From: an uncultured Spirochaetaceae bacterium
GTDB lineage: Bacteria; Spirochaetota; Spirochaetia; DSM-27196; SLST01
Assembly (NCBI GenBank): GCA_964537725.1
Contig: CAZICD010000010.1
Span: 497-64,496, forward strand
Direction of reading: 5' to 3'
DNA: 64,000 nucleotides
A program made the translations under genes and the position numbers. Below, piece after piece: positions 1-64,000 of the stretch. The notes under the pieces are model-generated. The model made no database searches. It was not told where the DNA came from and saw only the letters and a list, made by a program, of their open reading frames with translations. Within the stretch, counting starts at the first letter, position 1; each line of letters starts with the position of its first letter.

Positions 1-1
1 T

Positions 2-337
2 GCGCGCGCCCTACTCGCCGCGGCGGAGGCCGGTGCTGTGGAGACCGGTGCGGGCGCGGCCGGCGCGGGGCGCGAAGTGATCGTCACCGGCCCCCACGCG
101 TCTCGATTCGTGGAGGCGATCGCGGGCGCGCCGGCCGGCGGTCGCCAGACCGCGCCGCCGGCGTCGGAGGCGACGCTGGTCGTGGACCCATCGGCGCGCG
201 CGGGCTGGGCGGCGACGCTCCTGCGGCTCGCGGAGGCGAGGCTTGAGACGGTCGGCTACGACGAGATCGATCGTGGTCCGGAGTACGTGCGGGGAAGCGA
301 CGCGGAGATCGCGCGCGCGTCAGACGCAGGGCGGTGA
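2..337 (+). CDS. 3' end of an unidentified protein (partial, runs off window start)
   Basis: Frame open from position 2 to TGA 335-337. Third positions are G/C-rich. No motif I recognise. Converges on csrA. Confidence 0.3.
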   Translation, partial: ARALLAAAEAGAVETGAGAAGAGREVIVTGPHASRFVEAIAGAPAGGRQTAPPASEATLVVDPSARAGWAATLLRLAEARLETVGYDEIDRGPEYVRGSDAEIARASDAGR

Positions 338-347
338 AGCGGCGTCG

Positions 348-608
348 CTACGACGGAGCGTCGGAGGCGGGTTCGTCGCGCCGCTTGAGCGACGGCAGCG
401 GCGTGGAGGCGGTCCGCGCGGCGGCGCTCCTGGCGGCCTCGCGGTTCTCCTCCTGGATCGCCTCGTAGACCTCCTGCCGGTAGACCTTCACGTCGCGCGG
501 TGCCTCGATTCCCAGCTTGATCTGGTCTCCCTTGATGTCGATCACGGAGACCCTGACATCGTCGCCGATGACGATGCTCTCGTTGATACGGCGTGCGAGG
601 ATGAGCAT
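348..608 (-). CDS. csrA: carbon storage regulator CsrA (flagellar type, C-terminal extension)
   Basis: 86 aa. [18 protein letters not shown]...[19 protein letters not shown] is the canonical CsrA core. Start abuts the fliW stop (608/609). Confidence 0.92.
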
Positions 609-1052
609 CTACCGGCTCCCGGTGCTGGCGAGTTCCTCGAGAATGAGGTGCTTCGTATGCCACCGCGAATCGAGCGAAATCGCCTGGCGTCCGAGCTGCT
701 CAACCCGGTTGATGATCACCGGTCCCTGGAGGTTCGCACTGATCTTCGACTCGTCCTCCGGAATGGTGACGATCGCGAAGACCAGGATGTCCTCGTCGTT
801 CTCGTAGTCGATCGACTCGAGGTCCTCGTCCGGAACCTCGAGAACGTAGTCGGGGCGCAGATCGTACGGGTTGAGCAGGATGAAGGCAATCTCGGGGTCC
901 TCGAGGCTCTGCAACCAGTAGAAGCCCTGTTGCGCGGCGTCGAGCAGCGCGTACTCGTGCAGCCGATCGAACCCGAAGATCCCTACCGGGAAGGTAATGA
1001 CCTGCCGCTCGCTGATTTCGATGGGTCCGTATGCCTTCGACTCGATTCTCAT
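609..1052 (-). CDS. fliW: flagellar assembly factor FliW
   Basis: 147 aa. Contains ITFPVGIFGFD, FYWLQS and NLQGPVIIN segments typical of FliW. Lies between flgL and csrA. Confidence 0.9.
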   Translation of the reverse strand: MRIESKAYGPIEISERQVITFPVGIFGFDRLHEYALLDAAQQGFYWLQSLEDPEIAFILLNPYDLRPDYVLEVPDEDLESIDYENDEDILVFAIVTIPEDESKISANLQGPVIINRVEQLGRQAISLDSRWHTKHLILEELASTGSR

Positions 1053-1054
1053 TC

Positions 1055-2302
1055 CTACCTCAGAAAGTCCAGGAGCGTGGGCTGAATGACGCGAGCGGCC
1101 GCGCCGAGCGCCGCCCGATGCGTGTACTCGAGCATCCGCAGCTCGGTCAGCGTCTCGGTCATGTCCACGTCCACCTCGTTGGAGTACCGCTCGGTGATCT
1201 CCGGGATCGTGTTCTCCGTTCGCTCGAAGGCGAGCGACAACCGCTCGTCGTACGAGCCGAGCGTGCCCAGCCGGCCGAGCACGTTGTCGAGCGCGCCGTC
1301 GATCCCGCCGAGCGCGCGTCCCCCGGTATCGATTGTATCACCCGCGGCGAGCTGATCCCGCAGGTTGATGAGCATATCGAAGGTCGATCCGCCGAAGACC
1401 CGCGCCGAGGAGGCGATATTCTCAGGAGGCGCGTTTCCGCGGCCGCTAAGAATACCCAGGTCGGCGAGCACCTCTCCTCCCTCGCCCTCGTCGAGCCAGA
1501 GCTGGTGCGGGCCGGTCGACTCGATCACGAGCGAGTTCTGGACCGGGTCGAGACGCGCCCGCGCCGGGGCGCCGGAGTCGTTGATCTTCGCGATGATCGC
1601 AGAGACGCCGTCGCCCTCGCGGAGCTGGATCTCCTGCCCGTCGACGTTGATCGTCGAGTCCTGCTGGACGACGTAGCCGGTGGCGTCGACGCTCGAGAAG
1701 ACCTGCTGGTTCTCCGCCCAGAACACCTTGTTGCCGGCGAAGTTGAGCGGGATGTAGCTGCCGTCGGCGATCTCGGTGCGATTCTGGGCGATGGTGCCCA
1801 GGTACTGAACCTGCGTGACCACCGGCTCGTCGAAGCCCTCGACGCGGCCTTCGATCGCGCGGAACGGCTGCGTCTTCGTACGATCGCCTGCGAACAGCGT
1901 CGCGCCGTCGCCGCCCTTCGCGTTCGCCGCCTCCACGAGCTGGTTGAGGAGCTGATTCACTTCCGCGGCCATCGCCTGCGTGTCCGACTGCGTGTACGTG
2001 CCGTGTGCGCCCTGCAGCGCGAGCTCGCGCGCGCGCTGGAGGATGCTCACCGACTCCTGCATGTACGTCTCGCTCTCGCGGTGGCGCAGCTGAGCCATTT
2101 CGATGTTCTCCGAGTAGCGCTCGAGGCGGTACCGGTAGCTGTCGTGACGCGTCGCGTGCGCCGCCGCGGCGGGGTCGTCGCGGAGCTGCTGGATGCGGTT
2201 CTGACTGCCGATCTGGTTCTGCGTGTTCAGAAGTTGCGATTCGCGCCGACGCGCGTAGTACTGCATGTCGTCATTCGGCATGTTCGTGCTGATGCGTTGC
2301 AT
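1055..2302 (-). CDS. flgL: flagellar hook-associated protein 3 FlgL
   Basis: 415 aa. Flagellin-like N-terminus MQRISTNM and C-terminus ...HRAALGAAARVIQPTLLDFLR. Directly downstream of flgK. Confidence 0.85.
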   Translation of the reverse strand: MQRISTNMPNDDMQYYARRRESQLLNTQNQIGSQNRIQQLRDDPAAAAHATRHDSYRYRLERYSENIEMAQLRHRESETYMQESVSILQRARELALQGAHGTYTQSDTQAMAAEVNQLLNQLVEAANAKGGDGATLFAGDRTKTQPFRAIEGRVEGFDEPVVTQVQYLGTIAQNRTEIADGSYIPLNFAGNKVFWAENQQVFSSVDATGYVVQQDSTINVDGQEIQLREGDGVSAIIAKINDSGAPARARLDPVQNSLVIESTGPHQLWLDEGEGGEVLADLGILSGRGNAPPENIASSARVFGGSTFDMLINLRDQLAAGDTIDTGGRALGGIDGALDNVLGRLGTLGSYDERLSLAFERTENTIPEITERYSNEVDVDMTETLTELRMLEYTHRAALGAAARVIQPTLLDFLR

Positions 2303-2305
2303 TCA

Positions 2306-4183
2306 CTACACTCCCATTCGGTTGATGATCGTGTCGAGCATCTTGTCGACTTCGCTGATGAAACGCGCGGCGGCCGAATAGCCGTGCTGGAACTTGATCA
2401 TCTGGGCGATCTCCTCGTCCACGTTGACGCCGCTGATGCTCGCCCGCGTGTCGCGCAGGTCCTTCATGATCGCGTTCTGCGTGGACAGCGAGAGTTCGGC
2501 CTCTTCGCCCTTCAGCGCGACGCCGGCCACGGTGTCCGCGAAGTAGTCGTCGAAGCTCTCGATCTGACCGACCTGCACCGGCTGGTTGCGAATGCCGGCG
2601 ATCTGCAGCGCCGCGCTGCCGTCGCCGGGGTTCCCCGGTCGTCCGGCGGTGCCGGTGCTCGCCGCCACGCGCGCGGGTTCGGCGATGAGGTCCTCGTTCA
2701 CGCCGATCCATCCGGCCGGATGGGCGAGCGGCGCGACCGCGTAGTCGAGCCCGTCGCCGCGCAGCGCGGTGACCGCATCGGCCTGCTGCCAGCCGAAGGC
2801 GTTGTCCGGGCCGGTCCCCTGGAGGATTCCCGCGTATCCGGCGAGGAACTGGCCGGAGTCCTCGAGGTATCGGATGACGAAGTCGGGATCCTCGGTCACA
2901 GCGGCGGGCGTGCCCTTGAGCGTGAGCCGGCCGTCGTTGTCCAGTCGGGCGACGACCTCGCTCGAGGAGAAGTTGATCCGGTTGATCACGTCGCCGACGG
3001 TGTCGGTCGGGTTGTACGCGATCTCCACGATACCGTTCGGCCCGGCGAGCGTCATCGTCCCGCCCAGCCCGATCTGCTGCTGCGGGTCGAGCGAGTTCGT
3101 CCCGCTGATGCGGAAGACGCGCGTCTGGTCGAAGGCGCCGTCGCCGTTTGAGTCGTAGTTGCCGAGCACGTTGTTCACGAAGGGGTACTCGACGAAGAAC
3201 TCGTTATCGGTCGAGCCGTCGAGGCCGTACGCCTCGCGGTGGACCTCGTTCACGAGGTCGACGAAGTTGATCGTCATGTTGTCCAGCGACTGGATCTCGC
3301 CCCGGACGTCCACGTCGCGGAGCTCCACCAGCGCGGCGAGCTTTCCGTCGGAGAAGCGCGCCTGCTCACGGCCTTCGGCCCAGACCACGCGCGAGAATCC
3401 TTCGTTGTCCACGTCGCCCTCGGTGTCGAGCTCGAGCGCGACCGAGCCCTGAACGAGCTGGTAGCCACCGGAGTGGACGTTGTACTCGTCGCGATCGGTC
3501 GTGTCGATCGTGATGTTGATGTACTGCGAGAGCTCCTCGACGCGCTGGTCGCGCTGGTCGAGCCAGTCGTTCGGGTTGTCGCCGGCCGCCTTGACCTTCA
3601 CGATCTCCTCGTTCAGCGCGGCTATCTCGCCGGTGAGCTGGTTGATCTCCTCCACGGCGATCTGGACCTCGTCCTCGAGCATCGACCTGATCTGCTCGAG
3701 GTTCTGATAGCGGTTCTGGATCGATTCGACGAGCGCCTGCCCGCGCGAGAGGACGTTCTGCCGCGCGGCGATCTGCTCCGGAAATGCGCTGAGCTCCTGC
3801 CAGCCGTCCCAGAACCGGTCCATGAGCGTACGCACCGACACGTCGGTGGGTTCGTTGTAGACCTGCTCGAGCATGCGCACGTACTTGTCCCTGCTCTCCC
3901 AGTACCCTTCGCCGCTCGCCTGGCTCACGATCCGTCCCTCGAGCAGCGTGTCGCGGATGCGCTCCACGCGCGCGATGTCCACGCCCTGCCCTATCTGGCC
4001 GGGAGTCTCGGCGCGGTTGAGCTGCGGTCGGTAGAGCGGGTCGGTGGGCGAGAACTCCACCCGCTGGCGACTGTAGCCGTCCACCGAGGCGTTGGAGAGG
4101 TTGTGTCCGACGGTCTGCAGCCCGCGATTCTGCGCGAAGAGGCTTCGCTTGCCGAGCTCGATGCCGGAAAACGTCGATTGCAT
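2306..4183 (-). CDS. flgK: flagellar hook-associated protein 1 FlgK
   Basis: 625 aa. N-terminus MQSTFSGIELGKRSLFAQ..GHNLSNASVDGYSRQRV. C-terminus MIKFQHGYSAAARFISEVDKMLDTIINRMG. Confidence 0.9.
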   Translation of the reverse strand: MQSTFSGIELGKRSLFAQNRGLQTVGHNLSNASVDGYSRQRVEFSPTDPLYRPQLNRAETPGQIGQGVDIARVERIRDTLLEGRIVSQASGEGYWESRDKYVRMLEQVYNEPTDVSVRTLMDRFWDGWQELSAFPEQIAARQNVLSRGQALVESIQNRYQNLEQIRSMLEDEVQIAVEEINQLTGEIAALNEEIVKVKAAGDNPNDWLDQRDQRVEELSQYINITIDTTDRDEYNVHSGGYQLVQGSVALELDTEGDVDNEGFSRVVWAEGREQARFSDGKLAALVELRDVDVRGEIQSLDNMTINFVDLVNEVHREAYGLDGSTDNEFFVEYPFVNNVLGNYDSNGDGAFDQTRVFRISGTNSLDPQQQIGLGGTMTLAGPNGIVEIAYNPTDTVGDVINRINFSSSEVVARLDNDGRLTLKGTPAAVTEDPDFVIRYLEDSGQFLAGYAGILQGTGPDNAFGWQQADAVTALRGDGLDYAVAPLAHPAGWIGVNEDLIAEPARVAASTGTAGRPGNPGDGSAALQIAGIRNQPVQVGQIESFDDYFADTVAGVALKGEEAELSLSTQNAIMKDLRDTRASISGVNVDEEIAQMIKFQHGYSAAARFISEVDKMLDTIINRMGV

Positions 4184-4192
4184 ACTCAGCTC

Positions 4193-4699
4193 CTACAAAT
4201 GGCGATCCACGACGAACGCCCGTCCGTCCGCGGGCGAGCGTCGTCCGTGCCGCGAGTAGATCGTGCCCTTCTGGTCGGGAAAGAGCGTCCCGAGCATCTC
4301 GTTCGTCGTGCGGAGGTTGCCGCGCACGTACGAATCGATTCCCCGGGTCACGCTCTTCACGCGAAGGACGGAGACCTGCAGCGAGCGGAAGAGCGAGGTG
4401 AGCTCGTGACGGTCTTCCGCCGGAATCCGCTGCACGTACTCGGAGAACGACGCCTCCTCGGACAGCCCGACCTCCGCCTTCGCCTCGAGGAAGAGCGCGT
4501 GCCGTCGGGCGTCGAGCGCGGCGAGCTCACGGCTCAGGCGCTCCATCCGCGGAACAAGCGCGTCCATCGTCGGCCAGTCGCGGTCGAGAACGGCCTGCTG
4601 CAGCTCGTGCTCGCGCTGCCCGAACTCGAGCATGAGCTCGGCCTGGCGCGCCAGCGACTCCTTGATGTGCGCGATCCTGCTGTTCGTATCACTCGTCAT
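4193..4699 (-). CDS. FlgN-like flagellar chaperone (putative)
   Basis: Helical, coiled-coil-like protein immediately upstream of flgK. ATG at 4699 has a GAGAAGG Shine-Dalgarno (SD) sequence. The ORF also extends to a GTG at 4753. The call rests on position and composition only. Confidence 0.45.
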   Translation of the reverse strand: MTSDTNSRIAHIKESLARQAELMLEFGQREHELQQAVLDRDWPTMDALVPRMERLSRELAALDARRHALFLEAKAEVGLSEEASFSEYVQRIPAEDRHELTSLFRSLQVSVLRVKSVTRGIDSYVRGNLRTTNEMLGTLFPDQKGTIYSRHGRRSPADGRAFVVDRHL

Positions 4700-4771
4700 G
4701 CGTACCTTCTCGCTTTGATTGTCGGTCGATCGGATTGCGTTGATGAGCGGCACTTACTATCCTGATGGTGC

Positions 4772-4800
4772 TTGACGCGCCCGGCGCTCATCGGTATCTA
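4772..4800 (+). promoter_or_regulatory. putative sigma-70 promoter for trxB
   Basis: TTGACG (4772-4777), 17 nt, TATCTA (4795-4800). Lies in a locally AT-rich stretch. Confidence 0.45.
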
Positions 4801-4823
4801 TATATAAACTTCTCTATATTCAA
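4795..4823 (-). promoter_or_regulatory. putative sigma-70 promoter for the flgN-like/flgK/flgL/fliW/csrA operon
   Basis: Minus strand reads TTGAAT (4823-4818), 17 nt, TAGATA (4800-4795). The -10 occupies the same 6 bp as the trxB -10. Confidence 0.3.
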
Positions 4824-4832
4824 GGTGTGAGA

Positions 4833-5798
4833 ATGGAAGCAAAGTACGATATCATCATCGTCGGCGCCGGGGCCGCGGGGCTCACCGCGGCGCAGTACGG
4901 CGCGCGGGCAAACCTGAAGACGCTCGTCATCGAGCAGACCGCCAACGGCGGACAGTGCCTCCTCATCGAGGGCCTCGAGAACTACCCGGGGTTCCCGGAG
5001 CCGCTCGACGGCTACGAGTTCACCGAGCGATTCGAGCGACAGGCGAAGCGCTTCGGAGCCGAATTCGAGACCGCGACCGTCACCCGGATCGACAAGGAGG
5101 GCGAGGAGTTCGTGCTCCAGACCTCCGAGGGCGAGGTACGCGGCGCCGCGGTGATCCTCGCCACCGGTGCGCAGCACCGCCATCTCGGCGTACCCGGCGA
5201 GAAGGAGCTGGGCGGACGCGGCGTCTCCTACTGCGCGACGTGCGACGGGCCCTTTTTCCGGAACCGCCGCATGCTCGTCGTCGGCGGAGGCGACGCGGCG
5301 TGCGACGAGGCGAACTTCCTCTCCAAGCTCTCGGACAAGATCACGCTCGTGCACCGTCGCGACCGGTTCCGCGCGCAGCCGGCCGTCGCGCAGCGGGTGC
5401 TCGACAACGAGAACATCACGGTGCGCTTCAACACCGTGGTGAAGGAGATTCACGCGGTGAAGAACGCGATGGGCATCGAGCAGGTGGGCGCGGTCACCCT
5501 CGAGGACGTGCGCACCGGCGAGCAGCAGCGGTTCGAAACCGACGCGGTCTTCGTATTCGTCGGCTCGATCCCGCAGACCGATCTCGTGCCCACCCTGCCG
5601 AAGGACGAGGCAGGCTACATCGTCACCGACCAGCGCATGGAGACGGAGGTCCCCGGGCTGTTCGCCGTGGGCGACGTTCGCGCGACTCCGTTCCGACAGC
5701 TCGTCGTGGCCGCCGGCGAGGGCGCGGTTGCCGCGCACGCCGCCGCGCACCACATAGAAGCGCTCGAGGGGAACGTTTACCAACAGGTGCACGCCTGA
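4833..5798 (+). CDS. trxB: thioredoxin-disulfide reductase
   Basis: N-terminal FAD motif IIIVGAGAAG and redox motif CATCDGPFF. AAGG SD lies 7 nt before ATG 4833. The ORF is open from GTG 4827. Confidence 0.9.
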   Translation: MEAKYDIIIVGAGAAGLTAAQYGARANLKTLVIEQTANGGQCLLIEGLENYPGFPEPLDGYEFTERFERQAKRFGAEFETATVTRIDKEGEEFVLQTSEGEVRGAAVILATGAQHRHLGVPGEKELGGRGVSYCATCDGPFFRNRRMLVVGGGDAACDEANFLSKLSDKITLVHRRDRFRAQPAVAQRVLDNENITVRFNTVVKEIHAVKNAMGIEQVGAVTLEDVRTGEQQRFETDAVFVFVGSIPQTDLVPTLPKDEAGYIVTDQRMETEVPGLFAVGDVRATPFRQLVVAAGEGAVAAHAAAHHIEALEGNVYQQVHA

Positions 5799-5811
5799 TA
5801 TTCTCCTACGC

Positions 5812-7536
5812 GTGAGGGTCCGCAGGCTCCGCGTACGAACCGAGCTCCTCGTCTTCCTGACCATCGTGCTCGCCGCCGGCGCTGCCGCGCCGGCGCACGC
5901 GCTCTCGTTCTGGGACGACGTGCCGGACGAGGTGCTGCGCGAGCGGCTGATCGAAGCCATGACCCCGGAGGAGATCATCGCGCAGACGCTCATGATCGGG
6001 TGGCTCGGGGAGGATCCGAGCCCCGAAGTGCTCGAGTGGCTGCGCGGCCCCAACCTGGGCGGGGTGAAGGTCTTCGGCTGGAACGGCGGCAACCTCGTGC
6101 GCCTCGCCCGCGCGATCGGTACGATGCAGGGACTCGCCGCGGAGCACCGTCTGGAGATCCCGCTGTTGACCGCCACCGACCAGGAGGGCGGCTGGGTGAG
6201 GCACGTCAAGGGTGGCGGCGACCTCACGACCATGGTGACGCCGGGAAACATGGCGATCGGCGCCTCCGACCTGCCGTACGACGCGTATCGCAGCGGCTAC
6301 TACATTGGCATGGAGCTTCGCGCCCTCGGCATCAACATGAACTTCGCGCCGACCGTGGACGTCTACATCAACCCGGAGGCGCACGTGATCGGGCCGCGCG
6401 CGTTTTCGAACGACCCGGTCCAGAGCGGTGTCCTCGGTACCGCGTTCTACCACGGACTCGAAGAAGCGCGGGTGGTCGCCACCGCCAAGCACTTCCCCGG
6501 GCACGGCAACGCGTCGGAGGACTCCCACGGCATCCTGCCGATCATCGACGACTCGTTCGAAGAGCTCTCGGCGCGCGACCTGGTCCCCTTCCGCTTCCTC
6601 ATCGCCGAGGGAGTCCCGGCGATCCTCTCGGGCCATCTCAATTTCCCGCTGGTCACCGGCGACGGCCGCCCCGCCTCGCTCTCGTACGACTTCAAACAGC
6701 GCATACTGCGCGAAGAGCTCGGCTTCACCGGCCTGATCATCACCGACGACCTCTACATGGGCGGCGCCTGGGAGTACGGCGCCGACCACGACTGGGGGAT
6801 CGACGAGATCACCACCGAAGCGCTTCGCGTGGGCAACGACATGGTCATGCTCTCCACGACACCGCCGTACGGTGGCTCGCTCTGGGAGCGCCTGCTCGAG
6901 GAGTGGGAGTCGGACGCGGGTTTCCGTCGGCAGGTGCGCGACGCCGCCGCGCGCGTCATCGACCTCAAACTCGAATACATCAAACCGGACGACCGCGTCC
7001 CGCTCGCCCCGGACACCGGCTCGCTCGCCGACCTCATGCGCCCCGACGAAGGCGCGCAGTTCTTCCGCGACCAGGCGGCTCGCAGCGTGAGCGTCATCCG
7101 CGGCGAACGGATCCCGCTGGAGACCGCGCAGGACGAACGGATCCTGCTCGCCGGGAAGGACCGGGATTTCCTGCGCATCGGGCAGGAGCTGATTCCCGGG
7201 GCCGATACGCTACGGATCGAGTCGACCGCGTTCGCTACCGCGAGCGCGGCCGACCGTCGACGCTTCCGCGACGCGGCCGCCGGCTACGACACGGTCATCT
7301 TCTGCCTCTCGGATCCCAACACTGCGGGCGTGCTCGCCGAGGCCCGCGACCTCGATGTCGATCTGACCGTCTTCTCGATCCTCACGCCGGTCTATCTCCG
7401 CGACGCGCCCTGGGTGGACTCCGCGATCGCCGTCTACGGATGGGGCGAGGAGTCGTTTCGCGCCGGGTACTCGGTGCTGCTCGGTCGGATCGCACCGGAG
7501 GGCTCGGCGCCGGTCACGCTCGACGGAGCCAGATAG
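5812..7536 (+). CDS. secreted glycoside hydrolase family 3 (beta-N-acetylhexosaminidase-like)
   Basis: Signal peptide LLVFLTIVLAAGAAAPAHA. GH3 segments DQEGG..V and KHFPGHG. GTG start. Confidence 0.75.
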   Translation: MRVRRLRVRTELLVFLTIVLAAGAAAPAHALSFWDDVPDEVLRERLIEAMTPEEIIAQTLMIGWLGEDPSPEVLEWLRGPNLGGVKVFGWNGGNLVRLARAIGTMQGLAAEHRLEIPLLTATDQEGGWVRHVKGGGDLTTMVTPGNMAIGASDLPYDAYRSGYYIGMELRALGINMNFAPTVDVYINPEAHVIGPRAFSNDPVQSGVLGTAFYHGLEEARVVATAKHFPGHGNASEDSHGILPIIDDSFEELSARDLVPFRFLIAEGVPAILSGHLNFPLVTGDGRPASLSYDFKQRILREELGFTGLIITDDLYMGGAWEYGADHDWGIDEITTEALRVGNDMVMLSTTPPYGGSLWERLLEEWESDAGFRRQVRDAAARVIDLKLEYIKPDDRVPLAPDTGSLADLMRPDEGAQFFRDQAARSVSVIRGERIPLETAQDERILLAGKDRDFLRIGQELIPGADTLRIESTAFATASAADRRRFRDAAAGYDTVIFCLSDPNTAGVLAEARDLDVDLTVFSILTPVYLRDAPWVDSAIAVYGWGEESFRAGYSVLLGRIAPEGSAPVTLDGAR

Positions 7537-7539
7537 CCC

Positions 7540-8394
7540 ATGGCGTGGGTGCGGGTCAACGATGAGCTTCTCGAGCCGCTGATGCGGTTCCTCGGGCCGC
7601 TGGAGGCCGGCTGCGTGTCGTTCACCGAGAAGCTGGTTCACCGGCGGCGGCTGGAGCTGCCCCCGGGTCGGGAGTACACGCTCATCGCGCGGCTCGAGCG
7701 CGGCGAGCGCGTGACGGGCGCGATTCTGCAGAGCCAGAGCGGGCTCTACTACCCAGTCCTGGACCCCGTTTCCCCCGTCGTCGAGGCGGACGCGATCCGC
7801 CGGCTCTCGCGGAGCACCCGCCGGATCTACTCGATCATGGGTCGATCCGACGACGTTCGCGCGCTCGAGGACGCCTTCCGCCGGCCGCCGCTTCAGTACC
7901 TCGAGTACCATCTGATGGCCCAGGCGGACCCGCCGCCGGAGCTGCCCCTGCCCCGCGTGCCGCGCGAGCTGCGCATCCGCGAGGCCTCCGAGCGCGACGC
8001 GCGTAGCTTGTTTGACATCCAGAAGAAATATGAGATAGAAGAAGTGCTGTTGCCCGGGAACACGTTCAGCCCGACGGCGGCGATGCATCACCTCAAGCAA
8101 ACGCTTCGCGACCAGGTGGTGCTCGTGGCCGAGCTCGACGGGATGCCGGTGGGCAAGGCGAACACGAACGCGCGGGGCGTCTTCTTCGACCAGATCGGCG
8201 GGGTGTTCACCGAGCGGGCGCTGCGTTCGCGCGGTATCGCGACGGCGTTGATGCTCCGGCTGCTCGAGCGGCTCGCGTCCGACTCGAAGAACGCGTCGCT
8301 GTTCGTGAAGAAAGACAACGCGCCGGCGCTGCGAATGTACCGCAACATAGGTTTCGCGGTTGAAGATGAGTTCCGGATATCGTATTACAGGTAG
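7540..8394 (+). CDS. GNAT family N-acetyltransferase
   Basis: C-terminal half has an acetyl-CoA binding pattern: RSRGIATALMLRLLE followed by NAPALRMYRNIGF. Confidence 0.7.
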   Translation: MAWVRVNDELLEPLMRFLGPLEAGCVSFTEKLVHRRRLELPPGREYTLIARLERGERVTGAILQSQSGLYYPVLDPVSPVVEADAIRRLSRSTRRIYSIMGRSDDVRALEDAFRRPPLQYLEYHLMAQADPPPELPLPRVPRELRIREASERDARSLFDIQKKYEIEEVLLPGNTFSPTAAMHHLKQTLRDQVVLVAELDGMPVGKANTNARGVFFDQIGGVFTERALRSRGIATALMLRLLERLASDSKNASLFVKKDNAPALRMYRNIGFAVEDEFRISYYR

Positions 8395-8397
8395 CGT

Positions 8398-9909
8398 ATG
8401 CTGAGACGGAAACGCAGGAAGAACCATTCGATCCTCATGGTCACCCCGGAGGCGGTCCCCTACGCCAAGGCCGGCGGGCTCGCCGACGCGGTGTCGGCGC
8501 TCGCTCAGGAGCTCGATCGAGCGGGACACGACGTCCGTATCCTGATGCCCCGGTACCACGGGATCAAACGCGAGCGCCTCTATCGCTACCCCACCCCCTT
8601 CTCCGTACGCGTAGGCGAGGACATCTTCACCACCGCGGTCTACGAGGGGCGTCTCGGCGATTCGTCGGTCGTGGTCTACTTCATCGACCACGAGGAGCTC
8701 TACGCGCGCGAGGGCATCTACGGCACGAGCGCCGGAGGCTACGCCGACAACCTCAGACGCTTCAGCCTCCTCAGCCACGCCGCGTTCGCGATCGGGCCCT
8801 ACATAGGCTGGGAGCCGGAGGTCGTGCACGCGCACGACTGGCCTACCGCGCTCGTACCGGTGATCGCTCGGCGGCGCGGCGCGATGGGCGCCTCGCGCCC
8901 GGCCTCGGTGCTCACGATCCACAACGTCGGCTATCAGGGTGCCTTCGCCGTGGGCGACCTGCCGGAGAGCGGCCTCAGCTGGGTCGATCTCTCGGAGAGC
9001 GCGCTGCTGCACTACGACTCGCTGAACCTGCTCAAGGCGGGTGTCGTCAACGCCGACATGGTCACGACGGTCTCCCCGCGCTACGCGGAGGAGATCCGGA
9101 CTCCGCGGCGCGGTTTCTCGCTCGACAAGGTCCTCGCCGACCGCGGCGATACGCTGGTGGGCATCCTCAACGGCGTCGACTACGACGTCTGGAACCCGGA
9201 GAAGGACCCCTACCTCGACGTGAAGTATACGGCTGAGACGGTCGCGTTGAAGGAGCGCTCGAAGCAGGCGCTCCAACAGGAGTTCGGGCTGCCGGTCACC
9301 AACGACAAGCCGCTGATCGGCATGGTCTCGCGCCTCGTCGACCAGAAGGGGTTCGAAGAGCTCGCCAGCCCGGGATTCGGGGCGCTGCCGGATATCCTCG
9401 AGGAGAACGACGCGCAGCTCGCCATTCTCGGAAGCGGCGAGGAACGCTACGAGTACTACCTGCGCTCGCTCGCGCACCGCTACCGAAACCTCTCGGTGGT
9501 AATCGGGTTCGACGAGCGGCTCGCGCACCTCATCGAGGCCGCGAGCGACTTCTTCCTGATGCCGTCGCGCTACGAGCCGTGCGGTCTCAACCAGCTCTAC
9601 TCGCTGCGCTACGGGTCGCTTCCCATCGTCACCACCACCGGCGGTCTCGTCGATACGGTCGAGCCGGCGTCGCCGAAGGGCGGCACCGGGTTCTTCATCG
9701 ACGAGGCGTGTCCGACGAACATCGCCGCGACGGTCCGCGACGCGGTGTCCATGTGGCACAACGAGCGAACCCGGATCGACGCGATGCGCCGCGCCGCGAT
9801 GCGGCTCCGGTTCGGCTGGGAGAAGGCCGCCACCGAGTACCTCAGCGTCTACGAACGCGCCCGCTCGATCGCGGAGGCCGATCAGCCCGAACGCCCCGCC
9901 GCGCCGTAA
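8398..9909 (+). CDS. glgA: glycogen synthase
   Basis: 503 aa. N-terminal ILMVTPEAVPYAKAGGLADAV (KxGGL motif). C-terminal PSRYEPCGLNQLYSLRYG. Confidence 0.9.
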   Translation: MLRRKRRKNHSILMVTPEAVPYAKAGGLADAVSALAQELDRAGHDVRILMPRYHGIKRERLYRYPTPFSVRVGEDIFTTAVYEGRLGDSSVVVYFIDHEELYAREGIYGTSAGGYADNLRRFSLLSHAAFAIGPYIGWEPEVVHAHDWPTALVPVIARRRGAMGASRPASVLTIHNVGYQGAFAVGDLPESGLSWVDLSESALLHYDSLNLLKAGVVNADMVTTVSPRYAEEIRTPRRGFSLDKVLADRGDTLVGILNGVDYDVWNPEKDPYLDVKYTAETVALKERSKQALQQEFGLPVTNDKPLIGMVSRLVDQKGFEELASPGFGALPDILEENDAQLAILGSGEERYEYYLRSLAHRYRNLSVVIGFDERLAHLIEAASDFFLMPSRYEPCGLNQLYSLRYGSLPIVTTTGGLVDTVEPASPKGGTGFFIDEACPTNIAATVRDAVSMWHNERTRIDAMRRAAMRLRFGWEKAATEYLSVYERARSIAEADQPERPAAP

Positions 9910-11150
9910 TCGTCGACGCGACGCCTTCGGATCTTCTCGCGCAGTCTGCCCACCCGGTGCGCGACTCCGGGCAGGCTCGCGGCGGCGGCATCCTCGGCGA
10001 AGTACGCCTCGAGCGCAGCGAGCGCCGCTGCGGGATCCCGCCGATCGTGCTCGTGAATCTTCGCAATCTGTTCGACCACGCCGAGCGACCCATGCGCAAC
10101 CGGCTCGAGCACGCGTAACGCCTCCTCGCCCGCCCCGGCCCGCCGGTGCACGCGCGCGAGCAGCATCGCCGCGCGCACCGCGTACTCCCGCTCGGCGTCG
10201 GCCGCGGCGCGAGCGAGGAGCTCGAGCGCGACGGGCTCGTCGGAGAGGAGCAGCCACCGCCCGAGCTGGTACTCGTCGAGCCGCGGTTGCGCGAGCGGGC
10301 TGCGCAGCACCTCCTCGAGGCGCGCGAAGAGGTGGACGAGCGAGACGATGTCGAGCCTGTGGTGCTCGAAGACTCCAGAGAGCTCGCCCGCGTCGCGATG
10401 GCGCAGGAATCGGAAGTATCGGTCCGGAATCTCGACGCCGGGCACGTCGTCGGTGCGTCCGCGGTCGAGCACCGCGGCCTCGATGTCGCCGAGCGAGCAC
10501 GAGCCGAGCGACCGACGCCAGAGTCTGCGCGACCAGGGCAGCAGGTCGAGCTGCTCGCTCGCAAGCGGCGGAATCCCGTTCATGAGAAAGCGTGACTCGA
10601 GCAGCCGGGCGTCGAACGCCTTGCCGTTGTAGCTCACCCAGACCTCGCCGGCGAGCGCCTGCGCTACGCGCTCGAGAAACGACGGCTCGCCCGGAAAGTC
10701 GGCGAGCAGTACCTGGCGAACGCGCACGCGGTCGCCCTCGACCCGCCCGGCGCCGACGAGAAAGACGGTCGTCCCGGCGCCGCCGGATAGCCCGGTCGTC
10801 TCGGTGTCCATGAAGGCGAGCGACGCGGCGTCGACCTCGCGCCCGAGGACGCGGCTCTCGAGCCTGCGCTTCGCAGCGGTCGCGTCCGCGGCAGACGCTT
10901 CGCCGAACGCCTCGCCGAGCGCTTCGGCGACGCGAGGAGGGAGCGCCTCCACGGTCTCGCGCTCGAACACGAGCGGTGCGACCGGCGTCCACTCGTCGAG
11001 GCCCAGAAAGTCCAGGCGCTCGCCGGCGCCGTCGTCGTCGGGAGCGCGCGTCGCGCCCGACGGCCGCCCCGGCTTCGCGCCCGAGCGAATCCGTTTTAGC
11101 CGCTCGTAGAGATCACCCGCCACCGGCTCCCTCCGGTCCGGGGCGCGCAC
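9882..11150 (-). CDS. mrfB: YprB/MrfB-like RNase H-fold exonuclease with C-terminal helical repeats
   Basis: FMDTETTGLS (DEDD-type exonuclease motif I) followed by YNGKAFDARLL. Sits immediately downstream of, and overlaps, the DUF1998 helicase, as the yprA-yprB pair does in Bacillus. Confidence 0.6.
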   Translation of the reverse strand: MRAPDRREPVAGDLYERLKRIRSGAKPGRPSGATRAPDDDGAGERLDFLGLDEWTPVAPLVFERETVEALPPRVAEALGEAFGEASAADATAAKRRLESRVLGREVDAASLAFMDTETTGLSGGAGTTVFLVGAGRVEGDRVRVRQVLLADFPGEPSFLERVAQALAGEVWVSYNGKAFDARLLESRFLMNGIPPLASEQLDLLPWSRRLWRRSLGSCSLGDIEAAVLDRGRTDDVPGVEIPDRYFRFLRHRDAGELSGVFEHHRLDIVSLVHLFARLEEVLRSPLAQPRLDEYQLGRWLLLSDEPVALELLARAAADAEREYAVRAAMLLARVHRRAGAGEEALRVLEPVAHGSLGVVEQIAKIHEHDRRDPAAALAALEAYFAEDAAAASLPGVAHRVGRLREKIRRRRVDDYGAAGRSG

Positions 11151-13473
11151 CCGTAGCGTCGCCGGCGGGCGCTTGCGCGTCCACCGCCCCGAGCCACGAC
11201 GCGAGGAAGTGGTCGACCGCCGCCTTGGGGTTGCCGTCGATCTCCTCCTCCGGGTCGCGTGGGCCCACGCACGAAGGACACCCCTCCTCGCACGGGCAGG
11301 CGCGTACGAGGTCGAGGCTCGCGCCGAGGATCTCCTCGATCCGCGTCAGAAACGCCTCGCTGAGCCCGCTGCCGCCGGGATAGGAGTCGTAGACGTAGAG
11401 CGCGGGCGACTCGAAGTGCGGGTCGCGCACGCGCTCGGCTACGCCGATGTCGCCCGGGTCGCAGAGCAGGAACACCGGCGCGACGTTCTTCACGAGCGTC
11501 CCGATCCGGGAGAGCGCCGGGCCGATCTCGGTCGCGTCCATCGACTCGACCGCCCGACCCGCGTTCGACTCGGGAGGAAAGACCATCACGACGCTGCGCG
11601 TGTGCATCTCTTCCTCCGGCAGCGAGATCTCCCCGTAGCCGACGTTCTCGTGCGTGCCGAAGCGCAGCTTCTTGAACTTCGCGACCTGGCTGCGCACGAG
11701 GATGTCGCCCACGACGACCTGGCAGCCGGAGGTGACCGTTCGCTCGTCCTCCTCGAGCACCTTGATATCGCGCTTGACCAGCGCGTCGGTGAAGTAGTTG
11801 ACGTCGGTCGACTCCACGTAGCACCGTCTGTTCTCCAGGTCGAGCTGGGTGACCACGTACTCGTTGCCGCGGTGGATGTAGATCGCGTTGTCGAAGATGA
11901 GCTCCTTCGCCGAGGGCCGATCCATCTCGCCGATCACCTCGTGGCGGCCCTTCGTCGTGTCGACGATGATCACGTTGTCCGAGGTGGCGCTGCGAAGCGA
12001 GACCTCCTCGGCCGGGTAGGACCGGTCGGCCCAGTAGTACGCGTCGCCGGCGCGTCGGACGACGCCCCCCTCCTCGAGGTAGTCGAGCACCGCCTCGCTC
12101 TCCTCCGGGAAGTCGCCGCGGTCGCGGAAGGGAAGCTCGAAAACCGCGCACTTGAGGTGGTCGGTCAGGACGTACATGTTGTTCGCGTCCACGAAGCCGC
12201 TCTCGGGCGCCCTGCCGAGGAAGTATCCCGGGTGCTTGACCATGTACTGGTCGATCGGCGCCGCCGATGCGACCACGACCGCCAGGCTCACCGTATTCCG
12301 CCGACCGGCACGACCGGCCTGCTGCCAGGCCGAGGCGACCGATCCGGGGTAGCCGCCGAGCACCGCCGCGTCGAGCCCGCCGATGTCGATGCCCAGCTCG
12401 AGCGCGTTCGTCGAGACGACTCCGTGGATCGTACCGTCGCGCAACCCCTTCTCGATCGCCCGCCGTTCGTTCGGCAGGTAGCCCCCGCGGTACGCCTCGA
12501 CGCGGATACGCTCGTTCTCGTTGTAGACGTTCGCGAGGCTCCGGTTGATGTAGCTCGCGATGAGCTCGGTGCGCACGCGCGAGCGGGCGAAGACGATCGT
12601 CTTCACCCCGCCGCGCAGGAATCGCAGCGCGAGCCGCTGGGCTTCCTTGACCACGCCGCGGCGGATGCCCTGGACGCGATCGACGAGCGGCGGGTTGTAG
12701 AGGACGAGGTGCTTCTCGCCGGTCGGCGCGCCGTTGCGGTCGATCAGCAGCATCTCCTTCTCGACGATCCGCGAGGCGAGCTCGCCGGGGTTGCCGATCG
12801 TCGCCGAGCAGCAGATGAAGGTCGGGTCGGATCCGTAGAAGGCCGCGATGCGTTTCAGCCGCCGCACGAGGTTCGTCATGTGCGATCCGAAGATCCCGCG
12901 ATAGGTGTGGACCTCGTCGATCACGACGAACTTCAGGTTGCGCAGGAACTTGATCCACTTCGGGTGGTTCGGCAGGATCCCCGCGTGGAGCATGTCCGGA
13001 TTCGAGATGACGATCTGACCCTTGTCGCGGGCCGATACGCGCAGCGAGACCGGCGTGTCCCCGTCGTAGGTGACGATCTTCACCGGCAGATCGCCGCCCA
13101 TCACCGATTCGTTGAGCTCGGACTGCTGGTCCTGACTCAGCGCCTTGGTGGGGAAGAGGTAGAGCGCCCGACTCTCCGGCGACTCGATGAGCGTCTGCAG
13201 CACCGCGAGATTGTACGAGAGGGTCTTGCCGCTCGCGGTCGGCGTGACGACCACGAAATCCCGGCCCGCCCGGGCCGCGGCGTACGATTCGGCCTGGTGC
13301 GAGTAGAGGCGAGTGATCCCGCGCGAGGCGAGCGCAGTCCGGATGGAGGGGTCGAGGTCGTCGGGCAGCGGGGCGTACGTCCCCTCGCGCGCAGGGATCC
13401 GCTCCCACCTCGTTACGCACGACATGAATCGAGCGTCATCCTCGAGACTCCTGATCAGCTCGTGCACGCGCAC
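11113..13473 (-). CDS. mrfA: DEAD/DEAH-box helicase with C-terminal DUF1998 zinc module (YprA/MrfA-like)
   Basis: Walker A TASGKT and DEVH box (VVIDEVHTY). Also SATIGN, QQAGRAGRR and a C-terminal Cys cluster CPCEEGCPSCV. The true start may be GTG 13467, given the spacing from the GGGAGGGG SD. Confidence 0.8.
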   Translation of the reverse strand: MRVHELIRSLEDDARFMSCVTRWERIPAREGTYAPLPDDLDPSIRTALASRGITRLYSHQAESYAAARAGRDFVVVTPTASGKTLSYNLAVLQTLIESPESRALYLFPTKALSQDQQSELNESVMGGDLPVKIVTYDGDTPVSLRVSARDKGQIVISNPDMLHAGILPNHPKWIKFLRNLKFVVIDEVHTYRGIFGSHMTNLVRRLKRIAAFYGSDPTFICCSATIGNPGELASRIVEKEMLLIDRNGAPTGEKHLVLYNPPLVDRVQGIRRGVVKEAQRLALRFLRGGVKTIVFARSRVRTELIASYINRSLANVYNENERIRVEAYRGGYLPNERRAIEKGLRDGTIHGVVSTNALELGIDIGGLDAAVLGGYPGSVASAWQQAGRAGRRNTVSLAVVVASAAPIDQYMVKHPGYFLGRAPESGFVDANNMYVLTDHLKCAVFELPFRDRGDFPEESEAVLDYLEEGGVVRRAGDAYYWADRSYPAEEVSLRSATSDNVIIVDTTKGRHEVIGEMDRPSAKELIFDNAIYIHRGNEYVVTQLDLENRRCYVESTDVNYFTDALVKRDIKVLEEDERTVTSGCQVVVGDILVRSQVAKFKKLRFGTHENVGYGEISLPEEEMHTRSVVMVFPPESNAGRAVESMDATEIGPALSRIGTLVKNVAPVFLLCDPGDIGVAERVRDPHFESPALYVYDSYPGGSGLSEAFLTRIEEILGASLDLVRACPCEEGCPSCVGPRDPEEEIDGNPKAAVDHFLASWLGAVDAQAPAGDATGARPGPEGAGGG

Positions 13474-13485
13474 CCCTCCCAGGTC

Positions 13486-13494
13486 ATAGTAGCA
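13486..13494 (-). promoter_or_regulatory. putative extended -10 promoter for mrfA-like helicase
   Basis: Minus strand reads TGC-TACTAT (TGn extended -10), 12 nt before GTG 13473. No good -35. Confidence 0.25.
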
Positions 13495-13525
13495 CCTTTT
13501 TCATCCAAAGCTCACGATCGCTTTC

Positions 13526-13554
13526 TTGACCGCTGCCATATGCGGGCGTAGACT
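13526..13554 (+). promoter_or_regulatory. putative sigma-70 promoter for glgC (leaderless geometry)
   Basis: TTGACC (13526-13531), 17 nt, TAGACT (13549-13554), then 6 nt (ACATCG) before ATG 13561. No SD. Confidence 0.45.
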
Positions 13555-13560
13555 ACATCG

Positions 13561-14847
13561 ATGCCGAAAACGAACGTCCTGACCATTGTCCTCGGCGGAG
13601 GCAAGGGGACGAGGCTCTACCCGCTGACGATGAACCGCGCGAAACCGGCCGTACCGTTCGGCGCCAAGTACCGGCTCGTCGACATTCCGCTCTCGAACAG
13701 CATCAACGCCGGCTTCAAGAAGATCTACGTGCTCACGCAGTTCAACACCGCCTCGCTGCACCTGCACATCTCGAACGCGTACATCTTCGACGCGTTCACG
13801 AAGGGCTTCGTCGAGATCCTCGCCGCCGAGCAGACGTTCGACCACGAGGGGTGGTACGAGGGTACCGGTGACGCGGTCCGCAAGAACTTCGTCCACTTCC
13901 GCACCCAGGCGCCCGAGCACTACCTGATACTCTCCGGAGACCAGCTCTACCGGATGAATCTGGAGGAGTTCTTCGCGCACCATATCGAACACGACAACGA
14001 GGTGACGATCGCCGCGACGACGGTCGACCGATCGCAGGCAGTCGGACTGGGCATTCTCACCGTCGATCCCGACGGACGCATCGTCGAGTTCACCGAGAAG
14101 CCGCCACTGGACGTCGACATTTCGCACATGAAGGTACCATCGGAGCTTCATCCGAACAAGGATCACCTCGCCCACGGACGCGAGTACCTCGCGTCCATGG
14201 GGATCTACTGCTTCAAGGCGTCCGCGCTCGAGCGAGCCCTCGACAACGACCTCGCCGACTTCGGCAAGGAGATCATCCCCATGATGATCGAGGGCAGGCA
14301 GGCAGGCGCCTACGTCTACTCGGGCTTCTGGGAAGACATCGGGACGATCAAGAACTTCTACGAGACGAATCTCAACCTGGCGAACATAGACCCGGCGTTC
14401 AACTTCTACCTCGAGAACTCGCCCATCTACACCCGCAAACGCGATCTGCCGCCGAGCAAGTTCAACAACTGCACGATCTCGCAGACGATCACCGCGGACG
14501 GCTGCATCATCACCGACGCGGTGATCCGCGATTCGGTGGTGGGTATCCGGACGATCATCGAGCGCGGCAGCGAGCTCCACGGCGTCGTCTGCATGGGGGC
14601 CGAATACTACGAGACCGCGGAGCAACACACGCTCAACCGGGAACGCGGGATCCCGAACCTGGGAATCGGTGAGGACACGAAGGTCGCCCGCGCGATCATC
14701 GACAAGGACGCGCGAATCGGCGCGGGGTGCCGAATCGGAGTGGGCGAACGCTTCCCCGACGACGGAGACTACGGCTCGTACTACGTTCGCGACGGGATCA
14801 TCATCGTACCGAAGAACGGCGTCATACCGGCAGGCACGGTCATCTGA
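13561..14847 (+). CDS. glgC: glucose-1-phosphate adenylyltransferase
   Basis: LGGGKGTRLYPLTMNRAKPAVPFG, then YRLVDIPLSN, plus a C-terminal left-handed beta-helix region. Confidence 0.9.
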   Translation: MPKTNVLTIVLGGGKGTRLYPLTMNRAKPAVPFGAKYRLVDIPLSNSINAGFKKIYVLTQFNTASLHLHISNAYIFDAFTKGFVEILAAEQTFDHEGWYEGTGDAVRKNFVHFRTQAPEHYLILSGDQLYRMNLEEFFAHHIEHDNEVTIAATTVDRSQAVGLGILTVDPDGRIVEFTEKPPLDVDISHMKVPSELHPNKDHLAHGREYLASMGIYCFKASALERALDNDLADFGKEIIPMMIEGRQAGAYVYSGFWEDIGTIKNFYETNLNLANIDPAFNFYLENSPIYTRKRDLPPSKFNNCTISQTITADGCIITDAVIRDSVVGIRTIIERGSELHGVVCMGAEYYETAEQHTLNRERGIPNLGIGEDTKVARAIIDKDARIGAGCRIGVGERFPDDGDYGSYYVRDGIIIVPKNGVIPAGTVI

Positions 14848-15226
14848 GATCGGCAGGCAGCGCGCGCAGCAGCGACGCGTCCGACGGCGCGAGCCGCAGG
14901 CGCAGCGCCTCGTCGACCGTGTAGAAGGCCATCTCCTCGTGCTCGTACAGCCTCGCAGACTCCACGTCCGCGCTCACCTCGAAGCCGATCAGACGGAAAC
15001 GCAGGCCCGCGTGTCGGAACTCCGCCTCCGCAACCGCGTCGCCCACCTCGGCGTCGAGGCCCAGCTCCTCGGCGAGCTCACGGCACAGCGCCGCCTCGGC
15101 CCGCTCGTCCGCGTCCACCTTTCCGCCCGGCAGCTCCCAGCACTCGCCCAGGTCGCCACCCGGCGGCCGACGCACGAACAGATAGGCGTGGCCGCGTCGT
15201 ATCAGCGCCGCGGTCGAAGTCCTCAT
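14840..15226 (-). CDS. NUDIX hydrolase (MutT-like)
   Basis: Nudix box GGKVDADERAEAALCRELAEELG. The 3' end overlaps the glgC stop by 8 nt (convergent). Confidence 0.8.
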   Translation of the reverse strand: MRTSTAALIRRGHAYLFVRRPPGGDLGECWELPGGKVDADERAEAALCRELAEELGLDAEVGDAVAEAEFRHAGLRFRLIGFEVSADVESARLYEHEEMAFYTVDEALRLRLAPSDASLLRALPADLR

Positions 15227-15229
15227 CGT

Positions 15230-15643
15230 CTACAGGAAGAGCACCCGGTGGAACAGGAAGTGCAGAATCGCGATGAGCAGACCCAGGTACGCGAGGTTTC
15301 CCGCGTTCTGGAGAAACAGCCGGTCGAGCCGATCCACGAACGACGATTCGACCGTGCTCTTCGCGCGGTAGTAGCCGAGGACGAGCGTGCCGCCCAGGAC
15401 CATTCCCGCGGCGGCCGGCACCAGGTTTCCGAGAATGATCGTGTCGTCCGGGTGCACGCTCAGGAACTGGAACAGCCCGACCAGCGCGGTCACAACGCCC
15501 AACCCGAAGCGGTATCCCTGGCTGCGCATGAGATCGGCGTTGAAGAACGAACCGACGTGCAGACGCTCCTCGAGCCGCTCGAAACCCAGCGAGACGCTCG
15601 CGAGAATCAACGTCACGACCGATAGCAGGTAGACCTGGTACAT
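15230..15643 (-). CDS. small multi-pass membrane protein, unknown function
   Basis: About four hydrophobic helices starting at MYQVYLLSVVTLILASV. The ORF extends to 15691, but that prefix is not hydrophobic. No recognisable motif. Confidence 0.5.
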   Translation of the reverse strand: MYQVYLLSVVTLILASVSLGFERLEERLHVGSFFNADLMRSQGYRFGLGVVTALVGLFQFLSVHPDDTIILGNLVPAAAGMVLGGTLVLGYYRAKSTVESSFVDRLDRLFLQNAGNLAYLGLLIAILHFLFHRVLFL

Positions 15644-15687
15644 TGCTCGCTCTCCTCGTCCCAGAGTATCGGCTGGCACGCATGCGG

Positions 15688-16218
15688 TCAATCGTCGGCG
15701 ATCGGGATCTCCACGGCACTCCGGCGCCCGAGCGCCTCGACCTCCACGGGAACGGTCTCGGGCTCGCCGCGGCCGAGCGCGTCGACCGGGAAGACGTGCC
15801 GTACGGTGATGGGAAAGTCGGGGGCCGACGGAAGCACGTCGGTCGACGAGGTACCGTCGGGAAAGCGGAGCGTCACGAGTGTCTGTTCGCCCTCACGCAC
15901 CCCCCCGTCCTCGTCGAGCTCGACGGTCACCGTCGCGTAGACCTCATCCTCGAACACGAACGCGCTGCCCTCTACGGTGTAGCCGTCGAACCGGGCCAGA
16001 GCATCGCTCGCCCCGGGCCGGAAGAAGACCATGTAGAGCGCAAAGATGATGAGCACGAGCAGCAGGTCGAGCAGCGTGATCGCGAGCGAGCGGTTGCGCT
16101 GGAAGATTCCGCCTCGGGCAGGCTCGCGCTCGCCGCGGTCGCCGAGCCGCTCCTCCCGGTCGTAGTGAAAGCCCAGGTCGCCACGGCCGCTCGTTTCGGC
16201 ACTCCGCTTCCGGTTCAT
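15688..16218 (-). CDS. single-pass membrane protein, unknown function
   Basis: 176 aa starting MNRKRS. One TM helix (LAITLLDLLLVLIIFALYMVFF). ATGA overlap with the nnr stop (16215-16218). Confidence 0.5.
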   Translation of the reverse strand: MNRKRSAETSGRGDLGFHYDREERLGDRGEREPARGGIFQRNRSLAITLLDLLLVLIIFALYMVFFRPGASDALARFDGYTVEGSAFVFEDEVYATVTVELDEDGGVREGEQTLVTLRFPDGTSSTDVLPSAPDFPITVRHVFPVDALGRGEPETVPVEVEALGRRSAVEIPIADD

Positions 16219-17756
16219 TGGCGGCCCGGGTCCCTGCCGCCGCTCGCCCCGCGGGCCCGGTCGCGGGTGTCGGCGACCGCGGCGAGCTCGACCGCGAGCT
16301 CGTCGGCGACGAAGACCCCGACGCGCTCGCGAAGCCTCCGTCCGGCCTCCTGATGAACGACCGCCGCAGCGCGGGCCGCGGCCCACCCGTCCATGCCGCC
16401 GGCGAGCAGGCCGCCGATCGCCCCGGCGAGCACGTCGCCGGTGCCGCCGGTTCCCATCGTCGGGTTGACGCCGTCGACGACGGCGTAGCGCCCGTCGGGG
16501 TGGGCCACCACGAGTACGTGTGACTTGGCCGCGACCACCGCTCCCGTCCGTCGCGCGAGCTCGGCGGCCGCGTCGAAGAACCGCGCACGCACGTCGTCCG
16601 ACGTGCGGCCGAGCGCGCGGGCGAGCTCGCCGGGATGAGGCGTGAGTACCCAACCGTCGTCGAGTCGCGGAGGATCGGCCAGCCGCGCGAAGAGGGTGAT
16701 CGCGTCCGCGTCGAGCACTCCCCGGCTCACGCGACCGACGAGGTCGCGCAGGTGCGCCTGCCGCTCGTCGGACATCCCCCACCCCGGGCCGACCACCGCC
16801 GCGTCGGTGCCGGCTGCCTCGAGCGCTGCGGCCGCGTCTTCGATCGAATCGAAGGGGCGGGCCATGACAGAGCGCACGCTCGACGCGACGATCGGGTAGA
16901 TCTCGCGGTCGGCGTAGATCGTGACGAGTCCGGCACGGCACCGCTGCGCGCCTTCGGCGGCGAGCACCGCGGCCCCGGTCGTTCCGACGTTGCCCGCGAA
17001 GACGGCGACGACACCCCGGCGGTGCTTGTACGCGTCCACCGCCAGCGGCGGCAGCAGCGTGCGAAGATCGGTCGCGTCGAGGAGCTCGCCCGGAATCTCC
17101 GGGTCTTCGAGGAGCGCACGAGGAAAGGAAACCGGGACGACGACGACCTCCCCGCATTCCAGGCGCGCGGCGGGCAGGTAGAGGCACGCCTTGGGCAATC
17201 CCATCGTGAGCGTCCAGGTCGCCCGCACGGCGGGCATCTCCTGCGTCCAGGTATCGCTGAGCCCGCTCGGCGCGTCCACGGCCGCAACGGCGCCGGCGGC
17301 TGCGTTGATCGCGGCGACGATCGCGTCCAGGGGCGCGCGGAGCGCGCCGCGGATTCCGGTGCCGCTCAACCCGTCGACGATCACGTCGGCGGCGGAGATG
17401 AGCTCGCGCGCGCCCGCTTCGGCCTCCGGCCAGACCACCGGCTCGACGCCGAGCTCGCGCACGACCGCCGCGTGCAGCCGGGCCTGCTCGCCGAGCTCGT
17501 CCAGTCTCGCCGCGAGCACGACGCTCGTCGGATATCCCTTCCCGATCGCGTAGCGCGCCATGACCAGGGCGTCACCGCCGTTGTTGCCCTTCCCGGCGAC
17601 GACGCAGATCCGCGGGCACGAGTCGGCAAGGCGAGCCTCGAGCTCCTGCCACGCCTGAAGGCCGGCGCTTTCCATGAGGACCAGGCCGGGGATGCCGTAC
17701 TCGTCGCGCGCGCGGCGGTCGATCTCCTGCATGGCGTCGGTGGTGACGAGTCTCAT
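16215..17756 (-). CDS. nnr: bifunctional NAD(P)H-hydrate repair enzyme (epimerase/dehydratase)
   Basis: N-terminal YjeF_N ([24 protein letters not shown]) and a C-terminal carbohydrate-kinase-like part (GTGDVLAG). ATGA overlap with the upstream lipoprotein stop. Confidence 0.85.
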   Translation of the reverse strand: MRLVTTDAMQEIDRRARDEYGIPGLVLMESAGLQAWQELEARLADSCPRICVVAGKGNNGGDALVMARYAIGKGYPTSVVLAARLDELGEQARLHAAVVRELGVEPVVWPEAEAGARELISAADVIVDGLSGTGIRGALRAPLDAIVAAINAAAGAVAAVDAPSGLSDTWTQEMPAVRATWTLTMGLPKACLYLPAARLECGEVVVVPVSFPRALLEDPEIPGELLDATDLRTLLPPLAVDAYKHRRGVVAVFAGNVGTTGAAVLAAEGAQRCRAGLVTIYADREIYPIVASSVRSVMARPFDSIEDAAAALEAAGTDAAVVGPGWGMSDERQAHLRDLVGRVSRGVLDADAITLFARLADPPRLDDGWVLTPHPGELARALGRTSDDVRARFFDAAAELARRTGAVVAAKSHVLVVAHPDGRYAVVDGVNPTMGTGGTGDVLAGAIGGLLAGGMDGWAAARAAAVVHQEAGRRLRERVGVFVADELAVELAAVADTRDRARGASGGRDPGRQ

Positions 17757-18979
17757 CGGCCGTTCCCCCCCTCGAAGAGGCGGTCGGTCCGCCACCACAC
17801 GATGTCGACATCCTCCCGCGTCGCGATGAGCGCGCTGAGGATTCCACTGTGCGAGAGGTGCAGGTCCCTGATCACGATCTCATTGTAGTCGATGTCCAGC
17901 GCTCGACGGCGCACGACCTTCCCGGACGTGTGCAGGATGAGAAGCTGGGTACGCTCTCTGCTCTCCTGGCTCAACAGGAAGAGGTGCTCGCCCGAGGCAG
18001 CGCCGACGAACTCGTAGTAGAACTCCTCCTCCTCGCCGAAGCGTCCGAGCACATCGTCTCGCCTGACGTTCGCCGGTACGTCCACGAACCCCTCGTAGCT
18101 GCCGTCGTCAATATCGATCCAGTAGATCCGGCTCATGAGGCGGTCGACCGCGCTCGCTCCGTCCGTGGCGATATCCGCATCGGAGACGTAGTAGTTGACC
18201 TTCGCGTAGAGCCGCCGCAGCTCGTGATCGGCGTGCAGCGATTCGAGGATGGGCGACGCGGCCACCTCTTCGGGAACCGGCAGCGTGTCCGGCGTGATCT
18301 CGATGCGCCGCAGAAGCGTTCCGTCCGACGCGAACCAGAAGACGATCGATCGCGGGGGTGCGGTCGTGACCACGACGATCTCATCGTTCGCCGTCACGTC
18401 GATCTGTTGGATATACGGGAAGAAGTCGCCTCCGATTCCCTGCTGTCCGAGGTAGTCGATCTGGTTGCCGCTGCGGTCGAGGCGAACGACGACCCGGTTG
18501 AGTCTGACTCCCAGGTCTTCGTCGAACACCGCGACGCGGTCGGGCACCTGATCCTCCACGAGCAGCGTGTTGTCGCTGGTCACCGCAACCTCGCCCACGA
18601 CGTTGAACTCGTACTCGTAGGCGCGTCGATTCGTCAGCCGTACCTCGTCGTTGGCGGCCTGCAGCATCACCGGGCGTGGGTTCTGGGCGGGGTTGTAGTA
18701 GAGCGTGAGCAGGTCGCCGTAGGAGGTGAACTCCATGATCCGGTTGCCGTATCCGCTCGCGATGAAGAAGAGGCCGCCACGCATCGCGAGTCGGGTCTTG
18801 CGCGTCACAGCCGATCCGTCGAGAAACAGCTCGACCTGGTCCTCCATCTTGCCGTACTGCAGCGAGAACAGACGCTCCTCCTGCAGGACCGGCACGTGGG
18901 CCGACGAACATCCGAAGAGGACGGAACCGACCAGGACCGGAAACAAAACGAGGGTCGCAGAGCGCAGGAATCGCCGCAT
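17753..18979 (-). CDS. lipoprotein, unknown function
   Basis: Signal peptide with lipobox LVGSVLFGC. The rest is beta-rich with no motif I recognise. Confidence 0.6.
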
Positions 18980-18988
18980 TGTGGTCCG

Positions 18989-19018
18989 ATACTACCGGCG
19001 CGCGGCTTGAACTGTCAA
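18989..19018 (-). promoter_or_regulatory. putative sigma-70 promoter for the lipoprotein-nnr operon
   Basis: Minus strand reads TTGACA (19018-19013), 18 nt, TAGTAT (18994-18989), then 9 nt before ATG 18979. Confidence 0.45.
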
Positions 19019-19020
19019 TC

Positions 19021-19050
19021 TTGACCGGCTTCTCACCCGCCCGCTACATT
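19021..19050 (+). promoter_or_regulatory. putative sigma-70 promoter for secA (leaderless geometry)
   Basis: TTGACC (19021-19026), 18 nt, TACATT (19045-19050), then 6 nt (GATCCT) before ATG 19057. No SD. Confidence 0.45.
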
Positions 19051-19056
19051 GATCCT

Positions 19057-21837
19057 ATGCTGCAGAAAGTCATAGACGCGCTGTTCGGCTCGAAAAGCGA
19101 GGCCGATCTGAAGGCGCTCCTGCCGTTGCTTCACACCGTGAACGCGGCCGAACCGTGGGCCATGTCGCTTCAGGAGCATGAGTTCCCACAGCAGACCGAC
19201 CGTCTGAAGGAGCGACTCGCCGGCGGCGCACCCCTCGACGATCTGTTGCCCGAGGCGTTCGCGCTCGTCCGCGAGGCCGCGCGACGAACGCTCGGCGAGC
19301 GCCTCTACGACGTGCAGATCCTCGGTGGCATCGTCCTTCATCAGGGCAAAATCATGGAGATGAAGACCGGTGAGGGAAAGACGGTCTCCAGCGTCACCGC
19401 GGCGTACCTGAACGCGCTCACGGGCAAGGGCGTTCACGTCATCACCGTAAACGACTACCTCGCCGAACGCGACGCGAAGTGGATGCAGCCGGTCTACGAT
19501 TACCTCGGCATCTCCGTGGGCGCCATTCTCAGCGACATGGACAACGACGCGCGCAAGGAGGCGTATCGCAAGGACATCACGTACGGGACGAACAACGAGT
19601 TCGGTTTCGACTACCTGCGCGACAACATGCGCTTCGACTCGTCGAGGAAGGTCCAGGCGTGGCATCACTTCTGCATCATCGACGAGATCGACTCGATCCT
19701 CATCGACGAGGCACGCACGCCGCTCATCATCTCCGGTCCGGCCGAGGACGACACGCGCAAGTACACGGCGGTCGACCGCGTCGTGCCCAACCTCGTCGAG
19801 TGCGAAAAGGACCCGGAGACCGGCGACTACCCGGAGGAGCCGGTCGGCGACTACAAGCTCGAAGAGAAGTCGAAGCGCGTGTCCTTCACCGAAGAGGGGA
19901 TGTCGCACCTCGAGCAGCTTCTCCAGCGCGCGAGCGTCATCACCGGGTCGCTCTTCATGGACGACAACTTCGAGTACATCCACCTCGCCACGCAGGCGGT
20001 GCGCGCGCGCCAGCTCTTCCACCGCGACCAGCAGTACGTCGTCGCCGAAGGCAAGGTGGAGATCGTCGACGAGTTCACCGGGCGGATTCTCCACGGTCGG
20101 CGCTACTCCGATGGCCTGCACCAGGCGATCGAAGCAAAGGAAGGCATCAGGATCGCCGAACGCAACCGAACGCTCGCGACGATCACGTTCCAGAACTTCT
20201 TCCGCATGTACGAGAAGATCTCCGGCATGACCGGGACGGCCGAAACCGAGGCGAAGGAGTTCGGAAACATCTACGGCCTCGACGTCGTGGTCATTCCGAC
20301 GAACCGGCCGCTCGCGCGGCTCGACCAGGACGACGTCATCTACGTGGACGCCCGCCAGAAGTTCGACGCGATCTGCGACGAGATCGCCCGACTGCACGAG
20401 AAGGGACAACCCGTTCTCGTGGGCACCGTGTCCATCGAGCGGTCGGAGGTCCTCTCTTCCATGCTGACCAAGCGGGGCGTTCCGCACGAGGTGCTGAACG
20501 CGAAGAATCACGCCCGCGAGGCGCTGATCATCGCGGAGGCCGGTTCGAAGGGCGCGGTTACCATCGCGACCAATATGGCCGGTCGCGGAACCGATATCAA
20601 ACTCGGCGGCAACCCGGAGTTCCGCGCCCGCAGACGCGCCGGAACCGAGGCGAGTCCGGATGACTATCTCCGGGCGTACGAGCAGGAGCGCACGACCTGG
20701 CAGAGTCAGTACCGGGAGGTCCAGGAAGCCGGCGGCCTCTACGTGCTCGGCACCGAGCGTCACGAGTCGCGACGTATCGACAACCAGCTCCGCGGTCGTT
20801 CAGGACGCCAGGGAGACCCCGGTGAGAGCCGATTCTTCCTTTCGATGGACGACGACCTCATGCGCCTCTTCGGGAAGGGCGGCGCCAACCTCAAGTCGAT
20901 CATGGCGCGAGGGATGCCCGAGGGTGAGCCGCTCAACCATTCGATCATCAACCGCAGCATCGAGCGCGCTCAGAAGCGGGTCGAAGAACGCAACTTCGAC
21001 ATCCGCAAACACCTGCTCGAGTACGACGACGTGCTCAACGAACAGCGCAAGTACATCTACGAACAGCGCGACGCGATCCTCGCCGACGCGAGCATTAAGA
21101 ACCGCGTCATCGCCACCGCCCGCGATCTGATCAGCGAGTCGCTCGAGGAGGTGGGCGAGCCGGCGGACGCTACGCCCACCCGTATCTCGGAGCTCTTCGA
21201 TTTCCTGCGCGAGCGGCTCTACTACACGCCCGATCTCGCCGTAGAGGAGCTCGTGCGGAAATCGGCACGCGACATCGAAGAGGCGCTCATCGCCGAGATG
21301 CTCGCGGACATCGAGGAGAAGGAGACGATCGTCGGAGGCGAACAGCTCAACCTCGCGATCCGCTACGAGTACCTGCGCAACATCGACTCGCGCTGGCAGG
21401 ACCATCTGGAGGATCTCGAGGCGCTGCGCGAGGCGGTCTACCTGCGCGCGTACGCGCAGAAGAACCCGCTGCTCGAGTACAAGCTCCAGGGCTTCGAGAT
21501 CTTCGACGAGTTACTCTTCGATATCCGGATCGCCGTAGCCCGCAAACTCATGGCCGTCAAGGCGGAGGGCTTCCGCGCGCGCGTGCAGAGCCCCTCGCCG
21601 ATGGGCTCGGCGCAGGCGCACCATTCGCAGGTTTCGGCGTTCGGCGGCGGACCGCGTCCGGCAGCGGGCGCCTCCGCGGCCGCCGGTGCGGGAACGGCCG
21701 TCGCGCAGCGTCCACGACCGGCGGCGGGATCACAGCCGCAGCAACAGACTGTGCGTCGATCCGTGCCCAAGGTAGGACGAAACGATCCGTGTCCGTGCGG
21801 GAGCGGCAAGAAGTACAAGTACTGTCACGGTCGGTAG
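19057..21837 (+). CDS. secA: preprotein translocase ATPase SecA
   Basis: [16 protein letters not shown]-terminus. MKTGEGKT Walker A and [22 protein letters not shown]-terminal zinc motif [14 protein letters not shown]. Confidence 0.95.
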
Positions 21838-21857
21838 GAGCGGTCGCGACGGATCGG

Positions 21858-21881
21858 GCGCGCCGGCCGGCGCCGGCGCGC
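21858..21881. terminator. GC-only hairpin between convergent secA and M23 peptidase genes
   Basis: GCGCGCCGGC-CGGC-GCCGGCGCGC gives a perfect 10-bp stem and 4-nt loop. No U-tract on either strand. Confidence 0.4.
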
Positions 21882-21886
21882 GACGA

Positions 21887-23200
21887 TCAGGGAAGGTGCT
21901 TGAGCGGGTCCTCCCAGCGACCGTTGCGGATGACCGAAAAGTGCAGATGGGGCCCCGTACTCCGGCCGGTATTGCCGATCCTGCCGATCGCCTGCCCGGT
22001 GTTGACCCACTGCCCCGAAGCAACCGTGAACGAGCTGAGGTGAGCGTAGAGCGAGCGGAAGCCGTCCCCGTGATCGATAATGACCAGGTTGCCGTAGTTT
22101 CCGGAGTTCGGCTCCACGTGGACGATCCGTCCCGACCTCGCGGCGAGAATCGGCGTGCCGGTGGCGTTCGCGAGGTCGATCCCGCTGTGCATGCGCCACT
22201 CGCCGGTAATCGGGTCGGTCCGCATCCCGTAGCCCGAGGTGAACCGGTAGCTCCGCACCGGCCACTGGAACAGCTCGCCGATCGCGAGCAGATAGTCGTC
22301 GCTGTCCATCTCGGCGCCCGGGATGAAGAGCGTATCGCCCACGTCGAGGACCTCCGTGCGGATATCGTTCGCGTCCAGAATGCCGGCCAGCGGAACCCCG
22401 TAGCTCTCTGCGATCGACCAGAGCGACTCGTTCGGCTGGACCGCGTGGAACAGACCGTCCCGGTCGGGAATCGAGAGCTTCGTACCCGGCAGGAGTCGCC
22501 GCACATCGTCGACCGGATTCATCGACAGAATCGTGCCGGGGTCGAGCCCGAATCGGTACGCGATCTCCGAGATCGTGTCGCCGGGTTGCACCGTGTACTC
22601 GATGCGGCGGATCTGCGTGAACACCGTCGCATCGATGCTCAGCGGTTCGCCACCTCCCCGGCCGCCGGTCGGCTCGGTCCTCTCGATGAGATCGCGCGCG
22701 GCGGTCGTCGGCACGGTGATGCCGGTGCGGCGGACGTAGAAGTCGAAGAGCCCGAGATACGAGAGGAGAAAACCCGCGAGGACGAAGACGACGGGAATCG
22801 CCGCAAGCAGCGGATAATGAGCCGGCTGCGGCTTCCAGCCGGTGAACAGCCGGTGGCGTCGGAAGCGGCGGCGGTCAGACCGTGCCTGCCGCAGCGTACC
22901 CGCACCGGCGATCCGGCCGGGGACGCGGGATCTGGTCGAGCGACGTCGGGATCGCTTCGACCGGGATTTCGTCCTGACCGGGACGACGTCACGGCCGCCG
23001 ACCTCGTCGGCGGCCGGCAGAGCGGCCCCGCTGCGCGTTTTCAGACGCGTTCGGGCGTGCGTACTCACGCTCGACCGCCCAAGGTCACTTCCCACCGACG
23101 GCCGTAGCCGGTCGGGCTGCCGGGCGTCTCTCTGACGAGCCGGGTGGGTCCGTCGCTCAATGCTCTGTGCCTCAATGATCCCACGCATCTCACTATGCAT
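21887..23200 (-). CDS. M23 family metallopeptidase with two LysM domains
   Basis: LysM repeats YTVQPGDTISEIAYRFG and HAVQPNESLWSIAESYG. M23 motifs HSGIDLA and GPHLHF. Arg-rich N-terminus followed by a TM helix. Confidence 0.85.
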   Translation of the reverse strand: MHSEMRGIIEAQSIERRTHPARQRDARQPDRLRPSVGSDLGRSSVSTHARTRLKTRSGAALPAADEVGGRDVVPVRTKSRSKRSRRRSTRSRVPGRIAGAGTLRQARSDRRRFRRHRLFTGWKPQPAHYPLLAAIPVVFVLAGFLLSYLGLFDFYVRRTGITVPTTAARDLIERTEPTGGRGGGEPLSIDATVFTQIRRIEYTVQPGDTISEIAYRFGLDPGTILSMNPVDDVRRLLPGTKLSIPDRDGLFHAVQPNESLWSIAESYGVPLAGILDANDIRTEVLDVGDTLFIPGAEMDSDDYLLAIGELFQWPVRSYRFTSGYGMRTDPITGEWRMHSGIDLANATGTPILAARSGRIVHVEPNSGNYGNLVIIDHGDGFRSLYAHLSSFTVASGQWVNTGQAIGRIGNTGRSTGPHLHFSVIRNGRWEDPLKHLP

Positions 23201-23201
23201 A

Positions 23202-23230
23202 TCGACATGTTCAACCGCGCTTGTTATAGT
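23202..23230 (+). promoter_or_regulatory. putative sigma-70 promoter for the PBP-Maf pair
   Basis: TCGACA (23202-23207), 17 nt, TATAGT (23225-23230). Lies 23 nt before GTG 23254. Confidence 0.35.
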
Positions 23231-23253
23231 CCGATATTGAAATAGAGCCGCTT

Positions 23254-25140
23254 GTGGCCCACGATACAGGAAATCCCGGACAAAGGCACGAGGTTCATCG
23301 CCCCCCGCGCGGCCGCTTCATTACGGTCTTCGTGGTCGTGGGCCTCGTCGTCGCGCTCATTCTCACGCGCTACGGTCAGATCATGGTCGGTGCGGACCCC
23401 GCCACGACAGACCGGGACGCCGCGTCCCCGAACCCGGTCGAGCGGGGGCCGATTCTCGACCGCAACGGGCGCATCCTCGCGATCCAGACCGAGCTGGAAA
23501 CCGTATGGGCGTGGCGGCCGGAAGTGGAGGACCCGGGACGGGTGGCGGCAGAGCTGGCCCCGCTGATCGACATGGACGAGGCGGAGGTCCGGGACAAGCT
23601 CGCCGGCCCGGTGGGGTCGGTTACGATCCGGCGGGCCATCTCACCGGCGCAGAGCGAAGCGATCCGCGCGGCGCGCGAGGACGGCATGATCGCCGGCATC
23701 CGTCTGAGGGACGACTACGGGCGCAGCTACCCGGAAGAGGAGTCGCTCGGTCCGGTCGTCGGTTTCGTGGGAGACGACGGAGACGGACTCGCCGGAATCG
23801 AGTACACGATGGAACCGTGGCTGGAACCGGGCGACGACGGGCAGCGCTTCGGGAACCAGGTGTTTCTCACGGTGGACATGAACATCCAGTACGAGGCAGA
23901 GCGTCTCGCTCGGCGCGCGCTGGAGGAGCACCGCGCCGACTCGGTGATGCTGCTCACGATGGACTCGCGCAGCGGCGACATACTCGGCTACGCCTCGCTT
24001 CCCAGCTACGACCCGAACCGGTTCTCGTCGTACCGGGAGGACGCCCGGCGAAACAGGCCCATCGCAGACGTCTACGAGCCCGGCAGCGTCTTCAAGATCT
24101 TCTCGGTGGGCAGCCTGCTCCAGCTCGGTGCGATCACGCCCGAGTCGACCTTCGCGACCACGGGCGTCTACGACGAGGTCACACCACCCATCAGGGACCT
24201 CGCGAACTACGGGACGGTCGACACCCCCGGCATCCTGCGGCTTTCGAGCAACGTCGGCGCGGCGATGGCGAGCGAGCGCGCCGATGACCGATCGTTCTAC
24301 ACGATGCTTCGGCTGTTCGGGTTCGGCGAGGAGACCGGGGTCGATCTCAACGGCGAGGAGGCCGGTATCCTCGCCCGGCCCGACAACTGGTCGGGCAGAA
24401 CGAAGCCGACGCTCGCGATCGGACAGGAGATCGCGGTGACGGCGCTCCAGCTCGTCTCCGCTGCCACGGTGTACGCCAACAGCGGTATCCTCATCAAGCC
24501 GAATATCATCGACAAGGTGGTCTCACCGAGCGGGCGCGTGCTCGTCGACTACGGGCGCACCCCGGTGCGCGAGGTGGTGAGCCCCGAGACCGCGCGCACG
24601 GTCCTCGCGGCGATGGAGCAGGCGGTGGCCGGCAACGGCACGGCGCGGCGGCTGCGCTACGACGGACTGCGGATCGGCGCGAAGACCGGCACAGCCGAAC
24701 AACTCGACCCGCGGACCGGAACCTACTCCGAGGAGGCCTTTGTGGCTTCCACGCTGGCAATCCTGCCCGTAGACGACCCGTCGCTGATCGTGTACATGGT
24801 CATCGACCATCCGCGGGCCGGGGAGTTCTACGGTGGACGCATCGTCACCCCCATCCTCCGGGAGTACCTCGACTTCCTGGTACCGTACATGGGCATTCCC
24901 GTGGAGGGTGACACGACGGTCGTCCACGCGGGACGGATCGAGGTCGCGCCCATCACCCTGCCGCGGCTCGGAGATACCGTTCCCGACTTCACCGGTCTGC
25001 CCAAGCGCACGCTCCTGCCGCTGCTCGAGCGCGACGATGTCAGCGTGCGCATCGAGGGGTACGGCTGGGTCGTCCGACAGTCCCCCGAGGCGGGGACTCC
25101 GCTCCGCGAGGGCACGACGATCACGCTGGAGCTTGAGTAG
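23254..25140 (+). CDS. class B penicillin-binding protein (transpeptidase) with C-terminal PASTA domain
   Basis: N-terminal TM helix. SxxK (GSVFK), SxN (SSN) and KTG (KTGT) motifs. C-terminal PASTA-like VPDFTGLPKR..VVRQSPEAGTPL. GTG start. Confidence 0.85.
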   Translation: MAHDTGNPGQRHEVHRPPRGRFITVFVVVGLVVALILTRYGQIMVGADPATTDRDAASPNPVERGPILDRNGRILAIQTELETVWAWRPEVEDPGRVAAELAPLIDMDEAEVRDKLAGPVGSVTIRRAISPAQSEAIRAAREDGMIAGIRLRDDYGRSYPEEESLGPVVGFVGDDGDGLAGIEYTMEPWLEPGDDGQRFGNQVFLTVDMNIQYEAERLARRALEEHRADSVMLLTMDSRSGDILGYASLPSYDPNRFSSYREDARRNRPIADVYEPGSVFKIFSVGSLLQLGAITPESTFATTGVYDEVTPPIRDLANYGTVDTPGILRLSSNVGAAMASERADDRSFYTMLRLFGFGEETGVDLNGEEAGILARPDNWSGRTKPTLAIGQEIAVTALQLVSAATVYANSGILIKPNIIDKVVSPSGRVLVDYGRTPVREVVSPETARTVLAAMEQAVAGNGTARRLRYDGLRIGAKTGTAEQLDPRTGTYSEEAFVASTLAILPVDDPSLIVYMVIDHPRAGEFYGGRIVTPILREYLDFLVPYMGIPVEGDTTVVHAGRIEVAPITLPRLGDTVPDFTGLPKRTLLPLLERDDVSVRIEGYGWVVRQSPEAGTPLREGTTITLELE

Positions 25141-26892
25141 ATGTCGGCCTCGCCCGCCTTCACGGTCGAACACGCGAAGAACGGCAGTCCGACGCTCGTC
25201 GTCGACGGCCGGTACGTCCACAGCCGGCACGATCCCGAACGCGAGGCTGCCCGGGCGATGGAGCCGGTCGTGCGGCGGGAGCCGCCTGCCGTCGTGATCC
25301 TCGGTGCCGGGCTCGGATACCAGGCGGAGTACCTCCTCGCGAATACCCGCCTGACCCGGCTGGTCGTCTTCGAGCCCGAGCCGGCTCTCGAAGAGGTCGC
25401 GGTGCGCGCGGGAAGGTTGAGGCCCGACGCTGCGGATTCCCGTGTCGTGCTCGTCCGCAGCGCGGAGCAGCTCGCCGCGACCCTGCCTCTGCACGCCGCC
25501 GAGGGGTTCGAGGTCATCGAGCTTCCCGGCAGAACAACCGGCGATCCGCGGTTCGACCGCGGCCGTGAAACGCTGCGCGCGTTCGCCGACCGGCTGGATA
25601 TCAACCGCAACACGCTCCAGAGATTCGGGAAACTATGGGTGCGGAACCTCTGCCGCAACCTGGAACACCTCGCCGCCGGCCGGGGCGTAGCCGAGCTCGC
25701 GGACGCCTTCAGGGGCGTCCCGGTGCTGCTGCTCGCCGCCGGACCGACGCTCGACCAGGTACTACCCCGTCTCCGCGACCTCGCCGATCGGACGCTCGTC
25801 ATCGCCGTCGACACGGCGGTTGCACCCGCGCTTCGCGCCGGCGTCGAACCCGACTTCGCGGTCGTGGTGGACCCGCAGTACTGGAACGCCCGACATCTCG
25901 ACCGGATCCGGGCGCCGCGAACCGTTCTGATCTCCGAAGGGTCGGCGCATCCACGCGTGTTCCGCTCGTTCGATTCGCCGTGGTACTTCTGTTCGAGCGT
26001 CTTTCCCCTCGGTCATGCGTTCGAGCGCGTCGGCGGACGATTCGGCTCGCTTGGAGCCGGTGGCTCGGTTTCCACGACCGCGTGGGACCTCGCGCGATGG
26101 CTGGGCTGCGACGCGGTGTACGCCGCGGGCCTCGACCTGGGCTTTCCCCACGCGCGAACACACTGCCGCGGGAGCTACTTCGAGGAGCTCGCGCTCCGCC
26201 TCGCCGATCGGCTTCGCCCCGCCGAGCAGGTCGTCTTCCGATACCTCGCCGGCGCGAATCCCGCGCCGGTACCGGCCAACGACGGCGGGACGGTGCTCTC
26301 CGACCGAAGGATGGCGGTCTACCGCACGTGGTTCGCCTCGCAGCTGCAGTCGCCGCAGGCCCCGCCCACCGCGGTTCTCACGCGCGGAGGCACCGAGATC
26401 CCGGGCACGCGCCTCGCAACGATCGAGGAGGTGCTCGCGCTTCCCTCGAGACGCAGGACGGTCGACGCGGGTATCGCGCGGATCCGCTCGCAGGCCTCGC
26501 CTTCGCCTGCGGCGGGACAGACAACGTCTGCACTCGCGGACGTCGCCGACGAGCTTCGCGCATCGCTACGCGATCTGTCTGCCCTCGCCGGCGAGGCGCT
26601 CGCGATCGTAGCGGGCATTCGCGCCGATCACGCGGCGGGCCGCACGCCCGACTTCTCCGGGCTCGAACCGGTCGACGCGCGTCTCGCGGGCCACGCTGCG
26701 GCGGCGATCGCCAGTTTCCTCGCGCAGGGGGCGATCAACCGCGTTCGCGCCGGCTTCGGAAGCGGCGGGATCGAGGAGCAGCTCGAGGCGTCGCAGGAGC
26801 TCTACACGGCGCTTCGCAGAGGCGCGGCGTACCATGCCGACGAGCTCGCGGCCGCTTCGTCGCGGATCCGCGCGGCGAACACGAGGAAATAA
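25141..26892 (+). CDS. DUF115 / motility-accessory-factor (Maf)-like protein
   Basis: Core segment VLLLAAGPTLDQ...IAVDTAVAPALRAGVEPDFAVVVDPQ matches the 6-hydroxymethylpterin diphosphokinase MptE-like/DUF115 pattern of Maf proteins. ATG directly follows the PBP TAG. Confidence 0.55.
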   Translation: MSASPAFTVEHAKNGSPTLVVDGRYVHSRHDPEREAARAMEPVVRREPPAVVILGAGLGYQAEYLLANTRLTRLVVFEPEPALEEVAVRAGRLRPDAADSRVVLVRSAEQLAATLPLHAAEGFEVIELPGRTTGDPRFDRGRETLRAFADRLDINRNTLQRFGKLWVRNLCRNLEHLAAGRGVAELADAFRGVPVLLLAAGPTLDQVLPRLRDLADRTLVIAVDTAVAPALRAGVEPDFAVVVDPQYWNARHLDRIRAPRTVLISEGSAHPRVFRSFDSPWYFCSSVFPLGHAFERVGGRFGSLGAGGSVSTTAWDLARWLGCDAVYAAGLDLGFPHARTHCRGSYFEELALRLADRLRPAEQVVFRYLAGANPAPVPANDGGTVLSDRRMAVYRTWFASQLQSPQAPPTAVLTRGGTEIPGTRLATIEEVLALPSRRRTVDAGIARIRSQASPSPAAGQTTSALADVADELRASLRDLSALAGEALAIVAGIRADHAAGRTPDFSGLEPVDARLAGHAAAAIASFLAQGAINRVRAGFGSGGIEEQLEASQELYTALRRGAAYHADELAAASSRIRAANTRK

Positions 26893-26978
26893 TCAAGTTT
26901 ATGGGGGACCCCACCGACACTTAGTAATGGGTGACCTCTCATCCAAACGGTATGCAGTGTGCTCCGCGAGCGATCGCG

Positions 26979-27011
26979 GGTATGCAGACGTCCAGGCATA
27001 CCGTTTTTTTT
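26979..27011 (+). terminator. Rho-independent terminator after the Maf-like gene (shared convergent region with cheA)
   Basis: GGTATGC (26979-26985), 10-nt loop, GCATACC (26996-27002), then G and T8 (27004-27011). The T-run overlaps the cheA stop codon on the other strand. Confidence 0.6.
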
Positions 27012-29001
27012 ATGCCCGAATGGCGGCGGCCGCCTCGTCGGAGGCAAGCGACGGCGGGAAAACGAAGCTCGCCTCGCGCCCGAGCAGCCGCGAGTAGACC
27101 CGACGGGTTCTCGCGTCTTCGCGAACGACGGTTTCCTCGCCGAGCACCGCGTCCACGAGGATCGCCCGCAACTCGCTTCCCGAGCGTACGATGAGCGTGA
27201 CGGCCTCGTCGGACAACTTGCCCAGCGAGGGAGTGCGCCCGCCGACCGTGGACAGCGCGAGCGTGTGACCGTCGTGGTCGTAGTAGAGCGAGCCGAAACT
27301 GTCCCGCTTCACCCGCCGTCGCTCGAGGCGCCCGTGCGAGACGATCATGGCCGAAGGAACCGCGAACGTCACCCCGGCGGACTCGACCACGTACACGTGG
27401 ACCAGACGTGTCATCCCGGATACCGCGATCACGAAGGTCATGCCCTCCCCCGGCCGGTTCACGAGCTTGATCTCGCCGCCGAGCAGGGTGCGCACGGTAT
27501 GGACCACGTTGTCGAGCCCCACGCCCCTGCCGGAGCTCCGGTCGGGCGACGATCGCATGGAGAAGCCGGGCCGAGCGAGAATCGTCAGGAGCGGGCTCTG
27601 TGCGTCGGCGGCGCGTTCGCGCACGGCCGCCTCGTCGATCCCCGTCCCGTCGTCCTGAACGACGATGCGAACCCTGCCGCCGGCTCGATCGACTCGCACC
27701 TTCACCGTCGCCGCCGGGTGTCGCCCGAGTCTCGCCCGCTCTTCGAGCGTACCGACGCCGTGGTCGATGCTGTTGCGGATCAGATGCATAACCGCTTCAA
27801 GCAGCGTATCGCCCACCGCCGGCGGTACGACCGCACCGTTGCCGCCAACGACGACTCTCACGCGCTTTCCCTGCGCCGCGGCGTATCGGACCGAGCTCGA
27901 ACGAAGCTCGCGGAACAGGTCGAGAAGCTGGACTCTCGCCGTCCAGCCGACGCGATCCCGGAGCGCACGCGCGTACCGCCGGATGGTCTCCAGCCGTTCG
28001 GCGCGGTCCTCTTCACCGCCTGACCCGCGCAGCGCTTCCTCGGCGGAACCGAGGATCTCGTCGACGTAGAGCCCGACTTCCTCCTGCGTCTCCACGGGCA
28101 CCGTCACGCGTTCGGTCTCGTCGTTCGCCGTCTGCTCGGTGCCGGAGCTCTCGACCTCGTCCTCGAGCAGCTCCGCAAAGCTGAGCTCGGTCACTTCGAG
28201 CAACTCCACCTCGTCGACGTGCACCGCCCGGTGGACCGAATCGCGGGCAACGTCCTCCTCCGAAGGCGTCGTTACGATCAGCTCGAGCCGGGCCGGATCG
28301 CCGGTACCGAGCCGGTCCAGATCGGGCTCGGTGCGCACCACCGCGCAGGAGAGCTCGAGATTATTCACGACGAGGAACCCACGCGCGTATCGGAGCTCCG
28401 GTGCGGTCGAGATACCAACCACGACGCGGTAGACGTGCTCGCCCCGGGCACGGGCCTCGCGAAGCATGCCGCGCTCGGCCCTCGCTGCCGCAGCGAGCGC
28501 GGGGCCGCCCGCGCTCGCGTCGCTGCCCGCACTCGCGGCGTCGCCCGCGCTCGCGGCGCGGCCCACGTTCGTGTCCGCGCCGGTCGAACGACGGTCGTCA
28601 CCGGGCGAGGGCCCACCGGCCGAACGCTCGTTCGCGGGCGCCTCGGTCGTCTCGTCCGGCGACGGCTCGTTCGCCCGTCCGCTGCGGTACTCGCCGAGCG
28701 CGTCGGCGAGCGTCCGGACGCCCCGCCGCAGCGAAGCCGCGGCGGCGGCGTCGACCACGCCGCCGGCCTCCCGCACGCCGCTGAGGCTGTCTTCGAGTCG
28801 GTGGGCGGCCTCCGCCACGTCACCGATCCGAAGGAAGCCGGCCTCGGACTTGATCGAATGCGCTGCACGAAACGCCCGGTCGATGTCCGGACCGGCAAGC
28901 TGGCCGGGCCCGATCGACGCGAGCATCCGCGAGAGTGCCTCGAACATGATCGCGCTGTCGGAGTCGAACATCCGCTGCAGCTTCTGGTTCCGCCCGTTCA
29001 C
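27010..29001 (-). CDS. cheA: chemotaxis histidine kinase CheA (orphan; no cheW or cheY nearby)
   Basis: P1 HPt (FRAAHSIKSEAG), P2-like alpha/beta domain and a P3-like region. Kinase boxes HLIRNSIDHG, DDGTGID and GRGVGLD. C-terminal CheW-like P5. Confidence 0.8.
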   Translation of the reverse strand: MNGRNQKLQRMFDSDSAIMFEALSRMLASIGPGQLAGPDIDRAFRAAHSIKSEAGFLRIGDVAEAAHRLEDSLSGVREAGGVVDAAAAASLRRGVRTLADALGEYRSGRANEPSPDETTEAPANERSAGGPSPGDDRRSTGADTNVGRAASAGDAASAGSDASAGGPALAAAARAERGMLREARARGEHVYRVVVGISTAPELRYARGFLVVNNLELSCAVVRTEPDLDRLGTGDPARLELIVTTPSEEDVARDSVHRAVHVDEVELLEVTELSFAELLEDEVESSGTEQTANDETERVTVPVETQEEVGLYVDEILGSAEEALRGSGGEEDRAERLETIRRYARALRDRVGWTARVQLLDLFRELRSSSVRYAAAQGKRVRVVVGGNGAVVPPAVGDTLLEAVMHLIRNSIDHGVGTLEERARLGRHPAATVKVRVDRAGGRVRIVVQDDGTGIDEAAVRERAADAQSPLLTILARPGFSMRSSPDRSSGRGVGLDNVVHTVRTLLGGEIKLVNRPGEGMTFVIAVSGMTRLVHVYVVESAGVTFAVPSAMIVSHGRLERRRVKRDSFGSLYYDHDGHTLALSTVGGRTPSLGKLSDEAVTLIVRSGSELRAILVDAVLGEETVVREDARTRRVYSRLLGREASFVFPPSLASDEAAAAIRA

Positions 29002-29631
29002 CTACTCCTCCGCGCCTTCGTCGAGTGCGACGAACAACTCTACCTCACCAACGGTCTTTCCAACAATGGCGGCTATTCTGGGCATGGGTACTCCCTGGAG
29101 GTAGAGTCGGCGTACCCGTTCCCGCACGGTGCCGGAGGCATCGCCCGCGGGCGGCCCCTCCGAGAGCCGCTCCGCGCCGCGAGGCCGTGCCTCTCTGCCG
29201 GTCCCGCCGTCCGCGGATGCGTCCTGCACTCCCCGCGTCTCGCCGCTCCCCGCATCGGCACCCGCACCGTCGTTCTCCACCGACTCCGCGCGGGCCCGCG
29301 TCGTGGCCTGTGCGGGGCCCTGCGAGGACGACCGCCCGAGGCGTGTGTACGTGCCGCCCTCACCCGAGCGCGTCGCGAGGTCACGCCGCAACGCGCCGAC
29401 CCGCTTGTCCGCCTGCTCGATCAGCCGCTCGAGCGACGCGATACGGTCCTCGATGAGCTCGATGTTCCGTTCGGTCGTGGAGTTGAGCTCCGTGATGATC
29501 GCGCCGACCTCGCGCTTGATCTCGTCCAGCGCGGCCTGCTGACTCGTCCGGGTCCTGATGTTTCTGTTGAGGACGAGATACGCGACCACCACGAGGATGA
29601 CGGTGATCGCAACGGAGATCCACCCGCTCAT
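29002..29631 (-). CDS. membrane-anchored coiled-coil protein with C-terminal HTH-like tail, unknown function
   Basis: 209 aa. N-terminal TM helix (WISVAITVILVVVAYLVL), a heptad-like segment and a low-complexity linker. C-terminus is RVRRLYLQGVPMPRIAAIVGKTVGEVELFVAL. Its stop abuts the cheA start. Confidence 0.5.
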   Translation of the reverse strand: MSGWISVAITVILVVVAYLVLNRNIRTRTSQQAALDEIKREVGAIITELNSTTERNIELIEDRIASLERLIEQADKRVGALRRDLATRSGEGGTYTRLGRSSSQGPAQATTRARAESVENDGAGADAGSGETRGVQDASADGGTGREARPRGAERLSEGPPAGDASGTVRERVRRLYLQGVPMPRIAAIVGKTVGEVELFVALDEGAEE

Positions 29632-29633
29632 GA

Positions 29634-29951
29634 TCAGCCGGAGAGATCGACGTGCCGGCCCAGGTCGGGATCGCGGAAGACCTCCTGGTCGGACCGCTCT
29701 TCCTCGCCCGAGGCGTGCTCCTCGCCGCCCCCCGATCCGCCCCCCTCCCCGTCCTCGTCGACGACTTCGGGGCCCTCCTGATCGGTTCGCAGCTCGGAGA
29801 CGCGATGGTCCTGTTGCTCGCTCCGCTCGGCAATCTCGCTCCCTGCGACCGCCTGCGCCTGCGCCTGCGCATCGCGGAGCGCGGCCTGCTCCCTGCCGAT
29901 CTGGTTCAGTCGGGAGAAGAGCACCTGCAGGTCGATGGGCTGGATCGCCAT
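29634..29951 (-). CDS. small acidic protein, unknown function
   Basis: 105 aa (MAIQPIDLQVLFSRLNQIGREQAA...). ATG overlaps the fapA TAA by 1 nt. The next start is 2 nt after its stop. Codon bias is consistent with coding. Confidence 0.4.
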   Translation of the reverse strand: MAIQPIDLQVLFSRLNQIGREQAALRDAQAQAQAVAGSEIAERSEQQDHRVSELRTDQEGPEVVDEDGEGGGSGGGEEHASGEEERSDQEVFRDPDLGRHVDLSG

Positions 29952-31897
29952 TATACCCTCCTGCCGATCGTGACGTCCTCGTCCGACTCCTCGTACTTGG
30001 TGACCTTGACCGTGTTCTTGTCGGCGACGAACGTGACCGCTTTGAACTCGTTGCGAACCTCGAGGAACGCGTCCTTGATGCTGATGCGTACTCCCGGGTA
30101 GACGGTTCCGGAAGCCGAGATTCGCCCCGACACCTTCAGGTCGCCCAGGTAGTCGCGGAGCTCCTGAATCTGGCTGTCGATCTTCTTCACCTCACCCTGC
30201 AGCGCGACCTTCTGCTCCTTGAGCTCCTGGTAGTACGATTTCTTCTCCTCGGATACCGAGCGACCCGAGCGCACGAGGTTCTCGATCGTGCTCATGTTGA
30301 GCTTCAGATCGTCGAGCTTCTGCTGGTGCTCCTCGCGAGTGGTTTCGAGCGCGGCGAGCTTCTCCTTGCGTTTCGGGTCGTATCCGACTTCGAGTACCGT
30401 CTCGCTGCCGGCCACAGAACCGAGCGTCTTCGCGTTGATCTCTTCGACCGCCTTGAGCTGCCCGCCCACGATACTCGCCCGTTTGCCTCGGCAGATGATC
30501 TTTCGGTCGGCGAGCATCTCGCAGTTCATGATGCCGTCGGAGACGACGACGAGGTCACCGGACTCCACGCGCGCGTTCTCGACGAACTTCGCCCAGAGGC
30601 TGCGTCCGCATCGGATCGTTCCTGCATTCTTTCCCGCAATTCCCTGGTGGACGATGATGTCGCCCTCCGCATCAAGCTTGCTCTTGCCGACGCTGCCCAT
30701 GACCTCGATATTGCCGGCGGCCTTCACGGTAAAACCGTCGTCCACGTTGCCCTTCACGAGCACGGTGCCGAGGAAGAGCACGTTCCCGGTACGCAGGTTG
30801 ACGTCACCGGCGATGACGTGGACCGGCTCGACGGTTATCCTGCCCGCGCTGAGGACGACCTGCCCGTTGATCTCGGCGATCGCGCTCTTGCCGTCTTCGG
30901 CGAGCCGGACGTTCTTGCCGACGGGCATCTCGACGTCCTTCCCGTCGGTCGCCGGGAGAAGCTTGCCGGTCACCGTGCGGCCCGGCTCACCACGCTCGGC
31001 TTCCTCCTTGCGCGCGAGCACTTGGCCCTGGACGACGTTCTGGACGAGGTTCAGCTCCTTGAAGTCGACGCGTCCATCGGTCTCCTTGAGCGTGATCTGA
31101 CTCGGGTCGAGGTCGAAGCTGTAGCGAACCTGCGCGTCGTCACCGTTCTTCGGGGGGATCCCCTTCGCGACGAGAACCGCTTCCCGATAGAGCGGGTCCT
31201 CGACGAAGTTGCCGATCACGGTCTCGTCGATGCCCTCTACCACTCCGTTCATCTGCAGGAACGATACGACCTGGTCGAACGACGGGTCCGCCCCGCCGTC
31301 GCCGGGCGGGTAGGCCGTGAGGTAGGCCTTCATCTCGCCGTCGGCGAGCTCCACGGACAGCGACGCATCGGCGGACGGGTCGTACTCGAAATCACCGACC
31401 TTGATGAACTCGCCCTGCGCAAGTTTCACCGCCTTGGACACGCGTCCCTTGTCAATACCGTCGTCGGTCCGCTCGAGGAGCTTCTCCATCGCCTGGCGCT
31501 CGGTTGCCTTCGACCCGCTGCCGCGAGGCCTGGTGACCTTGAGCATGATCCCGTCCGGTGTCATGCGAACGAACACGCGCCCGTCGCGATCCTTCTCCTC
31601 TTCTTCCTCGGCGAGGAGCGAGAGATCGATCTTCGTCTCCTCCTGCTCGCCGGCCTCGTCGACCTTCTCGCGAGCCGGATACGCCAGCAGGAGCCAGGGC
31701 TTCTTCCCGACCCCGAGCATGCCGCGCGAGCCGCGCTCGAGCACCTCGTACTCGACCTTCTTGATGGGCAACCCCAGCTCGATCGAAGCCTGTTCGAGCG
31801 CATCCTCGAGCGTATCGCCGGACACGTTGACACCCTTGTCGCTGTCCTGGTCGAGTTGCTCGCGCATGTACGACTGGATCTGATCGAGCGTGACCAC
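29951..31897 (-). CDS. fapA: FapA (DUF342) family flagellar-assembly-associated protein
   Basis: 648 aa. N-terminal Jag-like segment (LEDALEQASIELGLPIKKVEYEVLERGSRG). Long beta-helix repeat region (GNVLFLGTVLVKGNVDDGFTVKAAGNIEVMGSV...) and a C-terminal coiled coil. GTG overlaps the fliA TAG. Confidence 0.7.
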   Translation of the reverse strand: MVTLDQIQSYMREQLDQDSDKGVNVSGDTLEDALEQASIELGLPIKKVEYEVLERGSRGMLGVGKKPWLLLAYPAREKVDEAGEQEETKIDLSLLAEEEEEKDRDGRVFVRMTPDGIMLKVTRPRGSGSKATERQAMEKLLERTDDGIDKGRVSKAVKLAQGEFIKVGDFEYDPSADASLSVELADGEMKAYLTAYPPGDGGADPSFDQVVSFLQMNGVVEGIDETVIGNFVEDPLYREAVLVAKGIPPKNGDDAQVRYSFDLDPSQITLKETDGRVDFKELNLVQNVVQGQVLARKEEAERGEPGRTVTGKLLPATDGKDVEMPVGKNVRLAEDGKSAIAEINGQVVLSAGRITVEPVHVIAGDVNLRTGNVLFLGTVLVKGNVDDGFTVKAAGNIEVMGSVGKSKLDAEGDIIVHQGIAGKNAGTIRCGRSLWAKFVENARVESGDLVVVSDGIMNCEMLADRKIICRGKRASIVGGQLKAVEEINAKTLGSVAGSETVLEVGYDPKRKEKLAALETTREEHQQKLDDLKLNMSTIENLVRSGRSVSEEKKSYYQELKEQKVALQGEVKKIDSQIQELRDYLGDLKVSGRISASGTVYPGVRISIKDAFLEVRNEFKAVTFVADKNTVKVTKYEESDEDVTIGRRV

Positions 31898-32685
31898 TAC
31901 ATGATCCCCTTCTTGATATTGGTCAGCTTCGCCCGAAGCCGCATGATCGCCTTCGTGTGCAGCTGTGATACCCGCGACTCGGTCACTTCCAGAACCTGCC
32001 CGATCTCCTTCAGGGTGAGATCTTCGTAGTAGTAGAGAACGAGCACCTTCTTTTCCTTGTCCGGCAGATCCTGAATCGCCTCCATGATGACGCGCTTGAT
32101 CTCGTCCTTCTCGACGATGATGTCCGGATTGAGGCTGTCCGGGCTCTCGATGCTGTCGGCGATGGAAACCTTGTCGTTGTCCTCTCCGGTATACCAGACG
32201 TCGTTGAGGCTGAGGATGGAGGTCGACGAGACCTTGAGCATCGTCTTCTCGAAGTCCTTCGAGGACATGCCCATTTCTTTCGCGATCTCCGCGTCGGTCG
32301 CGGCGCGGCCGAGCGAGCTCTCCAGCCGGCGTACGCTCTCCTCGATCTCCCTGCTCTTCTGCCGCACCGAGCGAGGAACCCAGTCGATCGACCGCAGCTC
32401 GTCGAAGATGGCGCCGCGAATCCGGGTGACGGCGTACGTCTTGAACTTCACGTGCTTGTCGGGATTGAACTTCTCGATCGCGTCGAAGAGGCCGAACACG
32501 CCGTAACCCACGAGATCGTCGAACTCGACGTTGTGCGGCATTCCCACCGCGACCTTGCCGGCGACGTACTTGACGAGCGGAGCGTACTGCTCGACGAGAC
32601 GGTCGCGCACCTCGGGGTTGCGGGTCTCTTGGTAGATCCGCCAGAGCTCTTCTTCTGTTTTTTCGGCCAGGAGGTTCTCTCCCAT
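31897..32685 (-). CDS. fliA: flagellar sigma factor sigma-28 (FliA/WhiG)
   Basis: 262 aa. Region 2 is [36 protein letters not shown]. Region 4 is [22 protein letters not shown]. Confidence 0.9.
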
Positions 32686-32697
32686 GACTCCCCTTCC

Positions 32698-33498
32698 CTA
32701 TTCTTCTCGCTTCAGGACCGTCCGAATCGCGCGAGCCATCACTTCCGGATCCTCGCCCGAGTCACCCGACGATTCCTCGTCCTCGCTGTCGTCCATGGCC
32801 GCCTCGGAGAAATCGCCCGAGAACCCCTCGATATCCGGCAGGCTTCCGGTGCTCGCCGCCTCCGGCGCCGCCTCTTCAAGGTCCTCCGGAGCCTCGCGTC
32901 CGTCAACCGAGCCCTCGCCGGCGTCCCCCGACGCCGGCGTCGCGGTTTCACCGCTCGGTTCGGTGTCCGCCTCCTCAAGCTCGGTGACCTCTTCGTCCGC
33001 GCCGCCGGCGTGGACGCGCTCGGCGGCGAGCCCCGGCGTGAATGTCGCGTGGTCCGCGGCAGCGTGGTCCGCGGCCGCGTCATCCGCGACCGCGTCATCC
33101 GCACCGTCGTCCTGCTCGAGCTCCTCCACGTCCTCGTCACCGGAGCCGCTCGAAACCCCCGGCTCCTCCGCTTCCTCCAGGTCGAAATCGCTCGCCCCGA
33201 GTCCCCCCGTGTCGACCTCGTCGTCGACCACGATGTCCACCCGGCCGCCTGGCGTTCCCTGTCCATCTGCCGACTGTCCGTCGGACGCTCCGCCTCCCTG
33301 CATCGACTGCTTGAGATCCGGGAGGTAGCGGTCGATCACGTACGACACCGCGGCTGCGCCCGCGCCGAAGACGACCCCGCCGATGATCCCGCGGACGACC
33401 AGTGCGCCGAAACCGACACCACCGAGAATGCCTGAGAGAAGAGAGAGGACGAGCGCCGCCGTGGCGGCGACTGCGCTGGCACGCCAGTCAAACCTCAT
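32698..33498 (-). CDS. membrane protein with long Asp/Glu-rich tail, unknown function
   Basis: 266 aa. Two Gly-rich TM helices (ALVLSLLSGILGGVGFGALVV; GGVVFGAGAAAVSYVI) followed by about 190 aa of D/E/A/G-rich sequence. Lies between flhG and fliA. Confidence 0.5.
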   Translation of the reverse strand: MRFDWRASAVAATAALVLSLLSGILGGVGFGALVVRGIIGGVVFGAGAAAVSYVIDRYLPDLKQSMQGGGASDGQSADGQGTPGGRVDIVVDDEVDTGGLGASDFDLEEAEEPGVSSGSGDEDVEELEQDDGADDAVADDAAADHAAADHATFTPGLAAERVHAGGADEEVTELEEADTEPSGETATPASGDAGEGSVDGREAPEDLEEAAPEAASTGSLPDIEGFSGDFSEAAMDDSEDEESSGDSGEDPEVMARAIRTVLKREE

Positions 33499-33518
33499 CG
33501 TACCGCCTTACAGGTTAG

Positions 33519-33540
33519 ATAATAGCACATACGGCGTCAA
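33519..33540 (-). promoter_or_regulatory. candidate internal promoter ahead of the acidic-ORF/fliA sub-cluster
   Basis: Minus strand reads TTGACG (33540-33535) and TGC-TATTAT (33527-33519). The -35/-10 spacing is only 10 nt, so only the extended -10 would count. Confidence 0.25.
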
Positions 33541-33566
33541 CCTGAGGGCCGGAGCCGACCATCGGC

Positions 33567-34448
33567 TCATTCGGAGGCTCCGAAGAGCTTCTTGATGAAC
33601 TGGCCGATACCTCCACCCTCCTTGTAGTCGATCTTCTCAAGCCGCCCGACGATGTGCTGGACGCACGCCGACGCCTTGCCCTTCGGATCGTTGACGAGGA
33701 ACGGCTTCTGACGCAACACGGACTGGTGAACGGCCTGGTCCTCGTAGACGTAGCCCAGATAGTCGACCTTGAGATTGAGGAACTGACTCGCGATGTTGAT
33801 CACCCGCTCGGCGACTTTCTTCCCCTCGGTCACGCTCTTCACGCGGTTCACGATGAGCTTCAACGAGAGGCTGAGGTTGTCGATCTCGGTCGCGATGATC
33901 TTGATGATGCCGTACGCGTCGGTAATCGCGGTGGGCTCCGGGGTCGTCACGATGATCGCCTCGTCGGCAGCAGCGACGAAGGAGAGGACGTTTGCCGACA
34001 CCCCGGCCGAGGTGTCGATGATGATCACGTCCGCGGCGGACAACTCCGAGAGCTCACGAATGAAGTTCTGCCGCTCCTGCTCGTCGAGGTTGGCGATCTT
34101 CGCAAAACCGCTTGCTCCCGCGACGATCTGGATCCCGTAGTTGGTGTCCATGATGATCTCGCGCATCGTCTTCTGCTTGCGGATCAGATGATAGAGGTTG
34201 TACTTGGGTATGATCCCGAGTACCACGTTCACGTTCGCGAGGCCCAGGTCCGCATCCATCAGGATGACCTTCTTGCCCAGCTTCGCGTACGCGAGCGCGA
34301 GATTCGTCGAGATGTTCGTCTTCCCGACCCCTCCCTTTCCGCTGGCCACCGTGATAATCCGCGTGTTGCCGCTACCCGAACCGCCCTGGTTGCGCATCAT
34401 CTCGCGCAGGGTTTCCGCCTGGTCTGCCATTTCCATCTCCATCGTCAT
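33567..34448 (-). CDS. flhG: flagellar number regulator FlhG (MinD/ParA-type ATPase)
   Basis: N-terminal DQAETLR activator motif. Deviant Walker [10 protein letters not shown]. 4-nt overlap with flhF. Confidence 0.9.
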
Positions 34449-35734
34449 GCCACCGAAAACTGCTTCTCGAGCGTCGCCCGGGAAACGCTGAATCCTTCAA
34501 GGTTCATCAGGAAGCGAAGCCGGGTTGCCCGCTCGATATCCTGCGGCACCCGCTGGCCGTCGGTCATGAATGAGATCGGCTTCTCGCGCTCGGAGAGCAC
34601 GCTGATGATGTTTCCGGCGCGTGTCGTCTCGTCCATCTTCGTCACCACGACTGCCTCGTACTTGAACGGTTCGAACTGGGTCGCGATCTCGGCCACATCG
34701 CACGTCTTCGTCGTCGCGCTGATCGCGAGATGTACCCGAGCCCGGTTCCCGCACATGGAAAGCAACTCGTTCATCTCCCCCAGCTTGCGAAAGTCCCGCG
34801 GGCTCTTGCCGATCGTGTCCACGAAGATCATGTCCGCGTCCTGATAGAGAGCGAGGTACTTGCGCATGTCATCGGCCGACTCGACGAACGAGACCGGGAT
34901 ATCCATGATCTGGCCGTAGGTCTCGATCTGTTGCCGGGCACCGATGCGGTAGTTGTCGATAGTGAGCACCCGGATGTCGCGGGCCTTCTTGCTGCGCTCG
35001 AGTCCGTACATCGCCGCGAGCTTCGCGATCGTCGTCGTCTTGCCGACGCCGGTGGGACCGACGAGAATCAGGATTTCCGGCTTTCCGGTCGATCGGGGCT
35101 CGTGGATCCGGATCGACTGGCCAATCCACTCGACGACCCGGGCGTGAACCCCGTCCCTGTCGGATAGCTCGTCGACCGAGAGCTCGCGTCGCATCCGGTC
35201 GGTCATCGTGCGTACGTAGACGGGCGAGAAGTCGTTCTGCTCGAGAAGCGAGCGGACTTCGGCTATCGTCGGATGCTCCTCGGCGTGCCCGCCGCCGAGC
35301 GAGTCGCGCAGGCTGCGGATCTCGCTGAGAACCGTGTCCAGCGTCTTGTCGCCTCCGCGCATCACGTCGAGCAACTTCCGCTTCTCCTCTTCGAGCGACC
35401 CGCCGCCGCCGCCACCGCCGCCCGCGCGTGCCGAGGCCGAGCCGGCCCCACCATCGGGGAACGCGCCGCCGGTTCCCGATGCGCTTCCGTTCGACCCGGC
35501 GCCGGCCGCCTGCTGGCGCTCGCCCGGCCGCGACAGCGCATCGGCCCCGACCTGTCTGCGAGGCTCGCGCGAGAAGTAGCCGGTCACTTCCACACCCTCG
35601 CGCGTGAACAGACCGAGGAACCCCCCGATCCGCACCGATCTGTGATGCATGATGCGAGCCGCGTCGCCGTACTTCGTGCGGACACGTTCCTCAGCCTCTC
35701 GATGCGTCGGTGCCTGTTCGACAAAATACTCCAT
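34445..35734 (-). CDS. flhF: flagellar biosynthesis GTPase FlhF (SRP-type)
   Basis: [23 protein letters not shown] and TKMDET motifs. ATG 35734 has a GAGGAG SD. The ORF is also open from GTG 35740. Confidence 0.9.
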
Positions 35735-35736
35735 GC

Positions 35737-37821
35737 TCACTCCTCAACGCGAACTTCTGCGAGGGCTTCGATCCGGACATCGGCGACGATCTCGGGAACC
35801 GAGAGAACCGCGAGGTCCGGGATCTCGCGGCGCGCGCTCGCCTTGACGAGCGGGCGTGCCGCTTCGGAACAGAGAATGATCGGCATATGGCCGATCTGCT
35901 GGACGTTGCGAACCGCGTTCATCAGCGCGTTGATCCACGCCCGCTGGGTATCGGGCGGCAGCGCCGGCACCAGCCCTCCGGCGGTCTCCACCCGGGAGTC
36001 CACGATCCGTTGCTCGAGCCCGGGGTCGAGCGTCATCACGTGGATCGTGTGCGAGTCGTCGGCGTACTGCAGGCAGATCTGCCGTGCGAGCGCCTGGCGC
36101 ACCTTCTCCACGAGGAAGGTCGGCTCCTTGCTCACGGCCGCGAAGTCGGCGAGGGTCTCGAGGATCACGACGAGGTTCCTGATCGACACCTGCTCGACGA
36201 GCAGGCTCTGGAGTACCTTCTGAACCTCACCGAGCGAGAGGACGTTCTGAACGTCCTCGACGACGGCCGAGTACTCGCGGCGCAGCGTGTCGAGCATGCT
36301 GCGCACCTCCTGACGTCCGAGGATGTCGGCGGCGTGGCGCTTGATGATCTCGGTCAGGTGCGTGGCGATGATCGAAGGCGAGTCGACCACCGTGTAACCG
36401 GCCCGTTCGGCCCGGTCGCGGACGTCCTCGGTAATCCACATCGCCGGCAGCCCGAAGGCGGGATCGGTCGTTCGTTCGCCCGGCACCTCCTCGGTGACGT
36501 TGCCCGGGTTGATCGCCAGGTAGTGCCCCATGCGAATCGTCCCTCGACCGACCTCGGTTCCTCGAATCTTGAAGCTGTACTCGCTCGGCTCGAGCCGCAT
36601 GTTGTCGATGATGCGGATGCGCGGTACCACCAATCCGAGGTCCAGCGCCATCTCGCGTCGGATCCGAGTCACGCGGTCGAGCAACTCGGCTCCCTTGTCG
36701 CGGTCGACGAGCGGCACGAGCCCGTACCCGAGCTCGAGCGACAGCGGGTCGAGCGGTGCAACCGGCGAGATCTCCGCCGGCGCCTCCGGAGCGGCCTCCG
36801 CCTCGGCTTCGCGGGCCTCGGTCTCCTCGCGGGCCTGCTTGTGTCCGAGCCGGTAGGCGAGGAACCCGCTCATGATCGCGAGCGGGATCAGCACGTACCA
36901 GGGGAATCCCGGCAGGAAGGCGATTCCCATCAGGAAGGCGGCTGCGATCCAGTAGATCCGGCTCTGGCGCGTGAACTGCTTCGTGATGTCCTCGCCGAAC
37001 GAGCCGTCCGAAACGGCGCGCGTGACGATGATGCCGGTCGCGGTGGCGATCAGCAGGGCCGGGAACTGCGTGACCAGACCGTCGCCGACGGCGAAGCGGA
37101 TGTACGTGTCGGCCGCCTGGGCGAGCGTCTCCCCGTGCAGCGTCACCCCGACGATGATCCCGCCCACGATGTTGATCACCGTGATGAGGATGCCGACCTT
37201 GACGTTGCCCTGGACGAACTTGCTCGCACCATCCATCGCACCGTAGAAGTCGACCTCGCGCTCGAGCTCGTTCTTGCGCTTGGCCGCCTCTTCTTCGGTT
37301 ATCGCACCCGAGTTGTACTCGGCCTCGATCGCCATCTGCTTGCCGGGCAGCGCGTCGAGCGTGAACCGCGCGGCCACCTCGGCGACGCGCGTCGCGCCCT
37401 TCGTGATGACGATGAACTGCACCGCGATCAGGACGATGAAGATGATGATCCCGATCACGAGACCCTCGGTCCCGGTGGTTCCCACGACGAAGTTCCCGAA
37501 GGCGATCACGATGCGCCCGTCGAACTCCTCCCCCTGAGCGAGGATCAGCCGGGTCGACGACACGTTGAGCGCAAGCCCGAACACCGTCGCGACGAGCAGG
37601 AGCGTGGGGAAGACGCTGAAGTCGAGCGCGCGCGATGTGTAGAGGACGATCAGTATCACGAGCAGGCTCAGCACGATGTTGATCGCCATGAACCCGTCGA
37701 GGAGGAACGTCGGCAGGGGGATGATGAGCATCCCCACGACGACGATCACACCGACCGCGATGAACACGTCGCTGCGCTTACGCAGGAACGCGTTGCTCAG
37801 AACCGACTGGAAATCAGCCAT
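35737..37821 (-). CDS. flhA: flagellar type III export protein FlhA
   Basis: 694 aa. Conserved TM region with FPTLLLVATVFGLALNVSSTRLIL and FVVGTTGTEGLVIG, plus a cytoplasmic domain. 8-nt overlap with flhB. Confidence 0.95.
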   Translation of the reverse strand: MADFQSVLSNAFLRKRSDVFIAVGVIVVVGMLIIPLPTFLLDGFMAINIVLSLLVILIVLYTSRALDFSVFPTLLLVATVFGLALNVSSTRLILAQGEEFDGRIVIAFGNFVVGTTGTEGLVIGIIIFIVLIAVQFIVITKGATRVAEVAARFTLDALPGKQMAIEAEYNSGAITEEEAAKRKNELEREVDFYGAMDGASKFVQGNVKVGILITVINIVGGIIVGVTLHGETLAQAADTYIRFAVGDGLVTQFPALLIATATGIIVTRAVSDGSFGEDITKQFTRQSRIYWIAAAFLMGIAFLPGFPWYVLIPLAIMSGFLAYRLGHKQAREETEAREAEAEAAPEAPAEISPVAPLDPLSLELGYGLVPLVDRDKGAELLDRVTRIRREMALDLGLVVPRIRIIDNMRLEPSEYSFKIRGTEVGRGTIRMGHYLAINPGNVTEEVPGERTTDPAFGLPAMWITEDVRDRAERAGYTVVDSPSIIATHLTEIIKRHAADILGRQEVRSMLDTLRREYSAVVEDVQNVLSLGEVQKVLQSLLVEQVSIRNLVVILETLADFAAVSKEPTFLVEKVRQALARQICLQYADDSHTIHVMTLDPGLEQRIVDSRVETAGGLVPALPPDTQRAWINALMNAVRNVQQIGHMPIILCSEAARPLVKASARREIPDLAVLSVPEIVADVRIEALAEVRVEE

Positions 37822-39052
37822 ACCGGCCTCCGACGGGTTTGCCCGTCATCTTGTAGACCTGCTTGAGCACGATGACGACCGCCTCGTAGAACTTCTCCGG
37901 AATCGTGTCGCCGATTTCGACTTCGGCGTAGAGAGCGCGGGCGAGCGGTTTGTTCTCGATAATGGGAACGTCGGACTCGCCGGCGATCTCCCTGATTCTG
38001 AAGGCGATGTTGTCCTGACCCTTCGCAACGACCGTGGGAGCCTCCATGGTCAGCTGGTTGTACTCCATCGCCACGGCGAAGTGCGTCGGGTTCGTGACCA
38101 CGACGTCGGCCTCCGGCACGTTCTGCAGCATATTGCGGTTCAACAGCTCGTTCATCCGCTGCTTCATCCGGCTCTTGATCTGCGGGTCTCCCTCGAACGT
38201 GCGTCGCTCTTCCTTCACCTCCTGACGGGTCATCTTCAACGACTCCATGTGCTGGTGGCGCTGAAAGAGGTAGTCGAAGATCGACAGGATGAGCATCAGG
38301 ATCGCCGACTGAAGCAGCATGTTGAAGGCGATCTCGGTGATCAGCGAGAACGACTGCAGGAACGGCGCGTTCAGCGTCGCGGTGATCTCGTTTATCCTGA
38401 AAGCGACGTTGACGATGCCGAGCACGACGATGAGCAGAACCTTGCCCATCGACTTGGCGAGGTTGAACAGCGCCTCGGTACTCATCAGCGCGCGCTGAAA
38501 GAACTTCCCGAACCGCGGCGCGATGCGGTTGAAGTCGGGGGTGATCGTCTTCGTCGTGAAGAGGAACCCCACCTGCACGACGTTGCCGAGTACCGCGGCG
38601 GCGAAGGCGATCACCGCGATCGGCCACGTGAGCCGGATGAAGTACGAGTAGAACGCGCGCATGATCGTCGCGTCCCCGGCGAGATCGACCTCCGTCGACC
38701 GGCGAAGGAAGTACGTCACCATCTCCTGCGAGTTGTTGAGAATGTAGCGGCCGAGGATCAGAAGCGCGATGACCGTGAACAGCAGGATAATCGAGCCGGT
38801 TACGTCCTGACTCTTGGCGACCTTCCCGTCCTCGCGCGCCTTGCGAATCTTGTGCTCGCTCGGCTCCTCGGTCCGCCCCTCGTCCTCGGCGGCGAACCAC
38901 TGGAGGTGCATCGCTTCGAGCGCGCTCGCGAGCGACCCGTCGTCGCCGGGCGTCGCCCGACCGCGCGCGCCCGGTAGCCGCTCGGCACCCGAGTCGACCG
39001 GGAGCAGGAGGTCTGCAAACGTGTTCTGCGCTCCCCGCGTCGCCATTCTCAT
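37814..39052 (-). CDS. flhB: flagellar type III export protein FlhB
   Basis: EDEGRTEEPSEHKIRKAREDGKVAKSQD N-terminal motif. NPTH autocleavage site (VVVTNPTHFAVA). ATG 39052 overlaps the fliR TGA (ATGA) with GGAGG 7 nt upstream. Confidence 0.9.
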   Translation of the reverse strand: MRMATRGAQNTFADLLLPVDSGAERLPGARGRATPGDDGSLASALEAMHLQWFAAEDEGRTEEPSEHKIRKAREDGKVAKSQDVTGSIILLFTVIALLILGRYILNNSQEMVTYFLRRSTEVDLAGDATIMRAFYSYFIRLTWPIAVIAFAAAVLGNVVQVGFLFTTKTITPDFNRIAPRFGKFFQRALMSTEALFNLAKSMGKVLLIVVLGIVNVAFRINEITATLNAPFLQSFSLITEIAFNMLLQSAILMLILSIFDYLFQRHQHMESLKMTRQEVKEERRTFEGDPQIKSRMKQRMNELLNRNMLQNVPEADVVVTNPTHFAVAMEYNQLTMEAPTVVAKGQDNIAFRIREIAGESDVPIIENKPLARALYAEVEIGDTIPEKFYEAVVIVLKQVYKMTGKPVGGRYG

Positions 39053-39843
39053 GTCCCGACCTCCGACGCGCCCCGGAAGAACTCGAAGAGCCACTCGAAT
39101 CCGACCGAAATGAGCCGGTCGAACGTCTCCATGAGGAACGGCACCGTGATGAAGAGGATGATATAGGCGACGCCGATCGAGAGCGGGAAGCCGAGCATGA
39201 GGAGATTCATCTGCGGCGCGGCCTTCGCGAGCAGTCCCATCACGACCTGTACGAGAAACAACGTTCCGAGGATGGGGAACGAGATGATGAGCGCGTTCTG
39301 GAAGAGCGAACTGAGACCGGCGAGCACCGACGCGAGGATGTCCTCGCGCAGCAGCACGAGATCGACCGCGCGAACCGACTGGAACGAGTAGTAGACGCCG
39401 GTCAGGAAGATGCGCTGAAAGCCCTGCGTGAACACGAAGACGAACATCGCGATCAGGTTGAGGAACTGCCCCATGATGGGTATTTCGATCTGCGCGAGGG
39501 GGTCGAAGACCTGGCTCGCACCGAACCCCATCTGCAGGCTGAACATCTGCCCGGCGGTCTGGAACGCCGCGTACACGATCGAGAGCATGAAGCCCATGAT
39601 CACACCGATCATCGCCTCGCCGAAGGCGAGCATCGCGTACTCGATGCCGTTCTGCGGGATCGGATAGCCGGACGCCTCCACCATGGGAAAGACGAGCGCG
39701 CCGGCCATGAGCGCCAGCGCCACCTTGGCGAGCGACGGGATGGACCCCGAGCTCAGAAGCGGCGCGAACTGAAGCATCGCGAAGACCCTGACGAAGAGGA
39801 GGAAGAAAAGCTGTGCGTTGGCTACGAGCCCGTCGATCACCAT
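39049..39843 (-). CDS. fliR: flagellar type III export protein FliR
   Basis: 264 aa from MVIDGLVANAQLFFLLFVRVFAML. Multi-pass membrane protein positioned after fliQ. Confidence 0.9.
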   Translation of the reverse strand: MVIDGLVANAQLFFLLFVRVFAMLQFAPLLSSGSIPSLAKVALALMAGALVFPMVEASGYPIPQNGIEYAMLAFGEAMIGVIMGFMLSIVYAAFQTAGQMFSLQMGFGASQVFDPLAQIEIPIMGQFLNLIAMFVFVFTQGFQRIFLTGVYYSFQSVRAVDLVLLREDILASVLAGLSSLFQNALIISFPILGTLFLVQVVMGLLAKAAPQMNLLMLGFPLSIGVAYIILFITVPFLMETFDRLISVGFEWLFEFFRGASEVGT

Positions 39844-39845
39844 CG

Positions 39846-40115
39846 TCAGCCGACCATCCCGGGTATGGAGTCGAACACGTTCCGTGCGAACTGCACGAGG
39901 ACTCTGATCATCCAGGGCCCCATGACGAAGATCGAGATCAGAATCGCCGCGATCTTCGGGACGAAGGTGAGCGTTTGCTCCTGGATCGACGTCGTCGCCT
40001 GCACGATCGACACGATGAGGCCCACCACGAGGCCCGTGATCAGCGCCGGCGCGGCGACGATGAGGATGTAGAAGACGCCGCTGCGAATGAGCTGTACCGC
40101 GAATCCCAGATCCAT
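39846..40115 (-). CDS. fliQ: flagellar type III export protein FliQ
   Basis: 89 aa. MDLGFAVQLIRSGVFYILIVAAPALITGLVVGLIVSIVQATTSIQEQTL. Start shares 1 nt with the fliP stop. Confidence 0.9.
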   Translation of the reverse strand: MDLGFAVQLIRSGVFYILIVAAPALITGLVVGLIVSIVQATTSIQEQTLTFVPKIAAILISIFVMGPWMIRVLVQFARNVFDSIPGMVG

Positions 40116-40930
40116 CAGAAGCCTCCAAAGCTCGCGACGAGCTGTTGCGACAGCAACGTCCACCCGTCCACGAGCACGAACAGGATCAGCTTGAACGGCA
40201 GCGAGATCATGATCGGCGGCAGCATGATCATACCCATGGACATGAGCGTGGACGCGACGACCATGTCGATCACGATGAACGGTATGTAGAGGAGAATGCC
40301 GATCTTGAAGGCTACGGTGAGCTCGTGCAGGATGAACGCCGGGATGAGCGCGTGCGTGGGCACGTCCGCGAAGGTCGCCGGCGCCGGCATGTCGCCCATC
40401 CTCATGAAGAGTCGGATCGTGTCGGGGCTCGCCTCCATCTGCCGGTACATGAACAGGCGCATGGGGGCCTCGAACTCCCGATAAGCCTCCTCGATCCCTA
40501 TCTCGCCCTCGGCGAGCGGGACAAACGCATCCTCGTACACCGTGGTCAGCGTCGGCCACATGATGAAGACGGTCATGAACAGCGCGATCCCCATGAGCAC
40601 CTGCGACGGCGGCACCTGCTGGAGCGAGAGCGCCCGCTTGACGAAGTCGAAGACGATCGCGATCCGCAGGAAGCTCGTCATCAGAATGATGATCGACGGC
40701 GCGAGGCTGAGGACCGACAGCAGCAGCAGCAGCTGCAGCGAGAGCGCCACCTCCTGATTGCTCTCCGGCTCGCGAATCTCGAGGTTCACGAACGGGATCT
40801 GCAGAGCCTCCTCGCCTTCGGGAACGACATCGGCGGCGTTCCCGAGCTCCTGCGACGAAACCGACGGAACGACGGTGAGCGCGAGCAGCGCGATGACGAG
40901 TACGATGGTTGGTGTTCGTAGACGATTCAT
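40115..40930 (-). CDS. fliP: flagellar type III export protein FliP
   Basis: Signal peptide, then LSLAPSIIILMTSFLRIAIVFDFVKRALSLQQVPPSQVL and the remaining conserved FliP core. Confidence 0.92.
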   Translation of the reverse strand: MNRLRTPTIVLVIALLALTVVPSVSSQELGNAADVVPEGEEALQIPFVNLEIREPESNQEVALSLQLLLLLSVLSLAPSIIILMTSFLRIAIVFDFVKRALSLQQVPPSQVLMGIALFMTVFIMWPTLTTVYEDAFVPLAEGEIGIEEAYREFEAPMRLFMYRQMEASPDTIRLFMRMGDMPAPATFADVPTHALIPAFILHELTVAFKIGILLYIPFIVIDMVVASTLMSMGMIMLPPIMISLPFKLILFVLVDGWTLLSQQLVASFGGF

Positions 40931-40954
40931 TCCCCCCCCAGTTCCTGAATCCGC

Positions 40955-41620
40955 CTACTGCCTGAGGCGCTGCAGCCGTTCGCGTTGCTGCCGCATCAGG
41001 TCCAGGCTGTCGCCCTGTCCGCTCTTCACGAGCGAAGCGACGATGTCGCCGAAGCTGCGCCCCGGCGGCGACTCCTGCTCGGCCGCCGCGAGGATCATCG
41101 TGTCGACGGCCTCCCTGTCGGTGATCTCGCCGAGGAGCGTCACCGAGTCGCCGCCGGCGCCGACCATGAAGATCTGCGTACCAACCTGAACGAGGTAGAT
41201 CGCGCGGTTACCGGGAAGCGACTGCGACCCGACGACCTTGATCAGATCGCTGCTCGCGTACTTCCCGTTACCCGCGCGCTTGAGGAGGTAGAAGATGAGG
41301 TAGATAACGCCGACCACGCAGGCCAGCACGAGAATCATCCGTGCGAAATCCCAGAACCCGAACGCGGATACGCTCGCATTACCGCCGTCGGCTTCCTGGC
41401 TCGATTCGCCGAGCACGAGCGTGGATTCGTCCACGGCCGCGCCGGACGCCGCCGGTACCTCAGATTGAGACGAGTCCTCACCCGTCGCAGGCGATTCTCC
41501 TGTCTGTGCAAATGTCAGGAATGGAACGAGCAGTCCCATCCCCAGGATACAAGCAAGGCGTTTGATCTGTCCCCTCCCGTCAGTGGCAACGGGGTCTCCC
41601 AACCCCGTCGCCGGGATCAC
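40955..41620 (-). CDS. fliO: FliO/FliZ-type flagellar export component (putative)
   Basis: Lies between fliY and fliP. Central TM helix (MILVLACVVGVIYLIFYLL) followed by VVGSQSLPGNRAIYLVQVG, as in FliO. Start is uncertain: GTG 41620, or downstream near 41539. Confidence 0.6.
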   Translation of the reverse strand: MIPATGLGDPVATDGRGQIKRLACILGMGLLVPFLTFAQTGESPATGEDSSQSEVPAASGAAVDESTLVLGESSQEADGGNASVSAFGFWDFARMILVLACVVGVIYLIFYLLKRAGNGKYASSDLIKVVGSQSLPGNRAIYLVQVGTQIFMVGAGGDSVTLLGEITDREAVDTMILAAAEQESPPGRSFGDIVASLVKSGQGDSLDLMRQQRERLQRLRQ

Positions 41621-41676
41621 GCATCACGGTTCGGCACGGTTAACACCTCACCGCGGGGCGCGACCCCGCCTCTCGA

Positions 41677-42759
41677 TCACGGCATGCCGCTCATACGCTC
41701 CATTGGCGAGACGATTTCCGTCACCCGCACACCGAAGTTCTCGTCTATTACGACGACCTCGCCCTTGGCGATCAGCTTATGGTTCACGAGGATATCCACC
41801 GGCTCACCGGCGAGCTTGTCCAGCTCGATAATCGTTCCCTCGCCCATGCCGAGAATTTCCTTGATCAGTTTGCGGGTGCGTCCGAGCTCGACGGTCATCT
41901 CCATGTAGACGTCCATGAGAAGACCGATGTTGCCCTGCTCCTGGCCGCCGCCGGCCGGAGACAGGTTCGGGAACTGGACGCTCTGAACGCTCGGGTTTCC
42001 ACCGCCCATCTGCATTCCCATCATGCCGCCCATTCCGGCGTTGCCGCCACCGGCGTTCATACCGCCGCCAGCGGAGGCCATCTGCGGCTGAGCACCAGCC
42101 GCCTGCGCCGCGCCCGCAGCTCCGGACCCGAGCGCCGCCTGGACGACGTTCGCGTCGAAGATCTCGTGGACCTCGAACGGCGCGCCGTCGTCCACCGTGA
42201 CCGAATACGTCAGCTTGACGAACTGGCCACCGGGGAGCGAGAGCGACGAGGCGTCGCCGTGCTGTCCGGTGGGCGGATCGTTCATCACCGTCGTGCCGGC
42301 GTTGTCGCCGAGCGCGGTGATGACCGGACCCGCGATCTGGCTGAACGCCTCCTGGAGCGCGTTCACCGCCGCGTCGTCGAGCTCGACGCCTTCCTGGCCC
42401 ATCATGGGGCCGGCCACCTGGACCGCCGCATCTTCGGACATGACGTACGAGTGATGACCGGGCGTTCCCTCGGTCAGGTTGATCTCAACCTGTACCACGG
42501 AACCCTGGAGGCTCGGCGAGAATGTCTCCGCGTCGGTCAGCTCGACCGTGGGCGGCTCTATGGAGACCTCGTTGTTCACGAGCAACGAGAGGTTCGACTG
42601 CTGGCTGTCCACCGTGCCCTGCACGATCTGCTGGAACTGCTGGCGTTGCTGGTCGGTGAGCGCGGGCGTCTGCGGACCCGCGTCGAAGTCCATCCCGCCG
42701 GTTCCCTGCAGCAGAGCGTCTATTTCATCCTGGGAGAGCGATCCATCACTCATCGTCAT
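41677..42759 (-). CDS. fliY: flagellar C-ring protein FliY (CheC-like domains plus FliN/SpoA domain)
   Basis: 360 aa. N-terminal LSQDEIDALL. Gly/Met-rich linker. C-terminal SpoA domain VELGRTRKLIKEILGMGEGTIIELDKLAGEPVDILVNHKLIAKGEVVVIDENFGVRVTEI. Confidence 0.85.
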   Translation of the reverse strand: MTMSDGSLSQDEIDALLQGTGGMDFDAGPQTPALTDQQRQQFQQIVQGTVDSQQSNLSLLVNNEVSIEPPTVELTDAETFSPSLQGSVVQVEINLTEGTPGHHSYVMSEDAAVQVAGPMMGQEGVELDDAAVNALQEAFSQIAGPVITALGDNAGTTVMNDPPTGQHGDASSLSLPGGQFVKLTYSVTVDDGAPFEVHEIFDANVVQAALGSGAAGAAQAAGAQPQMASAGGGMNAGGGNAGMGGMMGMQMGGGNPSVQSVQFPNLSPAGGGQEQGNIGLLMDVYMEMTVELGRTRKLIKEILGMGEGTIIELDKLAGEPVDILVNHKLIAKGEVVVIDENFGVRVTEIVSPMERMSGMP

Positions 42760-43781
42760 TCTCCTTCTTCGGCCACGAGCTCTTCGAAGTCCTCGTGCTC
42801 GATCTCTTCGAGCTGTTTGATGATCTGGACGGCGAGCTTATTGCCGATCTGGCCCGGCCGGCAGAGGAACTTCCGCCGATTCCCGATATTCAGCGACATG
42901 GGGTCGTTGACCCGCACGTTCGGCAGTCGGATGACGTCGCCGGGCCGCAGGCTGAGCACATCACCCACGGTGAGGTCCATGCTACCGATCTCCGCGACGA
43001 CCGAAACGGCCACGGTGGCCAGCTTCTCGCGGAGCACGTTGAGATTTTCCGTCGTCGTGCCGCGCCGCACCGTCGAATACCAGTACTGCGCGCTGAGCTT
43101 TCCGATGATCGGCTCGATCGTGAGGTAGGGGATACAGAAGTTTATCATCCCCTCCACTTCGCCGACCTTGGTCTCCAGCGTCACGAGCACGACCATCTCG
43201 GTAGGCGGCACGATCTGGGCGAACTGCGGGTTCGTATCTATGTTGCCCAGCCGCGGTCGCAGGTCGATCACCTGGTTCCACGCCTCGCGCATGCTGCCGA
43301 GGATACGAACGATGATCCCTTCCATGACCGAGGTCTCGATGTCCGAGAGCTCGCGGGTTACCTTGCTGCCCTCGCCCTGGCCGCCGAAGAGGCGGTCGAT
43401 GATGCTGAAGGTGATCGCCGGGTCGATCTCGAGGATCGCCGAGCCCTTCAGCGGGTCCATGTTGATCACGGCGAGCGTCGTCGGGTTGGGGATGGAGCGG
43501 ATGAACTCTTCGTAGGTCAGCTGGTCGACCGAGGCGACGTGGAGCTGAACCAGACTACGCAGCTGCGCGCTGAGGCTCGTCGTCGTCAGACGCGCGAAGG
43601 TCTCGTGCATCATGTTGATGGTGCGCAGCTGTTCCTTGGAGAACTTGTCCGGCCGCTTGAAGTCGTAGATCTTGATCTTGCGCTGATCGGCCGGCTGAGG
43701 AATCTCTTCTGTGTCCATGTCTCCGGACGAAATGGCGGTCAGCAGCTGATCGATTTCGTCCTGAGATAGAACTTCCGTCAT
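42756..43781 (-). CDS. fliM: flagellar motor switch protein FliM
   Basis: MTEVLSQDEIDQLL CheY-P binding N-terminus, then IKIYDFKRPDKFSKEQLRT and a C-terminal SpoA-like domain. Confidence 0.92.
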   Translation of the reverse strand: MTEVLSQDEIDQLLTAISSGDMDTEEIPQPADQRKIKIYDFKRPDKFSKEQLRTINMMHETFARLTTTSLSAQLRSLVQLHVASVDQLTYEEFIRSIPNPTTLAVINMDPLKGSAILEIDPAITFSIIDRLFGGQGEGSKVTRELSDIETSVMEGIIVRILGSMREAWNQVIDLRPRLGNIDTNPQFAQIVPPTEMVVLVTLETKVGEVEGMINFCIPYLTIEPIIGKLSAQYWYSTVRRGTTTENLNVLREKLATVAVSVVAEIGSMDLTVGDVLSLRPGDVIRLPNVRVNDPMSLNIGNRRKFLCRPGQIGNKLAVQIIKQLEEIEHEDFEELVAEEGE

Positions 43782-43804
43782 TCTATCAGTTCCCCTCCGT
43801 CTCT

Positions 43805-43833
43805 ATAATCGCATGCATCAACAAGATATGCAA
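43805..43833 (-). promoter_or_regulatory. candidate internal promoter in the fliL-fliM spacer
   Basis: Minus strand reads TTGCAT (43833-43828), 17 nt, GATTAT (43810-43805). Lies in an AT-rich 78-nt gap. Confidence 0.25.
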
Positions 43834-43859
43834 TCCCCTCTCTACGATCGGCCCTCCAT

Positions 43860-44417
43860 CTAGAACGGCAGGAACTGGTAGCTACCGAAAACGATATCGC
43901 GAATCATGCCGTTTCGCAGGATGCGGTTCATCTGGTCCTGCAGCTCCTGCTCCACGCGCAGCTTGTTCTCCGGACCCTCGAGCTCGTCGGTGGTGCGGGA
44001 GCCGAAGTAATCGTTGAAGATGCCCACGAGCTGAATCCGGCGCTGAATCAGCTCGGTGGTCAGCTGTTCGTTCTCCCCGTCGTACCCGAGAAACGGTTCC
44101 ACGATGAACGTCGTCCTCACGTCGTCCGCCGTGCTGCCGCGCAGCTCGCCGATCTGCTCGAACCACGCGTAGATGGGCGCCTCCGCCCGGTACTCCTCGC
44201 TCGTGGGAACGCGCGTCTGCGAGACGTTGCCCTGATTCAAGAAATTGACCGTGACGACCACGACGGTCACGATGAAGATGACCGCGCCGAGGATGATCCC
44301 GACCCACTTGAGCACCTGGATGAGCACGCCGGGCAGGAATCCCACGCGCTTCTGGGTCGATTGCGTCTCTTCCGCCCCGACAACGTCTTCATCGGTGTCA
44401 AACATGTCATCAGCCAT
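43860..44417 (-). CDS. fliL: flagellar basal body-associated protein FliL
   Basis: 185 aa from MADDMFD with AAAGGAG SD. Single TM helix (WVGIILGAVIFIVTVVVVTV). Positioned after motB. Confidence 0.8.
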   Translation of the reverse strand: MADDMFDTDEDVVGAEETQSTQKRVGFLPGVLIQVLKWVGIILGAVIFIVTVVVVTVNFLNQGNVSQTRVPTSEEYRAEAPIYAWFEQIGELRGSTADDVRTTFIVEPFLGYDGENEQLTTELIQRRIQLVGIFNDYFGSRTTDELEGPENKLRVEQELQDQMNRILRNGMIRDIVFGSYQFLPF

Positions 44418-44434
44418 ACGCTCTCCTTTCGCAT

Positions 44435-44456
44435 CCGACGGCGTGCGGGCCGTCGG
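44435..44456 (-). other. intercistronic stem-loop between motB and fliL
   Basis: CCGACGGC / GCCGTCGG: 8-bp stem with a 6-nt loop, inside the 84-nt spacer. Confidence 0.4.
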
Positions 44457-44501
44457 GGAGCGCAGCCGAGGCAACGCTCATACCGCTTTCCGAAGGGCCC
44501 G

Positions 44502-45236
44502 TCACAGCGTTCCCTCCGTGAGGATAATCACATCCACGCGCCGGTTGTAGGCGCGTCCCTCGGCGGTCGTGTTCTCGACGAGCGGGGCGTACTCGCCCCG
44601 ACTCATGAGCTGGAACTGCTCCTCGTCCACGCCGTAGTCGACGAGGTACCGCAGGACCGACTGCGCACGCGCCGAAGCGAGGTCCCAGTTCGATTCGAAG
44701 TCGCTCGGCTGACCAACCGGTATGTTGTCGGTGTGCCCCTCCAACCGGAAGGTGCGGTCGCCGAACGCCTCGGCGTCGAGCAGTTGCGCGAGCTTGCGCA
44801 GCACCTCCCGGGTCTGTTCTATGTTCACCTCCGCGGAACCGCTCTCGAAGAACGCGTCCGCGGCGAGCGAGATCACGAGCCCCCGCTCGTCCTCGGTGAT
44901 CCGCACGAGGTTGCTGCGGATCTCCGGCTCGAAGATGCTCACCGCCTCGCGGCGCGCCTCGCTGAGCGCGCGCCCTCGTTCCATGGACGGGAGCGACATA
45001 ATCGTGTTGCCGAGCTCGGCGAGCGGTCCGGCTTCGAGCGTGTTTCCGCCGGTGTAGTTGCCCAGCCCCGGAAAAGCGGCGAGTATCAGCCGAAGCTGAT
45101 AGCCGTCGATCGTCGCGGTCGTGAAGAGAAGCACGAAGAAGGTGAGCAGGAGCGTGACCATGTCACCGTAGGTGAGCAGCCAGTCCGCGGCCCCTTCGGG
45201 TGGGCATTTCTTCTTTCGTTCTCCCGGTCCTGCCAA
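44502..45236 (-). CDS. motB: flagellar stator protein MotB
   Basis: WLLTYGDMVTLLLTFFVLLF with the conserved Asp. C-terminal OmpA-like domain (GHTDNIP...NRRVDV). Confidence 0.9.
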   Translation of the reverse strand: MAGPGERKKKCPPEGAADWLLTYGDMVTLLLTFFVLLFTTATIDGYQLRLILAAFPGLGNYTGGNTLEAGPLAELGNTIMSLPSMERGRALSEARREAVSIFEPEIRSNLVRITEDERGLVISLAADAFFESGSAEVNIEQTREVLRKLAQLLDAEAFGDRTFRLEGHTDNIPVGQPSDFESNWDLASARAQSVLRYLVDYGVDEEQFQLMSRGEYAPLVENTTAEGRAYNRRVDVIILTEGTL

Positions 45237-45257
45237 CGGTCCTCCTCCGGTCCCAGC

Positions 45258-46043
45258 CTAATCCCGGGCCGATTCCTGGCGCAAGACCTCGCGCTGCTGC
45301 GGCGGGAGGAAGCTGATCAGCTTCTCCAGGAGTATGCGCGGGTTGTCGCCGGACTGGATCGAGAGGATCCCCTCGATCACGATCTCCTTGACCCGTGTCT
45401 CCTCCTTATCCCGATCCTCGAGCTTGGTCTTCAGCGGGATGAGCACCAGGTTCGCAAAGAGCGAGCCGTAGAACGTGGTGATCAGCGCTACCGCCATACC
45501 GGCACCGATGACCGCGGCGTCGCCGCCCAGATTGACCAGCATCTGGATGAGGCCGATCAGCGTCCCGATCATCCCGAAGGCGGGCGCGATCTTGCCCCAG
45601 TCCTCGAAGATCCGGATCCCGCTCTCGTGCCGGCTCTGGATCTCGTTCAGGTCGTGGTACAGAATACTCTTGATGATGTCGGGGTCGGTCCCGTCGACGA
45701 CGAGCTGGATGCCCTTGCGCATGAACTCGTCTTCGACCTCGTCAAGGTTGTCCTCGAGCGCGAGCAATCCTTCGCGCCGCGCCCGCTCGCTGAAGGCGAC
45801 GAGATCGCTGATGATCTTCTCCTCCTGCCAGTCGGGCGATCGCAGCGCGATGCGGATGTACTTCACGATCCCGAGCATCCGGGCCAGCGGATTGGCGACG
45901 AGCATCGCGGCGAACGATCCGCCCACGACCACCAGAATCGACTGCAGGCTGATGTAGTTCCCGATGCCCGCACCGCCGGTGATGATCGTGAGGAGAACAA
46001 GAGCGAAACCGCTCGCTATGCCGATAATCGTTCCAAGATCCAC
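45258..46043 (-). CDS. motA: flagellar stator protein MotA
   Basis: 261 aa, four TM helices. APAFGMIGTLIGLIQML and TTFYGSLFANLVLIP segments. Confidence 0.9.
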   Translation of the reverse strand: MDLGTIIGIASGFALVLLTIITGGAGIGNYISLQSILVVVGGSFAAMLVANPLARMLGIVKYIRIALRSPDWQEEKIISDLVAFSERARREGLLALEDNLDEVEDEFMRKGIQLVVDGTDPDIIKSILYHDLNEIQSRHESGIRIFEDWGKIAPAFGMIGTLIGLIQMLVNLGGDAAVIGAGMAVALITTFYGSLFANLVLIPLKTKLEDRDKEETRVKEIVIEGILSIQSGDNPRILLEKLISFLPPQQREVLRQESARD

Positions 46044-46049
46044 TGACGA

Positions 46050-46247
46050 TTACCCCTCGTTCTTGAATGCCCCGATGAGGCGCCGGTAGTCGACGATCTC
46101 ATCAAAGACGGTCCGGTAGTCCTCCTGGACTACCAGACGCTTGCCACTGAGCATAATGAGCGTTGTATCGGGATTGGATTCGATGTACTCGATCTGATGC
46201 GGGTTCACATAGTACTCATGCCCATCAAGCCGGGTCACCTTTATCAT
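46050..46247 (-). CDS. flbD: flagellar protein FlbD
   Basis: 65 aa. MIKVTRLDGHEYYVNPHQIEYIESNPDTTLIMLSGKRLVV matches the FlbD family. Lies between flgE and motA. Confidence 0.85.
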   Translation of the reverse strand: MIKVTRLDGHEYYVNPHQIEYIESNPDTTLIMLSGKRLVVQEDYRTVFDEIVDYRRLIGAFKNEG

Positions 46248-46265
46248 TTACCCGAAATTACTCCA

Positions 46266-47672
46266 TTATCGCTTCAGTGTTAAGACTTCCTGCAACATCT
46301 GGTCGGACGTCTGGATTGTCCGCGAGTTGGCCTGGAAGCCCCGCTGTGTGACGATCATGTCGGTGAACTGCTCCGCGAGGTCTACGTTGCTCATCTCGAG
46401 CGTCCCGGCGATGATCTTGCCCTTACCCGCGGCTCCCGGAGGATCGACCAGCGGGTCCCCGGAGTTGATCGTCGTTACGTACGTGTTCTCTCCCGCCTTC
46501 TCCAGCCCGCCCGGGTTGACGAAGCTCGCGAGCGCGAGCTGCCCGAGCGCGCGATTCGTGCCGTTGGAGTAGATGCCGGTGACGACACCGCTCTGGTCGA
46601 TGCGGAAGTCCTCGAGGTAGCCCATCGCGTACCCGTCCTGCCGGACGAGCTTGTTCGTGCTCTCGCTGGTGAACTGCGTCGTCGACTCGTCCATCCCGCC
46701 GACCTGCCCGATGTCCATCGTGACGGTCTGCGTAACCGGAGGCTCAGCAAGGCCGGTGGTGGGGTCTACCGGGACCGAGGTGTCGGGGACGAGGAAGCTC
46801 ACGTCGATCGTCAGGTTCTCGTTTGCGTCGAGACCGCCGGCCGCGTTGGAGATCTGGCTCAGTCGCCCGAAATTGTCGAACTCGACGACGTAGGTGTTGT
46901 CCTCCGACTCGACCCCCCCGACCGAGACGGTCGGCGTGACCGGGCTCTCGGTGTCTTCGTTGATCGTTACCTCGGCCTGCCACTCGTTCGGCGAACCGTC
47001 AATCCGCGTGTAGTCGATGCGCATCTGGTGCGCTCCGCCGAACGCGTCGTAGATCTCTTTGGTCACGGTGTGGGTCCCGGCGGCTATCTCCTGCTCGCTC
47101 GCACCCGGGGGAATCACCGGTGTGCGCTTGTCCAGGTTGCTCGCGGCAAAGACGAAGGTCGTCTCGCGCGCCTCGTCCTTCTGGCCGATGGGGATCACCA
47201 GGTCCCCCGGCGTCGCCGAGGTGTTGATGAAGGTGTCCGCCCCCTCGGTCTGCGCGGTCCAGCCCTGGACGCGCATTCCGTTGGCCGGGTTCACGAGGGT
47301 CCCGTCTTCGTCGAGGCCGAAGGCGCCGGCGCGCGAGTAGAGATCGACATCCCCCTCGCGCATGACGAAGAACCCCTCGCCCTGGATCGCCACATCGGTC
47401 TTGACCCCGGTGGTCTGCAGCGACCCCTGGTTGAAGATCGTGTCGATGGAGGAGATCTGCATGCCCAGCCCGACCTGCCTCGGGTTGACGCCGCCAACGC
47501 GTTCGTTCGGACGGGAAGCACCCTGCAGGTTCTGGCTGATCATGTCGTGGAAGTTGACCCTGCCCTTCTTGAATCCCGTCGTGTTGACGTTCGAGATGTT
47601 GTTACCGATCACGTCCATCCGGATCTGGTGGTTCTGCAGGCCACTCACGCCCGCGTACAGACTTCGCATCAT
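46266..47672 (-). CDS. flgE: flagellar hook protein FlgE (cysteine-free)
   Basis: 468 aa. MMRSLYAGVSGLQNHQIRMDVIGNNISNVNTTGFK N-terminus. C-terminus MIVTQRGFQANSRTIQTSDQMLQEVLTLKR. Confidence 0.92.
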   Translation of the reverse strand: MMRSLYAGVSGLQNHQIRMDVIGNNISNVNTTGFKKGRVNFHDMISQNLQGASRPNERVGGVNPRQVGLGMQISSIDTIFNQGSLQTTGVKTDVAIQGEGFFVMREGDVDLYSRAGAFGLDEDGTLVNPANGMRVQGWTAQTEGADTFINTSATPGDLVIPIGQKDEARETTFVFAASNLDKRTPVIPPGASEQEIAAGTHTVTKEIYDAFGGAHQMRIDYTRIDGSPNEWQAEVTINEDTESPVTPTVSVGGVESEDNTYVVEFDNFGRLSQISNAAGGLDANENLTIDVSFLVPDTSVPVDPTTGLAEPPVTQTVTMDIGQVGGMDESTTQFTSESTNKLVRQDGYAMGYLEDFRIDQSGVVTGIYSNGTNRALGQLALASFVNPGGLEKAGENTYVTTINSGDPLVDPPGAAGKGKIIAGTLEMSNVDLAEQFTDMIVTQRGFQANSRTIQTSDQMLQEVLTLKR

Positions 47673-47687
47673 AGTGCTTGATCCCCC

Positions 47688-48134
47688 TTATTCCTGTTCC
47701 GCCCGGACTCGTTGCACAGCCGAGTAGTCGTAGTAACGCCCGTCGACGAGGACCTGCGGGTAGTCACCACCGGTGACCTCCTGCACGACGCCGCTGATTG
47801 TCGAAGCTCCCAGGTCAATGTCCACACTCTTGCCGAGGAGCGATACGGCCTGGCCCGACTGCAGCAACGCGCCGAGCTGCCGGAACTCGCCGGACATGTT
47901 CGTCATCTGTTCGAGCGTCGAGAACTGCGCCATCTGCGCGATGAACTCGCGGTCCTTCATGGGCTCGGTCGGATCCTGGTTCGTGAGCTGCGTGATGAGG
48001 ATCTGCAGGAACTCGTCCTTGCCCATCTCGTTCTTCGCGACGCGCGTGTTGTTCAGCTCGAGGTTGAAGTTCTCGTTCTGCGCACGCAGCCGTTCGACCT
48101 CAGCGTTGTTCATGTCCAGCGATATTCCGTCCAT
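47688..48134 (-). CDS. flgD: flagellar hook capping/assembly protein FlgD
   Basis: 148 aa. [22 protein letters not shown] and [12 protein letters not shown] motifs. Confidence 0.88.
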
Positions 48135-48144
48135 CTCCGCTCCT

Positions 48145-49965
48145 CTACACGATCAGGTCTACCAGGTCGTGTCGTTCTTCGATCGAATTCACCGTGGGGA
48201 CGGCGTTGTCGAACGTCGCCGCTGCGGCTCCGCTGCTCTGCTTGCCGGGTGACCCGTCATCGGTCTGCCCGGAGTCACGGCCGGAATCGGCAACGGTCAC
48301 TTCCAGCCCCGACGCGTCCATGCCGCTTTCGGCGAACGCCTTCTGAAGCGCTGCGAGGTTCTGCTCGAACGCCTCCCGTACATTCTGATTGTCGACAATA
48401 ATCCGTCCGGCTATATGGCCGTCCTGCATCTGCAGCGCGATTCGCACGCTTCCGAGCGATTCAGGCTTCAGATTCAGGCGGATCTCGCCGCGATCGCCGC
48501 CACGAACGACGAGCCTCGCCGAGCGGACGATCTCGCCGTTGAGCTGCTCGTTGAACGCCCGCCGCAGCTCGGCGGTCGCCGTGCTCATCCGGGTCGCCGA
48601 CGCCGCCGATCGGCCCGTCCGGCCGCCCGCGGCGTCCCCGTCGGCCCGCAGCGCTTCGAACGAGCTCGTCGCTTCGCGGCCGGAGCCGGAATCGTCGCCG
48701 GTCGCGCCGCGGCCCTGCGAGGCCTGCGAGCGCAGCGTCGAGCCGCTCCCGTCGTTTTCACGGCGCGCATCGGCGCCTCCGTCGGAACCGCCGCCGGAAT
48801 CGTTGGCGCGTGCACGCAGGTCGCGCACCTCGACGCGCCGGCCCGCGCGTTCGCCGCCTTCATCGCGCGCTTCGCGGGTGGCGTCGCCTCGTCGTGCCGC
48901 CCCGCGCTCCTGCCCGGCGAGTTCGGCGCGAAGATCGCTCTTCGAACCGTCAAGGTCGCCGCGGGCTCTCGCGGCACGGGCCGCTTCGCGCGCGCGCGTG
49001 GCCTCGGCCGCCGCTTCATCCGCCTCGGCGCCGTCGCCCTTCGCCGGCGCGTCGGCGACCGTGTCGTCCGCACGGACCGCGGCCTTTGCCTGGCCCTCGT
49101 GTGAACCGTGACCATCGGCGGAACGAACGCCGTCACCGCGGGGCTCGCTATCGACGCGCACGTCGATCTCCACCGAGGTCCGCCCGTCGCGCCCGGTAAC
49201 GCGTGGTTGCACCGAAGCGCGTCCGCTCTTCTCGGCGCGCGCGAGCGAGTGCTCAGCGTCCGCGGCCGCCTTCATCGCGCCGCTTATCTCACCACCCCCT
49301 CGCGAGGCGAGCTCCTTCGCGGCGTCGGCCGCGCTGTCGGCCGCGCTGTCGGCCGCGCTGTCGGCCGCGCTGTCGGCCGCGCCGGCTGCTGATTCGGACT
49401 TGTCGGCAGACCCGCGCTCGGCCCGGCGGGAGCGCTCGGCGAGCTCGCTGCTCGCGTTCCCGGATTCCTTCCTCGCGGACTCCGCCGCGTCGTCGCGATC
49501 GTCGGCCGCGCGCTTCTCCGCCGCGCGGGCGTCGGCGGAGCGCTCTGCGGCGTCTTCGTCGGCGCGCCTAGTCGCGCGGCGCTCGGCCACGCGGCGCGCC
49601 TCGTCGGCTCGCGATCGATCGGCCGACGCGTCGGTCGGCTCGGGCTGCTTCGGGGTTTCGTTCGAGACCTTCGTGGAGGCGCCCTGCGAGGCGTCGTCGG
49701 AAGGCGGGTCGGTCTGGTGCGGCGTCCGGTCACCGGGAGGCTCGCTCGCCCGCGCCACGTCTCCGGCGTCGCGCGCAGCCGTTCCCGCCTGCATGACGGA
49801 AGCCAAATAGGCGGCGAAGCCGCCGCCAGCGAAGCCGCCGCCAGCGACATCACCGCCGGGCGGCAGACCCGACGCGTTGCGCAGAGGAGACAGCGTCACG
49901 GTCGCGTGGCGTCGTGCGAACTCGACCGAGGCGGCGTCAGGTTGTGGGGTCAGACTAATCGGCAC
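48145..49965 (-). CDS. fliK: flagellar hook-length control protein FliK
   Basis: 606 aa. Very long charged, low-complexity N-terminal and central region. C-terminal Flg_hook-type domain ([40 protein letters not shown]). Lies between flbB and flgD. Confidence 0.7.
49324..49382 (-). repeat. 12-bp in-frame tandem repeat (about 4.9 copies) inside fliK
   Basis: Plus-strand unit GTCGGCCGCGCT is repeated head-to-tail. It encodes (AADS)n: [20 protein letters not shown]. Confidence 0.9.
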
Positions 49966-50602
49966 CCTCTATCTCCGGCAGCATCTCGATTTTTTCACCG
50001 ATTGTTGCTGCTCGGTCGGAGGGCATCAACGAAAGCCAGAACGGTACGATCGACGCCTGGCCGGCCTCTTCAGCAAGCTCATCGGTCACCAGGAGCACGT
50101 CGATCAGCGTCGGGTCCTGATACCCGACCATGATGTTCACGGCGTCCTCCGGCGGCATGTTGGTGAGATACGTTGAGAGCTTCACCAACGCTGCTCTTTC
50201 ATTCTCGACTCGCCGAAGAGCTTCGTTTACTGAATTTTCGCGGTCGGCAAGCGTCGCCTCCCGCTCCTCGAGTTGCTCGGCCAGCGCCTGGAGCTCCGCT
50301 TCTCGCGCGTCCAGCGACGCGGCGCGCTCGTCGAGCTGGCCCGAGAGAATGGCCAGCGCTTCTTCGCGCTTCCCGAGCCGCTCGTCCTCGAGCAGGAGCG
50401 GGCTGTCCTCGACGGTGACCGGCTCCTCGCGCGGTTCGAGTCCGACCCACCGCAACGCCGGGGAGAACAGCGATGTGACGTCGATCAGGCCGAGGAAATC
50501 GAACCAGAGCGCTCCACCGAACGCGAGCACGAGAACGAGCAGCGTCAGCCCGAAGATGCGCGGCGCCGCGCCGACACGACTGTAGCCCTGATCGTCATAC
50601 AT
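49955..50602 (-). CDS. flbB: FlbB/YlxF-type flagellar protein (spirochaete collar-associated family)
   Basis: 215 aa. N-terminal TM helix, a coiled coil and a C-terminal MgtE-N-like segment (MPPEDAVNIMVGYQDPTLIDVLL). Lies between fliJ and fliK, as flbB does in Borrelia and ylxF in Bacillus. Confidence 0.6.
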   Translation of the reverse strand: MYDDQGYSRVGAAPRIFGLTLLVLVLAFGGALWFDFLGLIDVTSLFSPALRWVGLEPREEPVTVEDSPLLLEDERLGKREEALAILSGQLDERAASLDAREAELQALAEQLEEREATLADRENSVNEALRRVENERAALVKLSTYLTNMPPEDAVNIMVGYQDPTLIDVLLVTDELAEEAGQASIVPFWLSLMPSDRAATIGEKIEMLPEIEGAD

Positions 50603-51056
50603 CGTCTTCCTCCGACTCGAAGCGCCGACGCGCGTGCATCGACCCGGCGATCTCGTCCAGGTTCCGATGCTCCTCGCGACTCGCGTCCTTGTAGTACTCG
50701 TCGCTGCGGCGGTCCTTCAGCTTGGTGAGCGCCTTCCGCGCGCTGCTCGCCTCCAGATAGCCCTCGCGGACACGATCGCGCTCGGCCTCCAGCCCCACCA
50801 GCCGACTCTGCAGCTGGCGAACCCGGTCGTCGATCAGCGTCACGTAGTCCTCCCGGCTGCGCAGGTAATCGAGGTCGATCGCACCGCGCCGGGCGCCGGA
50901 ACGCGTGGTGGCGTGGCGGCGGTTGCCCCACTCGGTGAGCTCGTTCTCCACCGCGATGACCCGGCCGGTGACCTCGGCGAGCTTCAGCTCCCACTCCTGC
51001 TCGTGGTAGCGGCGGAGCTCCAGGACCTTCTCGAGCTGAAACGAGAACCTACGCAT
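50595..51056 (-). CDS. fliJ: flagellar export chaperone FliJ
   Basis: 153 aa, all-helical. MRRFSFQLEKVLELRRYHEQE start is typical of FliJ. 8-nt overlaps on both sides. Confidence 0.7.
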   Translation of the reverse strand: MRRFSFQLEKVLELRRYHEQEWELKLAEVTGRVIAVENELTEWGNRRHATTRSGARRGAIDLDYLRSREDYVTLIDDRVRQLQSRLVGLEAERDRVREGYLEASSARKALTKLKDRRSDEYYKDASREEHRNLDEIAGSMHARRRFESEEDDV

Positions 51057-52494
51057 TCGGCGAATCCTCCGCGCCCGACGCCTCGCCGTCTCCGAGCTGC
51101 TGAGAGAGGAGCCCCGACACCGAGTCCGGACGGGCGGTACGCGCGGGGGCAGGCTTCGCCTCGGGCTCCTCCACCGCCGGCTCGTCTTCTCCGGCTATCT
51201 CGAGGAGGCGGGCGCGGGTCTCCTCAATGGGAGCGCGCTCGTTGATCTGCTGGCGCAGGAAGTCGTTGATCTCCGGCTGCTTGTCGATCGCCTCGTCGAT
51301 CTCGGCGTTCGTGCCCTTCGCGTAGGCGCCCACGTTGATGAGGTCCTCCGACTCGCGGTAGGTCGCGAGCATCCGCCGGACGTACCCGGCCGCCTGCTGC
51401 AACTGGGGTGAGGTGACCTTGTTCGCGAGACGCGAGACCGAATCGAGCACGTCGACGGCCGGGTAGTGGAAGCGCTGGGCGAGCCGGCGGCTGAGCACGA
51501 GGTGGCCGTCGAGGATCCCGCGCACCGTGTCGGAGACCGGCTCGTCCATGTCGTCGCCTTCCACGAGGATCGAATAGAAGCCGGTGATGGACCCGTTCGC
51601 GCTCGTTCCCGACCGTTCGAGCAGCCGCGGAAGCGTGCTGAAAACGCTCGGCGGGAAGCCGCGAGTGGCCGGCGCCTCGCCGGTCGCGAGGCCGATCTCC
51701 CGCTGCGCGCGCGCGAAGCGCGTCACCGAGTCGAAGAGGAGCATCACGTCGTTGCCCTGGTCGCGGAAATACTCGGCGATCGCCGTCGCCACGAACGCGC
51801 CGCGCAGGCGGGCGAGCGGTGGCGTATTCGAGGTCGAAACGACGACGACGCTGCGTGCGAGTCCTTCGCGACCGAGGTCGTTCTCGAGGAACTCGCGCAC
51901 CTCGCGCCCACGCTCTCCAATGAGCGCGATCACGTTGACGTCCGCGCGGGTATTGCGCGCGATCATGCCGATCAGCGTGCTCTTGCCGATCCCGCTTCCG
52001 CTGAAGATGCCCAGCCGCTGTCCCTTGCCCGTCGCGATCATCCCGTCGATCGCGCGGACGCCGGTCACGAGCTGTTCGCGGATCGTCCGACGCTCGAGCG
52101 GATCGGGAGGGGTCGCCACAACGGGGTAGAGCGTACGCGTGTTGATGTCCCCACGACCGTCGACCGCCTTGCCGAGCGGCCCCACCACGCGGCCGAGCAG
52201 GTCTTCGCCCACCGGAACGCTGAGCGTGCTGCCGCTCGCGATCACGCGCGAGCCGATCTGAATACCCTCGATGTCGGTGAACGGCATGAGCTGCACGGTC
52301 CGGCCCTTCAGCCCGACGACCTCGCCCCAGACCATGGGACCGTCCGGCGAGAGCTCGATCTGGCATACTTCGCCGACCACCGCCTGCGGGCCGGTGCTCT
52401 CGATGAGCAGTCCCTGCACGCGGTCCACCCGACCGATGTAGCGGATCGTCTCCGTCCGTTCCACGACGGCGGTGTACTTGTCAAAAACGCCCAC
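51049..52494 (-). CDS. fliI: flagellum-specific ATPase FliI
   Basis: Walker A GSGIGKST and Walker B MLLFDSVTRFA, with an F1-ATPase-like fold. Carries a C-terminal acidic extension of about 45 aa. Confidence 0.95.
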   Translation of the reverse strand: MGVFDKYTAVVERTETIRYIGRVDRVQGLLIESTGPQAVVGEVCQIELSPDGPMVWGEVVGLKGRTVQLMPFTDIEGIQIGSRVIASGSTLSVPVGEDLLGRVVGPLGKAVDGRGDINTRTLYPVVATPPDPLERRTIREQLVTGVRAIDGMIATGKGQRLGIFSGSGIGKSTLIGMIARNTRADVNVIALIGERGREVREFLENDLGREGLARSVVVVSTSNTPPLARLRGAFVATAIAEYFRDQGNDVMLLFDSVTRFARAQREIGLATGEAPATRGFPPSVFSTLPRLLERSGTSANGSITGFYSILVEGDDMDEPVSDTVRGILDGHLVLSRRLAQRFHYPAVDVLDSVSRLANKVTSPQLQQAAGYVRRMLATYRESEDLINVGAYAKGTNAEIDEAIDKQPEINDFLRQQINERAPIEETRARLLEIAGEDEPAVEEPEAKPAPARTARPDSVSGLLSQQLGDGEASGAEDSPNA

Positions 52495-52517
52495 GGGCCC
52501 CTCCTCCCGGCGCGATG

Positions 52518-53429
52518 CTATCTCTTCTTCGCTTTCACGGGCACCAATTCGAGAATACGGTCTTCGATCTCCTGGAGCTGGCTCGCGATCCGCGCGTCGA
52601 TCTCTCCGAAATCGGTCTCGATGATCGCACCACCCGGGTCGACCGTACTGTCCTCGGCCACGGTGATGTGGTGCTCGCGTTCGACTCGTTCGATGATATC
52701 CTGAACGTGGCTGGTGACCATCTCCAGGTCCTCGATGTTCACCCGGATGATCACATCGGTCTTCTCCTTCAGCTTCCGCAGCGCCTGCACGACGTTGTTC
52801 ACGACGACGTTACGCTGATTCTCGCTGATGACCTTCACCACCTTCTTCGCGATCTGAACGACGAGGTTCACGATCTGCGTCTCCGATTCCTCGATGATCT
52901 CGTTGCGCCGGTCGATCGCCTTGTTGATGATCACGTGAAGCCGTTCGACGAGCCGTTCGTGCTCGGCCTGCCCCTCCTCGAAGCCCTTCTCGCGCCCCTC
53001 TTCGAACCCGGCGCGCCGCGCGTCCTCTTCGGCGTCCTGCGCCTTGCGCTCGGCCTCACGGGTGATATCGGCTGCCTTCTGCTCGGCCTCGGAGACGATC
53101 CGACTCGCCTCACTCTCGGCGTCGCTGTGAATCGTCTGCGCTTCTTCCTGCTTGCTCTTCACTTCCTGGAAGGCGACGCGTTCGGCGTCTTTGACGATCC
53201 GGTCGGCCTCGTCGCGCGCGCGCTGGAGCATAGATTCCTTTTCCTGCTCCCATTGCGCCTGGAACTCCTCGGCCTCACGGCGGAGGTCGTCGGCGGTCGG
53301 GCCGGTGTACTCCTCGACCTCTTCGGCCTCCTCGGGAACGAGTTGCGGAGCGAACTCCTCCGGCGGCTGCACGTAGACCTTCCGGAAGGTGTTCTTGATC
53401 TCCTGCGCACGAAACACGTTCTTTGCCAT
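52518..53429 (-). CDS. fliH: flagellar export protein FliH
   Basis: 303 aa. Charged coiled-coil N-terminal half. C-terminal V-ATPase-E/FliH-like region (GGAIIETDFGEIDARI). Confidence 0.8.
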   Translation of the reverse strand: MAKNVFRAQEIKNTFRKVYVQPPEEFAPQLVPEEAEEVEEYTGPTADDLRREAEEFQAQWEQEKESMLQRARDEADRIVKDAERVAFQEVKSKQEEAQTIHSDAESEASRIVSEAEQKAADITREAERKAQDAEEDARRAGFEEGREKGFEEGQAEHERLVERLHVIINKAIDRRNEIIEESETQIVNLVVQIAKKVVKVISENQRNVVVNNVVQALRKLKEKTDVIIRVNIEDLEMVTSHVQDIIERVEREHHITVAEDSTVDPGGAIIETDFGEIDARIASQLQEIEDRILELVPVKAKKR

Positions 53430-53450
53430 CGGCTACACCACCATCCTCAT

Positions 53451-53512
53451 GAAGAACGCCACAGGCGTTCTTCGGAACTTGTTGTTTGATCGCAGGATCA
53501 AACAACAAGTTC
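53451..53512 (-). other. two adjacent intercistronic stem-loops between fliG and fliH
   Basis: Hairpin A (53475-53512) is a perfect 17-bp stem GAACTTGTTGTTTGATC / GATCAAACAACAAGTTC with loop GCAG. It includes the last fliG codons and the stop. Hairpin B (53451-53473) is a 10-bp stem GAAGAACGCC / GGCGTTCTTC with a 3-nt loop. Confidence 0.7.
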
Positions 53513-54559
53513 GTCTTCGCCCGCGCGGGCGACGACGATCTCACCCTGCTCTTCGAGCTTGCGGATGATACTCACGATCTTCTGCTGCGACTCCTCCACA
53601 TCCTTCATGCGGATCGGCCCCATGTACTCCATGTCTTCCTTGAGGAGCGTCGCGGCGCGCTTACTCATGTTGCGGAAGATCTTGTCCTGGACCTCAGTAT
53701 CGACGCTCTTCAGCGCCTTCGCCATTTCGCTGACGTCCACTTCACGCAGCACCTTCTGAATCGCACGATCGTCGAGCATGACGATGTCCTCGAAGACGAA
53801 CATGCGCTTCTTGATGTCCTCGGCGAGCTCGGGGTCCTCTTCCTCGAGGCTCTCGATGATCACCTTCTCCGTCGACCGATCGACGAGGTTGAGGATCTCC
53901 ACGATGCTCTCGACACCACCGGCGGCGGTGTAGTCCTCGCTACTGAGCGTGGAGAGCTTCTTTTCGAGCACACGCTCGACCTCGCGGAGCGTCTCCGGCG
54001 AGGTGCGGTCCATCGTCGCGATGCGCTTGGCGACGTCGCTCTGGATCTCATGAGGCAGGCTCGAGAGGATGATCGACGCCTTCTGCGGCTCGAGATACGC
54101 GAGGATGAGCGCGATCGTCTGCGGGTGCTCGGTCTGAATGAAGTTCAGCAGGTGCATCGGGTCGGTCCGACGCACGAAGTCGAACGGGCGGACCTGGAGG
54201 CTCGAGGTGAGCCGGTTGATGATGTCGACCGCCTTCTGGCTTCCCAGGCTCTTCTCGAGCAGCTCGCGGGCGTACTCGATGCCGCCGGTCGTGATGAAGT
54301 CCTGAGCCATCATCAGCTCCTGGAACTCCATCAGAACGCTGTCGCGTTCCTCGCTGTCCACGCTCTCGAGTCGGGCGATCTCGAAGGTCAGCGCTTCGAT
54401 CTCATCCTCGCGCAGGTGCTTGAAGATCTCCGATGAGATCTCGCTGCCCACCGTCACGAGGAAGATCGCCGCCTTCTGTCGCCCGGTCAGTTCCTTCTTC
54501 AGGCCGCTTTTCTTGCCTCCGCCGCCTCCGGCGACGGCACCGGCTGTCTGCTTTGCCAT
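53498..54559 (-). CDS. fliG: flagellar motor switch protein FliG
   Basis: LTGRQKAAIFLV, EHPQTIALILAYL and MFVFEDI motifs, plus the C-terminal torque helix region. Confidence 0.95.
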   Translation of the reverse strand: MAKQTAGAVAGGGGGKKSGLKKELTGRQKAAIFLVTVGSEISSEIFKHLREDEIEALTFEIARLESVDSEERDSVLMEFQELMMAQDFITTGGIEYARELLEKSLGSQKAVDIINRLTSSLQVRPFDFVRRTDPMHLLNFIQTEHPQTIALILAYLEPQKASIILSSLPHEIQSDVAKRIATMDRTSPETLREVERVLEKKLSTLSSEDYTAAGGVESIVEILNLVDRSTEKVIIESLEEEDPELAEDIKKRMFVFEDIVMLDDRAIQKVLREVDVSEMAKALKSVDTEVQDKIFRNMSKRAATLLKEDMEYMGPIRMKDVEESQQKIVSIIRKLEEQGEIVVARAGEDELVV

Positions 54560-54560
54560 A

Positions 54561-56264
54561 CTACTCCTCCATCAGCCAGGTGCGAATGAGCTGCGCCACG
54601 TCTTCGGGATGCTCACGCGCCATGTTGATGGCATTCTCCTGCATCTCCAGTCTAGCACGTTCCTCGACCGACATCTCGACCTCGGTTCCCTCCTCCTCGG
54701 CGCTTCGCAGCGCGGCTTCTCGCATCGCCTGATGCTGCCGCGCGAGCTCCTCTTCGCGAAGTCGGCGCCGGCGCTCCACCTCGCGGCTGATGAGCCGGAA
54801 GGCGATGAAGGCGACGAGGAGGACGGCGATGCCGATCAGGCTGTAGAGCACGATCTGCTGCACCTGGCGCTGTCGTCGTGCCGCCGCGTCCTCCTGGAGG
54901 TGTTCCGCGGTGCGGTCGAACTGGACGTGCTGCACCGTCACCGCGTCGCCTCGATCCGCGCTGAATCCGATCGCGTGCTCGACGATCTGCTCGACCGACG
55001 CGAGGAGCTCCTCCGAGGGAGCCGTGTAGGTCCGCTGGATCGTCCCGTCCGGGCTAATGATCAGCTGACCGTTATCATCATACTCGTTTCGCCAGACTCC
55101 GTCGATCGCCACGCCGACGGTGCGTCGACCGAGCGTCGGGCTCTTCACTTCCTGCGTCTCGCGCGTGGAGACCTCGTTGTTCTGCCGGCGGACGGTGTTG
55201 CTCCACTCGCCGACCTGGTCCTGCAGGTCCTGATACGCGGGAGGCGTCTGCCCCTCCTGGCCGGGAGGTCCCTCCGGGTTGAAGCCGGTACCCCTGAACT
55301 GCTCCTCGGTGCTTTCGATGGAGAGAGGCACGTAGAGCTCGAGCTCCGAGTCGTCGTACGGGGTCAGCGGGTTGTCCTCGCGGATCACCGTGGGCAGCAC
55401 CTCGTGCGTGTTGATCTCCTGCTGGCTCATGTCGATCTCGACCTCGAGCCGCGGGATGCGCACACGATCGGGCGTCAGCATGCCGGCGAGCCCTTCGAGG
55501 ATCTCGGCCCGTATCCGGCTCTCCTCGCTCGCCTTCAGCTCCAGTTCCTCGCGCGTCTGCTGGATGCGATCGAAGGCGGTGAGGTTATCGAAGTCGTTCA
55601 GGACGACGCCCGAGGTGTCGGTGATCGTGATATTGGCCGGCTCGAGCCCCTCGATCGCAAACTGGATGAGCTTCTCGATGCCTTCGATCTTCGAACGGTT
55701 GTCGCGGATGTCGCTTCCCGGCTTGGCCATGATGATGACGCTCGCCGTGATGGGATTCTGCTCCTCGAGGAAGAGCCGATCCTCCGGAAACGCGATCGTT
55801 ACGCTCGCGTTGTCGACGTCGTCGATCGCCTCGACGTGCATCTCGAGCTGACGCGTCAGCGCCCGCTGCAGATTCACGTTGCGCTCGAAGTCGGTCTGTG
55901 TCCATCGCTCCACGTCGAAGAGCTGCCACGGATCGGTATCCGGCGGTACGAGGTCCTCGCGCACGAGGATGCTCCGCGCTCGACGCGCGGCGCCCTGGTC
56001 GTCGACGAGGATGTGCGCGTCCGAGGTCACCGTGTACTCGATCCCTTCCTCGTCGAGCCGGATGCCGATCCGGTCGAGATCTTCGGGGTCGGTAATCGGG
56101 CGCGAGAAGAGCTCGACCCGCGACGGCTGGGCGCTGAACGTGATCAGCAGCACGATCCCGAGGACGACCACTCCCACGATAGAGAGAAAGATCACCTTCT
56201 GAACGGGCTTCCACTGGCTCCAGAGGTTCTTGATCTGCGCGATGAGTTTACGAAACCACTCCAT
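54561..56264 (-). CDS. fliF: flagellar MS-ring protein FliF
   Basis: 567 aa from MEWFRKL, with GGGAGGGG SD 3 nt upstream. The ORF is open to TTG 56276. Has N- and C-terminal TM helices and the conserved ring-building region. Confidence 0.9.
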   Translation of the reverse strand: MEWFRKLIAQIKNLWSQWKPVQKVIFLSIVGVVVLGIVLLITFSAQPSRVELFSRPITDPEDLDRIGIRLDEEGIEYTVTSDAHILVDDQGAARRARSILVREDLVPPDTDPWQLFDVERWTQTDFERNVNLQRALTRQLEMHVEAIDDVDNASVTIAFPEDRLFLEEQNPITASVIIMAKPGSDIRDNRSKIEGIEKLIQFAIEGLEPANITITDTSGVVLNDFDNLTAFDRIQQTREELELKASEESRIRAEILEGLAGMLTPDRVRIPRLEVEIDMSQQEINTHEVLPTVIREDNPLTPYDDSELELYVPLSIESTEEQFRGTGFNPEGPPGQEGQTPPAYQDLQDQVGEWSNTVRRQNNEVSTRETQEVKSPTLGRRTVGVAIDGVWRNEYDDNGQLIISPDGTIQRTYTAPSEELLASVEQIVEHAIGFSADRGDAVTVQHVQFDRTAEHLQEDAAARRQRQVQQIVLYSLIGIAVLLVAFIAFRLISREVERRRRLREEELARQHQAMREAALRSAEEEGTEVEMSVEERARLEMQENAINMAREHPEDVAQLIRTWLMEE

Positions 56265-56280
56265 GTCCCCTCCCAAGGGC

Positions 56281-56339
56281 GTCGGGCCGTCTGCTAACGG
56301 TCAGTCGGCCCGACCTGTCGTTCGACCCCGATTCCGGGG
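56281..56339 (-). other. two intercistronic stem-loops between fliE and fliF
   Basis: First stem: GTCGGGCCG (56281-56289) pairs with CGGCCCGAC (56306-56314), 9 bp, extendable by CTG/CAG. Second stem: CCCCG-ATTC-CGGGG (56326-56339). Confidence 0.55.
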
Positions 56340-56347
56340 CGATCGAG

Positions 56348-56695
56348 CTATCTCACGTTCTGGATCTCCCGGTACGCCTGGATCACCCGATCCACGACGC
56401 TCTTCGTGATGCTCAGGCTCAGGTTCGCCTTCGCCGCGGCGATCGACACGTCGTGCGTGTTCACGCTCTCCGGGTCAACAGCCGCCTGGACCGAAAGCTG
56501 GTCCGCGGTCTGCTGCTGGTCGTTCACCGAGTTCAGGCTGTCGAGCAGCAACGAGGCGAACGTGCCGCCCTGCGCGCTCGAGCCTTGCGCGGCCGTGCCC
56601 GACTCGGGGTCGAGCCGACCGGTGAAGTGCCGCGAATCGGTCCGCGCGAGCACGAGCTCGTGTCCGCTTACCTGTTGTGCGCTCATGAACGTCAT
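56348..56695 (-). CDS. fliE: flagellar hook-basal body protein FliE
   Basis: 115 aa. FASLLLDSLNSVNDQQ and the C-terminal helix VVDRVIQAYREIQNVR. Positioned after flgC. Confidence 0.85.
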   Translation of the reverse strand: MTFMSAQQVSGHELVLARTDSRHFTGRLDPESGTAAQGSSAQGGTFASLLLDSLNSVNDQQQTADQLSVQAAVDPESVNTHDVSIAAAKANLSLSITKSVVDRVIQAYREIQNVR

Positions 56696-56706
56696 CTATC
56701 CCCTCC

Positions 56707-57165
56707 CTATCGGCCTATGTTGATGGCCTGCTGGAACATCGTCTTCGCGCCGTTGACCACCGCGATATTCGCCTCGTAGCTGCGCGAGGCCGATATCATG
56801 TCGACCATCTCGTTGACGACGTTCACGTTGGGCATTTCGACGTAGCCCGCGCGGGGCCCGCTCTTGATCGCATCCGGGTGCTCCGGATCCCAGACGAGCC
56901 GCGGTTCGGAGTCCATGTCCTCCTGGATCTCCACGACCCGGACGCCCTGCCCCACGCCGTTGTCGAGTCGAGCCGGCGTGAACGGGCTCTTCCAGTAGGG
57001 CTGATCGACGCGCGGGCGGAGGATCACCCGGCTGCGACGAAAGGGACCGCCCTCCGCGGTTCGCGTCGTGGACGCGTTCGCGATGTTGTTCGAGATGACG
57101 TCCTGGCGCATCCGCTGCGCGGTCAGCCCGCTCGCTGCGGTGTTGATGCTCGTGAACATGCCCAT
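56707..57165 (-). CDS. flgC: flagellar basal-body rod protein FlgC
   Basis: GLTAQRMRQDVISNNIANASTTRT N-terminus. C-terminus SASRSYEANIAVVNGAKTMFQQAINIGR. Confidence 0.92.
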   Translation of the reverse strand: MGMFTSINTAASGLTAQRMRQDVISNNIANASTTRTAEGGPFRRSRVILRPRVDQPYWKSPFTPARLDNGVGQGVRVVEIQEDMDSEPRLVWDPEHPDAIKSGPRAGYVEMPNVNVVNEMVDMISASRSYEANIAVVNGAKTMFQQAINIGR

Positions 57166-57168
57166 GCA

Positions 57169-57591
57169 TTACCCCCTCACCACCAGGTTGACGCGCTGGA
57201 ACTGCTGATTCACCGAGTTGGTCATCATCGAGTAGAGCAACTGGTTGTTCAGGAAGTTCATGCTCTCCACCTCGATGTCGACGTTGTTGCCGTTGTTGTC
57301 GGCGGTCGTGAGGTAATCGAGCCTCCGTTGCGGTTCCACGCTGCGGTAGTCCACCGGCCGCTGGAACGGGATGTGACGCTCGCGCGACATCCGCGCCGGC
57401 AGCGGCTGCGGACGGTTCTCGCTCTCGAGCGCGGCCGCGAGCTGGCTCTCGAAGTTGATGTAGCTGCGCTTGAAATTCGGCGTGTCGGCGTTCGAGATAT
57501 TGTCGGCGATGACGTCCTGGCGCAGCATGGAGACGTCCATGCTGCGGTGGAGAACATCGAGTGTCTTGCCAAAGCTGTTGTTCAGAAACAT
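57169..57591 (-). CDS. flgB: flagellar basal-body rod protein FlgB
   Basis: 140 aa. RQDVIADNISNADTPNFK rod motif. First gene of the motility block, after an 84-nt spacer. Confidence 0.9.
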   Translation of the reverse strand: MFLNNSFGKTLDVLHRSMDVSMLRQDVIADNISNADTPNFKRSYINFESQLAAALESENRPQPLPARMSRERHIPFQRPVDYRSVEPQRRLDYLTTADNNGNNVDIEVESMNFLNNQLLYSMMTNSVNQQFQRVNLVVRG

Positions 57592-57609
57592 GCTTTCCCC
57601 TCTCTATCA

Positions 57610-57636
57610 TCATCGGCCGATCGAGCCGCCGCTTGA
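57610..57636 (-). promoter_or_regulatory. sigma-28-like promoter candidate upstream of flgB
   Basis: Minus strand reads TCAA (57636-57633), 15 nt, GCCGATGA (57617-57610). The consensus is TAAA-N15-GCCGATAA. The -10 ends 18 nt before the flgB ATG. Confidence 0.35.
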
Positions 57637-57675
57637 GGGCGACCTCCGCGCGCCGGAAACCGCTCCGCCGCTCCC

Positions 57676-59106
57676 TTACAGGATGTAGCGGCTCAGATCC
57701 TGGTCCTCCACGACCTCGCCGAGCCGCTCCTGCACGTACTCCGGCGTAATGGGTATCGACTGTCCGGCGAGCTCGGTCGCCGTGAAGCTCACCTCCTCGA
57801 GCAGCAGCTCGAGGATGGTGTGCAGGCGACGCGCGCCGATGTTCTCGGTCTTCGTATTGACCTCTGCGGCGATGCGGCTGAGCTCGACGAGCGCGTCGTC
57901 CTTGAAGTCGAGCGTCACGCCCTCGGTAGCCAGCAGCTCGGTGTACTGACGGATCAGCGCGTTCTGCGGCTGCGTGAGGATCTGCCTGAAGTCGTCGGCG
58001 TCGAGCGCCTCGAGCTCGACACGCAGCGGGAACCGCCCCTGCAGCTCCGGGATGAGATCGCTCGGCTTGCTCATGTGGAAGGCGCCGGCCGCGATGAAGA
58101 GGATGTGCGAGGTATCGACCATCCCGTACTTCGTGTTCACACGGCTGCCCTCGACGATGGGCAGGATGTCGCGCTGCACGCCCTCGCGGCTCACGTCCAC
58201 CCCGCCGCGTTGCTCCTTCGCCGCGATCTTGTCGATCTCGTCGATGAAGATGATCCCCGACTGCTCGGCGCGCTCACGCGCGAGCTCGCTCACGCGGTCC
58301 TGATCGACGAGCTTCTCCATTTCCTCCTGCATGATGATCTCGCGGGCGTTGTGCACGGTGGTCCGCTTGCGCTTCTTGCGTCCGCCGAGCAGGTTGCCGA
58401 GGTTGCCCAGATTGAGGTCCATCTCCTCGAAGCTGCTGCCGGAGAAGATCTCGATCGCCGGCGACTGGCTGCCGCTGACCTGGACCTCGACTTCCTTCTC
58501 TTCGAGCTTGCCGTCGCGAAGCCTCTGCCGAAACTTCTCGCGCGTCGAAGACGCGGCGCTCTGCACGCCGCCGGCCGCGCTGTCGCCTGCCGCCGCGGGC
58601 GCGGGTGTCGCGGGGGTCGCACCGGCCGCGCCTGAGGACGCGCCGTCGCCGGGTGAGCTCTGTCCCTGCTGACCCGATACACCTGGCAGCAGGAGGTCGA
58701 GAAGCTGCTCCTCGGTGCGCTTCTCCGCCTCTTCGCGCACGCCCTCCTGCAGCTCTTCCTTGACCATCGCGACGGCGACCGAAACGAGGTCGCGGACCAT
58801 GCTCTCCACGTCGCGGCCCACGTAGCCGACCTCGGTGTACTTCGTCGCCTCGACCTTCACGAAGGGCGCGCCGGTGAGCTTGCTGAGCCGCCGGGCGATC
58901 TCGGTCTTCCCGACGCCGGTGGGTCCGATCATGATGATGTTCTTCGGGGCGACCTCGTCGCGAAGCTCGTCGGGCAGGCGCTGGCGTCGCACCCGGTTTC
59001 GCAGCGCAATCGCCACGGCCTTCTTGGCGCGCTCCTGTCCGATGATGTACCGGTCGAGCTCAGCCACGATCTCTTTGGGTGTCAGTTCGCTCAGGTCGCG
59101 TTTCAT
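57676..59106 (-). CDS. hslU: ATP-dependent protease ATPase subunit HslU
   Basis: 476 aa from [28 protein letters not shown]. Walker [26 protein letters not shown]-terminus DLSRYIL. Confidence 0.95.
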
Positions 59107-59654
59107 GAGGCCGCCTCCGTCGTGAGCTCCTCGAGGGTGAGCGCTCCATTGGTGTAGATACAGATGTTCCCCGCGATCGCCAGGCTCCGCTCGGCGATCT
59201 CGCGGGCCGCCAGGCTCGACTCGTCGAGGTAGGCGAGCGCCGCGGCGAGCGCGTAGTTGCCGCCGCTGCCGATCGCGATCGCCCCCTTGTCGGGCTCCAC
59301 GACGTCGCCGGTGCCCGAGATGAGAAAGGTCTTCTCGAGGTCGGCGACCAGCAGCAAGGCCTCCAGCCGGCGAAGCATCCGGTCGGTTCGCCACTCCTTG
59401 GCGAGCTCGACGGCGCCCCGCATCAGGTCGCCGGAGTACTCGTTGAGTTTGCCTTCGAAGCGCTCGAAGAGCGTGAACGCGTCGGCCGTCGCTCCGGCGA
59501 AACCGACGAGGATGCGGTCGCCGTAGAGCCGACGGACCTTACGTGCGTTCGCCTTCATGACCGTCTGGCCCATCGTGACCTGTCCGTCGCCGGCCATCGC
59601 GACGTTCCCGTCCTTTCGGACGCAGAGAATGGTGGTACCGTGCATCGTACTCAT
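59103..59654 (-). CDS. hslV: ATP-dependent protease subunit HslV
   Basis: 183 aa. [27 protein letters not shown] (CodW-like N-terminus). [10 protein letters not shown] and GSGGNYA motifs. ATGA overlaps on both sides. Confidence 0.9.
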
Positions 59655-60634
59655 TCCGTAACTCCCTTCGCTGTACCACCGCCCGAGCGTCCCGCGTGCG
59701 GGTGCGCCTGCTGGTAAATTCGTTTCAGCGCCCCCAGCCCGAGGTGCGTATACACCTGCGTCGTCGACAGCGAGCTGTGACCGAGAAGCTCCTGAACGAC
59801 ACGGATGTCCGCGCCATGATCGAGGATATGCGTCGCGAAGCTGTGCCGGAACGTGTGCGGACTCACCTTCTTGGCAATCCCCTTCTCCACGACGCGCTTC
59901 TGGATGATCCCGGCGACTCCGCGCTGCGTGATCCGCCCTCCGTTGGCGTTGATCACGAGCGCCTTCTCGTCGCCACGGCCGAGCCGCGCCACGCGGGACG
60001 ACCGGTACGGCAGGTAGTCGGACAGCACCTTCTTCGCGGTGCCTCCGAGAAACACGATCCGGTCCTTGCGGCCCTTTCCGTGTACGATGATCCTGCCCCG
60101 CTTGAAGTCGATCTCGTCCAGGTTGATCGTGACGAGCTCGCTGATTCGGCAGCCGGTGGAGTACAGCAATTCCAAGATAAGTCGATCGCGCAGCGTGGTG
60201 AAGTCGTCGCCTTCGAGCTCGAGCAATCGACCCATCTCCTCCTCGAAGAGGAAGCCCGGCAGGTGTCGCTGACGTTTGAGCCCCCGCACACCCTCCAACG
60301 GTGAGGCAGACGCGCGTCCGGTGAGGACGAGGAAGCGAAAGTAGCCCTTCAGCGACGAGAGCGCCCGGTTCACCGTGCTCACCGCCGCGTTCTGGCGCGA
60401 CAGGTGCGCCACGTAGCGCCGCACGAGCGCGGCGTCGACCTCGGACTCGTCGAGCGTGTTCGACACGAGCCACTCGTCAAAGGCGGTGAGGTCGCCGCGG
60501 TAGGCGCGGACGCTCGCCTCGCTGAGATTGCGCACGCTTCGAAGGTAGTCGAGGTACTCCGAGGCAGCGGCGAGGCCCGCGAACGCGGGCCGCTCGCCGG
60601 ATGCGTCGCGTCGGTCGTCCATACGCGCGCTCAT
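59651..60634 (-). CDS. xerC: tyrosine recombinase XerC/CodV
   Basis: [11 protein letters not shown] (catalytic Arg), [12 protein letters not shown] and [15 protein letters not shown] motifs. Sits in front of hslVU, as codV does in Bacillus. Confidence 0.8.
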
Positions 60635-61665
60635 CCGCCCGCCTCCCCGCCCATGGCGGCTCGCATCTGCGCCACGCGCGCCGCCGCGGCGTCACCGCTC
60701 GACCGCGGCTGCTCCCGGTCGGCTGCCGCAGTACGCTCGCACGCGCCTGTGACGTGGCGCACGCCCCATTCGCCGAGGATGTCCGCCGCGCCGTCGACGA
60801 TGAGCGCCCCGTCGGCGGCGAGCTCCGCGGTGCCTGCGCCTTCGGGCGGCTCGAGCCCGGCACGGTGGACGAAGAGGTCGCGCCCGTGGTCGAGCGCGTA
60901 GTCGGCGGTGATGAGCGCGCCGCTTCGCGCCGGCGCCTGGACGACCACCACACCGCGCGAGAGTCCGCTGATGATGCGGTTTCGCGCCGGGAAGTGATAC
61001 TTCAGCGGCGCGACGCCGGGCGCGTACTCGGTCGCGAGATAGCCGCCGGCGTCGAGGATCGCGGCGGCGACGCCCCGGTGCGAGGACGGTGAGACGATGT
61101 CGATCCCGGACGCGAGGATCGCCCCGGTCACACCGCGCGAGAGCGCCCCGCGGTGGGCGGCCACGTCGATCCCGAGCGCGAGCCCGGAGACGACGGTGAG
61201 CCCGGCGTCGGCCAGCTCGGCAGCGAGCCGCTCGGCGGCGATCACGGCCCCGGCGGTCGGGCGTCGCGTGCCCACGAGGGCGACCGACGGCAGCTCGTCG
61301 GCGGGAAGCTCCCCCCGTACGTAGAGGAGGAACGGCGGGTCGTAGATCTCGCGCAGCGCAGCGGGATAGCGCCGGTCTGCCTGCGAGATCACGCGGATTC
61401 CGCGCGAGCGGAGGAAGGCGAGGTCCTGCTCGGCGAGCCGGAGCAGCTCATCCGGGGTCGGCTGCGCGCGGCCGCGCGAACCCGACTCGTCACGGTCGGC
61501 GCGACGGGTCCCGACCTGCCGCCCCACCATCTGCGACAGCAGCCCCGGGGTGAGCGCGCGGAAGAGCGCCTCGCTGTCCACGAGCTCGTCGACGAGACAC
61601 TTCTCGTTCGGACGCAGCACGTCGAAGCGGTTGATCGCGAGCCGCAGTACCGGTTCGGGGATCAC
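60631..61665 (-). CDS. dprA: DNA-processing protein DprA (Smf)
   Basis: VALVGTRRPT, VVSGLALGIDVAAHRGAL and GALITADYALDHGRDLFV match the DprA Rossmann-like core. Confidence 0.85.
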   Translation of the reverse strand: MIPEPVLRLAINRFDVLRPNEKCLVDELVDSEALFRALTPGLLSQMVGRQVGTRRADRDESGSRGRAQPTPDELLRLAEQDLAFLRSRGIRVISQADRRYPAALREIYDPPFLLYVRGELPADELPSVALVGTRRPTAGAVIAAERLAAELADAGLTVVSGLALGIDVAAHRGALSRGVTGAILASGIDIVSPSSHRGVAAAILDAGGYLATEYAPGVAPLKYHFPARNRIISGLSRGVVVVQAPARSGALITADYALDHGRDLFVHRAGLEPPEGAGTAELAADGALIVDGAADILGEWGVRHVTGACERTAAADREQPRSSGDAAAARVAQMRAAMGGEAGG

Positions 61666-62378
61666 GATTCACCTCCAAGGAGCAGCTGCCGGTTGCGCTC
61701 GGCGCGGCGGCGCATCTCGTCGCCGGGGGCCGTACGGATGATCCGGTCGTACGCGTCTACCGCCTCGTCGACGTTTCCGAGCGCGACGTGCGCGCGCGCG
61801 AGGACGAAGAGCGCCGGCGCGTGGTTCTCGCTGATATCGAGCGCGTGCTCGAGGTGGGGGAGCGCCTTCACCGGCTCGCCGAGCTCGAAGACGTAGAGCA
61901 CCCCCAACCCGTAGCGCGCGTCCAGGTAATTCGGCGATATCTCGACCGCCTCGAGGTAGGAGCGCTCGGCGAGCCGGAGGTACTCGGCACGCACGTCCGG
62001 CCGCGCCTGCGCCTTGCCGACGTACCCGGCGGCGACCGCCGCGAGATAGTGGAGCACGTGGTTGCGCGGCTCGATCCTGATCGCCTCCTCGTAGGCGTCG
62101 AGCGCGGGGCCGTAGAGTTCCTGCCGCATGTACTCCTGACCGAGCAGCTTGAGCGCATCGGCCTCGCGGATCGCCGCCTCGATCGCCTCCGCGACCAGGT
62201 CCTCGTATTCGGCGATCGTGCGTTTCAGCTCCTGCACACGGTCCTCCGACGGCGGCTCCGGCTCGAGGTTGCGCATGCTCTGCAGACGCGCATCGTCGCG
62301 CTCGCACGAACCGAGCATCAGCACGAGACTCATCGCTGTGAGCAGCGCGAACGATACGCCCGCGCGGCGCCGCGTCAT
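61662..62378 (-). CDS. TPR-repeat lipoprotein
   Basis: Lipobox LMLGSC. Repeated 34-aa TPR-like helices (YGPALDAYEEAIRIEP; YLEAVEISPNY; ...). Confidence 0.6.
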   Translation of the reverse strand: MTRRRAGVSFALLTAMSLVLMLGSCERDDARLQSMRNLEPEPPSEDRVQELKRTIAEYEDLVAEAIEAAIREADALKLLGQEYMRQELYGPALDAYEEAIRIEPRNHVLHYLAAVAAGYVGKAQARPDVRAEYLRLAERSYLEAVEISPNYLDARYGLGVLYVFELGEPVKALPHLEHALDISENHAPALFVLARAHVALGNVDEAVDAYDRIIRTAPGDEMRRRAERNRQLLLGGES

Positions 62379-62421
62379 TACTCTCGTCCCCCTCTACGGG
62401 CCGAACGTGCGTCGTGCATCA

Positions 62422-63309
62422 CTACCGTCCCCTCGGATGGAAATCCGCGTGATACGTAGCGAGCTCCTCTCGATCGACGTGGGTGTAGATCTGGGTCGTG
62501 GAGATATCGGCATGGCCGAGCAGCTCCTGCACCGCCCGCAGGTCCGCCCCACCCTCGAGGAGGTGCGTCGCGAACGAGTGGCGAAGCGTGTGAACCTTGG
62601 CGTCGACCCCCGCCTTCACGGCGATCTCGCGGAAACGCTTCCACATGCCCTTTCGCGAGAGTTGCTGCCCCCGGTTGTTCAGGAAGAGCGCGTTCTCCGG
62701 CCGCTTCGCGAGCTTCCCGCGCGCCTCGTCGAGGTACCGGCGAAGCCAGTGCCGCGCGTGCTCGCCCATGGGAACGAGCCGCTCCTTGTCGCCCTTGCCC
62801 CGCACCCGGATCAGTCGCTCGGCGAGGTAGACGCGGTCCAAGGTCAGCTCGACCGCCTCTGAGATCCGCAGTCCGCACGAGTAGATGAGCTCGAAGAGCG
62901 CACGGTCGCGCAGCCCGAGCGGACCGTCGACCTCGATCGCCGCGAGCAGTCGCTCGACCTCCTCCACGTCGAGCACCCCGGGCACGCGGTGCGCCATGCG
63001 CGGCACCTCGACGAGCGTCGCGGGATTGTCCTCGCGCTCGCCCTCGAGAACGAGATAGTGAAAGAGGCTGCGCAGCGCGCTGATCGTCTTCGCGATCGTC
63101 CGCTGGTCGATCCCGTCCTCCTGCTGACGCGCGATGAGGTAGTCGATGATCTGCGTCGTCGCCACGTCCTGAGCGGTCGCCTCGTTCTCTTCGAGCCAGA
63201 CGAGAAAGCCACGGCAGTCGCGCACGTAGGTCGAGACGCTCCCGCGGGAGAGTCGGAGCCCCGCGGTCAGATAGTCTTCGAAGCTGCGGATGAGCTGCTC
63301 AGGCTCCAT
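62422..63309 (-). CDS. xerD: tyrosine recombinase XerD
   Basis: 295 aa from [40 protein letters not shown] is XerD-like. Also [12 protein letters not shown] and [15 protein letters not shown]. Start overlaps the ftsZ stop by 11 nt. Confidence 0.8.
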
Positions 63310-64000
63310 GCTCGCCACCGACCTGCTGGTACCGGAGTACCGCCGGTATCCCGAGCTCGTCCATGTCACCGCTCTCCGAGCCGAGCACCTGTTCGCGGCT
63401 GCGGTTGAGCTTGTTCCGCGTCATTTCCGACCACTGGTTGAGCGAGATGTACTCCTCGTTCTGGTCCTCGCTCTTCGCCGCCGGCTTCGTCTCACCGGGG
63501 TCGCGGTTGAACCCGGTCGCGATGACGCTGACCTTGACCTCGTTCTCCATGAGCTCGTCGACGGCGGTACCGGCGATGATGAGCGCATCCTCGTCCGCGT
63601 TCGCGGTGATGATCGTGAGGATCTCCTCGTACTCGGTCAGCGTGAAGTCGAGGCCCCCCGAGACGTTGACGAGAATCCCCTTCGCGCCTTCGATGCTCGC
63701 ATCCTCGAGCAGCGGGTTGTTGATCGCGGCGGTCGCCGCGTCCACGGCGCGGTTGTCGCCGTCGCCGGTCCCGATACCCATCAGCGCGTCGCCCTGACCG
63801 CTCATGATCGTCCGCACGTCGGCGAAGTCTATGTTGATCTCGCCCGGTTTCGTGATCAGATCGCTGATACCCTGCACCGCCTGGCGCAGCACGTCGTCGG
63901 CGACGAGGAACGCCTGCGTAATGGGCGTCTTCTTGTCGACGATCTTCAGCAGGTGCTGGTTGGGGATGATGATGAGCGTGTCCACCGCCTCGCGCAGCTT
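63299..64000 (-). CDS. ftsZ: cell division protein FtsZ (C-terminal part; 5' end outside window)
   Basis: ...[27 protein letters not shown] and GILVNVSGG segments. C-terminal peptide [12 protein letters not shown]. Confidence 0.92.

Follow-up and report, generated by a model that had tools for sequence, protein, structure and literature searches.

Serine in place of the cross-link cysteine in the flagellar hook protein of an uncultured Spirochaetaceae bacterium

Canonical lysinoalanine cross-linked hooks, as in Treponema, Borrelia and Brachyspira, are built from a hook protein (FlgE) with Cys at position 178. The marked cross-link residues are K165, C178, N179, T334 and K336 (Fig. 1F legend, PMC10691653); in Treponema denticola, whose structures include 6NDX, 6NDT and 6NDW, Cys178 readily eliminates H2S. 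A departure from this type is documented for Leptospira: there, FlgE carries Ser179 where the Cys would be, yet lysinoalanine was found in purified flagella as well as in recombinant protein (Lynch et al. 2023, PMC10691653). Ser reacts more slowly than Cys and requires pH 10-11 in vitro; the recombinant protein cross-links without any added factor, and the low reactivity of Ser might, in the authors' view, be offset by 'currently unknown cellular factors' (PMC10691653). The same study reports that T. denticola C178S cross-links in vitro with less high-molecular-weight product, and gives K165, S178 and T328 for the FlgE of Brevinema andersonii (PMC10691653). In a 2026 preprint of the same group, the search motif consists of Lys, C/S-N-L and Thr, with S-N-L as a valid variant (10.64898/2026.05.22.727228). 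The initial annotation of the gene described here had assumed that the cross-link Cys is conserved across spirochaete genera; this premise is outdated, because Leptospira (Ser179) and Brevinema (S178) carry Ser (PMC10691653).

The flgE gene and its predicted cross-link site

The window, i.e. the whole stretch of 64,000 nucleotides that was analysed, comes from an uncultured Spirochaetaceae bacterium and has a G+C content of 66%. Its flgE gene and the residues of the predicted cross-link site are located as follows.

46266..47672, minus strand: flgE, flagellar hook protein of 468 aa with domains D0-D1-D2 and 0 Cys (ORF, translation, PDB phmmer, Pfam, AF2/Foldseek)
47178..47180, minus strand: codon AAG of Lys165, the predicted lysinoalanine nucleophile, in the D1-D2 linker (aligned to T. 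denticola K165)
47133..47141, minus strand: Ser178-Asn179-Leu180 (AGC AAC CTG), the S-N-L variant of C-N-L (translation, alignment)
46650..46658, minus strand: Thr339-Asn340-Lys341 (TNK), the rest of the marked cross-link site (translation and alignment to 6ndx_B)

Within the S-N-L motif, the codons of S178 (AGC), N179 (AAC) and L180 lie at 47139-47141, 47136-47138 and 47133-47135, respectively. Translation of the open reading frame bears out the initial annotation on what can be read directly from the gene, namely a protein of 468 aa without any Cys, the numbering and codons of K165, S178 and N179, the local sequence IPIGQKDEARETTFVFAASNLD, and the single-base relation between AGC and TGC. 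Its overall interpretation survives in part: the numbering, the homology of the site and the one-base relation hold, but not the conservation of Cys across genera.

Precomputed Pfam matches of the identical protein P0001 comprise PF00460, PF22692, PF07559 and PF06429, and the top match of a phmmer search against PDB chains is T. denticola FlgE (6ndx_B, E 3e-93; a C178A crystal construct). The AF2 model has a mean pLDDT of 76, with values of 85-94 across D1/D2 (approximately residues 90-420) and low values in the D0 helices, as expected for a monomer. Foldseek superimposes this model on the D2 structure of the T. denticola dehydroalanine intermediate (6ndt) with a TMt of 0.92 and an rmsd of 2.3 A, and on a chain of the cross-linked dimer (6ndx_D) with a TMt of 0.92 and an rmsd of 2.1. 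By AF2 and Foldseek, the query therefore has the spirochaete-type D2 fold that carries the cross-link site.

Residues 92-193 of the query align to 6ndx_B without gaps and place its positions 165 and 178 on K165 and residue 178 of T. denticola; because the alignment is gap-free over this region, S178 is the homologue of Cys178, which settles the question, raised in the initial annotation, of whether the two positions correspond. In the same alignment, T339 and K341 of the query match T334 and K336. All elements of the lysinoalanine-competence motif are hence present (K165, S178-N179-L180, T339 and K341), while the Cys of the canonical type is replaced by Ser in a protein that has no Cys elsewhere. 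On the basis of this homology, Ser178 is the predicted dehydroalanine precursor.

With T. denticola the query shares the numbering of K165, 178 and N179, the D2 fold and the type of operon; the difference lies in the leaving group, as the query Ser must eliminate water or hydroxide instead of H2S. The closest experimental mimic of the query is consequently the T. denticola C178S mutant, which still cross-links in vitro, though with a lower yield. Leptospira interrogans has the same S-N-L motif with Ser for the cross-link Cys, a periplasmic-flagellum hook of the D0-D1-D2 type, the conserved Thr of the D2 loop and the conserved catalytic Lys that precedes the Ser by 13 residues, but Leptospira-type FlgE is only about 50% identical to the query (P0124, 52%). 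Moreover, Leptospira possesses additional lysines, Lys145 and Lys148, which give rise to alternative cross-link isoforms. The lysines of the query are at positions 35, 36, 91, 165, 182, 205, 341, 392, 417, 419 and 467; the extra lysines near 145 and 148 that go with multiple isoforms in Leptospira are thus missing, and since no lysine separates K91 from K165, the canonical K165 link should be the sole one. Brevinema andersonii is, like the query, a spirochaete outside Leptospira with Ser at the numbered position 178 and predicted to be competent for cross-linking, although it belongs to a different order. The same criterion of Lys, C/S-N-L and Thr applies to Thermanaerovibrio acidaminovorans and 282 non-spirochaete 'S-N-L' candidates; these, however, belong to other phyla and have extracellular flagella and extra D3/D4 domains, and the Synergistota protein that was tested is of the Cys type (10.64898/2026.05.22.727228).

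Serine and cysteine at position 178

Among the best 120 homologues from a collection of 5.8 billion proteins, column 178 is occupied by Ser in 94 and by Cys in 26. None of these sequences departs from K165 or N179, and in the Cys-type proteins Cys178 is always the sole Cys. A wider set of 187 distinct relatives (pooled, de-duplicated sequences of at least about 60% identity) contains 136 Ser and 51 Cys at this column, no third residue, and Lys165 in 187/187; column 339 is Ser in 153 and Thr in 34, column 341 Lys in 184 and Arg in 3. Ser, at 73%, is accordingly the majority state of FlgE in this part of the Spirochaetaceae. Cultured species of the Ser type include Spirochaeta africana and Alkalispirochaeta americana, S. 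dissipatitropha and a Salinispira MAG are further named examples, and S. thermophila is of the Cys type. Outside this group, Turneriella parva (P0124), a representative of the Leptospirales, also has Ser at the site.

The nearest sequences bear on the codon itself. Since AGC and TGC are one base apart, a sequencing or assembly error that conceals a true TGC (Cys) had been considered in the initial annotation. The query, however, shares its 90%-identity cluster with 13 further sequences, drawn from NCBI, JGI, Logan and ENA assemblies, and Ser, again without Cys, is found in all 11 of these that cover the site. Ser178 is likewise carried by 31/31 of the closest homologues (at least 76% identity), and the 10 closest genome loci have AGC or AGT as Ser codon; the closest loci are those of uncultured Spirochaetaceae MAGs, with a best identity of 87%. 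Because independent assemblies of the same cluster all have Ser, an error is excluded here, and we assign it a negligible probability.

The same column was also followed in a broader FlgE set made up of the query and 150 diverse representatives, drawn from 50%-identity clusters and mostly belonging to other phyla. Gly leads with 90 sequences, followed by Cys (18), Ser (16, query included), Asn (12) and Lys (9); given this prevalence of Gly, the FlgE fold does not require Ser or Cys at position 178. Ser178 co-travels with the nucleophilic Lys165 as Cys178 does: Lys is present at column 165 in 18/18 Cys-type and 13/15 Ser-type proteins, compared with 11/117 of the others (Fisher p = 3e-15 for the Cys type and 7e-10 for the Ser type, each vs others). 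Asn179 and L180, found in 148/151 and 144/151 sequences, were rejected as evidence for a cross-link, being near-universal in FlgE generally. The absence of any Cys was discarded as a signal as well. At the Cys content of the operon's 19 other proteins (0.18%), a protein of 468 aa would be expected to have about 0.8 Cys, with a probability of about 0.44 of having none, and 85/117 of the representatives lacking both Cys and Ser at 178 are wholly Cys-free; for both reasons a Cys-free FlgE carries no information.

We consider it likely that the query FlgE forms a Ser-type, Leptospira-like hook that is still cross-linked by lysinoalanine, through a single link between K165 and residue 178. In such a hook, the FlgE subunits would first assemble in the periplasm; Ser178 in D2 of one subunit would then be converted to dehydroalanine by beta-elimination, with loss of water or hydroxide, and Lys165, located in the D1-D2 linker of the adjacent subunit, would attack the dehydroalanine through its epsilon-amino group to give inter-subunit lysinoalanine. 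Asn179, Thr339 and Lys341 would shape the cross-link site, and the reaction might proceed by self-catalysis alone or be helped by some factor or by a high periplasmic pH. The supports computed here are the homology of the motif, the D2 fold, the restriction of position 178 to Ser and Cys together with the invariant Lys165, and the interchange of Cys and Ser. From the literature, lysinoalanine formation by Ser at this site is known for L. interrogans, both in vivo and in vitro, and, in vitro, for T. denticola C178S; the conservation pattern demonstrates constraint on Ser/Cys178 and Lys165 rather than the bond itself.

As a leaving-group precursor, Ser falls far behind Cys. A hook that is not covalently cross-linked, as the initial annotation had allowed for, has to be weighed: Ser178 would be structural, for example as a hydrogen-bonding residue of the D2 loop, and Lys165 an interface contact. 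The poor reactivity of Ser, the pH of 10-11 that the Leptospira protein needs in vitro and the smaller amount of high-molecular-weight product of T. denticola C178S (PMC10691653) all fit this alternative, but the distribution of residues does not. Position 178 is never Gly, Ala, Thr or Asn in the 187 relatives, though Gly dominates FlgE at large; had the cross-link been given up, one would expect at least some of the 136 Ser-type sequences to have drifted to Gly, Ala, Asn or Thr and to have lost K165. Instead, K165 is invariant in the relatives and statistically tied to Ser/Cys178 across diverse FlgE, the repeated swaps between Cys and Ser in close relatives suggest an equivalent function, and Ser-type hooks of Leptospira are cross-linked in vivo (PMC10691653). 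Hence an un-cross-linked hook is disfavoured and appears unlikely to us.

The codons at position 178 are in line with repeated interchange. In 80 species-representative loci plus the window, Ser is encoded by AGC (18), AGT (11), TCC (15), TCT (6), TCA (4) and TCG (2), and Cys by TGT (17) and TGC (8), which amounts to 29 AGY, 27 TCN and 25 TGY across the 81 loci. On their neighbour-joining tree, Fitch parsimony counts at least 5 changes between Cys and Ser, and at least 10 among the classes AGY-Ser, TCN-Ser and TGY-Cys; the switch counts are approximate, as the tree is based on a single gene (FlgE). No single step leads from AGY to TCN serine codons or back, and the only routes are via Cys (TGY) or Thr (ACY). 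Thr was found at 178 in none of the relatives examined, whereas Cys is abundant; codon-class switching that involves Cys and never Thr suggests that selection has long favoured a residue capable of beta-elimination. The repeated interchange between close relatives also suggests that Cys and Ser serve an equivalent function. Because the query is placed among the Spirochaetaceae and not the Leptospirales, and because Cys and Ser changed at least 5 times, its Ser is probably of separate origin from that of Leptospira.

A mutual-information search for compensatory columns that differ between Ser-type and Cys-type sequences revealed no consistent change. The columns with the highest values (336, 299-308 and 331) were rejected as compensatory: they mark clades, in part through a 6-residue insertion, and they are unchanged in the Ser/Cys sister pairs L031/L037 and L054/L029.

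Gene neighbourhood and the proposed route from serine to dehydroalanine

The genes next to flgE are the following.

47688..48134, minus strand: flgD, hook cap, directly upstream of flgE with a gap of 15 nt (PF03963, E 1.4e-21)
48145..49965, minus strand: fliK, hook-length control, 606 aa with a low-complexity middle (PF02120, E 7e-16)
46050..46247, minus strand: flbD, directly downstream of flgE with a gap of 18 nt (PF06289, E 1.4e-24)
44502..46043, minus strand: motA and motB, stator genes, downstream of flbD (PF01618, PF13677, PF00691)

The whole operon lies on the minus strand. Its first part reads flgB-flgC-fliE-fliF-fliG-fliH-fliI-fliJ-orf215-fliK-flgD-flgE-flbD-motA-motB; motB is followed by fliL-fliM-fliN-fliO-fliP-fliQ-fliR-flhB-flhA-flhF-flhG, then by fliA, a FapA-like gene and cheA. 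The setting of flgE is a standard spirochaete motility operon, and there is nothing unusual about the window as such. Rfam and tRNA scans of the window gave no matches. A 12-bp tandem repeat is located in fliK at 49324-49382.

Ser dehydration chemistry normally needs activation, and the initial annotation had brought up an enzyme-assisted, lanthipeptide-like route. Ser178 would then become dehydroalanine with the help of a dedicated factor, by phosphorylation or glutamylation and subsequent elimination, beyond self-catalysis alone; the 'currently unknown cellular factors' of the Leptospira authors are a proposal of this kind (PMC10691653). Lanthipeptide dehydratases (LanB, LanM, LanKC/LanL) also turn Ser into dehydroalanine, which then accepts a nucleophile, but they activate the hydroxyl group enzymatically in the cytoplasm, and their likeness to the query is limited to the dehydroalanine intermediate. 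As hook subunits pass through type III export and cross-linking follows assembly, ATP-dependent activation would presumably be unavailable in the periplasm. The genomic context gives no support to a dedicated enzyme: Pfam scans of about 50 of the roughly 55 genes of the window found no LanB-, LanC-, LanM- or kinase/lyase-like protein, and no dehydratase, kinase or lyase gene accompanies flgE in the window or at the 80 related flgE loci. At these loci, the order flgD-flgE-flbD-motA is kept in 80/80 cases, in Ser-type and Cys-type loci alike, with gaps of at most 154 bp and no accessory gene inserted beside flgE. Since recombinant Leptospira FlgE in addition cross-links unaided (PMC10691653), a dedicated helper strikes us as quite improbable for the query, although one encoded away from flgE is conceivable.

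Habitat and wider relevance

Several of the closest MAGs are labelled CSSed16, which stands for Cock Soda Lake, a hypersaline lake of pH 10 (PMC6704655), and Alkalispirochaeta, Salinispira and Spirochaeta africana are all of the Ser type. As a general cause of the Ser type, an alkaline habitat was nevertheless rejected. Ser-type FlgE also occurs in MAGs with names suggesting peat (SPRUCE), soil (MFD) and marine (Guaymas) sediment, the habitats being read from isolate names, so that alkalinity is not the general explanation. The alkaline link may be a lead for the clade of the query only. A broader idea, which we regard as doubtful, is that Ser is perhaps the majority state in free-living Spirochaetaceae and that toggling between Cys and Ser represents habitat tuning of the cross-link chemistry. 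If this were true, the unbuffered periplasm of alkaliphiles might make Ser sufficient, and a helper yet to be discovered would have to assist Ser-type lineages at neutral pH (Leptospira, peat and soil MAGs).

The Ser178 finding is real yet ordinary, in that the Ser version was already known in Leptospira and is common in free-living relatives. With 136/187 related Spirochaetaceae-type FlgE carrying Ser, among them cultured and genome-sequenced species, the Ser type is no peculiarity of Leptospira; that Ser forms the majority in this part of the Spirochaetaceae, cultured species included, is absent from the text of PMC10691653. Dehydration of Ser in the periplasm can now be approached in several independent lineages, some of them living at pH 10, and the prevalence of the Ser type has a bearing on proposals for inhibitors against the Cys-dependent cross-link. 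As a side observation, the pH of 10 in the lake of the nearest named relatives falls within the pH range of 10-11 at which spontaneous Ser-type cross-linking occurs in vitro.

Threonine position of the FlgE cross-link motif

The published lysinoalanine cross-link motif of FlgE (Lys, C/S-N-L and Thr) has its 'catalytic' Thr at T334 in Treponema denticola, with which T339 of the window's hook protein is aligned (via 6ndx_B). In the FlgE alignment, this column is occupied by Ser in 153 of 187 pooled relatives, and the Thr follows one position on (S-S-T-K). The same stretch reads S-T-N-K or S-S-N-K in the window's clade, and two close relatives (loci L001 and L002) possess no Thr in it at all. The prevalence of Ser in this column, together with the two Thr-free relatives, means that either the published motif is less strict about Thr than stated or the alignment register is off by one.

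FliK, its neighbor and the fliQ and fliR starts

Upstream of flgD and flgE, the motility operon includes the following features:

48145-49965 (-), fliK, long (606 aa)
49324-49382 (-), perfect 12-bp tandem repeat in fliK, 4.9 copies, encoding (ADSA)n
49814-49847 (-), 15-bp repeat in fliK, 2.3 copies
49955-50602 (-), 215-aa ORF between fliJ and fliK

FliK is mostly of low complexity and rich in Ala, Asp, Arg and Glu; its match to the Flg_hook domain is confined to the C-terminal ~70 residues. The length of this hook-length ruler could be variable through repeat copy number. For the 215-aa ORF, no Pfam family was found above threshold, a coiled-coil-like match to RNase_Y_N (E 1e-4) being weak and under the cut-off. 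Its position makes it a putative counterpart of the flbA-type gene, itself uncharacterised, that occurs in the flgB operons of spirochaetes.

The fliQ gene (39846-40128, -) lies hidden at the 3' end of a longer, spurious ORF (39846-40559) and takes up its last 89 codons; this ORF overlaps fliP in a different frame. Likewise, the ORF assigned to FliR is 359 aa long, its N-terminal ~100 residues are not FliR-like, and the start is probably an internal Met (MVIDGL...). Such start-codon ambiguities are ordinary for a genome of 66% G+C.

Genes beyond flhF and flhG

25141-26892 (+), MptE-like (PF01973) domain protein, 583 aa
27010-29001, CheA-like kinase
29951-32685 (-), FliA (sigma-28-type, 262 aa) plus a Jag_N-containing FapA-like protein (648 aa)
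32698-33498, unassigned 266-aa ORF

The fliA and FapA-like genes come directly after flhF/flhG and the 266-aa ORF. The MptE-like gene adjoins a PBP2-like transpeptidase, with motility genes nearby; its domain also occurs in Maf-type proteins of flagellin glycosylation.

RNA genes, DNA repair and recombination

Neither tRNA genes nor Rfam families at the gathering threshold were found in the 64-kb window (1-64000). Protein-coding genes include:

9882-13473 (-), 786-aa DEAD/Helicase_C protein that ends in an MrfA Zn-binding domain, then an RNase_H_2-superfamily protein (422 aa)
59651-63369 (-), region with two tyrosine recombinases of the XerC/XerD-like type (327 and 315 aa)

The first pair resembles the MrfA/MrfB helicase/exonuclease pair of DNA repair. 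Between the two recombinases sit a DprA-like gene and a 238-aa ORF; flgB and the gene for an HslU-like AAA protein are located downstream of the region.
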